From the NCBI RefSeq assembly GCF_051903065.1, contig NZ_CP178438.1: DNA of 64,000 nucleotides; one strand, given 5' to 3'. The stretch comes from Escherichia coli (GTDB lineage Bacteria; Pseudomonadota; Gammaproteobacteria; Enterobacterales; Enterobacteriaceae). How positions within the stretch are numbered: the first letter of the stretch is position 1; every line of letters begins with the position of its first letter. Below are positions 1-64,000 of the stretch, piece by piece. The translations under genes were made by a program, and so were the position numbers. The notes beneath the pieces are model-generated. The model had not been told where the DNA came from, ran no database searches, and saw nothing but the letters and a program-made list of their open reading frames with translations.

Positions 1-98
1 GATGCCGAAAACCAGTGATTTTTCGTGTTGGTATCTGTGTTGGTATAAGATGATATTGTTTATTATTAACAATTTTAAATCATGAGGTTAAGTCACAT

Positions 99-122
99 GT
101 TCGAGTCCGGCCTTCGGCACCA
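99..122 (+). repeat. 24-bp copy of the 3' end of tRNA-Leu (leuX), likely island attachment-site direct repeat
   Basis: Sequence GTTCGAGTCCGGCCTTCGGCACCA matches the T-arm/acceptor 3' end of leuX as I recall it; the upstream bases do not continue into a tRNA body, so this is a partial copy, not a gene. Confidence 0.6.
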
Positions 123-302
123 CATCGTATGCAAATCGAGTCGCTCAAGGGCGGCTTTTTTTGTGTCTGGAATCCGTTAGTTACCTATCTTTCTCGCTAT
201 TTTAACTCTCTCAGAGCCAGCCAATTTCAACCCATCGCAAACGAAAAATGTTGGTACAGGCGTTGGTATTTTCGGTTCGACATTAATTTGTATTAGCTCA
301 GT

Positions 303-332
303 CCTGATCTGACAGCTATCTGCCAGATCAGG
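303..332 (-). terminator. Strong hairpin 15 nt downstream of hsdR stop (13-bp stem, one mismatch, 4-nt loop); possible terminator or RNA-stability element
   Basis: Inverted repeat CCTGATCTGACAG / CTGCCAGATCAGG read directly; no clear U-tract follows on the minus strand, so the terminator role is uncertain. Confidence 0.35.
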
Positions 333-346
333 TTCGGATTAATACA

Positions 347-3300
347 TTATATCTGCCCGCCTACACCTTTAAACTTCTCAATAAACGCGACGATCTTCTG
401 GAAAACCGTCTGTTTTTTCGTCTTATATTGCGGATTTAACGGACTGAGTTTTGGCAATGTCTCGTTTAATTCCGTGCCATTTTCGGTTGCGTATTCGCGT
501 TTTAAAGACGTGCGAATATAGCGTTTCGCCGCCTCTTCATTGAGATTTTCTTCTTTGATCAATGCTGCTGCTTCACGTTGCTGTTCGCGTTGAGCAAAGG
601 TAAAAAACGCGTCAATGATGCTGGCTTTATCCGGCAAATCATCCAGGTTCGTTTGCTGAATAAAATCGACCACCAATCCTTCTTTGGCACGGTTCCCAAG
701 GCTTGAACGAATTAAGCGTTTGACCTCTTCGGTCATTTCGCCCTTACCTTTGTTTTGTCTGTTGTGTTCGAAAATCAGTCCAAGGATATAATCCAGGTTT
801 ATTTCCTGAGACTTCAGCAAATCGACCTCAAAAACCACGTCATCCCAGTCGGTGGTTGATTTTTCTTTTTTGTCAGCTTCTTTCTCACGGCGCTGCCAGT
901 CACGAATATCGTTATAGGCTGAACGGTAATCCTGAATCTTGCGATCAGCAGGGAGACGAATCGTTTGTAATTCAGCGAACTTTTCATCATCCACATAATG
1001 TTCTGCTTTGAATTTTTCTACCGCAACAGGATCGCTAAGATCGATTTGTTGCAGGGCTTTCAGCATGGCAAATTCATCATAGTTTTGCAGGATGTTCTCG
1101 GCACGCAGGTATTCACCAAACAGTTTTACGAAGTCTTTCTTCTCTTTTTCACTTTCAATATTGGCAGGGTCAGGGAACCGTTGTTCCAGTTCTGAAACTA
1201 CTGCCATAAAGCCGCGTTTAGCTTCACCAGTGGCAGCATCAGTAAAGCCTTCCATATACTCTGCATAACTCTTTTCTAACACCACATTTTTGGTATTTTT
1301 ATCACCAAACAGCGTTATGGCATCAATGGTTGAGCGTTCCAGATCCCGGAAAGTGACGATGTTACCGAAGGTTTTAGTGGCGTTATAAATGCGGTTGGTG
1401 CGGGAAAATGCCTGCATCAGGCCGTGAAAACGCAAGTTTTTATCGACGAATAGCGTGTTCAATGTTGGAGCATCGAAGCCGGTTAAAAACATCCCCACGA
1501 CAATTAACAGATCGATATCTTGATTTTTAACCCGTTGGGCTAAATCACGATAGTAGTTCTGAAAACCGTTACTGTCGGTGCTGAAGTTAGTTTTAAAATA
1601 GCTGTTATACTCACGAATTGCAGCGTCAAGAAACTCTTTAGCACTGCTGTCCATTGCGCTGGTATCAAAAGTTTCATCGGAAATTTCACCAATGGCATTT
1701 TGCTCTTCATTGGCGGCAAAGGAGAAGATTGTCGCAACACGCAGCGGTTTATAAGTAGCCGATTTATTAGCTGCTTCCTCTTGTAACCGTTTAAACGTAG
1801 CGTAATAGGCTTTCGCGGCATCCACGCTACTCACTGCCAGCATGGCATTAAAGCCTTTGGAACTTGGGAAAGTACGGTGGGTCTTCTGGCGGAAGTTATT
1901 CAGAATATATTGCGTAATTTCCTGTATACGCATGGGATGAAGAAACGCCTGCTGATTTTCAGCCGCACTCAGTTTTTTCTCGTCGGTTTCTGTCTCTAAA
2001 GACTTAAACTGTGGCCGCACATCGTTGTAGTCCACCTTGAATTTGAGCACTTTTTCATCACGAATCGCATCGGTAATCACATATGAATGCAATTCACGAC
2101 CAAATACGCTGGCGGTCGTTTCTGAGCCTAAAGCGTTTTCCGGGAAAATAGGGGTACCGGTAAAACCAAACTGATAATAGCGTTTGAATTTCTTCTTCAG
2201 ATTTTTCTGCGCTTCTCCAAACTGGCTGCGGTGACATTCATCAAATATAAACACCACTTGCTGATTGTATACAGGCAGGTCGCTTTCTGCTTTCATCAGG
2301 TTATTAAGTTTCTGAATAGTGGTGACGATAATTTTGTTATCGTCCTTATCCAGATTTCGTTTAAGACCTGCTGTATTTTCCGAGCCGTTAACACTATCTG
2401 GCGAAAAACGCTGATATTCCTTCATGGTCTGGTAATCGAGGTCTTTCCTGTCGACCACAAAGAAGACTTTATCAATAAAGTCCAGTTCTGTTGCCAGACG
2501 TGCGGCTTTAAAGCTGGTCAGGGTTTTACCAGAACCGGTTGTGTGCCAGATAAAGCCACCGCTTTCGGGGGTAGACCAGTTTTTCGCTTTATAGGAGCTG
2601 TTGATTTTCCATAAGATACGCTCAGTGGCGGCAATCTGGTACGGTCGCATCACTAGTAGCGTTTGGCTAATATCGAACACGCTGTAGTTCACTAAGACAT
2701 TAAGCAGAGTATGTTTCTGGAAAAAGGTAGCGGTAAAGTCTTTGAGGTCTTTAATCAGCGTGTTGTCTGATTTCGCCCAATTCATGGTGAAATCAAAACT
2801 GTTTTTATCGCGCTTTGTGGTGTTGGCAAAATAACGGGTATCGGTGCCGTTAGAAATGACAAACAGTTGCAGATACTTAAACAGGGAATTTTCGCTGTTA
2901 AAACTCTCTTTACTGTAACGATGTATTTGGTTGAAAGCCTCACGAATCGCCACGCCGCGCTTTTTCAGTTCGATTTGTACCAGTGGTAAGCCATTAACCA
3001 GGATCGTGACGTCATAACGGTTAGCATGAGAACCCGCCTGTTCAAACTGCTGGATAATCTGCACCTTATTGCGCATGAGATTCTTTTTATCTATCAGATA
3101 GATATTTTCAAGACGCCCGTCATCAAAAATAAAGTCGCAGATATAGTCGATATGAATTTTACGGGTTTTATCCAGGATGCCATCGCTGGGGTTGTCCAGA
3201 TACTGCTCCGTGAAACGCCGCCACTCGCTGTCATTAAACACCACACCATTGAGGTTCTGAAGCTGTTCCCGAACATTGGACAGCATCGCCGACTGTGATT

Positions 3301-3463
3301 TTACCGAAATAAATTCATAGCCCTGATTCCGCAGGTCCTGAATCAGTTCCCGTTCCAGGTCCGATTCGCTCTGGTAGCTGTCGCCTGTTTGCTCAGCTTT
3401 GATGTACTTATCAAGGACGATAAAGTTATTGGATTCAGCAATGGTGTGTGTTTGATGAGTCAT
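347..3463 (-). CDS. hsdR: Type I restriction enzyme R subunit (HsdR), type IC / EcoR124I-like, 1038 aa
   Basis: ORF-track protein starts [14 protein letters not shown] and has the same length (1038 aa) as EcoR124I HsdR as I recall it; DEAD-box helicase motifs (TGSGKT, DECH) present. Confidence 0.9.
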
Positions 3464-3491
3464 AGCGCATCCTTTGTGCCGCCTGGCAAGG

Positions 3492-3521
3492 GCCGGAAGG
3501 GCGTTAAGAGTGACTTCCGGC
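3492..3521. promoter_or_regulatory. Perfect 8-bp inverted repeat (GCCGGAAG..14 nt..CTTCCGGC) in the hsdS-hsdR intergenic region; candidate regulatory element near the expected hsdR promoter
   Basis: Read directly from sequence. Type IC systems are described as having a separate promoter for hsdR; no T-tract, so not an obvious intrinsic terminator. Confidence 0.3.
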
Positions 3522-3584
3522 GCGTAAAAAATAGTCTATATACAGACCGGGTGTTAAGGTGGCCCGGTCGGTAGCAATGGTCAA

Positions 3585-4865
3585 TTAGTTACTGATAGTT
3601 TCAGGTTTGGGAAAACTGAACAGTAAATCACGATAGTACTCGTATTGTTTCTGGCGCAACTCGATTTCACGCGGGAGGCCTTCGGTGATGGAGTTTGTCA
3701 GAGTGTCGAATTTATCGAGTATTGCGACGATACGAGCTTGTTCCTTAAGTGATTTTTCGTGATCTTTAGGATATGGAACCGGAATCATAATTTTTGAAAA
3801 ACCATTAATGAGTAGTGTATTAACTTTTGTTCTGGCTACATACTTTGCTTTTTCAGAAATAAACGAATCGGTTTGCATGTAATAGGAAATAAATTTTGGA
3901 TTCAAAGAATGTCGAAAAGCATAACAGTGATCATGAATAGCGATATCGTCATCCCCAAGCCATGCCACTGCTTTACCAACGTCTTCTACAGTCTCCCCCA
4001 CGTCAGTTATCACGACATCTCCATGTTTGGCATAGCGTAATGACGCTGCCATATCAGCTCTAACCTGTGATAACGAATGAGTTGTGTAAACACCATATCG
4101 TGTATATATCTCACCATAATGGATTACACTGATACCACCATCTTCTACATAATCTGCTTTAGTAAAACGTTTTCCACGAATAAACTCACCAATTTCCCCC
4201 AAAGTCTTCCACTCAACCTCACCCTCTTTAAAACTCAACAACTGGTCGCGATAGTAGTTGTACTGTTTTTTACGCATGGTAAGCTCTGCTGTAAGCTCTG
4301 CTGTAAGCTCAGTAAATTTATCCAGAATCCGAACGATTTCAGACTGGATGGCAAGGGATTTTTCCGGATTGCCCGGGCAGGGGATGGGGATGAGTAGTTT
4401 TGACATCAATGCATTTGAGCTTAGATTCGGCTGTGCTCCGCCCCCTGCAAGGATATAAATAGTCTCTGTATTTAACAATAAAAAATGGTATAAATAATTA
4501 TTGTTTAGAATATTTTCTTTGGGTATAAATTTCCCAACACGTTGGTTAAGATAACATTTTATTCCTTTTTTATAAATTCCCACTTTTCCTGTAGTGGCAC
4601 CTGACATTGCAATCAATATATTTCCCATAGATACCTCAAAGGAGGATAAATCTTCCTTGTAATCATTTAGTGAAAAGTATTTCACCTCATCTAAGTCAAC
4701 ATTAAACCCATCTATATTTGTGATTCTAACTATCGGTAACCCAGTTTCTTTAAATAAGCTGCTTTTAAATGCAAATCCATTTTTAAAATCACAAACATCC
4801 TTCAGGGTTTTCCACTCAACCTCAACCCCATCCAGCAATTTTTCCAGATAACTCAACTCGCTCAT
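3585..4865 (-). CDS. hsdS: Type I R-M specificity subunit (HsdS), type IC, 426 aa, with central TAEL repeat
   Basis: Conserved type IC central and C-terminal regions ([49 protein letters not shown]); start ATG overlaps the hsdM stop (ATGA), indicating translational coupling. Confidence 0.9.
4279..4311 (-). repeat. 12-bp tandem repeat in hsdS encoding (TAEL)2 plus a partial copy; spacer-length determinant of type IC HsdS
   Basis: Plus strand GTAAGCTCTGCT x2 then GTAAGCTCA; the minus strand reads ACT GAG CTT ACA GCA GAG CTT ACA GCA GAG CTT, i.e. [11 protein letters not shown]. Confidence 0.85.
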
Positions 4866-6416
4866 TTCTGCACCCCGCAGCCTTCAATTTCAGCCACAAT
4901 CGCATCAATATCTTTGCGCAACTGGTCGATTTTGCTGACCGTGGTTTTCAGCTCAGCATTCAGCTCACCGATATCGATAATTTCGCGAGTATCTTTCGCT
5001 TCAACATAGCTGCTCACCGACAGGTTATAGTCATTCGCTACAACGGCTTCAAACGCGACAGATTTCGCCAGATGAGCAACATCTTCCTTGCTGGCAAATA
5101 CCTGCATAATCTGTTCGATATGGGCATCGGTCAGGATATTGTTGTTGGTCTCTTTTTTGAACAGTTCGCTGGCGTCAATAAACTGAACTTTGGTATCGGT
5201 TTTATGTTTAGACAGCACCAGAATATTGACGGCAATAGTGGTGCCAAAGAACAGGTTCGGTGCCAGTGAAATCACGGTTTCGACATAGTTATTATCGACC
5301 AGATACTGACGGATTTTCTGCTCCGCGCCGCCACGGTAAAAAATACCCGGGAAGCAAACAATCGCAGCGCGACCTTTGGCCGAAAGATAGTTCAGCGCAT
5401 GTAGTACAAAGGCGAAGTCAGCTTTGGATTTGGGGGCCAGGACGCCAGCCGGGGCAAAACGTTCATCGTTAATCAGCGTCGGGTCATCGCTGCCAATCCA
5501 TTTCACCGAATACGGCGGGTTAGAAACGATGGCATCAAACGGTTTTTCATCTCTGAAGTGCGGCTCAGTCAGTGTATTGCCCAACTTGATATCAAACTTG
5601 TCGTAGTTGATGTTGTGCAAAAACATGTTCATACGCGCCAGGTTATAGGTCGTATGGTTGATCTCCTGACCAAAAAAGCCTTCTTCGATGATATGGTCAT
5701 CAAACTGCTTTTTCGCCTGCAACAACAGCGAACCGGAACCTGCGGCCGGGTCGTAGATTTTGTTAACGTGGGTCTGCCCGTGCATAGCCAGTTGTGCAAT
5801 CAGCTTAGAGACGTGCTGCGGTGTAAAGAACTCGCCGCCTGACTTACCAGCATTCGCGGCATAGTTAGAAATCAGGAACTCATAGGCATCGCCGAACAGG
5901 TCAATCTGATGTTCGTTAAAGTCGCCAAGCTTTAACCCTTCAACCCCTTTCAGAACCGCAGCCAGGCGGGCATTTTTATCCTTAACGGTGTTACCCAGGC
6001 GGTTACTGGTGGTATCGAAATCAGCAAACAAACCTTTGATGTCAGCTTCTGAAGGGTAACCGTAAGCAGAACTTTCGATAGCAACGAAGATGCTGTTTAA
6101 ATCTGCATTCAGTCTGTCATTGGTATTTGCTTTCGCAGCTACGTTGCAGAAAAGCTGACTTGGGTAGATGAAGTAGCCTTTGGTTTTGATGGCATCGTCT
6201 TTAATGTCATCAGTTATTACGCTGTCATCCAGTTTCGCATAACAGATACTGTCATCACCGGCTTCAATATAGCTGGAAAAATTTTCGCTGATAAAACGGT
6301 AGAAAAGCGCGCCCAGAACGTATTGCTTAAAGTCCCATCCATCGACCGAACCTCTGACATCGTTAGCAATTTGCCAGATCTGGCGATGAAGCTCCGCGCT
6401 GCTGAAGACTGGTCAT
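4862..6416 (-). pseudogene. hsdM: Type IC R-M methyltransferase subunit (HsdM) with an N-terminal frameshift (apparent 2-bp deletion in a CGCGCG run at about codon 8)
   Basis: ATG at 6416 with an AAGGA ribosome-binding site reads [17 protein letters not shown] then stop. The frame encoding the conserved body ([16 protein letters not shown]...) has an in-frame TGA at 6413-6415 and no ATG/GTG/TTG start until the TTG at 6031, which is why the ORF track shows only 389 aa. Confidence 0.7.
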
Positions 6417-6722
6417 TTTTTATCCTTTGAATGTGTTTTTAACGTCGGCTTTTGCCGGGATTTTACCGGAAGTTGTTTGGTTTTTCAGATTTGTATGACG
6501 GTGAGGAGGGGATTCAGTACCAGATTGTTAGTGCATCTTACTCAGCATTCACCGCTTGAGTCAGGAGGCTACTTTATATGCCCATCGCCCATCCGTAGGT
6601 GATCAGATAATTTATTGCGAGTCACCTTCCCGATTTTCAATCTCATTATTTACCCAATCTTTCACCAGTGGATAATTCGTCTGCTACTAACGGCGAGTGT
6701 ATTTTTTTACGGATGAAAGATT

Positions 6723-7556
6723 ATGCAAACAGAAGCTGAAGTCTTAACCGATCATAACGAACTAATTTGCTCGACCAGTATTGAGCGTATCGTCACAGGA
6801 CGTGATAGTGCACTGAACCAGATAGCGGCGTTAATCCAAAAGCTTGATGATATCTCCAGCCTGACATCCAGTATTGGCGGTGATGTGGCTGGAACCTGGG
6901 CAATGCGTAATGGATATGCCTTTGATTGCTGGCTGATGCAGCCAACCGACAAAGCGATGCCGGTGATCACCCGAAATATCGATCGCAGTATCTGGCGCGA
7001 TCTCATGCTGAAGTCCGGTATGTTGACTCTGATGGATGCCGAAGCTCGCAGTCAGTGGGCAAAGAATCTGGAGGAGGGCGATCTCCCGGCGATTAGCGAA
7101 GCCAACATCCTGAGTACCTTTGAACAACTTCACCACAATAAGCAGGATGTTTTCGAACGTGGGATTATCAATGTATTTAAGGGATTGAGCTGGGATTACA
7201 AAACCAATAATCCCTGTTATTTCGGTAAGAAGATTATCGTTAACAATCTGGTGAAGCATGACCGATGGGGCTACAGCCTGCACTGGGGCTGGCGGCGAGA
7301 TCAGCTTGCCGATCTGGAACGGATGTTCTATCTGCTGGATGGGAAGGTCATTCCCGATAACCGGCATGATGTTGCGATTCGGTTTATGGACTTCGTTAGT
7401 GCTCACCCGCATGAGCAGGTATTTAATGACGATTTATTTGTCATCCGCTATTACCAGAAAGGCAGTGGGCATATCACATTCAAGCGACTGGATCTGGTGG
7501 ATAAGATGAATGACATTGTGGCGAAGCACTATCCGTCAGCGTTATCAGCAAAATGA
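6723..7556 (+). CDS. Hypothetical protein, 277 aa, no catalytic motif recognised; divergently oriented from the hsd operon, upstream of the McrBC-like pair
   Basis: Clean ORF with ATG start and an AT-rich upstream region; I could not assign a family by eye. Confidence 0.6.
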   Translation: MQTEAEVLTDHNELICSTSIERIVTGRDSALNQIAALIQKLDDISSLTSSIGGDVAGTWAMRNGYAFDCWLMQPTDKAMPVITRNIDRSIWRDLMLKSGMLTLMDAEARSQWAKNLEEGDLPAISEANILSTFEQLHHNKQDVFERGIINVFKGLSWDYKTNNPCYFGKKIIVNNLVKHDRWGYSLHWGWRRDQLADLERMFYLLDGKVIPDNRHDVAIRFMDFVSAHPHEQVFNDDLFVIRYYQKGSGHITFKRLDLVDKMNDIVAKHYPSALSAK

Positions 7557-7914
7557 ATGTCGTATGTTTGCTGTCAATAATGTCGTTACTGGAACCCTCT
7601 GAATTTCGGCATATCCATTTACTGGAAACGATGTTTACCTAAAAACAGTTGATTCCCTATGCAACTAGAAACCTCACACAGGTTGAAAAACGAGTAGCGA
7701 TTTTACGTATGAAAGAATGCTATAGCCTTCTCTGAGAGCCATCAACATCATGCGTTTTGCAGTTAAGTCATCAGATAAATGTGGTGGCTCCAGGGCAGAA
7801 GGTAATTTCAGGATGAAAGTTATTTTTTTTATCACAAAATTTAACATTTTTGAGATTAATCCGATAAGATAAGGCTATCCCAATTTCCCTCCCCCCTACA
7901 TATTGGATTAAGAG

Positions 7915-9969
7915 ATGGTTCAGGATTCATCAGCATTAGCCCCCTTCTTTCGTGCTCAAATTGAAAAAAATAATCAATACAATTCAGTTTGGGGCAAACA
8001 CTACCGCCAGCTTGTAGAACAGATTCAGGCCGAAAAACCAAACTTTTCTGAAGCCACGATTCGGCAGGTATGGTATGAACGTGACAATGGTGTCTCCAGC
8101 CTGATGCAAGGAGGGATGTCATTGGTTGAATTTGAAAATGCACAAAAAGACCTTCTAACGCTCACCCGTCAGATAGCAGAAGAGTGTACACAAGAAAATT
8201 ATAATCGGGTCATTGAACGCCTTATCAAACTTAAAGCGGACGGAGTATTAAATAAGGTATATAGGGCTCTTTGTAATCGTGCTTTTGCAGCAATATACCC
8301 ATCAAAAATTAGCAGTGTCGTGAATGTTAATAATTTTTTTAGTTGCTACAATTATTGCAACAACCATTTCCAGCTAGGTCTTTCCGGAGAACGGGAGTGG
8401 CTGGCTCGCAATGTTGATCTTAAAGAAACGCTAAATCGTGCGCTGGGTGATGATATCGACCCTATTGAGCTGAATATGTCACTTTGGCATCTCTATGCGT
8501 ATGAAATTCAGGATAAAAATGCTATCGGTTTAGTTGGAAGCGAAAGTGCTTTACAAGAAAATGAGCAAGAAGATGATGTTATAAGTTCGCCATTGCCTAA
8601 AAACACAATTCTCTATGGCCCGCCAGGTACAGGTAAAACATATCGTACTATTGAGCTTGCTGTACAAATTTGTGATCCGATCGCTTACTCCCTGCAGGAG
8701 GGTAAGGATGAGAGTGAAAAACGTCGCGAGTTGAAAAAGATTTATGATCAGCTTATCAAAGAAAATCGAGTGCGTTTTATCACCTTTCATCAGAGCTTTG
8801 GTTATGAAGAGTTTATTGAAGGTTTAAGAGCTGAGACTACTGATGACGGTAATGTAAAATACGAAATAAAGGCAGGTATTTTTAAGCAGATATGCGAGGA
8901 TGCCGCCTTTGGTCATGCTGGTGCGCAGGAAATGTTAGATAGCGCACTTACTCGCCTACAAGAACGTTTATCTGAAGGTGAAAATATCACGCTGGAAACA
9001 CAACAGGGTAAGGCCTTCCAGCTGACGTATAAAAGTCAAACCAACTTTGGAATTTTCCCGTCACAATCGAAAAAAGAGGATTTAGGACAGGGTTACAATG
9101 CCTATTTGAAGGATATTCGGCAAGTTTATCAGGATCCACGAGCAAAAGTACATAATCCATCTTATGTACGCAGTATCCTTAACTATTTAATTAATCAACG
9201 TTATCTGCCTCTGAATACTCAGAGCGTAGCTTCAGAAAAAAAGGAAAACTATGTTCTCATTATTGATGAAATAAATCGGGGTAATATTTCAAAAATTTTC
9301 GGTGAACTAATTACCCTTATTGAGCCATCTAAACGGGCTGGTGAGCCAGAATCGCTTAGCGTATTGCTGCCATACTCTTCCACTCCATTTAGTGTGCCGA
9401 ATAACCTTTATTTAATTGGTACCATGAACACTGCTGATCATTCGCTTACTGCACTTGATACTGCACTACGTCGCAGATTTGATTTTGAAGCGATGCTGCC
9501 AGATATTACTGTTCTGAAAGATACTGTCATTAAAGGTATTGATCTGCCTCGTCTATTGCAGACGCTTAACGATCGCATCCAGGTTTTATACGATAGAGAA
9601 CATATGCTGGGGCATGCTTTTTTTATCCCTGTTGTGCAGGCAAAAGAAGACGAAGCTCTGGCATTTGAAAGATTCAAACGGATTATGCGAAATAAGATAC
9701 TACCATTGCTGGAAGAATATTTTTACAATGACTGGCAAAAAATTCGCATGGTACTGGCTGATAACCAAAAAGAGGAAGCACCAGATCTTCAATTTGTACG
9801 TGAGGTGAAATACCAGAAAAAGTATGCCGATCTCTTTGGTGATAACGGAACAGATGACTTGGGAACCAGTTTTCACCTGGCAGCAGAGGATGACAACGTT
9901 TGGGACAATCCAATCGCCTGGCAGCAAATTTATGCACCTCAAAAAGAAAAACGCAGGAGTGCGGAATGA
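7915..9969 (+). CDS. McrB-family AAA+ GTPase (type IV restriction-like), 684 aa, with a non-canonical N-terminal domain of about 230 aa
   Basis: Motifs ILYGPPGTGKTY, FHQSFGYEEFIEG, IIDEINRGNISKIFGEL and GTMNTADHSLTALDTALRRRF parallel the EcoKI McrB GTPase motifs; residues 1-230 do not resemble the EcoKI McrB N-terminal 5mC reader as I recall it. Confidence 0.8.
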   Translation: MVQDSSALAPFFRAQIEKNNQYNSVWGKHYRQLVEQIQAEKPNFSEATIRQVWYERDNGVSSLMQGGMSLVEFENAQKDLLTLTRQIAEECTQENYNRVIERLIKLKADGVLNKVYRALCNRAFAAIYPSKISSVVNVNNFFSCYNYCNNHFQLGLSGEREWLARNVDLKETLNRALGDDIDPIELNMSLWHLYAYEIQDKNAIGLVGSESALQENEQEDDVISSPLPKNTILYGPPGTGKTYRTIELAVQICDPIAYSLQEGKDESEKRRELKKIYDQLIKENRVRFITFHQSFGYEEFIEGLRAETTDDGNVKYEIKAGIFKQICEDAAFGHAGAQEMLDSALTRLQERLSEGENITLETQQGKAFQLTYKSQTNFGIFPSQSKKEDLGQGYNAYLKDIRQVYQDPRAKVHNPSYVRSILNYLINQRYLPLNTQSVASEKKENYVLIIDEINRGNISKIFGELITLIEPSKRAGEPESLSVLLPYSSTPFSVPNNLYLIGTMNTADHSLTALDTALRRRFDFEAMLPDITVLKDTVIKGIDLPRLLQTLNDRIQVLYDREHMLGHAFFIPVVQAKEDEALAFERFKRIMRNKILPLLEEYFYNDWQKIRMVLADNQKEEAPDLQFVREVKYQKKYADLFGDNGTDDLGTSFHLAAEDDNVWDNPIAWQQIYAPQKEKRRSAE

Positions 9970-11276
9970 AATCTTCCAGTCATTTCACTGTGTTCGAATA
10001 CGGGCATTTAGTGAGTGAGGAAGGTGATGCCCGTATAAATAATGCGGTAGTGCTACCTGCAGACCTATTTAAATGGCTTGAGCTGCGCTGTCTGAAAGAC
10101 GATGCTGATAATACTCATCGTTTGCTCACCCTTAGCAGCCGGAATGGAGTAAAAACGCTGCAGGTAAAAAACTATGCAGGAGTAATCTCACTGCCAGGGG
10201 GGCGATTTCTCGAAATCCTGCCTAAAACAGGTCAGGATAATGAGGATACTGTTCGTCAACAAATACTGATGATGTTACGTACGTTAAAATCATTTCGTCA
10301 TATTGCCTCCTCTGAATCTGGCGTCAAAATATCTAAAATGCCTCTGATGGACATCTTTATTCAACAATTTATAGAGAGCGTGCGTAAGATTGTGCAGAGA
10401 GGGTTAAAACGTGACTATTTACGTCAGGAAGATAATCTTCCATGGATAAAAGGAAGATTACGGATCTCTGCACAATTAAGCAAAAACTGTATTAGGCGGG
10501 ATCTTTTTCAGGTGGAGTATGACGAGTACAGCGTCAATCGTCTGGAAAACCGGATACTCAAAACTGCAATCAATAAGATTAGTCGCCAGACCAGTAATCC
10601 ACAATTATTACAGCAGATAACACAGCTGCAGTTTCACTTTGAAAATATCACGTCAGTTCATGATGCTTATATAGCTTTCGAGCAGTTACACTTTGATAGA
10701 CACATGCATCACTATGAGCAAGCATTAGCGTGGGCGAAGATGATTTTATTGGGCGATTCTCCACACTGTATGTATGGGGATGTTAATGCTTTTTCACTGC
10801 TTTTCCCGATGGAGGCTGTTTTTGAATCTTTTGTGACGACATGGATGCGTTATCGTTATTATGATAAATGGCGAGTGGACGCACAGGTAAGTTCAAAAAA
10901 TCTGATTAGTTATAACGGTAAAGCTTTATTTAAGCTGCGGCCTGATATTTGTTTACGGCCTCGTAAAAGTACTACTGGTTCAGTTATTACCTGTGATATT
11001 AAATGGAAGATAGTAAATGGCAGAAAGGACAGTCTTGAACAATCTCAAGCCGATCTCTACCAAATGCTTGCCTATGGATTGAATTACCAGGAGGGGGAAG
11101 GTGATATGATTTTGATATACCCCTATCATAACGGATTTAATCAGCCATCTCCTCATCCTTATGAATTTAGCCATCAGAAGGAAAATAGGTTACGTTTATG
11201 GGTTGTACCTTTCTTTATTGGCGAGAGTTTACAGACATCAGAGTTGCATTTTCCTAGTGGGGCTGAATTTATTTAG
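9966..11276 (+). CDS. McrC-like PD-(D/E)xK nuclease partner, about 436 aa, translationally coupled to the McrB-like gene
   Basis: ATG overlaps the McrB-like stop (ATGA at 9966-9969); C-terminal PDICLRP...ITCDIKWK fits a PD..D-x-K nuclease motif. The ORF-track start at 9900 lies inside the upstream gene and is probably too far 5'. Confidence 0.75.
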   Translation: MKSSSHFTVFEYGHLVSEEGDARINNAVVLPADLFKWLELRCLKDDADNTHRLLTLSSRNGVKTLQVKNYAGVISLPGGRFLEILPKTGQDNEDTVRQQILMMLRTLKSFRHIASSESGVKISKMPLMDIFIQQFIESVRKIVQRGLKRDYLRQEDNLPWIKGRLRISAQLSKNCIRRDLFQVEYDEYSVNRLENRILKTAINKISRQTSNPQLLQQITQLQFHFENITSVHDAYIAFEQLHFDRHMHHYEQALAWAKMILLGDSPHCMYGDVNAFSLLFPMEAVFESFVTTWMRYRYYDKWRVDAQVSSKNLISYNGKALFKLRPDICLRPRKSTTGSVITCDIKWKIVNGRKDSLEQSQADLYQMLAYGLNYQEGEGDMILIYPYHNGFNQPSPHPYEFSHQKENRLRLWVVPFFIGESLQTSELHFPSGAEFI

Positions 11277-11338
11277 TATTTGTAGGCTATCTCTTTATAC
11301 AATTTATTTGTCTATTTGTATGCACAAGATAGCCTACC

Positions 11339-12211
11339 TCACCCCCTAAAAACCTCTTTCCGATGCCACTCCACAAACCCCTCAAAAGGGTAATTTTTAC
11401 GCACCTGTGGCAACGCAATAGTTTTCCCGTCAAAATCCCAGAATAATCTCTCAACGATCCCTCCGCCGTTTACCGCATCCGAGACCAGTATCCGCATATT
11501 TTCATCCAGGCCAATCGATCCTTTATCAAAGGCTTTATGGTGTATTGCGCAAAGTGCCAGACCATTGGGGATTTCACAAGGGCCGCCGTGCTGTTTCCAT
11601 TTTATATGCGCCGCTTCCAGCGCGACGGTGGTGTCGTCGTGGCGCATATTAAAGCCACATATCGCGCACTGGTATTTATAAGCGCGTAATACATTTTTGC
11701 GAAATAACGGGTCGCGCTGTTTACGGATTTGCTGGAGATCAAAACCCAGCTCGTCAGCAATTTCTTCCTGAATACTCTCGGTGAAGTGCGCTTCGAGTAT
11801 CTGTTGCGCCAGAGTATTGATGAGTTTTTTATTGCCGGTTACCAGGGCGTAGTGCTGTTCATCGAAACCGCCTGCAACGTGGTATTCGTTCAGTTCCTTC
11901 ACTGGCGGTTGTCGGCTGCTCCCTGCTGTTGAGCAACGCTCGGCATTGTGTAATTGCCAGAATCCGTCGCCTTGTAATCGCCAGAACGGCATATCAGGTC
12001 GGTACTGTGAACGCTGTGGCCCAAAACGTTCCAGTAAACTGTGCAGAGGTTCGTAGATTTCCGAGCCATAATCGAAAAGGCGCGGATGTCCATGCAGGTA
12101 TCCCGCTAATACGTATAGCAATAACAATGGCTTATGCGGCGCGCGCTGTTCACCCTTATGCCAGATTTTTATATTGGCAATTGCCTGCTGTAGCGATTTA
12201 CTGGAAGCCAT
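11339..12211 (-). CDS. HNH-family nuclease (C-terminal CAICG...HIKW...CAIHH motif) with an uncharacterised N-terminal domain; candidate modification-dependent restriction enzyme
   Basis: Cys/His HNH motifs in the C-terminal third; start chosen at ATG 12211 (AGGGA ribosome-binding site, protein begins MASSKSL); the ORF track extends to a TTG at 12268. Confidence 0.65.
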   Translation of the reverse strand: MASSKSLQQAIANIKIWHKGEQRAPHKPLLLLYVLAGYLHGHPRLFDYGSEIYEPLHSLLERFGPQRSQYRPDMPFWRLQGDGFWQLHNAERCSTAGSSRQPPVKELNEYHVAGGFDEQHYALVTGNKKLINTLAQQILEAHFTESIQEEIADELGFDLQQIRKQRDPLFRKNVLRAYKYQCAICGFNMRHDDTTVALEAAHIKWKQHGGPCEIPNGLALCAIHHKAFDKGSIGLDENMRILVSDAVNGGGIVERLFWDFDGKTIALPQVRKNYPFEGFVEWHRKEVFRG

Positions 12212-12347
12212 TGATATCCCTGGCAGTGAAATAATTGCGATCATGCTCGCAAATTTTCTGCTGTTCAAGCCTGCAAGTGAAGATATATTACTTTGATCTC
12301 ATTTGTTTTTTTGCTGCTTGTTCTGAGAACGTATAAGGACATTCTCT

Positions 12348-12998
12348 ATGAATAAACTCCCCGATCATCTTCCGCGGCGGTATATTATCGAAGCTATTCA
12401 TTTATGGGATGCGGGAGAAACTCATCAGTTCCAGCCTGCACGGTTGTATGAGATTGAATATCATGGCCGACGTTACCCCTCGAAGGCGATTGCTGGCATC
12501 GCAGCGACATTGATGACGGGGACGCAATTTACCCCTGCGGATTTCACCGGCGGAATAAAATCTAAATGCGTCAAGCTACTTATAGATCAGGGATTTCATA
12601 TTCATCAGGATAAAGCCGCTGCGGCTCCCATAGCCGATGTTCTGTTCCCGGATGAGTTGCCGTCGCAGGGGACCTACGTTGAAGGTGCGGCGATAAAGGT
12701 GACGGTAAACAGCTATGAACGCGATAAAAACGCTCGCGAGAAAGCAGTCGAATATCACGGATGCCAGTGCAACGTATGCGGCGTTGATCTGGTGAAGATC
12801 TATGGCGATATCGCTGAGGGCTTTATCCATATGCATCACCTGGTGCCGCTTTCAGCCATTAAAGAGGATTACCTGCTGGATCCAGTTAATGATTTACTTC
12901 CTGTGTGCCCTAATTGCCATGCGATGTTGCACCGACGCAAACCACCGTTTACGCCGGAGGAGTTAAAAGCGTTGATGGATGCGAATAAATCAAATTAA
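12348..12998 (+). CDS. HNH nuclease, 216 aa (C-terminal CQCNVCG...HMHHLVP...CPNCH, McrA-like HNH) with a distinct N-terminal domain
   Basis: HNH zinc-finger-type motif resembling the E. coli McrA C-terminus as recalled; transcribed divergently from the neighbouring HNH gene. Confidence 0.7.
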   Translation: MNKLPDHLPRRYIIEAIHLWDAGETHQFQPARLYEIEYHGRRYPSKAIAGIAATLMTGTQFTPADFTGGIKSKCVKLLIDQGFHIHQDKAAAAPIADVLFPDELPSQGTYVEGAAIKVTVNSYERDKNAREKAVEYHGCQCNVCGVDLVKIYGDIAEGFIHMHHLVPLSAIKEDYLLDPVNDLLPVCPNCHAMLHRRKPPFTPEELKALMDANKSN

Positions 12999-13005
12999 TG
13001 AACGC

Positions 13006-13986
13006 TCACCTTTCGCGCCAAAACTGCAAAATTGCTTCTACAAACTTGTCAGAAATAATCCCCCGACGGGCTGCCGCGCTGAAATGACTGCTTCGCAGTG
13101 CCGTCGTCCAGTTCTCCGGTGACCGGTACGCTGAACCGTAATATCCCGTGCTTAAATCGTCCGGATCTTCATCAGGCGCGTTCGTCAGTCCTCTTTCACC
13201 TTGTTGCTGGAAGTCGACGAAAATAATATTGGCTAAAACATTATTTTGATAATTGCCATAAATAGCTTCATACGCATGAGGGAAATTTTCTTTCCAGTAC
13301 CAGGTGGTATCGCCGCAAAACCAGGGCGCATCAGTAATATTATTAAGCTGAGAATGGTATTGTTTTAGATCCCTACGAAAGGCTTCAACCATATGATTAA
13401 AGTGTTGAGGGTGTGACGCGTAGTCACTGGTCATTAAGTCAAATTCGCCTTGCATCCAGCATACGCCGAGGAATTTGTTCTGCGGATTTTTTGCCAATGC
13501 GGCTCGCGTTCTGCTGACTAAATCCTGGTATAGCGGAGTATCCGTTCCCCAACGACAAGCATCATGGCTGGCTCCGTGCCGTTCTGAATATGTCCCCTCG
13601 CTGCCCGCGGTAAAAGCCGATCCGCCACGGCAACATGGAACGATGAGAACCCCTGCGTTATCAGGAATAAAGGGCAGTAATTTCCGTGCAATATGCAGTG
13701 CCTGGCCAATGGTGCCGTACTGTGTTTGATGATTCGTTGCCAGAGGATGGTGATAACCCTGCATATCCTGAACATCGTGTGGGCAGTGAGTCAGTGGAAT
13801 AATGTCGTTAAAGTGACATGACGGGCCTCCGGGATGCGTATGCGCAAATCTCGCTAATTGTTTAATTCTGGGATGAGGCGCATCTTCCCTGTCCGGTAAT
13901 GGCAGTCCTTCGCCATACGCCATGGCATTAGACTGACCAGCAACGGTAAGAACATAGTAATAATCGGGCGATATTATTGCGTCCAT
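13006..13986 (-). CDS. nanS: N-acetyl-9-O-acetylneuraminate esterase NanS (YjhS), 326 aa
   Basis: Length and N-terminus (MDAIISPDYYYVLTVAGQSNAMAYGE, SGNH-type) match K-12 NanS; position upstream of nanM-nanC. Confidence 0.85.
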   Translation of the reverse strand: MDAIISPDYYYVLTVAGQSNAMAYGEGLPLPDREDAPHPRIKQLARFAHTHPGGPSCHFNDIIPLTHCPHDVQDMQGYHHPLATNHQTQYGTIGQALHIARKLLPFIPDNAGVLIVPCCRGGSAFTAGSEGTYSERHGASHDACRWGTDTPLYQDLVSRTRAALAKNPQNKFLGVCWMQGEFDLMTSDYASHPQHFNHMVEAFRRDLKQYHSQLNNITDAPWFCGDTTWYWKENFPHAYEAIYGNYQNNVLANIIFVDFQQQGERGLTNAPDEDPDDLSTGYYGSAYRSPENWTTALRSSHFSAAARRGIISDKFVEAILQFWRER

Positions 13987-14049
13987 ATAATTTTCGCGTA
14001 ATTGAAATGATAAATTGATAGCAGGGCCCTTTACTGGGGCCCTGAAGCG

Positions 14050-15156
14050 TTAGTTTTGTACTGTAACTTTATTATCCTTCACAGAGATCAAAACTGAATC
14101 CGTCACCGCTTTGCCGCCTGCAGATTCACCGCCAATAATCAATAGACTATTATTCCAGGGCAATGATACTCCGTAGGCCCGACCTTGCGATAATTCACCA
14201 GATTTATCCCATTTCCCGTTATGCCAAAGATGAATATCAGTGCTATATGATTTTTTCAGGCCTTCATGCGCATAGTTCTTACCGTTCTGGTAATTTTCTC
14301 GTGAACCTTTGAATCCGGCCCCTCCGGCAAATATAAGAGAATCATTGCTTATCCCCGCAAAACCGCCAGCGACGCCATCTGGTGATGAGACGGGAGCAAG
14401 CTTATTCCATTTTAAATTATTACCGGTGAAATCAAGTTCAAATACGGCATCCGTTCGCAATCCGGGTTTGGCTTCGCCATTAATAAGCCAGGTTTTATCA
14501 CCTTTATTCACAACCGCCGCACCAGCCGTTCCGTACCAGGGAGATTCGCCAGCGTAACTCCATTGCTGTGTTGAGGGATCAAAAGACAACAGAAACTTAT
14601 TGAAGAAATAATCTTCTGCTTTTTTGTCAAAATAATGGGCATTGATCTTGTCTATAGTTGCTGAATCTTTTCCAGCCTCGTTGAGATCTTCAAAATAGCC
14701 ATTGAAGATATTCTGGTTAACACCGCCAGTAACATAAGCCTTGCCGTTGTGTACAAAAGTCACATGACCCGCCATGCCCATCGGTGCATGCGACATCAAT
14801 TTAACCCAGCTATTGGTTTTGGGGTTGTATTTGTGTACGTCATTAAATACCTGAGTCAAGCCCTTGCTATTTTTGCCAATGCCGCCAAACACATACAGAT
14901 TGCCATCAATAAATGCAGAGGTTGCTTGATCTCTTGGTCCGCCAGGGAATGCAGCTAACGCTGTCCATTTTTTATCTTTGGCCTGTGTATCCAGCTTGTA
15001 CCATGCCGTACCTGCGCTACCTAAACCAATGTAGACAGTGTCGTTATCAATTGCTCCGGTACCACTTTTAAATGGCACAGGAGTTTCCGGTAATACAGAC
15101 GCGTTTGCGGCAAATGAAGCCATCATGATAGCAAGCGCCGTTATTGTTTTATTCAT
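14050..15156 (-). CDS. nanM: N-acetylneuraminate mutarotase NanM (YjhT), Kelch-repeat periplasmic protein, 368 aa
   Basis: Signal peptide MNKTITALAIMMASFAANA and Kelch-like repeats; start set at the internal ATG to give the 368-aa K-12 length. Confidence 0.85.
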   Translation of the reverse strand: MNKTITALAIMMASFAANASVLPETPVPFKSGTGAIDNDTVYIGLGSAGTAWYKLDTQAKDKKWTALAAFPGGPRDQATSAFIDGNLYVFGGIGKNSKGLTQVFNDVHKYNPKTNSWVKLMSHAPMGMAGHVTFVHNGKAYVTGGVNQNIFNGYFEDLNEAGKDSATIDKINAHYFDKKAEDYFFNKFLLSFDPSTQQWSYAGESPWYGTAGAAVVNKGDKTWLINGEAKPGLRTDAVFELDFTGNNLKWNKLAPVSSPDGVAGGFAGISNDSLIFAGGAGFKGSRENYQNGKNYAHEGLKKSYSTDIHLWHNGKWDKSGELSQGRAYGVSLPWNNSLLIIGGESAGGKAVTDSVLISVKDNKVTVQN

Positions 15157-15175
15157 TGTGACTGTCTCCTGTCTA

Positions 15176-15892
15176 CTACAGTTTAAATGACACACCAATG
15201 CGATAACTGTTTTCCGATAAATTATCTCTGCCGTTGTAAACACCCTGACGGTCAAGGTAGTCATATTCTATGTATGGCGTAATATCCGGCGTCATATGGT
15301 ATTGTAGAACAAATGCATTTTCCGTCGCCCATTTCTTATGGTTTGCATAGCGATAATCGTTCTGTTTGCTGTATAGCGTCGTTTGCCATGCGAAGGTGAA
15401 ATCACTATTAATATGGTAAGTGACATATCCATCCCAACGATGAACGTTATCACGAGACATATCACCGGATAAGTCTTGTTGTCGGTAAGCTTTCCAGTCG
15501 TAACGATAGCGAATGCCAAAATTAAGATCTTTTGTCGCGTCCCAGGACAGTTTTACGTAGGGTCCGTAGCGTGTGCCGTTGCTGCTAAAATGCGTTAACA
15601 TTCCCGGGCGCACCGTCCATTGATCATCAAGTTTAATTGCGTAATTAACTTCAACCTGAACATCATTGAGTGCGGCATTTTCCTTTTTATTATCATGAAT
15701 GGTATTCCAGGTATTACTTTCCATACTTGCCCACCATCCATTTTGCCATCCCTCACTGACTTTGAGTCGAGTCTCATAGGCGTGGCTTCCACTACGATAT
15801 CCACCACGTACGTCCAGTGTCGCAGCCTGAGAAATTAATGGGGACGAAAAGCACAGTAATAATACGCCAGAAAGTATTTTAGCCTTTTTCAT
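15176..15892 (-). CDS. nanC: N-acetylneuraminic acid outer-membrane channel NanC (YjhA)
   Basis: Signal peptide MKKAKILSGVLLLCFSSPLISQA and a beta-barrel-like protein ending in F; conserved position next to fimB. Confidence 0.85.
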   Translation of the reverse strand: MKKAKILSGVLLLCFSSPLISQAATLDVRGGYRSGSHAYETRLKVSEGWQNGWWASMESNTWNTIHDNKKENAALNDVQVEVNYAIKLDDQWTVRPGMLTHFSSNGTRYGPYVKLSWDATKDLNFGIRYRYDWKAYRQQDLSGDMSRDNVHRWDGYVTYHINSDFTFAWQTTLYSKQNDYRYANHKKWATENAFVLQYHMTPDITPYIEYDYLDRQGVYNGRDNLSENSYRIGVSFKL

Positions 15893-16309
15893 AAATTTCA
15901 CTCATTTGTAGGATACAGAAAGCAATACAAAGCCCGCATAAACAATTAGCATTTATGTTGTGTAATATTTTTTTGCCAGGCTTATAGTGTCTTTGGCAAC
16001 CGGTAGCTGTATTTTATATTTTTTTGTATAAGGTCTCCTGTGAAAAATCTCTTTTCACATTATTTAAATAAACAGAGATCCAGATTAAATACCTGAGTAT
16101 AAAATCTCTTCTGATGTTTAATTGATTTGAATGTTCGTAAGCTATATCACTTACTCAATCCATTTTACCCAGAGTCATAAAATAGAGTGTCTGTTGATCT
16201 CATTTTCATATTCCTTTCAGACTGAAGTGCGTTTTCATCACCCGATGAGAAAGAACTGAAGCGATGTTTGCCATAGATTGCAAGATGCCCTGTCTCATTG
16301 TCTATCGTG

Positions 16310-16340
16310 GTGCACCTTTATACCTGTTATACCAGATCAA
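16310..16340. promoter_or_regulatory. Probable NanR operator (two TATACC hexamers on the opposite strand) with adjacent Dam GATC site, in the nanC-fimB intergenic region
   Basis: CTTTATACCTGTTATACCAGATC read directly; NanR is known to bind GGTATA repeats and to regulate nanC and fimB from this region. Confidence 0.5.
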
Positions 16341-17348
16341 AAATCACGCAATCCATACAACAAAACCAGATTTGCAATTCGTGTCACAAAATATGTCGAT
16401 CTTTTTCTAAGAAGAAGATGCCATGTGAAGCCAGACGAACACTTGCGGTGGTCTTCAAAAACTAAAGATCTTCTTTTAACTATATGTTTTATAAATAATT
16501 TATTTAGAGTCTAAACAAGGGAAGCTTTGCAAGCTAACTCAGTGAGCTTGGTGAAAATAAGTGTTTACCCGCCATCAGGCTGAGCATAATTCTCATCATG
16601 AAATATGTTTCCTGGTTTGTGGCTTGTAACTGGTCACTTCTGAAGTCGATCTGGAGAGGCTTGTTGATGTTGGTGTTTTCAGGATGATGTTTCACTTAGT
16701 TTGTTTGCCGTATCGCCCGGCGAATGGCTGTGATTGAGGAAGGTTTAAGTCGCAGTGACCAAAGCCATATTTACCAGCGAATGTAGATGAAAAAATCGTC
16801 TCCTGCGTTCCCCCATATCTCCAGGATAAAAAGGAATGTAACAATCTCATGGCTTAAACTGACGAACCAGCCAGGAATAATCGCTAGGGACCTAAGAATT
16901 AGCTTGATAATAGCCACTAAGAAATTACTGTGTTCCATGAAATAGCCATTTTGTGGCAAATGGAGTTGACTAATAATGTCATATGTGAGACGGCTAGTTG
17001 AACGAATATTAAATTTTGCTGAATTTTTTATGTTGATTTTACTTGTTACAGAACATATCACATGATATATAGATAAGATTAGTTGCATTAATGATGAGGG
17101 TTATTATTAGATTCGTATCAGATTGATAAATATATAAAAGTATATAGCATGCAAGAGCATAGCGTTTGTATGGCAACGTTATTATAATTAACTGTTGCTA
17201 CCCCATTTAAGTTCACTCAGAAGAACTGGTCCACTTACGTTAGTTATTAAGCAAACGTTCGCTTTTATAAACATAATCAGGATAAAAATGTTGGATTATT
17301 GCTAACCCAGCACAGCTAGTGCGCGTCTGTAATTATAAGGGAAAAACG

Positions 17349-17951
17349 ATGAAGAATAAGGCTGATAACAAAAAAAGGAACTTCCTGACCCATAGTGAAA
17401 TCGAATCACTCCTTAAAGCAGCAAATACCGGGCCTCATGCAGCACGTAATTATTGTCTGACTTTGCTTTGTTTTATTCATGGTTTCCGGGCGAGTGAAAT
17501 TTGTCGATTGAGGATTTCGGATATTGATCTTAAGGCAAAGTGTATATATATCCATCGATTAAAAAAAGGCTTTTCAACAACGCACCCGCTATTGAACAAA
17601 GAAGTTCAGGCTTTAAAAAACTGGTTAAGTATCCGTACTTCGTACCCGCATGCTGAGAGCGAATGGGTATTTTTATCGCGTAAGGGGAATCCGCTTTCTC
17701 GGCAACAGTTTTACCATATTATCTCGACTTCCGGTGGTAATGCCGGGTTGTCACTGGAGATTCATCCGCACATGTTACGCCATTCGTGTGGTTTTGCTTT
17801 GGCGAATATGGGAATAGATACGCGGCTTATCCAGGATTATCTTGGGCATCGCAATATTCGTCATACTGTCTGGTATACCGCCAGCAATGCAGGGCGTTTT
17901 TACGGCATCTGGGATAGGGCCAGAGGACGACAGCGTCACGCTGTTTTATAG
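17349..17951 (+). CDS. fimB: Type 1 fimbriae recombinase FimB (tyrosine recombinase), 200 aa
   Basis: MKNKADNKKRNFLTHSEIESLL... matches K-12 FimB; the C-terminal RHxxxxY tyrosine-recombinase region is present. Confidence 0.95.
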   Translation: MKNKADNKKRNFLTHSEIESLLKAANTGPHAARNYCLTLLCFIHGFRASEICRLRISDIDLKAKCIYIHRLKKGFSTTHPLLNKEVQALKNWLSIRTSYPHAESEWVFLSRKGNPLSRQQFYHIISTSGGNAGLSLEIHPHMLRHSCGFALANMGIDTRLIQDYLGHRNIRHTVWYTASNAGRFYGIWDRARGRQRHAVL

Positions 17952-18428
17952 AGATAGTTGAGATACCAGGGATGGTGTTAAAAACTACATTATTCTTACG
18001 ATATATCAAAAATGATTAACCATTTATTAATTGATGTTATTGTGAGTGTGATTCTTAATTATCATAATAAACATTAATTTAACCATATCCATACAAAATA
18101 CAATGGTTTATGTTCTTCAAAATAAATAAACAAAATCATTCATAAATTTACACATCACTTAAATTCTCCTGTTTTCGCACTTTTTTCTTTATTTTTTAAG
18201 CAACTGGAAGTTAATCCACTGCAATCTATTGTTATATTGAATCAAATCAATGAAAATAGATGTTATCACATCAGTGATATTTTATTTTTGTATGATATTT
18301 AATGTAATTGACTGATAGCCACATCACTTCGTGTGTGGTTATCTTTTTATCTATTGGGCTAATTTTGACCGATTGAGGTTTCCTATAGGTATTCATTCAA
18401 ATATATCTCAGTTAGGAGTACTACTATT

Positions 18429-19025
18429 GTGAGTAAACGTCGTTATCTTACCGGTAAAGAAGTTCAGGCCATGATGCAGGCGGTTTGTTACGGGGCAACG
18501 GGAGCCAGAGATTATTGTCTTATTCTGTTGGCATATCGGCATGGGATGCGTATTAGTGAACTGCTTGATCTGCATTATCAGGATCTTGACCTTAATGAAG
18601 GTCGAATAAATATTCGCCGACTGAAGAACGGATTTTCTACCGTTCACCCGTTACGTTTTGATGAGCGTGAAGCTGTGGAACGCTGGACCCTGGAACGTGC
18701 TAACTGGAAAGGCGCTGATCGGACCGACGCCATATTTATTTCTCGCCGCGGGAGTCGGCTTTCTCGCCAGCAGGCCTATCGCATTATTCGTGATGCCGGT
18801 ATTGAAGCTGGAACCGTAACGCAGACTCATCCTCATATGTTAAGGCATGCTTGCGGTTATGAACTGGCGGAGCGTGGTGCCGATACCCGTTTAATTCAGG
18901 ATTATCTCGGGCATCGAAATATTCGCCATACTGTGCGTTATACCGCCAGTAATGCTGCTCGTTTTGCCGGATTATGGGAAAGAAATAATCTCATAAACGA
19001 AAAATTAAAAAGAGAAGAGGTTTGA
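18429..19025 (+). CDS. fimE: Type 1 fimbriae recombinase FimE, 198 aa (GTG start)
   Basis: MSKRRYLTGKEVQAMMQAV... matches K-12 FimE. Confidence 0.95.
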   Translation: MSKRRYLTGKEVQAMMQAVCYGATGARDYCLILLAYRHGMRISELLDLHYQDLDLNEGRINIRRLKNGFSTVHPLRFDEREAVERWTLERANWKGADRTDAIFISRRGSRLSRQQAYRIIRDAGIEAGTVTQTHPHMLRHACGYELAERGADTRLIQDYLGHRNIRHTVRYTASNAARFAGLWERNNLINEKLKREEV

Positions 19026-19072
19026 TTTAACTTATTGATAATAAAGTTAAAAAACAAATAAATACAAGACAA

Positions 19073-19386
19073 TTGGGGCCAAACTGTCCATATCATAAAT
19101 AAGTTACGTATTTTTTCTCAAGCATAAAAATATTAAAAAACGACAAAAAGCACCTAACTGTTTGATATGTAAATTATTTCTCTTGTAAATTAATTTCACA
19201 TCACCTCCGCTATATGTAAAGCTAACGTTTCTGTGGCTCGACGCATCTTCCTCATTCTTCTCTCCAAAAACCACCTCATGCAATATAAAAATCTATAAAT
19301 AAAGATAACAATAGAATATTAAGCCAACAAATAAACTGAAAAAGTTTGTGCGCGATGCTTTCCTCTATGAGTCAAAATGGCCCCAA
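19073..19386. promoter_or_regulatory. fimS: fimS invertible switch (314 bp) bounded by 9-bp inverted repeats TTGGGGCCA; here apparently in the OFF orientation
   Basis: Left repeat at 19073-19081 and right repeat at 19378-19386 are exactly 314 bp apart. The promoter-like TTGAGA-18 bp-TATGATA lies on the minus strand next to the fimE-proximal repeat, pointing away from fimA. Confidence 0.75.
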
Positions 19387-19505
19387 ATGTTTCATCTTTT
19401 GGGGGAAAACTGTGCAGTGTTGGCAGTCAAACTCGTTGACAAAACAAAGTGTACAGAACGACTGCCCATGTCGATTTAGAAATAGTTTTTTTAAAGGAAA
19501 GCAGC

Positions 19506-20054
19506 ATGAAAATTAAAACTCTGGCAATCGTTGTTCTGTCGGCTCTGTCCCTCAGTTCCGCAGCGGCTCTGGCCGATACTACGACGGTAAATGGTGGGAC
19601 CGTTCACTTTAAAGGGGAAGTTGTTAATGCCGCTTGCGCAGTTGATGCAGGCTCTGTTGATCAAACCGTTCAGTTAGGACAGGTTCGTACCGCATCGCTG
19701 GCACAAGAAGGAGCAACCAGTTCTGCTGTCGGTTTTAACATTCAACTGAACGATTGTGACACTACTGTTGCAGACAAAGCAGCTATTGCCTTCCTTGGTA
19801 CCGCAATTGATGGCACTCATCCTAACGTATTAGCTTTGCAGAGTTCAGCTGCGGGTAGCGCAACAAAAGTTGGTGTGCAGATCCTGGACAGAACGGGCGC
19901 TGCGCTGGCGCTGGACGGTGCGACATTTAGTGCACAAACAACCCTGAATAACGGAACCAACACCATTCCGTTCCAGGCGCGTTATTTTGCAACCGGTGCC
20001 GCAACCCCTGGCGCAGCTAATGCGGATGCGACCTTCAAGGTTCAGTATCAATAA
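19506..20054 (+). CDS. fimA: Major type 1 fimbrial subunit FimA, 182 aa
   Basis: Signal peptide [24 protein letters not shown]-terminal ...FKVQYQ. Confidence 0.95.
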
Positions 20055-20118
20055 CCTACCCAGGTTCAGGGACGTCATTACGGGCAGGGATGCCCACCCT
20101 TGTGCGATAAAAATAACG

Positions 20119-20658
20119 ATGAAAAGGAAGAGATTATTTCTATTAGCGTCGTTGCTGCCAATGTTTGCTCTGGCCGGAAATAAATGGAATACCACGCTGC
20201 CCGGCGGAAATATGCAATTTCAGGGCGTCATTATTGCGGAAACTTGCCGGATTGAAGCCGGTGATAAACAAATGACGGTCAATATGGGGCAAATCAGCAG
20301 TAACCGGTTTCATGCGGTTGGGGAAGATAGCGCACCGGTGCCTTTTGTTATTCATTTACGGGAATGTAGCACGGTGGTGAGTGAACGTGTAGGTGTGGCG
20401 TTTCACGGTGTCGCGGATGGTAAAAATCCGGATGTGCTTTCCGTGGGAGAGGGGCCAGGGATAGCCACCAATATTGGCGTAGCGTTGTTTGATGATGAAG
20501 GAAACCTCGTACCGATTAATCGTCCTCCAGCAAACTGGAAACGGCTTTACTCAGGCTCTACTTCGCTACATTTCATCGCCAAATATCGTGCTACCGGGCG
20601 TCGGGTTACTGGCGGCATCGCCAATGCCCAGGCCTGGTTCTCTTTAACCTATCAGTAA
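20119..20658 (+). CDS. fimI: Fimbrial protein FimI
   Basis: [19 protein letters not shown] signal peptide, pilin-like C-terminus ...SLTYQ. Confidence 0.9.
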
Positions 20659-20694
20659 TTGTTCAGCAGATAATGTGATAACAGGAACAGGACA

Positions 20695-21420
20695 GTGAGT
20701 AATAAAAACGTCAATGTAAGGAAATCGCAGGAAATAACATTCTGCTTGCTGGCAGGTATCCTGATGTTCATGGCAATGATGGTTGCCGGACGCGCTGAAG
20801 CGGGAGTGGCCTTAGGTGCGACTCGCGTAATTTATCCGGCAGGGCAAAAACAAGTGCAACTTGCCGTGACAAATAATGATGAAAATAGCACCTATTTAAT
20901 TCAATCATGGGTGGAAAATGCCGATGGTGTAAAGGATGGTCGTTTTATCGTGACGCCTCCTCTGTTTGCGATGAAGGGAAAAAAAGAGAATACCTTGCGT
21001 ATTCTTGATGCAACAAATAACCAATTGCCACAGGACCGGGAAAGTTTATTCTGGATGAACGTTAAAGCGATTCCGTCAATGGATAAATCAAAATTGACTG
21101 AGAATATGCTACAGCTCGCAATTATCAGCCGCATTAAACTGTACTATCGTCCGGCTAAATTAGCGTTGCCACCCGATCAGGCCGCAGAAAAATTAAGATT
21201 TCGTCGTAGCGCGAATTCTCTGACGCTGATTAACCCGACACCCTATTACCTGACGGTAACAGAGTTGAATGCCGGAGCCCGGGTTCTTGAAAATGCCTTG
21301 GTGCCTCCAATGGGCGAAAGCACGGTTAAATTGCCTTCTGATGCAGGAAGCAATATTACTTACCGAACAATAAATGATTATGGCGCACTTACCCCCAAAA
21401 TGACGGGCGTAATGGAATAA
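20695..21420 (+). CDS. fimC: Periplasmic pilus chaperone FimC, 241 aa (GTG start)
   Basis: Matches K-12 FimC N-terminus MSNKNVNVRKSQEITFCLLAGIL. Confidence 0.95.
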   Translation: MSNKNVNVRKSQEITFCLLAGILMFMAMMVAGRAEAGVALGATRVIYPAGQKQVQLAVTNNDENSTYLIQSWVENADGVKDGRFIVTPPLFAMKGKKENTLRILDATNNQLPQDRESLFWMNVKAIPSMDKSKLTENMLQLAIISRIKLYYRPAKLALPPDQAAEKLRFRRSANSLTLINPTPYYLTVTELNAGARVLENALVPPMGESTVKLPSDAGSNITYRTINDYGALTPKMTGVME

Positions 21421-21486
21421 CGCAGGGGGAATTTTTCGCCTGAATAAAAAGAATTGACTGCCGGGTGATTTTAAACCGGAGGAATA

Positions 21487-24123
21487 ATGTCATATCTGAA
21501 TTTAAGACTTTACCAGCGAAACACACAATGCTTGCATATTCGTAAGCATCGTTTGGCTGGTTTTTTTGTCCGGCTCTTTGTCGCCTGTGCTTTTGCCGCA
21601 CAGGCACCTTTGTCATCTGCCGAACTCTATTTTAATCCGCGCTTTTTAGCGGATGATCCCCAGGCTGTGGCCGATTTATCGCGTTTTGAAAATGGGCAAG
21701 AATTACCGCCAGGGACGTATCGTGTCGATATCTATTTGAATAATGGTTATATGGCAACGCGTGATGTCACATTTAATACGGGCGACAGCGAACAAGGGAT
21801 TGTTCCCTGCCTGACACGCGCGCAACTTGCCAGTATGGGGCTGAATACGGCTTCTGTCTCCGGTATGAATCTGCTGGCGGATGATGCCTGCGTGCCATTA
21901 ACCTCCATGATCCATGACGCTACTGCGCATTTAGATGTTGGTCAGCAGCGACTCAACCTGACGATCCCTCAGGCATTTATGAGTAATCGCGCGCGTGGTT
22001 ATATTCCTCCTGAGTTATGGGATCCCGGTATTAATGCCGGATTGCTCAATTATAATTTCAGCGGAAATAGTGTACAGAATCGGATTGGGGGTAACAGCCA
22101 TTATGCATATTTAAACCTACAGAGTGGGTTAAATATTGGTGCGTGGCGTTTACGCGACAATACCAGCTGGAGTTATAACAGTAGCGACAGATCATCAGGT
22201 AGCAAAAATAAATGGCAGCATATCAATACCTGGCTTGAGCGAGACATAATACCGTTACGTTCCCGGCTGACGCTGGGTGATGGTTATACTCAGGGCGATA
22301 TTTTCGATGGTATTAACTTTCGCGGCGCACAATTGGCCTCAGATGACAATATGTTACCCGATAGCCAAAGAGGATTTGCCCCGGTGATCCACGGTATTGC
22401 TCGTGGTACTGCACAGGTCACTATTAAACAAAATGGGTATGACATTTATAATAGTACGGTGCCGCCGGGGCCTTTTACCATCAACGATATCTATGCCGCA
22501 GGTAATAGTGGTGACTTGCAGGTAACGATTAAAGAGGCTGACGGCAGCACGCAGATTTTTACCGTACCCTATTCGTCAGTCCCGCTTTTGCAACGTGAAG
22601 GGCATACTCGTTATTCCATTACGGCAGGAGAATACCGTAGTGGAAATGCGCAACAGGAAAAACCCCGCTTTTTCCAAAGTACATTACTCCACGGCCTTCC
22701 GGCTGGCTGGACAATATATGGTGGAACGCAACTGGCAGATCGTTATCGTGCTTTTAATTTCGGTATCGGGAAAAACATGGGGGCACTGGGCGCTCTGTCT
22801 GTGGATATGACGCAGGCTAATTCCACACTTCCCGATGACAGTCAGCATGACGGACAATCGGTGCGTTTTCTCTATAACAAATCGCTCAATGAGTCAGGCA
22901 CGAATATTCAGTTAGTGGGTTACCGTTATTCGACCAGCGGATATTTAAATTTCGCTGATACAACATACAGTCGAATGAATGGCTACAACATCGAAACACA
23001 GGATGGAGTTATTCAGGTTAAGCCGAAATTCACCGACTATTACAACCTCGCTTATAACAAACGCGGGAAATTACAGCTCACCGTTACTCAGCAACTCGGG
23101 CGCACATCAACACTGTATTTGAGTGGTAGCCATCAAACTTATTGGGGAACGAGTAATGTCGATGAGCAATTCCAGGCTGGTTTAAATACTGCGTTCGAAG
23201 ATATCAACTGGACGCTCAGCTATAGCCTGACGAAAAACGCCTGGCAAAAAGGACGGGATCAGATGTTAGCGCTTAACGTCAATATTCCTTTCAGCCACTG
23301 GCTGCGTTCTGACAGTAAATCTCAGTGGCGACATGCCAGTGCCAGCTACAGCATGTCACACGATCTCAACGGTCGGATGACCAATCTGGCTGGTGTATAC
23401 GGTACGTTGCTGGAAGACAACAACCTCAGTTATAGCGTGCAAACCGGCTATGCCGGGGGAGGCGATGGTAATAGCGGAAGTACAGGCTACGCCACGCTGA
23501 ATTATCGCGGTGGTTACGGCAATGCCAATATCGGTTACAGCCATAGCGATGATATTAAGCAGCTCTATTACGGAGTCAGCGGTGGGGTACTGGCTCATGC
23601 TAATGGCGTAACGCTGGGGCAGCCGTTAAACGATACGGTGGTGCTTGTTAAAGCGCCTGGCGCAAAAGATGCAAAAGTCGAAAACCAGACGGGGGTGCGT
23701 ACCGACTGGCGCGGTTATGCCGTGCTGCCTTATGCCACCGAATATCGGGAAAACAGAGTGGCGCTGGATACCAATACCCTGGCTGATAACGTCGATTTAG
23801 ATAACGCGGTCGCTAACGTTGTTCCCACTCGTGGGGCGATCGTGCGAGCAGAGTTTAAAGCGCGCGTTGGGATAAAACTGCTCATGACGCTAACCCACAA
23901 TAATAAGCCGCTGCCGTTTGGGGCGATGGTGACATCAGAGAGTAGCCAGAGTAGCGGCATTGTTGCGGATAATGGTCAGGTTTACCTCAGCGGAATGCCT
24001 TTAGCGGGAAAAGTTCAGGTGAAATGGGGAGAAGAGGAAAATGCTCACTGTGTCGCCAATTATCAACTGCCACCAGAGAGTCAGCAGCAGTTATTAACCC
24101 AGCTATCAGCTGAATGTCGTTAA
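21487..24123 (+). CDS. fimD: Outer-membrane usher FimD, 878 aa
   Basis: Length and position between fimC and fimF; usher-type sequence. Confidence 0.95.
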   Translation: MSYLNLRLYQRNTQCLHIRKHRLAGFFVRLFVACAFAAQAPLSSAELYFNPRFLADDPQAVADLSRFENGQELPPGTYRVDIYLNNGYMATRDVTFNTGDSEQGIVPCLTRAQLASMGLNTASVSGMNLLADDACVPLTSMIHDATAHLDVGQQRLNLTIPQAFMSNRARGYIPPELWDPGINAGLLNYNFSGNSVQNRIGGNSHYAYLNLQSGLNIGAWRLRDNTSWSYNSSDRSSGSKNKWQHINTWLERDIIPLRSRLTLGDGYTQGDIFDGINFRGAQLASDDNMLPDSQRGFAPVIHGIARGTAQVTIKQNGYDIYNSTVPPGPFTINDIYAAGNSGDLQVTIKEADGSTQIFTVPYSSVPLLQREGHTRYSITAGEYRSGNAQQEKPRFFQSTLLHGLPAGWTIYGGTQLADRYRAFNFGIGKNMGALGALSVDMTQANSTLPDDSQHDGQSVRFLYNKSLNESGTNIQLVGYRYSTSGYLNFADTTYSRMNGYNIETQDGVIQVKPKFTDYYNLAYNKRGKLQLTVTQQLGRTSTLYLSGSHQTYWGTSNVDEQFQAGLNTAFEDINWTLSYSLTKNAWQKGRDQMLALNVNIPFSHWLRSDSKSQWRHASASYSMSHDLNGRMTNLAGVYGTLLEDNNLSYSVQTGYAGGGDGNSGSTGYATLNYRGGYGNANIGYSHSDDIKQLYYGVSGGVLAHANGVTLGQPLNDTVVLVKAPGAKDAKVENQTGVRTDWRGYAVLPYATEYRENRVALDTNTLADNVDLDNAVANVVPTRGAIVRAEFKARVGIKLLMTLTHNNKPLPFGAMVTSESSQSSGIVADNGQVYLSGMPLAGKVQVKWGEEENAHCVANYQLPPESQQQLLTQLSAECR

Positions 24124-24132
24124 GGGGGCGTG

Positions 24133-24663
24133 ATGAGAAACAAACCTTTTTATCTTCTGTGCGCTTTTTTGTGGCTGGCGGTGAGTCACGCTTTGGCTGC
24201 GGATAGCACGATTACTATCCGCGGCTATGTCAGAGATAACGGCTGTAGTGTGGCCGCTGAATCAACCAATTTTACTGTTGATTTGATGGAAAACGCGGCG
24301 AAGCAATTTAACAACATTGGCGCGACGACTCCTGTCGTTCCATTTCGTATTTTGCTGTCACCCTGTGGTAATGCCGTTTCTGCCGTAAAAGTTGGGTTTA
24401 CCGGTGTTGCAGATAGCCACAATGCCAACCTGCTTGCACTTGAAAATACGGTGTCAGCGGCTTCGGGACTGGGAATACAGCTTCTGAATGAGCAGCAAAA
24501 TCAGATACCCCTTAATGCTCCATCGTCCGCGCTTTCGTGGACGACCCTGACGCCGGGTAAACCAAATACGCTGAATTTTTACGCCCGGCTAATGGCGACA
24601 CAGGTGCCTGTCACTGCGGGGCATATCAATGCCACGGCTACCTTCACTCTTGAATATCAGTAA
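24133..24663 (+). CDS. fimF: Minor fimbrial subunit FimF
   Basis: [22 protein letters not shown] signal peptide; C-terminal ...TLEYQ. Confidence 0.9.
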
Positions 24664-24675
24664 CTGGAGATGCTC

Positions 24676-25179
24676 ATGAAATGGCGCAAACGTGGGTATT
24701 TATTGGCGGCAATATTGGCGCTCGCAAGTGCGACGATACAGGCAGCCGATGTCACCATCACGGTGAACGGTAAGGTCGTCGCCAAACCGTGCACAGTTTC
24801 CACCACCAATGCCACGGTTGATCTCGGCGATCTTTATTCTTTCAGTCTGATGTCTGCCGGGGCGGCATCGGCCTGGCATGATGTTGCGCTTGAGTTGACT
24901 AATTGTCCGGTGGGAACGTCGAGGGTCACTGCCAGCTTCAGCGGGGCAGCCGACAGTACCGGATATTATAAAAACCAGGGGACCGCGCAAAACATCCAGT
25001 TAGAGCTACAGGATGACAGTGGCAACACATTGAATACTGGCGCAACCAAAACAGTTCAGGTGGATGATTCCTCACAATCAGCGCACTTCCCGTTACAGGT
25101 CAGAGCATTGACGGTAAATGGCGGAGCCACTCAGGGAACCATTCAGGCAGTGATTAGCATCACCTATACCTACAGCTGA
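24676..25179 (+). CDS. fimG: Minor fimbrial subunit FimG
   Basis: MKWRKRGYLLAAILALASATIQA signal peptide; pilin fold. Confidence 0.9.
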   Translation: MKWRKRGYLLAAILALASATIQAADVTITVNGKVVAKPCTVSTTNATVDLGDLYSFSLMSAGAASAWHDVALELTNCPVGTSRVTASFSGAADSTGYYKNQGTAQNIQLELQDDSGNTLNTGATKTVQVDDSSQSAHFPLQVRALTVNGGATQGTIQAVISITYTYS

Positions 25180-25198
25180 ACCCGAAGAGATGATTGTA

Positions 25199-26101
25199 AT
25201 GAAACGAGTTATTACCCTGTTTGCTGTACTGCTGATGGGCTGGTCGGTAAATGCCTGGTCATTCGCCTGTAAAACCGCCAATGGTACCGCTATCCCTATT
25301 GGCGGTGGCAGCGCCAATGTTTATGTAAATCTTGCGCCCGCCGTGAATGTGGGGCAAAACCTGGTCGTAGATCTTTCGACGCAAATCTTTTGCCATAACG
25401 ATTATCCGGAAACCATTACAGACTATGTCACACTGCAACGAGGCTCGGCTTATGGCGGCGTGTTATCTAATTTTTCCGGGACCGTAAAATATAGTGGCAG
25501 TAGCTATCCATTTCCGACCACCAGCGAAACGCCGCGGGTTGTTTATAATTCGAGAACGGATAAGCCGTGGCCGGTGGCGCTTTATTTGACGCCTGTGAGC
25601 AGTGCGGGCGGGGTGGCGATTAAAGCTGGCTCATTAATTGCCGTGCTTATTTTGCGACAGACCAACAACTATAACAGCGATGATTTCCAGTTTGTGTGGA
25701 ATATTTACGCCAATAATGATGTGGTGGTGCCTACTGGCGGCTGCGATGTTTCTGCTCGTGATGTCACCGTTACTCTGCCGGACTACCCTGGTTCAGTGCC
25801 AATTCCTCTTACCGTTTATTGTGCGAAAAGCCAAAACCTGGGGTATTACCTCTCCGGCACAACCGCAGATGCGGGCAACTCGATTTTCACCAATACCGCG
25901 TCGTTTTCACCAGCGCAGGGCGTCGGCGTACAGTTGACGCGCAACGGTACGATTATTCCAGCGAATAACACGGTATCGTTAGGAGCAGTAGGGACTTCGG
26001 CGGTAAGTCTGGGATTAACGGCAAATTACGCACGTACCGGCGGGCAGGTGACTGCAGGGAATGTGCAATCGATTATTGGCGTGACTTTTGTTTATCAATA
26101 A
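25199..26101 (+). CDS. fimH: Mannose-binding adhesin FimH, 300 aa
   Basis: MKRVITLFAVLLMGWSVNAWS then mature FACKTANGTAIPIGGG...; carries Ala27, Asn70 and Ser78 in mature numbering, which I recall as the K-12-like allele. Confidence 0.95.
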   Translation: MKRVITLFAVLLMGWSVNAWSFACKTANGTAIPIGGGSANVYVNLAPAVNVGQNLVVDLSTQIFCHNDYPETITDYVTLQRGSAYGGVLSNFSGTVKYSGSSYPFPTTSETPRVVYNSRTDKPWPVALYLTPVSSAGGVAIKAGSLIAVLILRQTNNYNSDDFQFVWNIYANNDVVVPTGGCDVSARDVTVTLPDYPGSVPIPLTVYCAKSQNLGYYLSGTTADAGNSIFTNTASFSPAQGVGVQLTRNGTIIPANNTVSLGAVGTSAVSLGLTANYARTGGQVTAGNVQSIIGVTFVYQ

Positions 26102-26167
26102 AGAAATCACAGGGCATTGCTAATGCAGGTACGCAAATATTACCTGAAGCTAAAAACCTGCACGTTA

Positions 26168-26215
26168 GCCCTTTGTAGGCCAGATAAGACGCGTCAGCGT
26201 CGCATCTGGCATAAA
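26168..26215. repeat. REP (repetitive extragenic palindrome)-like element between fimH and gntP
   Basis: GCCCTTTGTAGGCCAGATAAGACGCGTCAGCGTCGCATCTGGC has the characteristic REP dyad. Confidence 0.6.
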
Positions 26216-26244
26216 CAAAGCGCACTTTGCCGACAATCCGAACT

Positions 26245-26277
26245 GAGCCTGCCATTGGCAGGCTCTGGTGTTCTTTT
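26245..26277 (+). terminator. Rho-independent terminator candidate at the end of the fim operon (9-bp stem GAGCCTGCC/GGCAGGCTC followed by a T-rich tract)
   Basis: Hairpin then TGGTGTTCTTTT, read directly. Confidence 0.55.
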
Positions 26278-27619
26278 ACGCTACCATGCTAATAATCAAC
26301 ACAATAATCAGCCCAACCACGGAGTTGACCAGCTCCAGCAGTCCCCAGGTTTTCAACGTGTCTTTTACTGACAGGTCAAAGTAACCTTTGAACAGCCAGA
26401 ATGAGGCATCATTAATGTGGGTGAGGGTGTTGGAACCCGCAGCCGTCGCCAGCACCAGCAGCGCCGGATTCACGCCAATCAGCTGACCAGTTGCTGGATC
26501 AAGGATTGCAGCACTGATAATCCCGGCGGCGGTCATCGCCGAAACGACACCCTGACCCGTCGCCAGACGAATTAGCACAGTGATCAGCCATGCCATAATG
26601 TAGGGCGAGATATTGCCGTGGGACATCAACATGCCGATGGTGTCGCCAATGCCGGTGTCGATGATAGTTTGCTTCAGCACGCCACCCGCACCGATGATCA
26701 GAATCACCATTGCAATGCTTTTCACCGCACTTTCAAAAGCGTTCATCACCCATTGCATGTCATGACCACGTGCGGTGCCAAAGAGTACGAATGCAACCAC
26801 CATCGCAATAAACATTGCAATCGGCGAGGAACCGATAAAGTTAACCACTTCCCAGGCAGGGGTATCTTTTACCAGCCAGATATTGGCGATGGTGGTAGAG
26901 ATCATAATGATCGCCGGGATCAGCGGCACCAGAATCGAAACGCCGAAAGAGGGCAGATTGTTCATATCTACCGGTTGATCTGCTTTCAGGAATGATGGCG
27001 TTGGGCGCTCAAGATTGCCGAGGAACTTCGGCAGGATCAGACCTGCGCAGATTACACTTGGGATCGTCACCAGTACGCCATAGATATAAACCATCCCCAT
27101 ATCTGCGCCATAAGCATTCACCAGCGCCACCGGACCCGGCTGCGGTGGGAACAGTGAATGTGCGGTAGTGGCAGCTGCTACTGCCGGGATCGCCAGTTTC
27201 AGGAACGGAATTTTAGCTTCGGCGGCAATAACAATAACCAGCGGCGCTAACATGATAAAGGCCACTTCATAGAACATCGCCAGACCAAAAATCAGGCCGA
27301 TGATAATCACTGACAGCTGTACATAGCGCAGACCGAGACGCGCCAGCAACGTATGCGCTATCTGGTGAGCCGCGCCGGAGTCGACCATCAATTTACCGAT
27401 GACCGCACCGAACACCACGATGATAGCCAGTTCCCCCAGCGTGTTGCCGAAGCCCGCTTTCATGGTGTGCAGCAGCGACATCAAATCCATGCCCGCCAGC
27501 ATCCCGACGGACAGCGCCGCCACCAACAAAGCCACCATTGAATTGATTTTGAACTTCAAATTCAGTACCAGCATCAGACCAATGCCGAATACCACCCAGA
27601 GAATGTTAAGCACATGCAT
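26276..27619 (-). CDS. gntP: High-affinity gluconate/fructuronate permease GntP, 447 aa
   Basis: Gluconate:H+ symporter (GntP) family membrane protein, length as in K-12, upstream of uxuA. Confidence 0.9.
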
Positions 27620-27777
27620 AACGTTTTACCTTACCTGGTTGAACCGTTGTTATTTTGGGCGACATGTTATGTAAATTGGTCAACCATTGTTGCGATGAAT
27701 GTCACATCCTCTGATCAATAACCATCGATTACCCTTTGCTGCAATTTGCAGCAACAACCAGGAGAGTGAAATTCTTG

Positions 27778-27799
27778 TGATGTGGTTAACCAATTTTAG
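27778..27799. promoter_or_regulatory. Putative UxuR/ExuR operator (palindrome TGGTTAACCAATTT) upstream of uxuA, next to a TTGACA -35-like hexamer
   Basis: Palindrome read directly; resembles the UxuR/ExuR consensus half-site ACCAATTT as recalled. Confidence 0.45.
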
Positions 27800-27958
27800 A
27801 ATTCGGGTTGACATGTCTTACCAAAAGGTAGAACTTATACGCCATCTCATCCGATGCAACGCCACGGCTGCGGTCTGGTTGTTCATCCGGATACCTAAAC
27901 AACTCCAGGGTTCCGCGTCTCTTTGCTGTGGAACCCACTATGTGAAAGAGGAAAAATC

Positions 27959-29143
27959 ATGGAACAGACCTGGCGCTGGTACGGCCCAAACGATCCGGTT
28001 TCTTTAGCTGATGTCCGTCAGGCGGGCGCAACTGGCGTGGTTACCGCGCTGCACCATATCCCGAACGGCGAAGTATGGTCCGTAGAAGAGATCCTCAAAC
28101 GCAAGGCGATCGTTGAAGACGCAGGCCTGGTGTGGTCTGTCGTAGAAAGCGTGCCAATTCATGAAGATATCAAAACCCATACCGGCAACTATGAGCAGTG
28201 GATCGCTAACTATCAGCAGACTCTGCGCAACCTGGCGCAGTGCGGCATTCGCACCGTGTGCTACAACTTCATGCCGGTGCTCGACTGGACCCGTACTGAC
28301 CTCGAATACGTGCTGCCAGACGGCTCCAAAGCTCTGCGCTTCGACCAGATCGAATTCGCTGCATTCGAAATGCATATCCTGAAACGTCCAGGCGCGGAAG
28401 CGGATTACACCGAAGAAGAAATTGCTCAGGCAGCTGAACGCTTCGCCACTATGAGCGACGAAGACAAAGCGCGTCTGACGCGTAACATCATTGCCGGTCT
28501 GCCGGGCGCGGAAGAAGGGTATACCCTCGACCAGTTCCGTAAGCACCTGGAGCTGTACAAAGATATCGATAAAGCGAAGCTGCGCGAAAACTTTGCCGTC
28601 TTCCTGAAAGCGATTATTCCAGTTGCTGAAGAAGTTGGCGTGCGTATGGCGGTTCACCCGGACGATCCGCCGCGCCCGATCCTTGGCCTGCCGCGCATTG
28701 TTTCCACCATTGAAGATATGCAGTGGATGGTTGATACCGTAAACAGCATGGCGAACGGTTTCACCATGTGCACCGGTTCCTACGGCGTGCGTGCTGACAA
28801 CGATCTGGTTGATATGATCAAGCAGTTCGGTCCGCGTATTTACTTCACCCATCTGCGCTCCACCATGCGTGAAGATAACCCGAAAACCTTCCACGAAGCG
28901 GCGCACCTGAACGGTGACGTTGATATGTACGAAGTGGTGAAAGCGATTGTTGAAGAAGAACACCGTCGTAAAGCGGAAGGCAAAGAAGACCTGATCCCGA
29001 TGCGTCCGGACCACGGTCATCAGATGCTGGACGACCTGAAGAAGAAAACCAACCCAGGTTACTCCGCAATTGGTCGTCTGAAAGGCCTGGCCGAAGTTCG
29101 CGGTGTCGAACTGGCGATCCAGCGCGCTTTCTTTAGCCGTTAA
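27959..29143 (+). CDS. uxuA: Mannonate dehydratase UxuA, 394 aa
   Basis: [28 protein letters not shown]...; start at the internal ATG of the longer ORF-track frame. Confidence 0.95.
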
Positions 29144-29223
29144 TATCCACCGGCATGGCTGCGCGCCGTGCCGGTTCCTTCTTCCTTGCCGTCACTCTCT
29201 GAAGACGGATTCTGGAGTTTACG

Positions 29224-30684
29224 ATGACTACTATTGTTGACAGCAATCTGCCGGTTGCCCGCCCGTCATGGGATCATTCTCGTCTGGAATCACGCATTGT
29301 GCATCTCGGTTGCGGGGCGTTTCACCGCGCGCACCAGGCGCTGTATACCCATCATCTGCTGGAAAGCACCGACAGCGACTGGGGCATCTGCGAAGTTAAC
29401 CTGATGCCAGGCAACGACCGCGTGCTGATCGAAAACCTGAAAAAACAGCAACTGCTGTACACCGTAGCGGAAAAAGGCGCAGAAAGCACCGAGCTGAAAA
29501 TTATCGGTTCGATGAAAGAAGCGCTGCATCCGGAAATCGACGGCTGCGAAGGTATTCTCAACGCGATGGCGCGTCCGCAAACGGCGATTGTCTCTCTAAC
29601 GGTCACGGAAAAAGGCTACTGCGCTGATGCGGCAAGCGGTCAACTGGATCTCAATAACTCGCTGATCAAGCACGATCTGGAAAACCCGACTGCGCCGAAG
29701 TCCGCGATTGGTTACATCGTCGAAGCCTTGCGTCTGCGTCGTGAAAAAGGGCTGAAAGCATTTACGGTGATGTCCTGCGATAACGTGCGTGAAAACGGTC
29801 ATGTGGCGAAGGTCGCGGTACTGGGGCTGGCTCAGGCGCGTGACCCGCAGCTAGCGGCATGGATTGAAGAGAACGTCACCTTCCCGTGCACCATGGTTGA
29901 CCGCATCGTTCCGGCGGCGACGCCAGAAACCTTACAGGAAATTGCTGACCAGCTGGGTGTTTACGACCCGTGCGCCATTGCCTGCGAACCGTTCCGTCAG
30001 TGGGTGATTGAAGATAACTTCGTTAATGGTCGTCCGGACTGGGATAAAGTGGGAGCACAGTTCGTTGCAGACGTTGTGCCGTTCGAAATGATGAAGCTGC
30101 GTATGCTGAACGGCAGCCACTCTTTCCTGGCATACCTCGGTTACCTCGGCGGCTATGAAACTATTGCCGACACCATGACTAACCCGGATTATCGCAAAGC
30201 GGCCTTCTCCCTGATGATGCAGGAACAAGCGCCAACGCTGTCGATGCCGGAAGGTACGGACCTGAACGCCTATGCGACGCTGCTGATCGAGCGTTTCAGC
30301 AACCCGTCTCTGCGTCACCGTACCTGGCAGATTGCGATGGACGGCAGCCAGAAGTTACCGCAGCGTCTGCTGGACCCGGTGCGTCTGCACCTGCAAAACG
30401 GCGGCAGCTGGCGTCACCTGGCGCTGGGCGTGGCTGGCTGGATGCGTTACACCCAGGGCGTGGATGAGCAGGGTAATGCCATTGACGTGGTCGACCCGAT
30501 GCTGGCCGAGTTCCAGAAGATTAACGCGCAGTATCAGGGCGCAGACCGCGTGAAAGCGCTGCTGGGCCTGAGCGGTATTTTTGCCGATGATCTGCCGCAA
30601 AATGCGGACTTTGTTGGCGCGGTGACTGCGGCATATCAGCAGCTGTGCGAACGCGGTGCGCGCGAGTGTGTGGCTGCGCTGTAA
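29224..30684 (+). CDS. uxuB: D-mannonate oxidoreductase UxuB, 486 aa
   Basis: Mannitol-dehydrogenase-family protein immediately downstream of uxuA. Confidence 0.95.
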   Translation: MTTIVDSNLPVARPSWDHSRLESRIVHLGCGAFHRAHQALYTHHLLESTDSDWGICEVNLMPGNDRVLIENLKKQQLLYTVAEKGAESTELKIIGSMKEALHPEIDGCEGILNAMARPQTAIVSLTVTEKGYCADAASGQLDLNNSLIKHDLENPTAPKSAIGYIVEALRLRREKGLKAFTVMSCDNVRENGHVAKVAVLGLAQARDPQLAAWIEENVTFPCTMVDRIVPAATPETLQEIADQLGVYDPCAIACEPFRQWVIEDNFVNGRPDWDKVGAQFVADVVPFEMMKLRMLNGSHSFLAYLGYLGGYETIADTMTNPDYRKAAFSLMMQEQAPTLSMPEGTDLNAYATLLIERFSNPSLRHRTWQIAMDGSQKLPQRLLDPVRLHLQNGGSWRHLALGVAGWMRYTQGVDEQGNAIDVVDPMLAEFQKINAQYQGADRVKALLGLSGIFADDLPQNADFVGAVTAAYQQLCERGARECVAAL

Positions 30685-30820
30685 CTAACTGATTACCCTA
30701 CAGACTTACTGGTCAATCAAACTGATATTTGGTTGACCAGTTTTCGTTTTTTTGCCCACCTGTACGTGCCAACTTCCAGTGCTAATGGTATAGTTTGAGA
30801 TTAACGGGGGCCGTAAAATT

Positions 30821-30862
30821 GCCCGTTGTAGGCCGGATAAGGCGTTCACGCCGCATCCGGCA
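30821..30862. repeat. REP element between uxuB and uxuR
   Basis: GCCCGTTGTAGGCCGGATAAGGCGTTCACGCCGCATCCGGCA, canonical REP sequence. Confidence 0.7.
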
Positions 30863-30898
30863 AAAATTTGATTAACCGCACCTAACGGACACAACACC

Positions 30899-31672
30899 AT
30901 GAAATCTGTCACCTCTGCGCAAAGACCTTACCAGGAAGTCGGGGCGATGATCCGCGATCTGATCATAAAGACGCCGTACAATCCTGGCGAACGGCTGCCG
31001 CCGGAGCGTGAAATTGCAGAAATGCTTGATGTCACGCGGACGGTGGTACGTGAAGCGCTGATCATGCTGGAGATCAAAGGGCTGGTGGAAGTGCGCCGGG
31101 GTGCCGGTATCTATGTTCTTGATAGCTCAGGCAGCCACAACACAGACAGTCCGGATGCCAACGTCTGCAATGATGCGGGTCCTTTTGAGCTGTTACAGGC
31201 GCGTCAGTTACTGGAAAGTAACATCGCCGAGTTTGCCGCCCTGCAGGCTACCCGCGAAGATATCGTCAAAATGCGTCAGGCATTGCAACTGGAAGAGCGT
31301 GAACTGGCTTCCAGTGCGCCGGGCAGCAGCGAAAGCGGTGACATGCAGTTCCATCTCGCTATTGCCGAAGCAACGCATAACAGCATGCTGGTGGAGCTGT
31401 TTCGTCAGTCCTGGCAGTGGCGGGAAAACAACCCAATGTGGATCCAGTTGCACAGCCATCTGGATGACAGCCTGTATCGCAAAGAGTGGTTGGGCGATCA
31501 CAAACAGATCCTCGCCGCGTTAATCAAAAAAGATGCCCGAGCGGCGAAGCTGGCAATGTGGCAGCATCTGGAAAACGTTAAGCAACGTCTGCTGGAATTC
31601 TCGAACGTTGACGATATTTATTTTGACGGCTATCTGTTTGATTCATGGCCGCTGGATAAAGTCGACGCCTGA
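30899..31672 (+). CDS. uxuR: GntR-family transcriptional repressor UxuR, 257 aa
   Basis: N-terminal helix-turn-helix (RLPPEREIAEMLDVTRTVVREAL) with FCD effector domain; conserved position. Confidence 0.95.
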   Translation: MKSVTSAQRPYQEVGAMIRDLIIKTPYNPGERLPPEREIAEMLDVTRTVVREALIMLEIKGLVEVRRGAGIYVLDSSGSHNTDSPDANVCNDAGPFELLQARQLLESNIAEFAALQATREDIVKMRQALQLEERELASSAPGSSESGDMQFHLAIAEATHNSMLVELFRQSWQWRENNPMWIQLHSHLDDSLYRKEWLGDHKQILAALIKKDARAAKLAMWQHLENVKQRLLEFSNVDDIYFDGYLFDSWPLDKVDA

Positions 31673-31685
31673 CTTATTATAATAA

Positions 31686-31716
31686 GCGCAAGGGTAAACG
31701 TTCCTTGCGCTTTCTT
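31686..31716 (+). terminator. Rho-independent terminator downstream of uxuR (8-bp stem GCGCAAGG/CCTTGCGC plus TTTCTT)
   Basis: Hairpin and T-tract read directly. Confidence 0.7.
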
Positions 31717-31812
31717 AAATTAAGAAGTCGCAATGAGTATTACTTTGTAAATTGCAGGGTATTGTTTAAATATCTGTATAACCTGAATATTAGTACTCAT
31801 TCTTCTCAGTGG

Positions 31813-32643
31813 CTATTTACCAATATAATTCCATTCACCATTTTTTAATTCAAACAGTTCTGGAAGAGATGACGGTTGCAGAGTCATGCGTTTGAGTGGC
31901 GCATCTTCATCACCGGGGATAACTTTATATCCCATTTTTGCATGGATCTCCGCGGTACCAGGATAGGCTTCTATACCAATGATTGGGTCATTTCCCATCT
32001 CAATATTAGCATTAAGTAATGCGGCAAGGGCGAATCCGGAAGAATTTGCTACCCCTGAGACAGTTATTATCTGATCAATATAGATATCAATTCTTGGCTG
32101 CTCATTGGTCCATCTTTTTGCCTGAGAAGCTGGAAGGGTTGAAATATATCCTATCGTGGTTCCGGCATAACCAGGAACATTGCAACCAGGGCCTAATGTT
32201 ATTTCATGAACTGTATAGTCCTCAACAGGATCGAAAGGGCTCTTCATAAATAAGTTTAGCCGTAAACCTTCTGCTAACTCTGTAGCAGCATGCGCCTTTT
32301 TACATATACCACCATATATTTCGTCTAAAGCTGAGGTGATTTTCAAGTTTCGATAGAGCATACGTCCTGTTGTTGTAATACCATTGAATTCTCTGCATGT
32401 ATCTGTCACATAATTAAATGGCCAGGACTGTTTGCCAATATTAAGTTTTCTAATTTCGACAACGCTTTTTCCATCGTAATTATGGTTATTGCTACGAGCA
32501 AGAGGCAGAAGATAGATATTTTCCGTATCCATGCGTGCATATTCATATCGACGTGTTAACTCATTGTCGACTTTTGGGTGATGAAGGAAGTGATTATCTG
32601 TAATAATTTGACTCTGAAGGGTATTGCTTAATGGCATAGACAT
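31813..32643 (-). CDS. yjiC: Uncharacterised protein YjiC, 276 aa
   Basis: Length and position after uxuR as in K-12; AT-rich gene. Confidence 0.75.
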   Translation of the reverse strand: MSMPLSNTLQSQIITDNHFLHHPKVDNELTRRYEYARMDTENIYLLPLARSNNHNYDGKSVVEIRKLNIGKQSWPFNYVTDTCREFNGITTTGRMLYRNLKITSALDEIYGGICKKAHAATELAEGLRLNLFMKSPFDPVEDYTVHEITLGPGCNVPGYAGTTIGYISTLPASQAKRWTNEQPRIDIYIDQIITVSGVANSSGFALAALLNANIEMGNDPIIGIEAYPGTAEIHAKMGYKVIPGDEDAPLKRMTLQPSSLPELFELKNGEWNYIGK

Positions 32644-32870
32644 AATAGTTACCTTTTATGAGTATTTCACTGATGTTTAGAAAAATAGATAAATTTTTCT
32701 GTAGTAAAAAGAGAAGTAAACAAATGACATGCATGTTTCTGTTGTAGTGATATCAACTCTACACAGTGATATTAAAGGGTAGGAAACACTCTAAAGTATC
32801 AAAAAACGCTCATTTAAAATTATTTGCATGCAATTTAAAAGCATATCTTATTACTGGTAATGACTCCAAC

Positions 32871-33374
32871 TTATTGATAGTGTTTTATGTTCAGATAATG
32901 CCCGATGACTTTGTCATGCAGCTCCACCGATTTTGAGAACGACAGCGACTTCCGTCCCAGCCGTGCCAGGTGCTGCCTCAGATTCAGGTTATGCCGCTCA
33001 ATTCGCTGCGTATATCGCTTGCTGATTACGTGCAGCTTTCCCTTCAGGCGGGATTCATACAGCGGCCAGCCATCCGTCATCCATATCACCACGTCAAAGG
33101 GTGACAGCAGGCTCATAAGACGCCCCAGCGTCGCCATAGTGCGTTCACCGAATACGTGCGCAACAACCGTCTTCCGGAGCCTGTCATACGCGTAAAACAG
33201 CCAGCGCTGGCGCGATTTAGCCCCGACATAGCCCCACTGTTCGTCCATTTCCGCGCAGACGATGACGTCACTGCCCGGCTGTATGCGCGAGGTTACCGAC
33301 TGCGGCCTGAGTTTTTTAAGTGACGTAAAATCGTGTTGAGGCCAACGCCCATAATGCGGGCTGTTGCCCGGCAT
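32871..33374 (-). CDS. insB: IS1 transposase InsB (expressed as InsAB' by -1 frameshift)
   Basis: Canonical IS1 InsB sequence, overlapping insA. Confidence 0.95.
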
Positions 33375-33568
33375 CCAACGCCATTCATGGCCATATCAAT
33401 GATTTTCTGGTGCGTACCGGGTTGAGAAGCGGTGTAAGTGAACTGCAGTTGCCATGTTTTACGGCAGTGAGAGCAGAGATAGCGCTGATGTCCGGCGGTG
33501 CTTTTGCCGTTACGCACCACCCCGTCAGTAGCTGAACAGGAGGGACAGCTGATAGAAACAGAAGCCAC
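33293..33568 (-). CDS. insA: IS1 protein InsA
   Basis: [43 protein letters not shown]...; A6C frameshift site TTAAAAAAC lies at its 3' end. Confidence 0.95.
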
Positions 33569-34092
33569 TGGAGCACCTCAAAAACACCATCATACACTAA
33601 ATCAGTAAGTTGGCAGCATCACCCTTATTACTAATTGGAATTTGATGTTGCTATATTGAGGTCTATATTAATAATGCCTGTGAATGGTATTTTTGATGTA
33701 TTTGATATGTTATTAATTTATATTATTTACAAACTAATTGTTTCAAATAATACATAGATGATTATGCGGAAATAAATAATTTCCCACCGGAATTAAGTAG
33801 CAGCGGTGACAAGTATTTTCATCTACGTAACTATTCGGAATATTCAGAATATACTAGCGGTTTTTTTTTGAGTTTGATGATTTTTATCAAATCATGACTT
33901 TTTTCCTGAAAAGTCAGTAGATATTCATAGGCAAGTAAGGTTTTATACTTTGCTGACAGGATTCAGGCCTGTCTCAGACTGACATGGATGTAATGAACAA
34001 AAGGGAATGGCTATGGAAAATGAGCATCAATACAGTGGTGCCCGGTGTTCAGGGCAAGCCGCATATGTTGCTAAACGTCAGGAGTGCGCAAA

Positions 34093-34485
34093 ATGATGCG
34101 CCAATCACTTCAGGCTGTTTTACCTGAAATTTCAGGAAATAAAACGTCATTGCTGCGTAAATCGGTATGCAGCGATCTCCTCACTCTTTTTAATTCTCCT
34201 CATTCGGCATTACCGTCATTACTTGTTTCAGGCATGCCCGAGTGGCAAGTGCATAACCCGAGCGACAAACATCTCCAGAGCTGGTATTGCCGTCAGCTGC
34301 GTTCTGCACTGTTATTTCATGAGCCACGGATTGCGGCGTTGCAGGTTAATTTGAAAGAAGCGTACTGCCACACGCTGGCGATCAGCCTTGAGATAATGCT
34401 GTACCACGACGATGAACCGCTAACGTTTGATCTGGTCTGGGATAATGGCGGTTGGCGCAGTGCGACGCTGGAGAATGTCAGCTAA
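34093..34485 (+). CDS. iraD: Anti-adapter protein IraD (YjiD), 130 aa
   Basis: [21 protein letters not shown]... matches K-12 IraD; start at the internal ATG. Confidence 0.85.
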
Positions 34486-35389
34486 GCACAATCTCCAGCT
34501 CGCGCAGTTCACGCCAGAAGCGTTCGGCAACTGGATTCATGCGGGTATTCATCCGGTATGCGTAGGCCTGAATCGGGATCACCAGTTCGTCCCGATTCAG
34601 CACAACGAGCTGCCCGCTGCGAATTTCTTGTTGGATGGCATACTCCGGCAGCCAGGCAATCCCACAGCCGTCGAGGGCAACCTGCTTTAAAAGCTCGCTC
34701 ATCGAAGAGACAAAAAAGGTGCTAAAACTTAACTCACTGTGGCGCGTCAGGGTGCGATTAATCAATCGCCCCATGTAGGAGTTGCGGCTGTAATTCAGTA
34801 ACGGAAAGTGTGGCTGCGCGAGGTTAAAAAGCGCTTCTCCGTGTTCGTCACTGGCGCAGACAGGGAACAATTGAGATTCAAATAAGCGAATGTGGTCAAA
34901 CGGCGCTTCCAGCAAGTCTTCGTCGTGAAAGGAAAAAATACAGTCACTTTGCCCTTCACGCAGTTTATCGACTGCTTCATCAACATCAATGGCTTCAATT
35001 GCCCAGGTAAAGAGCGGCGGCATCTGGCTGATAATGGACGGTAATAGACCGAGGGAAAGAGAGTGTGCAGCGGCTATCTTGATTTTACGTTGCGCGTAAT
35101 CGCTGCCGCCACGCAGCTCTGCCAGGTTACTTTCTAACTGTTGCAACAGATGGCGGATCTGCGAATGAAAGATTTTCCCTTGTTCCGAGAGTTGCAGCGG
35201 CGTCACCTGGCGGTTAAATAACTCAACGCCAATCGCCTGTTCCAGCGCGCGGATGCGGCGGCTGAATGCCGGTTGCGAGACGTTACGACTGACTGCCGCC
35301 TGGGAAAAATTGCGGCATTTTTCCAGGGTCAGAAAATCATAAAGCCATTTGGTTTCAATATTATGCAAAACCGCACCACAGTCATCCAT
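34478..35389 (-). CDS. hypT: LysR-family regulator YjiE (HypT), 303 aa
   Basis: LysR helix-turn-helix N-terminus and substrate-binding domain; conserved position. Confidence 0.85.
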
Positions 35390-35453
35390 TACGTTTTACT
35401 CTGTCAGCCGCCCTTGCGGGCATTCTACGTCCATTCGGGCGGCTGACAACCGT

Positions 35454-36626
35454 TTATGCCGTTTCAAACGTTCCTTTCACGCAGGCTTTGCCGTCTTTGA
35501 CCATCAGTTTGCCGCGAGCGTATACCTGCTCAATGCGCAATTCTGGCGTCATGACCAGTAAGTCTGCGTCATTGCCTGGCAGAATTTCGCCTTTCCCGCT
35601 CAGGTTAAGGAAACCGGCTACGCTACTGGTGAGCGGGCGCAGGGCATCGCTGATACTGAAATCATAGTCTTTGACCAGCACCTGCACGGTTTCCAGCAAC
35701 GTTTCAAAACCTGCAACACCGATATGGGTTAAATTCCCTTCGTCGTCGAAGAACGGCTGGCTACCGTTGCCGTCGGAGCTGAGGGTGACGCGTGCCAGCG
35801 GAATACCCGCCTGAACGGCGCGGGCAATACCTTCGGCAGGGGCGACCGGTTCGTCAATGCTGCTGGTGATATCGATGGTGCCGCCTTTGCGCGCGAACTC
35901 CAGCGCCTGCTCAAACAACGGTACGTTGCGGTTAACGTGGGTCGGCAGCAGCTTGCTGATCGGCACATCGCAGTTTTCCAGCAGGTCATAAATAGGCTTT
36001 AACGCCTTTTTACTGTCGCCCATGTGGAACACGGTGACGCCAGGTTTACCGCCGAGCAAACCGCCAACGCGGGATTCTGCCGCCATATTAGCCAGGTGAT
36101 AAACGTCCGGTGCGGCAGAACGGTGATCAGAGATGGCGCATTTCACGCCAATCACACGATCGATAATCGCCACGTCTTTTTCCACGGAACCCGTAATAGT
36201 GCGGGAAGGGACATGATAAGCGCCGGTCAGCATCCAGGCGCTGATGCCTTCTTCATTGAGCGCACGGGTCTTGGCGAGCAGGGATTCCGGGTGGCGAGAG
36301 ATAGAGTCGGTGCCCAGCAGACCAACCACTGACGTGACGCCCGCTTCCGTCAGGCGACTTAGCGCCACTTCCGGCGTGCGCGTCGTGGGACCTGCTTCGC
36401 CGCCACCGCCAATCAAATGGACATGTTGATCAATAAAACCTGGGCAGAGGATCTGCCCACTGAGATCGACAACCGTGCAGTCCGGTACAATGTCAGAAGG
36501 GATATTGCTGGCAACGGCGATAATTTTGCCGTTAGCGACGAGGACATCGCAAATTCCCCGATCTTCCGGCGCATACAAATGCGCTCCCTGCAGCAGGGTA
36601 AAACCGGCTGCGGTATAATCAATCAT
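35454..36626 (-). CDS. iadA: Isoaspartyl dipeptidase IadA, 390 aa
   Basis: Amidohydrolase with HVHLIGGGGEAG metal-binding motif; matches K-12 IadA. Confidence 0.9.
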   Translation of the reverse strand: MIDYTAAGFTLLQGAHLYAPEDRGICDVLVANGKIIAVASNIPSDIVPDCTVVDLSGQILCPGFIDQHVHLIGGGGEAGPTTRTPEVALSRLTEAGVTSVVGLLGTDSISRHPESLLAKTRALNEEGISAWMLTGAYHVPSRTITGSVEKDVAIIDRVIGVKCAISDHRSAAPDVYHLANMAAESRVGGLLGGKPGVTVFHMGDSKKALKPIYDLLENCDVPISKLLPTHVNRNVPLFEQALEFARKGGTIDITSSIDEPVAPAEGIARAVQAGIPLARVTLSSDGNGSQPFFDDEGNLTHIGVAGFETLLETVQVLVKDYDFSISDALRPLTSSVAGFLNLSGKGEILPGNDADLLVMTPELRIEQVYARGKLMVKDGKACVKGTFETA

Positions 36627-36638
36627 GGTAACTCCTTG

Positions 36639-37100
36639 TTAAACAATAAGCTGCATAACCCAGATCGACAGCAATGCGTTAATCACGCAGACCGTAATGA
36701 TATGCGGGTAATATTTGGCATTCACTTCGGCTGTCCCCAGGCAGCGACCGACATTTTGCACCGGGTTGCCCATTAAATACATTGCGGGCAGTAAAACGGT
36801 GACATCGTGGCCGGTTAATGCGCCAGCGGTTGCCAGACTGGCGGCAACACCGACTGCGCCGCCCATACTCATTAATGCGGCTAAAAGGACGGTTGCCGCT
36901 TCACCGGGTAATCCCCACAGCGCCATTACGGGTTCACAGATATGCCCCACCCAGTCGAGCAGGCCGGTAATTTTCAGCGCCTGAATGATGACAAACGCCA
37001 TCACCACGTTTGGCAGCAGGTTGGTCGTGGCGATAGTAAAGCCACGGCGCGCGCCATCGATAAACATATCCATGACGTTTTTGCGGACCTGAGTTGTCAT
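36639..37100 (-). CDS. yjiG: Inner-membrane protein YjiG (SpmB-like), 153 aa
   Basis: Overlaps the yjiH stop; length as in K-12. Confidence 0.85.
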   Translation of the reverse strand: MTTQVRKNVMDMFIDGARRGFTIATTNLLPNVVMAFVIIQALKITGLLDWVGHICEPVMALWGLPGEAATVLLAALMSMGGAVGVAASLATAGALTGHDVTVLLPAMYLMGNPVQNVGRCLGTAEVNAKYYPHIITVCVINALLSIWVMQLIV

Positions 37101-37792
37101 GCTTGCGCTCCTTGCGTTGGGTTGCGACGTTCTTCGAAGTTAAGCCAGACGCGCAAAATGTTGGCTCCGACAAATTTAAACACCAGGATGACGGCTAAAG
37201 GTACGATTACGGACGTGCCCAGAAAGGCAAACACCGCGACGCCGGAAGAGAAGTAGTTGGTGATGATGGCGCTACCGCTGGTTTGATATGCGGCGAAAAT
37301 CACTTTATCGCGTTCGGTAATTTCACCTTCCTGCGCCAGCTCTTTGGTCATACCGGCGGCGGCATCAGTGTTTTGCAAGTTAGCGATCAGCGCCAGCGAA
37401 CAGATCCCTGGAATACCCAACAACGGTTTTAGCACAGGTGTCATTAACTGCTGCGCGGCGCGTAATCCACCAAGACCATCGGTAATTGAAATAATCCCCA
37501 GAGAGAGAATGACTGACGGTGCCAGCTCCAGCGCAAAGAGAAAGCCATCTTTAGCCCCCGCACCACCCGCGCCGCGAAATGAGGTGGTGGCTCCGTTCGC
37601 ACCAGGCAGTTGCCCAAACGATCCGTTCAGAACGGAAAAATCAAAAACGCGCCACCAGCTGTCTGTTCCGGAAAAAACACCGGAAAAAAAGATTATGGTG
37701 AGAAAAAAAGCCAGATACCCTTTAATGCCCACTTTTTCTGTCGCCAGCTCCCCGGCTACAGCATCCCCTTGTTGTGTCATAACAATCCCCAT
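37097..37792 (-). CDS. yjiH: Inner-membrane protein YjiH (nucleoside-recognition/Gate domain)
   Basis: Hydrophobic protein immediately upstream of yjiG; 4-bp overlap. Confidence 0.85.
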   Translation of the reverse strand: MGIVMTQQGDAVAGELATEKVGIKGYLAFFLTIIFFSGVFSGTDSWWRVFDFSVLNGSFGQLPGANGATTSFRGAGGAGAKDGFLFALELAPSVILSLGIISITDGLGGLRAAQQLMTPVLKPLLGIPGICSLALIANLQNTDAAAGMTKELAQEGEITERDKVIFAAYQTSGSAIITNYFSSGVAVFAFLGTSVIVPLAVILVFKFVGANILRVWLNFEERRNPTQGAQA

Positions 37793-38029
37793 TGTTTTTT
37801 TGTGTTTGTGTGTTGCTTGAGCCAGGAAAATTCCTGGAGCGGAAAAACCTTATCAGCCATGTGGGTATGGGGAAAATGCAAGTATGTTTCTGGCTATGCG
37901 TTTTTTGCATAGCGGAAAAATTACGCTGTGTGGAAAAGGTTCTACGCAGGATTGAGTTGCAGAAAATTCATAAACCCAGTGACAATGACATTGGTAAATA
38001 AAAACAGAAAATCCAGGGACGAAAACGCG

Positions 38030-38581
38030 ATGGCAAAGTACAACGAAAAAGAGCTGGCGGATACGAGCAAGTTTTTAAGTTTTGTCCTCCGACACAAACC
38101 GGAGGCGATTGGTATCGTACTGGACCGTGAAGGATGGGCGAATATCGATAAGCTCATACTTTGTGCCCAAAAAGCGGGCAAGCGGTTAACCCGTGCATTG
38201 CTGGATACCGTGGTCGCCACCAGCGATAAAAAGCGTTTTAGTTATTCCAGTGATGGTAGGTGCATCCGCGCGGTTCAGGGGCATTCGACTTCGCAGGTCG
38301 CTATTTCCTTTGCCGAAAAAACACCGCCACAGTTTCTCTACCACGGTACGGCAAGCCGTTTCCTTGACGAGATAAAAAAACAGGGGCTGATTGCAGGGGA
38401 TCGTCATTACGTGCATCTCTCTGCTGATGAAGCAACGGCACGCAAAGTGGGAGCAAGACACGGATCGCCGGTTGTCTTAACCGTCAAAGCACAGGAAATG
38501 GCGAAACGAGGCATCCCTTTCTGGCAAGCGGAAAACGGGGTCTGGCTGACATCAACGGTTGCTGTTGAGTTTCTTGAGTAG
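38030..38581 (+). CDS. kptA: RNA 2'-phosphotransferase KptA, 184 aa
   Basis: [29 protein letters not shown]...; Tpt1/KptA family; start at the internal ATG. Confidence 0.9.
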
Positions 38582-38692
38582 TCGTTTATGCCGGCTGGGG
38601 TACAAAAACAATAAATTCAATATATTGCAGGGGTTATATAGGCCTGATAAGCGCAGCACATCCGGCAATGTAGCGTTTGTTATCAGTCTGAA

Positions 38693-38722
38693 AGGATACC
38701 CTCGTAAAAGGGTATCCTTTAA
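38693..38722. terminator. Hairpin between convergent kptA and adhesin genes (9-bp stem AGGATACCC/GGGTATCCT), candidate bidirectional terminator
   Basis: Read directly; T/A-rich flanks on both sides. Confidence 0.5.
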
Positions 38723-38737
38723 TAACAACTGCTGAAA

Positions 38738-41700
38738 TTAAAGTGATTTACGGCAGGCGGTCAGTTGGGGGCTGGAATCAGCGTCGCTTCCGGTCATACC
38801 GGTTAGCATCTGCACATAGTAGTGCCGACTGTAATCATCAGATTCACTTGTCCAGTAAGCTCCCGGTGTAAATTGCGAATTACTGGAAAACGCTCCAACG
38901 TTCCCCCATTCACCATACAGCGATCCCTGCGTGCGTTTGTTTTCGCCAGACGTCAAATGTGCGATGCCAGGGAGATTATATCCATCATTTTTAGCATGAC
39001 AGAGCGCATTGGCAGCTAGCCAGATATTGGTATGATTTCCATTATTCACCCACCAGCCTTTCAGCTTAATTAAGGTCTGGTAGGTTGTACCTCCTTGTCG
39101 GGGAACAGCGCTTATTGTTACTGACGTTTGATCGCCGATATTTGCGAAAGAAACCTTACCTGAAGCATCGACCGACACCCAACTCTGTGAACTTGAAAAC
39201 ATATAATCATCAACGGTTTTACCCGCTTCAAAGTTATCATTGTTGAGTGTGTAATACGCTCCTGCAAAACCTTCGCTCGGGAATTTAGCCGTGGAGAAGG
39301 TATGGTTGTTTGCAGTGACATGACCGGACATTTCTTTTATCGAGCGGATGAGATTCAGCGATACGCTTAAGTTTGCCTGATGAACCCCGTTCAGCATGGG
39401 AATGAGAGTCGCTGTTCCCTCTTTTCCGCCAGTGACAGTCACGGTGTACTCGCCATAATTTCTTTGGCTGTAATCAATATCGCTCAACTTGAGAAAGTTC
39501 ACGAAGGGACCTGACTGGACAAATTCCAGATGATCAGACGTCACTATCGGGTTACCGTACTTGTCTTGCAATGTTAGCGTAAGTTTCGCGCTATGCTGGT
39601 AGTCAGCCATCAGAGTGCTAACGTCGGATTTCAAAATTGACTTACTTTCATCCGCCGTGCCGGCAATCAAGGTAATAGCTGCGGATTGGTTGGCTGTACC
39701 AGGAACTTGCACATTGACTGTTAAGGTTTCTGCCAATGTACTGGTTATTGTCGCCGTGACTTGCCCGGATTGATCGGTACGCGTAGTTGGAATATTAACT
39801 ACCGGGCGACCTTTGGTGTCTAAGGTATAACTAACATCGACACCTTCAACCGGGAATCCGTAATCATCTTCTACTCGTGAAGTGATGGTGCTGCTATCGA
39901 TGCCGTCGGCGGTGATGGTGTCAGGAGAAGCCACGACGCTCACAACATGTGCCGTTTTAGCATCTGCCTTAACCGCAACCGTTACCTGGCTCTGAACGGG
40001 AACATCTTTGCTCATTATGGCCGTAACGGTATAGACATTCACTTTGTCACTGGTCAGCGTCACTTTGGCCTGACCTGACTGGTCAGTAAGGACTTCCCCT
40101 GTATTGCTTAGCGTTGCACCTTCAGGCGTTACGCTAAAGGTGATAATTTGCCCTGGCATCAATTCACCCCGCGCATTTCTCGCCGTTGCGGTCAGCGTAA
40201 TACCCTCACTATTATGGACCGTGGTTTCTGGTTTCGATGATGTTAACTCGAGTTTGCCATTTGCCACATTCACGTCAACCTTACTACTACTGTTATTGTC
40301 CAGCGTTGCCGTCACCTGATAAACCCCAGGTTGGGTGCTGAGAAGGTTAACGTACGCATAACCGTTATTATCGGTGTAAGCCGTATCGCCTATCGTAATG
40401 TTAGCTGTTGGCTGCGCACTTAATCTGACGCGTTGACCCGCGATTACATTGTTAAACGCGTCCGGGACGAGTATCCGTAGCGTGATGTTTTCGCCCACCG
40501 TTATCGTTTTTTCGGCTCCGGTTATACTTATTACCTTCGCCGAACTTTCATCCGGCAGCACTGATAAACTAAACGTTTTATTATCGGAGGCTTGCGCTTT
40601 CCGGCTCACCACGACGTTATGTTGTCCGGCAATATTGCTGGTCATTGTTACCGTCGCCTGACCCAGCGTATTGGTGGTGACTTCTGTTCCGCTTAGAGTG
40701 ACATCGTTACTCTGGAAAGTGACCAACTGGTCTTTAAGCGGATTTTGGTAAGCGTCCAGGATCGTTGCCGTCAGGGTACTCCCCGTACTGTTACCCGCAA
40801 CAATGGAATTTAATGAGGCAGTCAGCGGCTGGAGCTGCGCACTGTTTGTATCCCCAATAAAAGTGACTTGCTGATAAGCAACGGTATTATTTCTGGTCAG
40901 CGTCGCCGTAACTGTAAACTCACCCGCTTTTGTGCCTCGCAATGTGACCACGGCATCACCGTTTGCATCGGTGCGGGCGGTTTCACTACTTAGCGTGAAG
41001 TTCCCGGTCATGGAGGCTGGCAAGGTAAATTTCACATCCTCATCCGGCAACGGGTGTCCATAAACATCTTTCACACTGGCAGTCAGGGTAACGGTATTTG
41101 TATTGTTAGCGATCGCACTGCCCGACCCAGCATTCAAGGTCATTACCGATTGTTCCCTGTTTGGGACCACGGTGATCGTGACCGACTGGTGAATATTTTT
41201 ATTCACCTCAAGCGAGGCATCGACGGAATAGCTACCAGCTTTTGAACTGGTCAGGTGCACCCGCACAATACCGGACTGGTCTGTTGTGGCGGTCGTGTTG
41301 TCCAGTTGCGAGCCACCAGGTGCCACAAAATTCACTTTCATATCTTTTAACGGGTTGTTATGAAAGTCTGTGACGATGGCGGTCAGAGTACTGCCCTGGC
41401 TGTTGCCAGCAATAATGGTATCTGGATCGGCAACCAGTTGTTTGAATTTTGGCGTACTCGAATCGCTAACGAATTTCGCAATTATCCGTTGTGAGAAACC
41501 ATTTGGCAGCGTGGCGCTAATCGTATTTTCTTCCGCAACCTGACTTACCATGTTGATTGTGGCAACACCGTATCCATCCGTATTTTGCTGCGGCGGTTCG
41601 ACAAATTCCGCGCTTCCTTTTTCATTCTTAAAGGTGACCTGATGATTTATCAGGGGATTATCACTCTCATCAGTGACGTTGATAGTGAGGGTATTAAATG

Positions 41701-53829: not shown

Positions 53830-55062
53830 TCACCGCTCCTCCGCCAGCTCGGCAGCCTGATGTTGGTGCACGCGATTGAGCAATCCGGCCAGGGTGAAAA
53901 CGACGATAACGCCTGCCACAACGGCTAACAGATGAAACGGCAAGCGACCGCCGTTAAACCACAGCCAGCGGCCGATTTCGACCGAGACAGACATCACCAT
54001 CAGGATCACCATATTCAGCGATGCGGAGACGGTCCCTTTCGGTAAGTTATTGGAGAAAAGCGTAAAGCGGAATAAGGTCGGGAAAATCAAACCAATCCCG
54101 AAAGCATACAGACTGGTGCCCAGCACCGACCACAGCCAGACGTGCGGTGACAGCAGATTGCCGATAATCAACAGCGCGAGGCCAACCAGTTGAATGGGTA
54201 CGGCACGCCAGATAAAGCGCGGTTCGGTCGGATCTTTAACGAAACGCGCCACGATGGCATTCGCGACAATCACCGCGCCGAATACCGGAACCTGTGTCCA
54301 GGCGAACTGCGAGGTCGTTAAGCCGCCTGCGTCAATCAGGATCACCGGCGAGACAGCCACCCAACTCATCATTGGGATATAGCTTAAAGAGATGGTTGCT
54401 GCGCCAAAGAGGAACAGCCGATTGCAAAAGACATTACGAAAATCGCGCAAGACGCTTTTGGCGCTAAATGGAACCGCGCCGCGCTTCACCGTCTCTGGCA
54501 TCGCCAGCAGTAAGCCAACAAATGAGATAAAACCCATAACCGCAATGATGGCAAAAAGGACTTTCCAGTGCACAAAGTGCATCAGAGCTGCGCCGGAAAG
54601 CGGGCCAATAATCGGCGCAATCAGTACGATGGAGGTGATAATCGCCATCAACTTGATCCCTTTTGTCTGTCCGAACGCCTCCTGCACCGTGACATAACCA
54701 ACGGTAGCAATAAAACAGATACTGGTGCCCTGAATTGCACGCGCGATAAGAAACTGTGTCATAGACGTTGTGAACATTGTCGCGGCGCAGGCAAGGGTAA
54801 AAATGAGCGCCCCGGTAATCAGCACTGGCCTGCGGCCAATCCTGTCGGAAAGCGGCCCCAGCAGCCACTGCAATGCCATGCCTCCAGCGAGATAGAGACT
54901 GACGGCAGCCGGGGCCAGACTGACATCGGCATTAAAATCACGGACCACATTAATGATCCCTGGCTGGATCAGGTCCGTCGAAAGATAGGCGGCAAAGTCA
55001 TACAAAATCAACGCCATCGGGAAAAACAGCGTGGCGGCATGGCGGGCAAAAAAACGTGGCAT
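53830..55062 (-). CDS. mdtM: Multidrug efflux MFS transporter MdtM (YjiO), 410 aa
   Basis: [27 protein letters not shown]...; 12-TMS MFS transporter. Confidence 0.9.
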
Positions 55063-55528
55063 AACAAACAACTCCTTGTCCGGAGAACCCCAACGGGGAA
55101 AACGAAATTCAATACCGTCGGTAATGACGAAAGGCAGGCGAGAAGGACAAATGTACTGAATTTCATGTAATCAACCACACTGCCTGTGAACACACAGACA
55201 GAGAAATACCTTCTGACTTCGGGTCAGAATGTATAACGATTACAAATAGTCATCAGTACATTACACCTCTTGAATTGATGGGTTGCATAGAAAATATACA
55301 CCTTAAGTGTAATTAAAATTTGCGGTTAATCAAAAGAGCGCGGTGGAAAGGGGAATATCTGCCGGGTACAGGAAATGTAAAACGCGAGCCTGTTTCCGGA
55401 AAAATGTATCGTTTGCAGACGAACAAAAATAGCCTGGAAAGCGCCTCGGGGAACGGGAAATTGCCGGGTGAGAATGGTTTTGTTAGTCGCTAAAGTCGGG
55501 CCATCTTATCAACAGGTGACGGATCGCC

Positions 55529-56473
55529 ATGACAAACTTCACGACCAGCACGCCGCATGACGCATTATTTAAATCTTTTCTCATGCACCCTGACACCGCG
55601 CGGGATTTTATGGAGATCCACTTACCCAAAGATTTACGTGAACTGTGCGATCTCGACAGCTTAAAACTGGAATCCGCCAGCTTTGTCGATGAAAAATTGC
55701 GGGCGCTACACTCCGATATTCTGTGGTCGGTAAAGACCCGGGAAGGCGATGGCTATATCTATGTGGTGATTGAACATCAGAGCCGTGAGGATATTCATAT
55801 GGCCTTTCGCCTGATGCGCTATACCATGGCAGTGATGCAGCGCCATATAGAGCATGATAAACGCCGGTTGCTACCGCTGGTCATCCCGATGCTGTTTTAT
55901 CACGGTAGCCGTAGTCCTTATCCCTGGTCCCTGTGCTGGCTGGACGAATTTGCCGACCCGACTACTGCACGGAAAGTTTATACTGCAGCGTTCCCGCTGG
56001 TGGATGTCACTGTCGTGCCAGACGACGAGATTGTGCAGCACCGCAGAGTCGCCCTGTTGGAGTTGATCCAAAAGCATATTCGCCAGCGCGATCTAATGGG
56101 GCTTATTGATCAACTGGCAGTATTACTGGTTACAGGGTGCGCTAATGACAGCCAGATAACCGCGCTGTTAAATTACATTTTACTGACTGGCGATGAAGCG
56201 CGTTTTAATGAGTTTATCAGTGAACTTACCCGTCGAATGCCACAACACAGGGAGCGAATAATGACGATTGCAGAGCGAATTCATAATGATGGATGGCTGT
56301 TAGGGATGGAAAAGGGGAAAGAAGAAGGGGAACAACGCCTCCTTAGATTGCTTTTGCAGAACGGTGAGGATCCTGAATGGATACAACGATATACTGGACT
56401 TTCGGCAGAGCAAATGCAGGCATTAGAGCAACCCTTGCCTGAAAGCAAGCGCGATCCATGGATCGAGTACTAA
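55529..56473 (+). CDS. rpnD: Recombination-promoting nuclease RpnD (YjiP/YjiQ region), intact 314 aa
   Basis: Rpn/YhgA-like PD-(D/E)xK N-terminus (YVVIEHQS...) and a continuous ORF. Confidence 0.75.
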
Positions 56474-56563
56474 TCAGAGACTGATGACAAACGCAAAGCT
56501 GCCTGATGTGCTACGCTTATCAGACCTACATTACCTCTGCAATCTATTGAATTTGCGCGATTT

Positions 56564-56603
56564 GTAAGCCGGATAAGGCGTTCACGCCGCATCCGGTATG
56601 AAC
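56564..56603. repeat. REP element between rpnD and yjiR
   Basis: GTAAGCCGGATAAGGCGTTCACGCCGCATCCGG, canonical REP sequence. Confidence 0.7.
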
Positions 56604-56714
56604 AAAGCACACTTTGCCTAAGCCATGCTGGAACGTGGCGATGCCCCTGCAAAGATAAAACGAGTCACAGGCGATTCGTGAGAGGAAATCAGGGGCCTCG
56701 CCACTAATTCGAAA

Positions 56715-58127
56715 TTATTCTATTGCCCGATACACGGCCTCGCCAATTTGCTTCAGTGCTTCGCGATAGGTTTCGCTGAGCGGCAAAGCGCAGTTGATGC
56801 GCAGACAATTACGGTATTTGCCGGAAGCCGAGAAAATCGAGCCTGCCGCCACCTGGATTTTCATGCGGTACAGCTGCCGCGCGACGCAGACCATATCGAC
56901 CTGTTCAGGCAATTCTATCCACAGTAAAAATCCGCCTTTCGGGCGCGTAATACAGATTTCGCAGGGAAAATATTCCCGTATCCAGCAGGTATAAAGCGCC
57001 AAATTGCGCTGATAGATCTGCCGCATCCGCCGGATATGGCGATGATAGTGACCTTCCAGCACAAACGTTGCCGCCGCCATTTGCGTGGACGGCACATTAA
57101 AGCTGCTGATGGCGTATTTCATATGCAGCAGTTTATCGTGATAACGCCCCGGTGCGACCCAACCCACGCGCAGGCCTGGAGCAATACTTTTACTGAACGA
57201 GCTGCACAACAGCACTCGCCCGTCGATATCCCAGGAATGAATGGTCCGCGGGCGCGGATACTCCGTTGCCAGTTCGCCGTAGACATCATCTTCAAAAATC
57301 ACAATATCATGACGCTGAGCGAGAGAGAGAACGGCCCGTTTGCGCGCGTCCGGCATAATAAATCCCAGCGGATTATTACAGTTTGGCACCAGAATGATGC
57401 CTTTAATCGGCCACTGTTCCAGCGCCAGCTCCAGCGCTTCAACGCTGATGCCAGTTTCTGGATCGGTTGGGATTTCAATCACTTTCACGCCCATGCCGCG
57501 CAGCATCTGCATTGAACCGTAATAACAGGGGGATTCGACCGCGACAATATCGCCCGGTTTACACACCGCCATTAACGCCATCGACATCGAGTTATGGCAG
57601 CCGCTGGTGATGATGATGTCATCGGCGGTGACCACCGAGCCGCTGTCGAGCATCAGGCGGGCAATCTGCTCTCGCAATACCCGCTGACCGGCTAACAAGT
57701 CATAACCGAGAACGGTTTGCAGATTATGCTGTACCACCCGGCTTAGCTCCCGCCAGAGTGGTTTCAGGCTGGGCGTTTCGACATCCGGTGTGCTTTTGCT
57801 TAACGGAACAATGGAACTGTCGCTATGCGCCTCCAGCATATCCAGCACCTGATCCCACTGGGTAATTTCCACCGGGCGTTGCACCGGACGCGTCATCGGC
57901 GGCACTGGCGGTTGGGCTTTACGTTGTGCGACAAAATAACCCGAACGCGGCTGCGGAGTGATGAGCTTCATCGTCTCCAGCGTCTGATACGCCTGCTGCA
58001 CGGTGCTGATGCTGACGCCGTGCTCCTGACTTAAGCTGCGCACCGACGGCAATTTCTCCCCGTGACGATACAGCCCTTGCTCAATCCGCTCGGCAAGCAG
58101 AGTTGCCAGATGTTGATAACGCGTCAT
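56715..58127 (-). CDS. yjiR: MocR-type regulator YjiR (GntR helix-turn-helix fused to PLP-dependent aminotransferase-like domain), 470 aa
   Basis: N-terminal HTH (LPSVRSLSQEHGVSISTVQQAYQ) plus aminotransferase fold; K-12 length. Confidence 0.9.
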   Translation of the reverse strand: MTRYQHLATLLAERIEQGLYRHGEKLPSVRSLSQEHGVSISTVQQAYQTLETMKLITPQPRSGYFVAQRKAQPPVPPMTRPVQRPVEITQWDQVLDMLEAHSDSSIVPLSKSTPDVETPSLKPLWRELSRVVQHNLQTVLGYDLLAGQRVLREQIARLMLDSGSVVTADDIIITSGCHNSMSMALMAVCKPGDIVAVESPCYYGSMQMLRGMGVKVIEIPTDPETGISVEALELALEQWPIKGIILVPNCNNPLGFIMPDARKRAVLSLAQRHDIVIFEDDVYGELATEYPRPRTIHSWDIDGRVLLCSSFSKSIAPGLRVGWVAPGRYHDKLLHMKYAISSFNVPSTQMAAATFVLEGHYHRHIRRMRQIYQRNLALYTCWIREYFPCEICITRPKGGFLLWIELPEQVDMVCVARQLYRMKIQVAAGSIFSASGKYRNCLRINCALPLSETYREALKQIGEAVYRAIE

Positions 58128-58303
58128 GCTGTATTCCTTATTTGGACCATACAGAGAGAAAAACCGGTACAGATGAGGCTAAAAAACCGGATGCAGATGC
58201 TGTTTTAACCTGTCTGTATGTTAAATAAAACTAATATTTGCATCTGTATTGTGAACTGCCAGAAGACGGATGATGAAGCCTCTGAAAGATGAGGAGGCAG
58301 CAG

Positions 58304-58468
58304 ATGGAATTTCACGAAAACAAAGCCAAAACGCCGTTTATCAGACTTGTACAACTCTGGCAGGCGGTGAGGCGTTGGCGGCGGCAAATGCAGGCCCGAC
58401 GGGTGTTACAGCAGATGAGTGATGAACGGTTGAGGGATATCGGGTTACGCAGGGAGGATGTGGAGTGA
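58304..58468 (+). CDS. yjiS: DUF1127 small protein YjiS, 54 aa
   Basis: MEFHENKAKTPFIRLVQLWQAVRRWRRQMQARRVLQQMSDERLRDIGLRREDVE; missing from the ORF track because it is under the length cut-off. Confidence 0.8.
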   Translation: MEFHENKAKTPFIRLVQLWQAVRRWRRQMQARRVLQQMSDERLRDIGLRREDVE

Positions 58469-58510
58469 GGGGGGAAATTCCCCTTCCCGTGTGGGGAAGG
58501 GGAGAGAAAC

Positions 58511-58849
58511 TTAGCGTGGCGTTTTGCTACTAATCACCCCAATAAATTCCTGCACCTGCTTTTGTTTACGCACCGATAGCTTGCACACCTTTCGCAGCGA
58601 CTGCATCAGTTCGCTCTCTTCGATGGCGGGTGGTTGGGCGGTGAGGACAATACAGCCTTCCATCACTTTGACATCTACCGCCGTGCCAGTGGCAAAACCG
58701 GCGGCTTCCAGCCACTGACCTTTCAGGGTGATGGCGGGAATACGGCTGTAATCCGGGTAGCGGCTCGCATAACTCACGGTTAATTGACGGTTATTTGCCG
58801 GGGAGACTTCTGCTTCGAACGGTTGTGCAATAGAATGCGTGTCAGTCAT
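58511..58849 (-). CDS. symE: SOS-induced toxin SymE (type I toxin-antitoxin, AbrB-fold)
   Basis: [52 protein letters not shown]... matches SymE; adjacent to hsd as in K-12. Confidence 0.9.
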
Positions 58850-58920
58850 AACTGCTATTCCTTGAAAATAGTGATTGTGATGAGCGGTGCGGGTGTGTTG
58901 GCGCACATCCGCACCGCGCT
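58840..58920 (+). ncRNA. symR: Probable SymR antisense RNA overlapping the symE start and 5' UTR (ends approximate)
   Basis: Placed from the known symE/symR arrangement (antisense RNA of about 77 nt covering the symE translation start); boundaries not determinable by eye. Confidence 0.4.
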
Positions 58921-58926
58921 AAATAC

Positions 58927-58946
58927 CTGGATATATCATCAGTAAA
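58927..58946. promoter_or_regulatory. Putative LexA box upstream of symE (CTGGATATATCATCAG)
   Basis: CTG-N10-CAG palindrome with AT-rich centre, read directly; symE is a known LexA-regulated gene. Confidence 0.45.
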
Positions 58947-59063
58947 TACAGGGAAAGTCCAGCTAAAAATAGAAAATAATAAAAGCGTTACTGGAAAGAT
59001 CTGGAAGAGAAATTAACGTTAATTCAGAATTGCCGGATAACAAAGTGTATCCGGCCTTCATAA

Positions 59064-62000
59064 TTAATTTAAAGCACTCATATGGTGTTCTTTAAAATTC
59101 TCTGCCTGTGCCAGCACACCCATATAAACATCATCATTCGCTACTGGCGGGAACTTATGCTTGTGTAGAAGCAGAATAAGTTCAACTTTCAGTTTCGCTT
59201 TAATATCATCGCGTTTACTCCAGTCAGGATATTTCGATGTGTTGTCAACCACGCTTTTCATCTCTTTTGCCAGTGACAGCATTTTTTCATCGTCATAGGT
59301 GAACTGATATTTATCGCGCATATGAGCAAGAATGTCGAAAAACGCTTTTTCTTCAATATCAATACCTAAATCGGCCCAGGTGCCCATTTCGGTTTTAATA
59401 TCATAGATAATATCGGTCATTTCCTGACTGAATGTATCGAATTCTTCACCGTTGAGTACATCATCTTCTCGCCGCTCATTATAACGATCTATAATCGCCT
59501 GGAAGCGGCGGGTGAAGTTAATCCCTTGCAACTGGTTCACTTTCTTGAAGTCGCTGATCGCTTTTTCCAGTAATTTTTGTAATAACTGGATCTTCGTTGC
59601 CGGAAGTTTGATCTTGTTAATTCGCGCCAGATAATCTTCGTCAAAAATATCGATGGATTCCGCTTTTTTATCGCCAAGAAAATAAATTTCTTCTACGCCA
59701 TCAGCTTTTAGCGCTTCTGCAATCATTTCACGAACGCGTGCATTCATCTGGGTGACATCCGGTGCGTCACCTTTCGTCAGTTTGAAAACAATTGAACGAA
59801 CAGCAAGATAATAGTGAATATAGTCACGTTCTGTCTGTGATAATGCTTCGCTGCCGCAGCAGACGTCGTAGGCGGCTTTCATGCGTTTAACCAGTCCCAT
59901 AAACCGACGTTCAACTTTCTGGGTACGCAGAACGAATTCCGCCGCGCGGTTGAGGCAGGATAATTGCGCTTGTGGCTCACCACTAAAATAATCCCGACTG
60001 TCAAATTCGTAAAAGACTTGCCCCAACAAATCGAGATGGTTTTTAACTTCTATTACCGATTGCTGAATATCTTCAAAGTTGGTGGCATCAATGCGGGAAT
60101 ACATTGCCAGTGCCTGGTTCATCTGACTTTTAATGCCGATGTAGTCCACCACTAACCCTTTGCTTTTGCCTTCCAGTTTACGGTTAACGCGAGAAATAGT
60201 CTGGATAAGGTTATGTTTTTGTAAGGGCTTATCAATATAGATGGTATCCAGTTCCGGGACGTCGAAACCGGTCAGCCACATGTCAACAACAATGGCAATT
60301 TTGAAATTCGATTTAGCGTTTTTGAACTGCTTATCCAGCTCTTTGCGATATTCTTTTGTGCCCAGTAAATCATAAAGCGCCTCGTCGTCATCTTTACCGC
60401 GCGTCATGACCATCTTCACCATTTCTGAAGGCGGTAACTCTTTCTGCTCCTGCTCCGTCAGGACGACGCCATCAGGTGCTTGCTTCACTTCAAACCAGGC
60501 AGGGCGAATAGCTTTAAGCTGGCGGTAGAAATCCCAGGCAATTTCACGGCTGGCGCAAACAAACATGGCTTTGCCTTTTACGGTGGAACCTTCGGCTACG
60601 CGTTTTTCATAATGTTTAGCAAAATCTTCCGCGAGGGCTTTTAACCGGTCTTCATCACCCAGAACCGCATTCATGGTTGCGGTGGCTTTTTTGCTTTCGT
60701 CGATTTGCCACTCATTGGTGCCTGCGTTTGCGCACTCTTCGTAATACTTTTCGACTTCTTCCAGTTTGCTGGAGTCCAGGATCACTTTAGCCGCACGGCC
60801 TTCGTACACGATGCGCACAGTGATTTCATCCTGAACGGATTCGGTCATGGTGTAACTGTCGATCACCTCACCGAAGACATCGAGCGTCGCGTCAATCGGT
60901 GTGCCGGTAAAGCCAACATAGGTGGCGTTTGGCAGTGAATCGTGCAGGTATTTCGCAAAGCCATAAGTTTTGCGCACTTTTCCGCTTTCTTTATCGACGA
61001 TGACTTTCTGGTCGAGGTTAACCTGGCTGCGATGTGCTTCGTCCGAGATGCAAATGATATTGCTGCGTTCAGAAAGGAGTTCGGTGTCTTCGGTGAATTT
61101 ATGGATCGTTGTCAGGAATACACCGCCACTATTGCGTCCCGCCAGTTGATTACGCAAATCTTCACGGCTGGTAACAGGAACGATGGTGTCGTCGCCAATG
61201 TAATTTTTGGCGTTGCACATTTGCGCAGAAAGCTGATCGTCCAGATCGGTGCGGTCGGTGATCAAAACAATGGTCGGGCTGGCAAACTCCACGCTCTTCA
61301 TCAAAAGACGCGTTAAAAATTGCATGGTGTAACTTTTGCCACAGCCCGTTGCGCCAAAGTAGGTGCCGCCTTTACCGCTACCGAAAGGTTTACGCGCTTG
61401 CTTGATGCTGTAATAGAGTTTGCGGGCGGCATAGTACTGCGGATATCGGCAGCAAATTTTTACTTCGTGCTTGGCTTTATCCGGGAAGCAGATAAAGTTT
61501 TTAATCACATCCAGCAGACGTACCGGATGAAACAACCCCTGAATCATCGAGTGCAATGATGGAATTCCGTCCTGTTCACGGTTTTCATTGCCGGTGACTT
61601 TGCGCCATGAGTAAAAGTATTCATAGGGCGCAAACAGGTTGCCCATCCGGTTATTTACGCCATCGCTAATAATGCAGAGCGCGTTGTAGATAAACAGTTG
61701 CGGAATATCCCGGCGATAGCGTTTACAGAGCTGCTTCCAGGCATCGCCAATACTGGCTTCCTGCTCGCGCACCGCACTTTTAAATTCAAAGACGACCAGT
61801 GGCAGACCGTTGATATAGAGAATGCCGTCAGGAATACGAGTCTGATTATCTTTGCCGGAGATTTTAAGCTGGTTAACAATCTTAATCCGGTTAAGCGGCG
61901 GATTAATATAGAAAGGCGGGAGTTCCGCCGCCTGTTGCAACGGGACATCTTCGGCGTCAAATATCTGGCGCAGTGCGGCAGGTAGATGCCGGGTGTCGAG

Positions 62001-62339
62001 CAATTCAATATAGAGATCTTTTTGTTGCCGATCGTCGCGTTTGAACAGAAAACCATTTGCCAGCCAGCGACAAAATGTTTTGTTGCTTTCATAAAGGTCG
62101 GAGGCCGGAAGCGTGGTGAACTGTTTGATCAGTCGCTGAATCTCTTCTTCAGTAATGCCATCAGGCTGGTAGCGTGCCGCTAAATAATGACGGAGATCGT
62201 CTTCGATAATGACCTGATCGAGACTCGAACGTGGGACATTATCGCCGATCAGGTGTTGATATCCCTGATCCTGTAGCAGTTCAATGATCGCTTGTTCTAA
62301 TTTTGCTTCACTGAAAGAGAGACTCATATCGCGCTCCAA
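59064..62339 (-). CDS. hsdR: Type I restriction enzyme R subunit (HsdR), non-EcoKI allele, about 1090 aa
   Basis: Superfamily 2 helicase motifs (GATGCGKS, DEAH-like) and the overall type I HsdR architecture; N-terminus differs from K-12 EcoKI HsdR; start may instead be the ATG 12 nt downstream. Confidence 0.85.
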   Translation of the reverse strand: MERDMSLSFSEAKLEQAIIELLQDQGYQHLIGDNVPRSSLDQVIIEDDLRHYLAARYQPDGITEEEIQRLIKQFTTLPASDLYESNKTFCRWLANGFLFKRDDRQQKDLYIELLDTRHLPAALRQIFDAEDVPLQQAAELPPFYINPPLNRIKIVNQLKISGKDNQTRIPDGILYINGLPLVVFEFKSAVREQEASIGDAWKQLCKRYRRDIPQLFIYNALCIISDGVNNRMGNLFAPYEYFYSWRKVTGNENREQDGIPSLHSMIQGLFHPVRLLDVIKNFICFPDKAKHEVKICCRYPQYYAARKLYYSIKQARKPFGSGKGGTYFGATGCGKSYTMQFLTRLLMKSVEFASPTIVLITDRTDLDDQLSAQMCNAKNYIGDDTIVPVTSREDLRNQLAGRNSGGVFLTTIHKFTEDTELLSERSNIICISDEAHRSQVNLDQKVIVDKESGKVRKTYGFAKYLHDSLPNATYVGFTGTPIDATLDVFGEVIDSYTMTESVQDEITVRIVYEGRAAKVILDSSKLEEVEKYYEECANAGTNEWQIDESKKATATMNAVLGDEDRLKALAEDFAKHYEKRVAEGSTVKGKAMFVCASREIAWDFYRQLKAIRPAWFEVKQAPDGVVLTEQEQKELPPSEMVKMVMTRGKDDDEALYDLLGTKEYRKELDKQFKNAKSNFKIAIVVDMWLTGFDVPELDTIYIDKPLQKHNLIQTISRVNRKLEGKSKGLVVDYIGIKSQMNQALAMYSRIDATNFEDIQQSVIEVKNHLDLLGQVFYEFDSRDYFSGEPQAQLSCLNRAAEFVLRTQKVERRFMGLVKRMKAAYDVCCGSEALSQTERDYIHYYLAVRSIVFKLTKGDAPDVTQMNARVREMIAEALKADGVEEIYFLGDKKAESIDIFDEDYLARINKIKLPATKIQLLQKLLEKAISDFKKVNQLQGINFTRRFQAIIDRYNERREDDVLNGEEFDTFSQEMTDIIYDIKTEMGTWADLGIDIEEKAFFDILAHMRDKYQFTYDDEKMLSLAKEMKSVVDNTSKYPDWSKRDDIKAKLKVELILLLHKHKFPPVANDDVYMGVLAQAENFKEHHMSALN

Positions 62340-62421
62340 CCCTGGCTAATTTCTGGTAAGCATTCCCGTATCAGTAGAAAACCTTACCAGAAAGCCCCTG
62401 ATTTTACAGGGGCAAAATGCG

Positions 62422-63771
62422 TTATGCAGCTTCTGTATCGGTAGTGAGATCCGGAAGATCTTCCAGGGATAGCTCACCGGAGATGAGTTTCGGGAGCAGG
62501 GTGTCGCGGAGTTTTAATAATATTCTATTATTTTCATTATTTCTTGATATTGCTAATGAAATATTTGAACATATAGAATCAAATTTTCGTTCAACTTCAC
62601 CATTTTCAGAGTGAGATATAACGTGGCTTAGTATTTTACTGGGTGATGTGTGTTTCACAGTTGTGCCAGTAACACTACCTAAAACAGTATTTCTATAGTT
62701 TTGAGATATTAATACTTGGTATATAAATTCTTTTACGGAAGAGGGATGTTTTCCGAGAATGACTCGACCTAAACGTTGATTGTGGAGAAATTGAGTGTCT
62801 TCACGAGAAGGGACTCTAGCGGCATAACCTAAAGAATCACATTCTTTACTTAGATCTGTCATGGATACAAATATGTCATCTACTCCAAAAATATAATCCT
62901 TTGGGATTTCACCTTTATAATATTTGAGTTTGTCAAATTTAAATCCACCTCCGATTCTCACATTTCCTGGCGTCAACAATATCTGATTTGTTTTTGTTTC
63001 TGAAAAATATTCTCCTTTAAAAGCAAAGCCATGCTTAATATCAATTAATTTGCTTAAACCAGAATATATCCATTTAGCAGGTAAGTATCCTACTTCTGTT
63101 TCTTCAAATTCACTTGGGAAAAGCGAGCGGATTTCCGCCGGAAGTGGTTTAAAATCTGCACTATTACGTACTTTTTGACGCAATTCGGTGCGAGTTTGCA
63201 GGGCTTCCGGGATTGGATTTCCTGCATCCAGAGCGTTATCAATCACCGGATCAAAATCCACAAACCAGGATTTGAACAGGGTTTGGGACATTTGTTCCAA
63301 GGTTTGGTTCATGGATGAAAGTGTTGTGATTTTGTCATCAAAAGCTTTGAGACTCTTGACTATTAAATCTTGAACATTTAGCGAAGGAGCAGATATTTCT
63401 ACATTCGCTAGATCATTGATGGTTATTTGGCTTTGAGCAGAACCGCTATCAAGATATCGTAAATTACTCTGTAGAAACAGATAATAAAAATATTCTTTTC
63501 TTACTTTTGTTTCATCCAAATTTATTTTAATGGACAAATTTGTTAAATAACAATCTCTAGTCGTTATTTTAACATCGCCAGTTCCACCAACACCTCGGGC
63601 AACAACAATTAACTCACCTGCCGAAGTATTTTTTTCAGGGTAGCTTTCTGTGTATTTATATCCTGAAAAAATGACATAGTCACCTGTACCAACAAACTCC
63701 TTTTTAGGCATTTTTCCGTATGAAAATTCAGCTATATCACCTAAGCGATATATACACCACTTATTCCCCAT
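62422..63771 (-). CDS. hsdS: Type I R-M specificity subunit (HsdS), about 449 aa
   Basis: Two AT-rich target-recognition domains separated by conserved helices; ATG (MGNKW...) overlaps the upstream hsdM stop by 11 nt. Confidence 0.85.
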   Translation of the reverse strand: MGNKWCIYRLGDIAEFSYGKMPKKEFVGTGDYVIFSGYKYTESYPEKNTSAGELIVVARGVGGTGDVKITTRDCYLTNLSIKINLDETKVRKEYFYYLFLQSNLRYLDSGSAQSQITINDLANVEISAPSLNVQDLIVKSLKAFDDKITTLSSMNQTLEQMSQTLFKSWFVDFDPVIDNALDAGNPIPEALQTRTELRQKVRNSADFKPLPAEIRSLFPSEFEETEVGYLPAKWIYSGLSKLIDIKHGFAFKGEYFSETKTNQILLTPGNVRIGGGFKFDKLKYYKGEIPKDYIFGVDDIFVSMTDLSKECDSLGYAARVPSREDTQFLHNQRLGRVILGKHPSSVKEFIYQVLISQNYRNTVLGSVTGTTVKHTSPSKILSHVISHSENGEVERKFDSICSNISLAISRNNENNRILLKLRDTLLPKLISGELSLEDLPDLTTDTEAA

Positions 63772-64000
63772 AACCCAGCGCCTCCAAATTCTTGCGAATC
63801 GCACGATCCAGTTCTTCCGCCTGCTTCATCTGCTCAAACAACGTCTTCGACAATTCGCGCATTTTCGTCTCAAATGCCACGCCGTCTTCTTCCTGCTCGG
63901 CTGCACCCACATAGCGGCCCGGTGTCAGTACGTAGTCGTTATCTTTAATATCTTGCAGGGTTGCAACTTTGCAGAAGCCTGCCTGGTCTTCATATTTTTC
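63761..64000 (-). CDS. hsdM: Type I R-M methyltransferase (HsdM), 3' end only; the gene runs off the window edge
   Basis: The minus-strand frame reads ...GFCKVATLQDIKDNDYVLTPGRYVGAAEQEEDGVAFETKMRELSKTLFEQMKQAEELDRAIRKNLEALGYGE then stop, a typical HsdM C-terminus. Confidence 0.8.
   Translation of the reverse strand, partial: EKYEDQAGFCKVATLQDIKDNDYVLTPGRYVGAAEQEEDGVAFETKMRELSKTLFEQMKQAEELDRAIRKNLEALGYGE

Follow-up and report, generated by a model that had tools for sequence, protein, structure and literature searches.

We read the gene at positions 38738 to 43978, on the minus strand of the 64,000-nucleotide stretch of Escherichia coli DNA analysed here (the window), as an intact allele of iatD. 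In this reading, to which we give a probability of about 0.9, iatD is an accessory gene on the chromosome that encodes a type Ve adhesin, it lies on a replaced haplotype of ~10.6 kb, and its product depends on a run of seven C residues (C7) near the 5′ end. Work published in 2019 had already described the gene together with its family, chromosomal location, patchy occurrence and a first phenotype, and annotation pipelines assign it this name. As found, iatD matters little, and what we add are refinements concerning the haplotype, the C tract and the tip of the protein.

The gene is a single open reading frame that begins with ATG and encodes 1746 amino acids followed by a stop. It has the exact coordinates given in the original prediction; according to the ORF list and the translation, it is intact and free of internal stop codons, and its GC content of 0.45-0.55 is near the values of its flanks. 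By megablast against 5426 complete E. coli genomes, strain 23CRST027 carries the gene at 100% identity, under the RefSeq label ‘iatD: inverse autotransporter IatD’. The genes iatA-D were defined in strain SMS-3-5, in which iatD is EcSMS35_4876, with a length of 5241 bp (Goh et al. 2019, mSphere, PMC6714894). The window protein and SMS-3-5 IatD, both of 1746 aa, share 97.25% amino acid and 97.5% nucleotide identity, with 48 substitutions in the protein, 130 nucleotide differences over the 1746 codons and no indels.

The SMS-3-5 gene also occupies the matching kptA-yjiJ locus, with kptA on one side and yjiJ, a gene with an SdiA-regulated domain and a pentapeptide-repeat gene on the other, as in the window. 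Besides the substitutions, the two alleles differ in the C tract, which is uninterrupted in the window, and in their surroundings, since the window carries an IS903B element (46339-47395) upstream of the yjiK-like gene; this element is also missing from 23CRST027. Judged by sequence and position, the window gene is a member of the IatD orthologue group. The original prediction had listed the Iat family among those to compare with, and that was the right family. Within NCBIfam, we found no IatD model that passed its cut-off; the best match was the IatC N-terminal model, on which the N-terminal ~840 residues of IatD score 1127 bits, below the cut-off of 2400.

The gene is flanked by kptA (38030-38581, plus strand) and yjiJ (44189-45367, minus strand). 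In K-12 MG1655, these two genes are convergent, their ends lie 12 bp apart and no gene stands between them, so that K-12 lacks the gene at this junction, as the original prediction said. The same prediction described the adhesin gene as inserted between kptA and yjiJ; this was right about position but not about a simple insertion, since a whole block, at 38583..50227, has been replaced. Its limits were set by blastn of the window against MG1655 and by linkage counts. Identity to K-12 is 98.5% up to position 38582, at the end of kptA, and 96.8% again from position 50228, at the 3′ end of ytiA. Between these points lie, in order, a REP-like element, iatD, a divergent yjiJ (the copy just mentioned), a yjiK-like gene (45435-46277), IS903B and an espX6-like gene for a pentapeptide-repeat protein of 758 aa (47613-49889), which has no counterpart in K-12 and on whose context the literature searched gave nothing relevant.

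The yjiJ-yjiK segment of the window is just 80.6% identical to that of K-12 by blastn. Among the complete genomes, 636 carry yjiJK of the window type (≥95% identity) and 4740 carry the K-12 type (80-90%), with no intermediates. Together with the 641 genomes that carry iatD, these counts point to the arrival of iatD within the replaced ~10.6-kb block. The gene order is common to SMS-3-5, O157 and 23CRST027. On this sequence evidence, iatD is part of an alternative haplotype of the kptA-ytiA interval rather than a simple insertion, which makes it a marker of recombinational replacement and not of island insertion.

For the origin of the block, we scanned species representatives for outgroup KptA matches; Escherichia lineage L009 was the sole Escherichia among the matches listed, the others being Gilliamella and Shinella. 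L009 has the K-12-type kptA-yjiJ junction, and its yjiJK is ~82% identical to the window allele, compared with a regional background of ~91% between L009 and K-12 over yjiJ-yjiN. Taking the K-12 arrangement as ancestral is the most economical reading of this single outgroup locus. The most likely source of the block is an enterobacterium further removed, from which E. coli would have acquired it by homologous replacement; this suggestion again draws on the one outgroup. When the IatD passenger was searched against GTDB species representatives, by a method that reaches close relatives only, tblastn confirmed no orthologue outside E. coli. In the homologue listing for the passenger, the 120 matches listed were all IatD-type at 98-99% identity and the named ones were all from E. 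coli, which makes them uninformative on origin.

A query restricted to the passenger, which avoids cross-matches to paralogues, found iatD in 641 of the 5426 complete E. coli genomes, or about one in eight, in single copy and always on the chromosome. This bears out the earlier description of an accessory, strain-variable adhesin. With the whole gene as megablast query, full-length copies at 90-99% identity were recovered from 638 genomes; another ~1170 genomes matched over nt 199-1994 only, at ~77% identity, and these are yeeJ-type paralogues.

The original prediction further held that the Ig-like modules are prone to recombinational changes in length, and here the data point the other way. 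The passenger query of 3263 nt gave a single alignment of 3263 nt for 56 of 60 carriers sampled evenly over the ranking. The other four comprised a 1-nt deletion, two matches ending 2 and 12 nt before one end of the query, and one remnant; no change of the size of a repeat was seen among the 60. Tandem Repeats Finder reported no tandem repeats in iatD. The gene has just one family of 19-nt direct repeats (74-79% identity) and one 16-nt palindrome, both of which look like chance-level matches, and the Ig modules have diverged from one another and are not repeats at the DNA level. Variation in repeat number was likewise not found in Goh et al. 2019 (PMC6714894). We therefore rejected expansion and contraction of the Ig repeats by recombination. 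The length variation that is present in iatD is single-base slippage in the 5′ C7 tract.

The predicted protein begins with an extended Sec signal peptide at residues 1-45 (43844..43978, minus strand), which we read by eye from a basic n-region, the hydrophobic stretch VCLFTQFFFPVMA and a putative A-T-A|Q site at about residue 45. A LysM-like, presumably periplasmic segment follows at residues ~69-117 (43628..43774, minus strand). Periplasmic LysM domains are found in large type Ve members, without being universal. The LysM domain claimed in the original prediction is also given for IatD, from InterPro, by Goh et al. 2019 (PMC6714894), whereas the Pfam match in our search was weak (E 0.48, residues 79-99).

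The outer-membrane β-barrel of the inverse autotransporters is found at residues 148-430 (42689..43537, minus strand), where the Pfam model IAT_beta (PF11924) matches residues 148-423 with an E-value of 4e-108. Sequence searches of the PDB returned the invasin barrel 4e1t (E 1.5e-81) and the intimin barrel 4e1s (E 1e-65). Residues 537-1536 (39371..42370, minus strand) contain some ten Big_1/Invasin_D3 Ig-like domains according to Pfam and PDB matches. The Pfam positions are approximately 537-631, 640-714 (weak, E 0.29), 745-836, 847-938, 946-1041, 1052-1135, 1164-1238, 1244-1333, 1346-1437 and 1443-1536; apart from the weak one, nine domains have E ≤ 0.001. The array also matches FdeC 4e9l, intimin D0-D1 6tpl and InvE 5n40 in the PDB. 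A further Ig domain, of D00 type, may occupy residues ~431-536, and we estimate the rod at ~11-12 Ig-like domains in total. All Big_1/Invasin_D3 matches are C-terminal to the barrel, which is the inverted order. The barrel and the long Ig-like run are thus as originally described, and with the barrel, the inverted passenger and a lectin-like tip, IatD belongs to the inverse autotransporters of the type Ve secretion pathway.

The tip itself, identified using phmmer, AF2 and Foldseek, comprises a D4-like Ig domain and a C-type-lectin-like domain at residues ~1545-1746 (38741..39346, minus strand). Pfam places Invasin_D4 at ~1564-1624, and phmmer aligned the tip to invasin 1cwv with an E-value of 2e-25, covering invasin D1-D5 over residues 1255-1713. 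AF2 modelled the last 303 residues with a pLDDT of 95.3 from an alignment of 38 diverse sequences, obtained through a 50%-cluster search; single-sequence AlphaFold gave a pLDDT of 31. The best Foldseek matches of the modelled tip are invasin 1cwv (E 5e-20, TM 0.63) and the intimin fragment 1f00 (E 6e-14). Judged from the model, the lectin-like module at the tip is genuinely of the invasin/intimin type. Cys1660 and Cys1742, the only cysteines outside the signal peptide, are each at least 90% conserved in the 38 homologues, and Cys1660 is aligned to invasin Cys907 in the phmmer alignment to 1cwv. The pair agrees with the C-terminal disulfide pattern of the family, and the two residues would be expected to form such a bond. 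The Cys-containing, lectin-like C-terminal domain of the original prediction is present, and barrel, Ig repeats and tip all match the intimin/invasin type to which the adhesin had been assigned.

Comparison with known systems places IatD close to several of these proteins. The closest relatives of its tip are other E. coli inverse autotransporters, at 38-47% identity. YeeJ and IatC, large E. coli inverse autotransporters with a LysM domain and a lectin-like tip, resemble IatD in overall architecture but differ in chromosomal locus, passenger length and sequence; nt 199-1994 of iatD share 76-77% identity with yeeJ. With Yersinia invasin, IatD shares the barrel, a tip homologous over D1-D5 and the equivalent of Cys907; invasin has four Ig domains against the ~11-12 of IatD, and its Asp811 and Asp911 are aligned to other residues in IatD. 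Intimin (Eae) has the same type Ve barrel and supplies the second-best fold match of the tip, but the rod of IatD is much longer. An identification as intimin was rejected, since the score on the NCBIfam model intimin_all is 361 bits for a cut-off of 1400 and the context is not that of the LEE: the neighbours are kptA, yjiJ and yjiK, with no Tir partner nearby.

The C7 tract lies at 43794..43800, as seven G residues on the plus strand, and corresponds to nt 179-185 of the gene (codons 60-62). No other G/C run of this length or longer occurs in the 64-kb window. We determined the state of the tract by alignment and pattern matching of nine strains. The window, 23CRST027, KK05-19 and Lstone01 have C7 and are in frame. 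A C8 frameshift is found in O157:H7 FDAARGOS_293, S1-KEN-03-A and 99RCEF, the last of which has a haplotype different from that of O157, and a C6 frameshift in O145 RM9873-C1, MS7163 and F8704-2; all six of these copies are annotated as frameshifted. In SMS-3-5, the tract is interrupted, reading CTCCGTCCCC where the window has the uninterrupted C7. Among 38 genomes grouped by a common flanking haplotype, the tract has the C7 length in 33, is C8 in three and C6 in two. We interpret the tract as a hotspot of recurrent mutation, although some of the C6 and C8 calls outside O157 may be homopolymer errors of long-read assembly.

The O157 copies of iatD are 5242 nt long, and the extra base in the C tract creates a stop at codon 67. 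The 359-nt (C8) length was common to all 27 typical O157:H7-type genomes of an evenly drawn sample, which indicates that the OFF state is stable in this lineage; the in-frame length occurs in O55:H7 DEC5D and O157:H7 LSU61. Data Set S1 of Goh et al. 2019 records iatD in O55:H7 RM12579 but not in EDL933 or Sakai (PMC6714894). The pipeline used in that study dropped proteins without a signal sequence, and the paper makes no mention of frameshifts (PMC6714894). This pattern fits a C8 frameshift in typical O157:H7 and an in-frame gene in O55:H7 DEC5D and O157:H7 LSU61. The published ‘absence’ of iatD from O157:H7 is in fact a frameshift of one base, in a C tract that has slipped independently in other lineages. 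The literature searched made no mention of this recurrent frameshift site.

From what is known of the family, IatD would be exported by Sec by means of its extended signal peptide, and BAM would insert the N-terminal 12-stranded β-barrel into the outer membrane. The LysM-like segment would remain in the periplasm, probably in contact with peptidoglycan, as the C-terminal passenger is threaded outward via the barrel. The rod of Ig-like domains would hold D4 and the lectin-like tip, stabilized by a Cys1660-Cys1742 disulfide, far from the cell surface. Full-length exported protein depends on the C7 tract, and slippage by one base, to C6 or C8, truncates it just past the signal peptide, as has occurred repeatedly in natural strains, typical O157:H7 included.

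When overexpressed in K-12, SMS-3-5 IatD is surface-exposed and promotes biofilm formation, and neither autoaggregation nor binding to extracellular matrix (ECM) proteins was observed (Goh et al. 2019, PMC6714894). By analogy, the window allele may be displayed and promote biofilm in the same way, the phenotype carried over from SMS-3-5 being one of overexpression. In wild-type SMS-3-5, IAT proteins were undetected in LB or M9 at 28-42 °C (Goh et al. 2019, PMC6714894), and iatD may therefore be silent under most conditions.

Slippage at the tract raises the question of whether iatD is phase-variable, with slipped-strand mispairing at C7 switching it reversibly ON and OFF at a rate relevant to populations. 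Poly-G/C tracts control surface proteins in this manner in Neisseria, Haemophilus and Campylobacter. The tract is unique of its kind within 64 kb and sits just 3′ of the signal peptide, where a change of frame costs the protein all of its useful parts. C6, C7 and C8 all occur in natural isolates on several haplotype backgrounds, the five variants within the 38-genome group among them, and two O145 cattle isolates with near-identical genome size and gene position have C6 and the C7 length, respectively; the interrupted tract of SMS-3-5 would be a stable version. Against this, C8 is common to all 27 of the sampled O157:H7-type genomes, and an OFF state fixed through the diversification of a lineage argues for a low switching rate. 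A tract of 7-8 bases is also short for efficient slippage in mismatch-repair-proficient E. coli, and the possible assembly errors mentioned above count against some of the length variants. On balance, we consider phase variation unlikely and prefer the mutational hotspot. If phase variation were true, iatD would be a rare example in E. coli of an adhesin controlled by a simple repeat, an unusual mode in a species whose surface proteins as a rule switch through DNA inversion or Dam methylation; this would also explain the otherwise pristine OFF copies in O157:H7 and scattered lineages, which a slip by one base might, in principle, turn back on.

Two further alternatives concern what the product does, if anything. 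A tip that acts like Yersinia invasin, binding β1 integrins and mediating uptake by host cells, would agree with the fact that invasin D3-D5 is the closest match, in both sequence and structure, to the last 300-460 residues of IatD. We regard such an activity as very improbable, since the tip is just 24% identical to invasin and the relevant residues have changed. Asp911 in D5 and the synergy residue Asp811 in D4, which we take to be the β1-integrin-binding residues of Y. pseudotuberculosis invasin (numbering checked via Cys907), correspond to Asn1664 and Ala1564 in the phmmer alignment to 1cwv, with Asp1665 adjacent to the former. With neither aspartate kept, invasin-like integrin binding is not expected, and the lack of ECM-protein binding by IatD (Goh et al. 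2019, PMC6714894) points in the same direction. The other alternative is that iatD is a decaying relic without present function, retained through its linkage to the adjacent block, its intact copies being those not yet hit. Its frameshifts are repeated and independent, the pseudogene is fixed in typical O157:H7, native IAT expression went undetected in SMS-3-5 (Goh et al. 2019, PMC6714894), and at least one genome (H90) retains a remnant only. Yet the 5.2-kb reading frame is open and constant in length in most of the sampled carriers, across distant lineages and at 96-99% nucleotide identity, and 48 amino acid changes have resulted from the 130 nucleotide differences from SMS-3-5 over 1746 codons. 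When overexpressed, IatD is moreover exported and folded, and it shows activity in biofilm assays (Goh et al. 2019, PMC6714894). We accordingly find a relic improbable.

Around the gene, scans for promoter and terminator consensus sequences found sites no more often than in shuffled sequence, and there were no Rfam matches in or beside iatD. A strong stem-loop begins 5 nt past the iatD stop codon (38672..38733, minus strand), with a predicted RNA folding energy of -27.2 kcal/mol, a z-score of -6.9 relative to shuffled sequences and a perfect 12-bp core 16 nt past the stop. It is terminator-like, but without a U-tract.

The yjiJ and yjiK-like genes of the variable block, the stretch in which this region carries an alternative haplotype relative to K-12, are present as divergent alleles (44189-46277), with DNA that is only ~81% identical to that of the K-12 alleles. 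This divergence far exceeds the usual variation of the E. coli core genome. Across E. coli, yjiJ/yjiK sequences fall into two clean allele classes, represented by 636 and 4740 genomes, and we found no intermediates between them.

The final kptA codons mark the left breakpoint of the variable block (38578-38700). The C-terminus of KptA reads ...EFLE* in the window versus ...EFLEW* in K-12, and the SMS-3-5 protein is 194 aa long. The end of kptA is followed by a REP-like element (38601-38689), which is 78% identical to a K-12 REP near rpnD.

A complete IS903B of 1057 bp is found at 46339-47395, flanked by a 9-bp target site duplication, ATAAGGAGT (46330-46338 and 47396-47404). The yjiK-like gene has a TTG start codon, and the insertion lies 61 bp ahead of it, placing the element upstream of the co-oriented yjiK, yjiJ and iatD genes, the last of which encodes the inverse autotransporter adhesin. 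Strain 23CRST027, with 100% identity to the window in every stretch of the region that was compared, lacks this IS903B copy.

Repeat-number variation within the variable block is found in a pentapeptide-repeat gene and not in iatD. This gene (47613-49889, minus strand), annotated in O157 as espX6, a T3SS effector, is missing from K-12. The length of its product differs between strains: the window protein has 758 aa, the O157 protein 729 aa and the SMS-3-5 protein 657 aa. BLAST matches to the gene are split into two to three pieces. In iatD, the region encoding the signal peptide contains a second homopolymer besides the C7 tract (43863-43870), which is T8 in the gene and A8 on the plus strand. 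Across seven aligned strains this tract appears as T8, T7 or T6 by substitution, and its length is constant.

The neighborhood of the locus is shown to be a hotspot of strain-specific blocks, because SMS-3-5 carries an insert of ~20 kb between iraD and hypT that is missing from both the window region and K-12. The insert (2155-22332 of the SMS-3-5 locus, L010; window counterpart ~34480) contains ptsP/dhaKL, gcl, ibeA and nhaC, i.e. a GimA-type ibeA island.

The SymR antitoxin RNA (RF01809, 58844-58920, plus strand, 91.7 bits) is the only match to Rfam at the gathering level across the window. In the near-identical strain 23CRST027, we also observed a frameshifted IS1A transposase between ytiC and yjiC (18411-19107 of its locus, L001).

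Follow-up and report, generated by a model that had tools for sequence, protein, structure and literature searches.

A probable type ID restriction-modification system with a hybrid HsdS at the immigration control region of an Escherichia coli chromosome

The immigration control region (ICR) is a long-known variable region in E. coli. Members of one type I restriction-modification family typically share more than 80 to 90% identity in HsdM and HsdR. Type ID is founded on enzymes from three genera, i.e., StySBLI (Salmonella), EcoR9I (E. coli), and KpnAI (Klebsiella), and type IE (KpnBI) is, to our knowledge, known only from one Klebsiella strain. Between families, published identities are 17 to 26% for HsdR and 25 to 33% for HsdM (PMC2481252). 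A survey from 2025, covering 9,040 genomes of Enterobacteriaceae, found only types IA (14%), IB (11%), and ID (12%) at the ICR, their shares adding up to the figure given for all type I systems there; other ICR genes were Mrr, McrBC (6%), GmrSD, and the toxin-antitoxin genes brnAT, symE/symR, and rpn (PMC12707154). The same survey places the methylated adenines of type ID targets 6 bp apart (D = 6 in its Table 1) and reports different gene sets for the ICR and leuX islands (PMC12707154). Gene-order types in general, not the ICR locus, are covered in PMC12255300.

Here we describe the ICR of an E. coli strain, read from a stretch of 64,000 nucleotides (contig NZ_CP178438.1; hereafter, the window). 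We consider, with a probability of just under nine in ten, that it carries a type ID system with a hybrid HsdS beside an "empty" left cassette, type ID being assigned by elimination, locus, frequency, and taxon spread.

Gene layout at the immigration control region

The window ends in the gene run yjiS (plus strand), symE, hsdR, hsdS, and the 3′ end of hsdM (all minus strand). Coordinates were taken from direct ORF reading together with the PGAP gene calls for a region of E. coli 23CRST027 (NZ_AP045789.1) that matches at 100% identity. The features are as follows.

58304 to 58468, plus strand: yjiS (DUF1127), an annotated ORF 91% identical to K-12 YjiS; conserved left anchor of the ICR
58469 to 58510, no strand: yjiS-symE spacer of 42 bp, the "empty" left cassette, defined by sequence and breakpoints
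58511 to 58849, minus strand: symE, 112 residues; NCBIfam NF010128 at 219 bits (cut-off, 132); 92% identical to K-12 SymE
58844 to 58920, plus strand: symR antisense antitoxin RNA; Rfam RF01809 at 91.7 bits (gathering score, 61), full length 1 to 77
58981 to 59063, no strand: start of the right-hand variable cassette, from blastn breakpoints
59064 to 62327, minus strand: hsdR, 1,087 residues; TIGR00348, Pfam, and motifs
62394 to 62413, minus strand: G+C-rich hairpin and, after it, a short run rich in T (TTTCT), within the 94 bp between hsdS and hsdR; consensus scan
62422 to 63771, minus strand: hsdS, 449 residues; Pfam Methylase_S and three-allele alignment
63761 to 64000, minus strand: hsdM, 3′ end only; last 240 nt, i.e., the last 79 codons and the stop

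The flanks were colinear with K-12 and Sakai, and homology broke only between yjiS and symE and between symE and yjiA. This region is the ICR (defence hotspot 36) of the E. coli chromosome, and its type I system is one of three common alternative cassettes there. By blastn, homology to K-12 and Sakai ended at window position 58980, beyond the symR gene that overlaps the start of symE; the right-hand cassette occupies the interval from symE/symR to yjiA and extends past the window end. Nissle 1917 (NZ_CP007799.1, 5015543 to 5025567) has the same layout, in the order of yjiS, a 42-bp spacer, symE, hsdR, hsdS, hsdM, an Mrr-like gene, brnT, brnA, and yjiA.

The EcoKI locus of K-12 occupies the same chromosomal site, with the same flanking yjiS, symE/symR, and yjiA; it likewise encodes a type I system of three subunits and lies beside a gene of the Mrr family. 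It differs in gene order, R-M-S with symE adjoining hsdS, whereas the genes of the window are transcribed M-S-R, all from the minus strand; the preliminary description had proposed this difference, and a reading of both loci agrees with it. The same description had listed symE followed by hsdR, hsdS, and hsdM, which holds as an order, although only the last 240 nt of hsdM lie in the window. The K-12 left cassette further contains mcrBC, yjiT, and yjiV, and K-12 lacks brnTA.

At the left cassette, none of mcrB, mcrC, yjiT, and yjiV was found in the window interval between yjiS and symE, and comparison with K-12 across this interval likewise confirmed their proposed absence, as well as the 42-bp distance at 58469 to 58510. 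The K-12 equivalent of this spacer is 7.6 kb long (yjiT, yjiV, mcrC, and mcrB), Sakai and AST215 have GmrSD-like genes at this position, and Nissle 1917 has the same 42 bp with one base different. The left cassette is therefore the "empty" variant, with no type IV enzyme (McrBC or GmrSD) there. The spacer holds an inverted repeat, CCCCTTCCC-GTGT-GGGGAAGGGG, for which we infer a bidirectional terminator role. Homology to K-12 was lost 10 nt past yjiS (window 58478) and regained 21 nt inside the symE 3′ end (58532). The six C-terminal residues of SymE are unlike those of K-12, Sakai, and AST215, in which the tail reads FIGVI|AGKQKVA followed by the stop. Since one left-cassette breakpoint lies within the last seven codons of symE, each left-cassette haplotype would have its own SymE tail.

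The earlier notion that mcrBC is missing from its canonical site needs rewording. K-12-type mcrBC was found, once per genome, in 582 of 5,426 complete E. coli genomes; its absence is therefore the norm, and K-12 represents a minority state.

Subunits and family of the type I system

HsdR scored 468 bits against TIGR00348 (cut-off, 285) and contains the Pfam domains HSDR_N, SWI2_SNF2, T1R_D3-like, and T1RH-like_C, with ResIII also matched. Both catalytic parts expected of a type I HsdR were recognized, i.e., an N-terminal PD-(D/E)xK nuclease region (P166-D167...E181-F-K183) and a superfamily 2 ATP motor of the SWI2/SNF2 kind (GCGKS at 328, DEAH at 429); the C-terminal domain is HindI-like. The complete HsdM, 539 residues long, was taken from the sequence identical to the window over the hsdM part, the rest of the gene lying beyond the window. 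It carries Pfam HsdM_N and N6_Mtase (E value of 7e-106) and the SAM and catalytic motifs of an N6-adenine methyltransferase (DPCCGSAG at 210, NPPF at 288). Its score of 175 bits lies below the NCBIfam hsdM equivalog cut-off of 243, which reflects only divergence from the seed families of that model. The protein accessions are WP_047623656.1 for HsdM and WP_047623651.1 for HsdR. As in type I systems generally, the three genes are clustered, contiguous on one strand, with hsdM and hsdS overlapping by 11 nt. The hairpin in the hsdS-hsdR spacer is a candidate that may act as an attenuator between the hsdM-hsdS unit and hsdR; in promoter and terminator consensus scans of the locus, hits were at chance level and hairpin-type sites did not exceed the shuffled expectation.

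With all three ORFs full length and catalytic motifs present, the system is predicted to be intact. A decaying, non-functional remnant might be suspected, since hsdR remnants occur in other genomes as matches of 3 to 20% coverage annotated as fragments and the type IC system of the same window is frameshifted. This is very unlikely, however, given full-length genes with intact motifs, HsdR and HsdM proteins at least 99% identical to copies in unrelated strains, and an HsdS whose exact sequence is present on 103 contigs.

To place this intact system in a family, we compared its predicted proteins with those of types IA, IB, and IC. Against EcoKI (IA), HsdM was 24% identical (E value of 6e-26) and HsdR 25% over 219 residues, far from the high identity expected within type IA; overall, the proteins were 20 to 25% identical, and EcoKI HsdR, of 1,170 residues, lacks similarity outside the motor region. 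The proposal of a non-EcoKI allele therefore stands, while the description of these proteins as unrelated to EcoKI does not, since they are homologous to it at the distance usually seen between families. Alignment to type IB representatives had been suggested as a check, and it pointed the same way: using the Sakai proteins annotated by PGAP as "EcoAI/FtnUII family" as the reference, HsdM was 27% identical and HsdR gave no meaningful match to the Sakai type IB HsdR. The short HsdM and long HsdS of type IB were not seen either, the sizes being 539 and 449 residues here versus 489 and 584 in Sakai. EcoR124I (IC) has the same hsdM-hsdS-hsdR order, and its HsdR is likewise made up of a nuclease, a motor, and helical parts, but the ICR proteins are only distantly similar to it (HsdR, E value of 2.7e-24 over 367 residues; HsdM, E value of 1e-38), and the true type IC system of the window is the leuX-side locus at 347 to 6416. 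As computed from the predicted proteins, identities to all three families fall at the published between-family levels.

The hsdR allele was present in 862 of the 5,426 complete genomes, about one in six, compared with 935 for type IA hsdR and 941 for type IB hsdR. The ICR type I locus is thus ordinary and already known. An allele that is neither IA nor IB but occupies the ICR in 16% of E. coli genomes is almost certainly the type ID of the survey, which found only IA, IB, and ID at that site (PMC12707154). Consistent with this, the system resembles the type ID enzymes in being a serB-linked ICR allele between yjiS and yjiA, allelic with IA and IB and the third family there, in being distinct from types IA, IB, and IC at 20 to 30% identity, in its occurrence in E. 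coli, Salmonella, and Klebsiella, and in an ICR frequency matching the published ID share; among these features of locus, family distance, taxa, and frequency, none set it apart from type ID. The 90%-identity clusters of HsdR and HsdM included members from Salmonella, Klebsiella, Citrobacter, and Enterobacter, under generic names with no enzyme name among them.

A type IE (KpnBI-like) system or an unnamed sixth enterobacterial family would also stand apart from IA, IB, and IC. The compared references were of types IA, IB, and IC, and the Klebsiella members of the 90% clusters could be KpnBI-like instead of KpnAI-like. We nevertheless regard this as unlikely, because the cluster spans E. coli, Salmonella, and Klebsiella, as the type ID family does, while type IE comes from one Klebsiella strain and is not reported at the ICR, where the survey has only IA, IB, and ID (PMC12707154). 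A literature search on the Nissle 1917 methylome for the adenine spacing found nothing relevant. Type ID remains the preferred assignment.

Hybrid specificity and cassette exchange

HsdS showed the arrangement typical of type I specificity subunits, with two variable target recognition domains (TRDs) split by conserved regions. In the three-allele alignment, the variable blocks (residues 1 to 144 and 227 to 417) alternated with two near-invariant ones, giving TRD1 at about residues 1 to 144, a central conserved region at 145 to 226, TRD2 at 227 to 417, and a conserved C terminus at 418 to 449. Pfam Methylase_S covers residues 4 to 160, i.e., the first TRD only, and the second half weakly matched the EcoKI HsdS profile. 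The G+C content of hsdS is about 0.40, compared with about 0.50 in the flanks.

Across the three strains, HsdR and HsdM were 99.1 to 99.6% identical and HsdS only 37 to 72%. HsdR was 99.4 to 99.6% identical to the Nissle 1917 and AST215 proteins; relative to Nissle 1917, HsdR reached 99.6%, HsdM 99.4%, and HsdS TRD1 99.3%, but TRD2 is unrelated (16% identity) and matches that of AST215 instead. Judged by these alignments, HsdS is a clean mosaic of a Nissle 1917 TRD1 and an AST215 TRD2, and half of the recognition sequence should consequently differ from that of Nissle 1917. Near-identical HsdM and HsdR combined with TRDs shuffled among strains also have the look of a subunit-exchange family.

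By analogy with the type I family, an M2S1 core would methylate one adenine per strand of a bipartite target, with the two HsdS TRDs reading the two half-sites. On an unmethylated target, two HsdR subunits would join, their ATP-driven SWI2/SNF2 motors would pull DNA in, and the N-terminal PD-(D/E)xK nuclease would cut at a distance. Specificity would be set by the hybrid HsdS, with its TRD1 common to Nissle 1917 and its TRD2 common to AST215.

We tentatively suggest, as a possibility somewhat short of even odds, that the symE/symR block serves as a recombination anchor between left and right cassettes that assort independently and, in addition, that the hybrid HsdS yields a not-yet-characterised recognition sequence. 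The left cassette would then be empty, GmrSD-like, or mcrBC (type IV enzyme), and the right one would contain type I, Mrr, and toxin-antitoxin genes.

The leuX-side island and the restriction profile of the strain

The preliminary description had counted two type I systems within 64 kb and a McrBC-like system relocated near leuX. The leuX-side genes were read from the window itself, not from 23CRST027, because upstream of position 47396 the two sequences are not the same and differ in the placement of IS903B. Two features were recorded.

347 to 6416, minus strand: leuX-side type I locus (HS37), type IC; hsdR at 347 to 3463, hsdS at 3585 to 4865, and a frameshifted hsdM at 4862 to 6416
7915 to 11276, plus strand: McrB-like and McrC-like pair, from ORFs at 7915 to 9969 (684 residues) and 9966 to 11276 (436 residues)

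The second type I locus is indeed present, and its HsdR matched the EcoR124I HsdR (PDB 2w00) end to end over residues 1 to 1038 (2,253 bits). A second working system is doubtful, however: owing to a 2-bp deletion after nt 17 of hsdM, the start codon is no longer in frame with the rest, and the gene is labelled "frameshifted" by PGAP in 23CRST027. Because of this frameshift, the leuX-side type IC system is probably inactive.

The McrBC-like pair is likewise where it had been described. It adjoins a copy of the 3′ end of leuX in a strain whose ICR lacks mcrBC, which could suggest that mcrBC left the ICR for the leuX island. Such a move has almost no probability in light of the proteins, which are only 34% (McrB-like) and 22% (McrC-like) identical to K-12 McrB and McrC over part of their length. 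The McrB-like match is confined to the AAA+ part (an AAA_5 domain was found in the pair), in a protein of 684 versus 459 residues whose N terminus differs from that of K-12 McrB, and in NCBIfam the pair reached 117 and 107 bits, far short of the 637 and 338 that the equivalog cut-offs require of orthologues. The same pair is also found at leuX in other strains, and the low count and single copy of K-12-type mcrBC among the complete genomes speak against a move as well. On its predicted proteins, the pair is a distant McrBC-family paralogue that belongs to another defence island (HS37), and not a relocated mcrBC.

The active type I barrier of this strain is thus probably a type ID system with a Nissle 1917/AST215 hybrid specificity. 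In practical terms, the predicted profile combines the lack of K-12-type McrBC, a probably dead type IC system, and an intact, distant McrBC-like pair near leuX, and it bears on transformation efficiency and on the interpretation of methylomes. Beyond such bookkeeping the locus has little importance; it is a textbook case of ICR cassette exchange and TRD shuffling.

Layout of the immigration control region

The right end of the window carries the immigration control region (ICR), the variable defence hotspot between yjiS and yjiA, and its last 8 kb are 100% identical to Escherichia coli 23CRST027 (NZ_AP045789.1, 224763-232763). PGAP annotation of the 23CRST027 record, the ORF list, and the raw sequence concordantly gave the following layout.

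Genes of the ICR within the window
58304-58468, +, yjiS (54 aa)
58469-58510, yjiS-symE spacer (42 bp)
58511-58849, -, symE (112 aa)
58844-58920, +, symR (77 nt; Rfam RF01809, 91.7 bits; gathering score, 61)
59064-62327, -, hsdR (1087 aa)
62422-63771, -, hsdS (449 aa)
from 63761, -, hsdM (539 aa in full; the window holds only the last 240 nt)

The hsdM and hsdS genes overlap by 11 nt. Past the window end, the 23CRST027-matching stretch (L001, in which position 14981 is window 58980) extends the right cassette with a 388-aa Mrr-like nuclease and brnT/brnA (L001 21445-23384), followed by yjiA. The nuclease has a Pfam Mrr_cat match and shares 31% identity with the catalytic half of K-12 Mrr; its N-terminal 240 residues are without a Pfam match. 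On the window side, an Rpn-family (rpnD-like) gene at 55529-56473 (+) is an intact 314-aa ORF; the corresponding K-12 rpnD is annotated as a pseudogene.

The K-12 ICR reads yjiS, yjiT, yjiV, mcrC, mcrB, symE, symR, hsdS, hsdM, hsdR, mrr, yjiA. This comparison bears out the M-S-R order of the hsd genes reported in the preliminary description, as opposed to R-M-S in K-12, and both the ORFs and the raw sequence agree with its 42-bp gap between yjiS and symE, where K-12 carries yjiT, yjiV, mcrC, and mcrB. The claim that mcrBC is missing from its canonical site holds insofar as no mcrBC lies between yjiS and symE. The word "canonical" does not, since, of 5426 complete E. coli genomes, just 582 have K-12-type mcrBC, and many of these 582 belong to laboratory strains, so that absence is the common state.

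According to blastn, the flanks are colinear with K-12 and O157 Sakai and enclose two separate variable intervals. Homology to both strains stops 10 nt past yjiS (58478), restarts at 58532, 21 nt within the symE 3′ end, extends across symE and symR as far as 58980, and is then lost up to yjiA. Between homology breakpoints, the left interval (left cassette) is 53 bp in the window and Nissle 1917, compared to 7.6 kb in K-12 (yjiT, yjiV, mcrCB) and to GmrSD/DUF262-like genes in Sakai and AST215. Each left-interval variant carries its own final symE codons: with the empty cassette (window, Nissle), SymE ends in SSKTPR (58511-58531, -), whereas with mcrBC or GmrSD (K-12, Sakai, AST215) the tail is FIGVI-AGKQKVA*, which places one cassette breakpoint within the symE coding sequence. 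AST215 shares its right cassette with the window but has a left cassette of the GmrSD type, indicating that the two cassettes assort independently.

Family of the ICR type I system

The ICR proteins were compared by BLASTP and phmmer with three type I families. Against EcoKI (type IA), HsdM was 24% identical (E = 6e-26), HsdR 25% over 219 aa, and HsdS about 20%, in line with the earlier call of a non-EcoKI allele. The Sakai type IB system (annotated "EcoAI/FtnUII family") was also only distant, with 27% identity for HsdM (E = 2e-19), no meaningful match for HsdR, and no match for HsdS. EcoR124I (type IC) gave E = 1e-38 for HsdM and 3e-24 for HsdR. Judged by these alignments, the similarity to IA, IB, and IC is solely of the between-family kind wherever compared; identity between families is typically 17 to 26% for HsdR and 25 to 33% for HsdM, versus more than 90% within a family (PMC2481252). 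The C-terminal domain of HsdR is HindI-like (PF11867, E = 1e-86). At 90% identity, the HsdR and HsdM clusters comprise 5382 and 2518 members, respectively, and span E. coli, E. marmotae, E. fergusonii, Salmonella, Klebsiella, Citrobacter, and Enterobacter.

A 2025 EcoSal Plus review of 9,040 Enterobacteriaceae genomes found only types IA (14%), IB (11%), and ID (12%) at the ICR, along with Mrr (22%), McrBC (6%), GmrSD (12%), brnAT, symE/symR, and rpn toxin-antitoxin genes (PMC12707154). Among the 5426 complete E. coli genomes, counting hsdR as present when at least 80% of the gene was found, the window allele occurred in 862, compared to 935 for IA and 941 for IB. Given its location at the ICR, its belonging to neither IA nor IB, this frequency, the company of brnTA and an Mrr-like gene, and its being common to Salmonella and Klebsiella, the system is very probably what the review calls type ID (named enzymes StySBLI, EcoR9I, and KpnAI), with a probability that we put close to 0.9.

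The leuX-side locus

A second type I locus does lie at the leuX end of the window. Window positions 99-121 duplicate the 3′ end of leuX (tRNA-Leu), whereas positions 1-98 bear no relation to the tRNA; ARAGORN found no whole tRNA within the window. Positions 1-121 look like an att repeat ending another leuX-integrated island, upstream of the window. The leuX-side HsdR (347-3463) matches EcoR124I HsdR along its entire 1038 residues (2253 bits), which identifies this system as type IC and fits the published distribution, in which type IC is found at the leuX hotspot (HS37) and is absent from the ICR (PMC12707154).

In the leuX-side hsdM (4862-6416, -), 2 bp are deleted after nt 17 compared to the intact copy of strain D8 (L005 7692-9248); this puts the ATG out of frame, with the nearest in-frame start 385 nt downstream. 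PGAP likewise annotates the type IC hsdM of 23CRST027 as frameshifted. Since HsdM is required for modification and restriction alike, the type IC system is probably inactive, which argues against two working type I systems.

An McrBC-like pair is intact in the same locus.

7915-9969, McrB-like (684 aa)
9966-11276, McrC-like

Over part of their length, these proteins share 34% and 22% identity with K-12 McrB and McrC, respectively, and they score far under the NCBIfam equivalog cut-offs. The proposed relocation of K-12 mcrBC was therefore rejected; by sequence, the pair is a different McrBC-family system. Its neighbours are a gene at 11339-12268 (-), for which the annotation of related strains gives a phosphorothioated-DNA-binding restriction endonuclease, and, at 12348-12998 (+), an HNH endonuclease gene, so that the leuX island stacks several modification-dependent nucleases. 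A 9-bp target duplication (46330-46338 and 47396-47404) flanks an IS903B copy at 46338-47395. This site is empty in 23CRST027, whose copies interrupt the McrB-like gene and follow the HNH gene, pointing to recent movement of the element in this lineage.

Specificity mosaic and prior knowledge of the ICR

Type ID systems have been known at the ICR since the 1990s, and Nissle 1917 has an arrangement identical to that of the window. Cassette-like variation of the yjiS-yjiA interval has been on record since 2004, as cited in passages of PMC2481252 and PMC3874165, and was resurveyed in 2025 (PMC12707154). Nothing at the locus departs from the published picture; the observation in the preliminary description is confirmed and its interpretation partly supported.

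All three ICR hsd genes are intact. HsdR retains nuclease (P166-D167...E181-x-K183) and motor (GCGKS at 328, DEAH at 429) motifs, and HsdM retains DPCCGSAG and NPPF. Across the copies of the window, Nissle 1917, and AST215, HsdR and HsdM are 99.1 to 99.6% identical, compared to 37 to 72% for HsdS, which aligns in the classic manner, with two variable target recognition domains (TRDs) and two conserved regions. GC content is about 0.40 across hsdS versus about 0.50 in its flanks. The window HsdS is a clean mosaic, with TRD1 (aa 1-144) 99.3% identical to Nissle 1917, TRD2 (aa 227-417) 100% identical to AST215, and the crossover within the conserved central region. Such TRD shuffling inside a family is textbook (PMC3874165), and the exact HsdS sequence is found on 103 public contigs, so this specificity, too, occurs elsewhere. 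By analogy with established type I enzymes, an M2S1 core would methylate a bipartite target, and at an unmethylated target R2M2S1 would translocate DNA with ATP and cleave it at a distance. The expected recognition sequence joins a half-site read by the Nissle enzyme to a half-site read by the AST215 enzyme.
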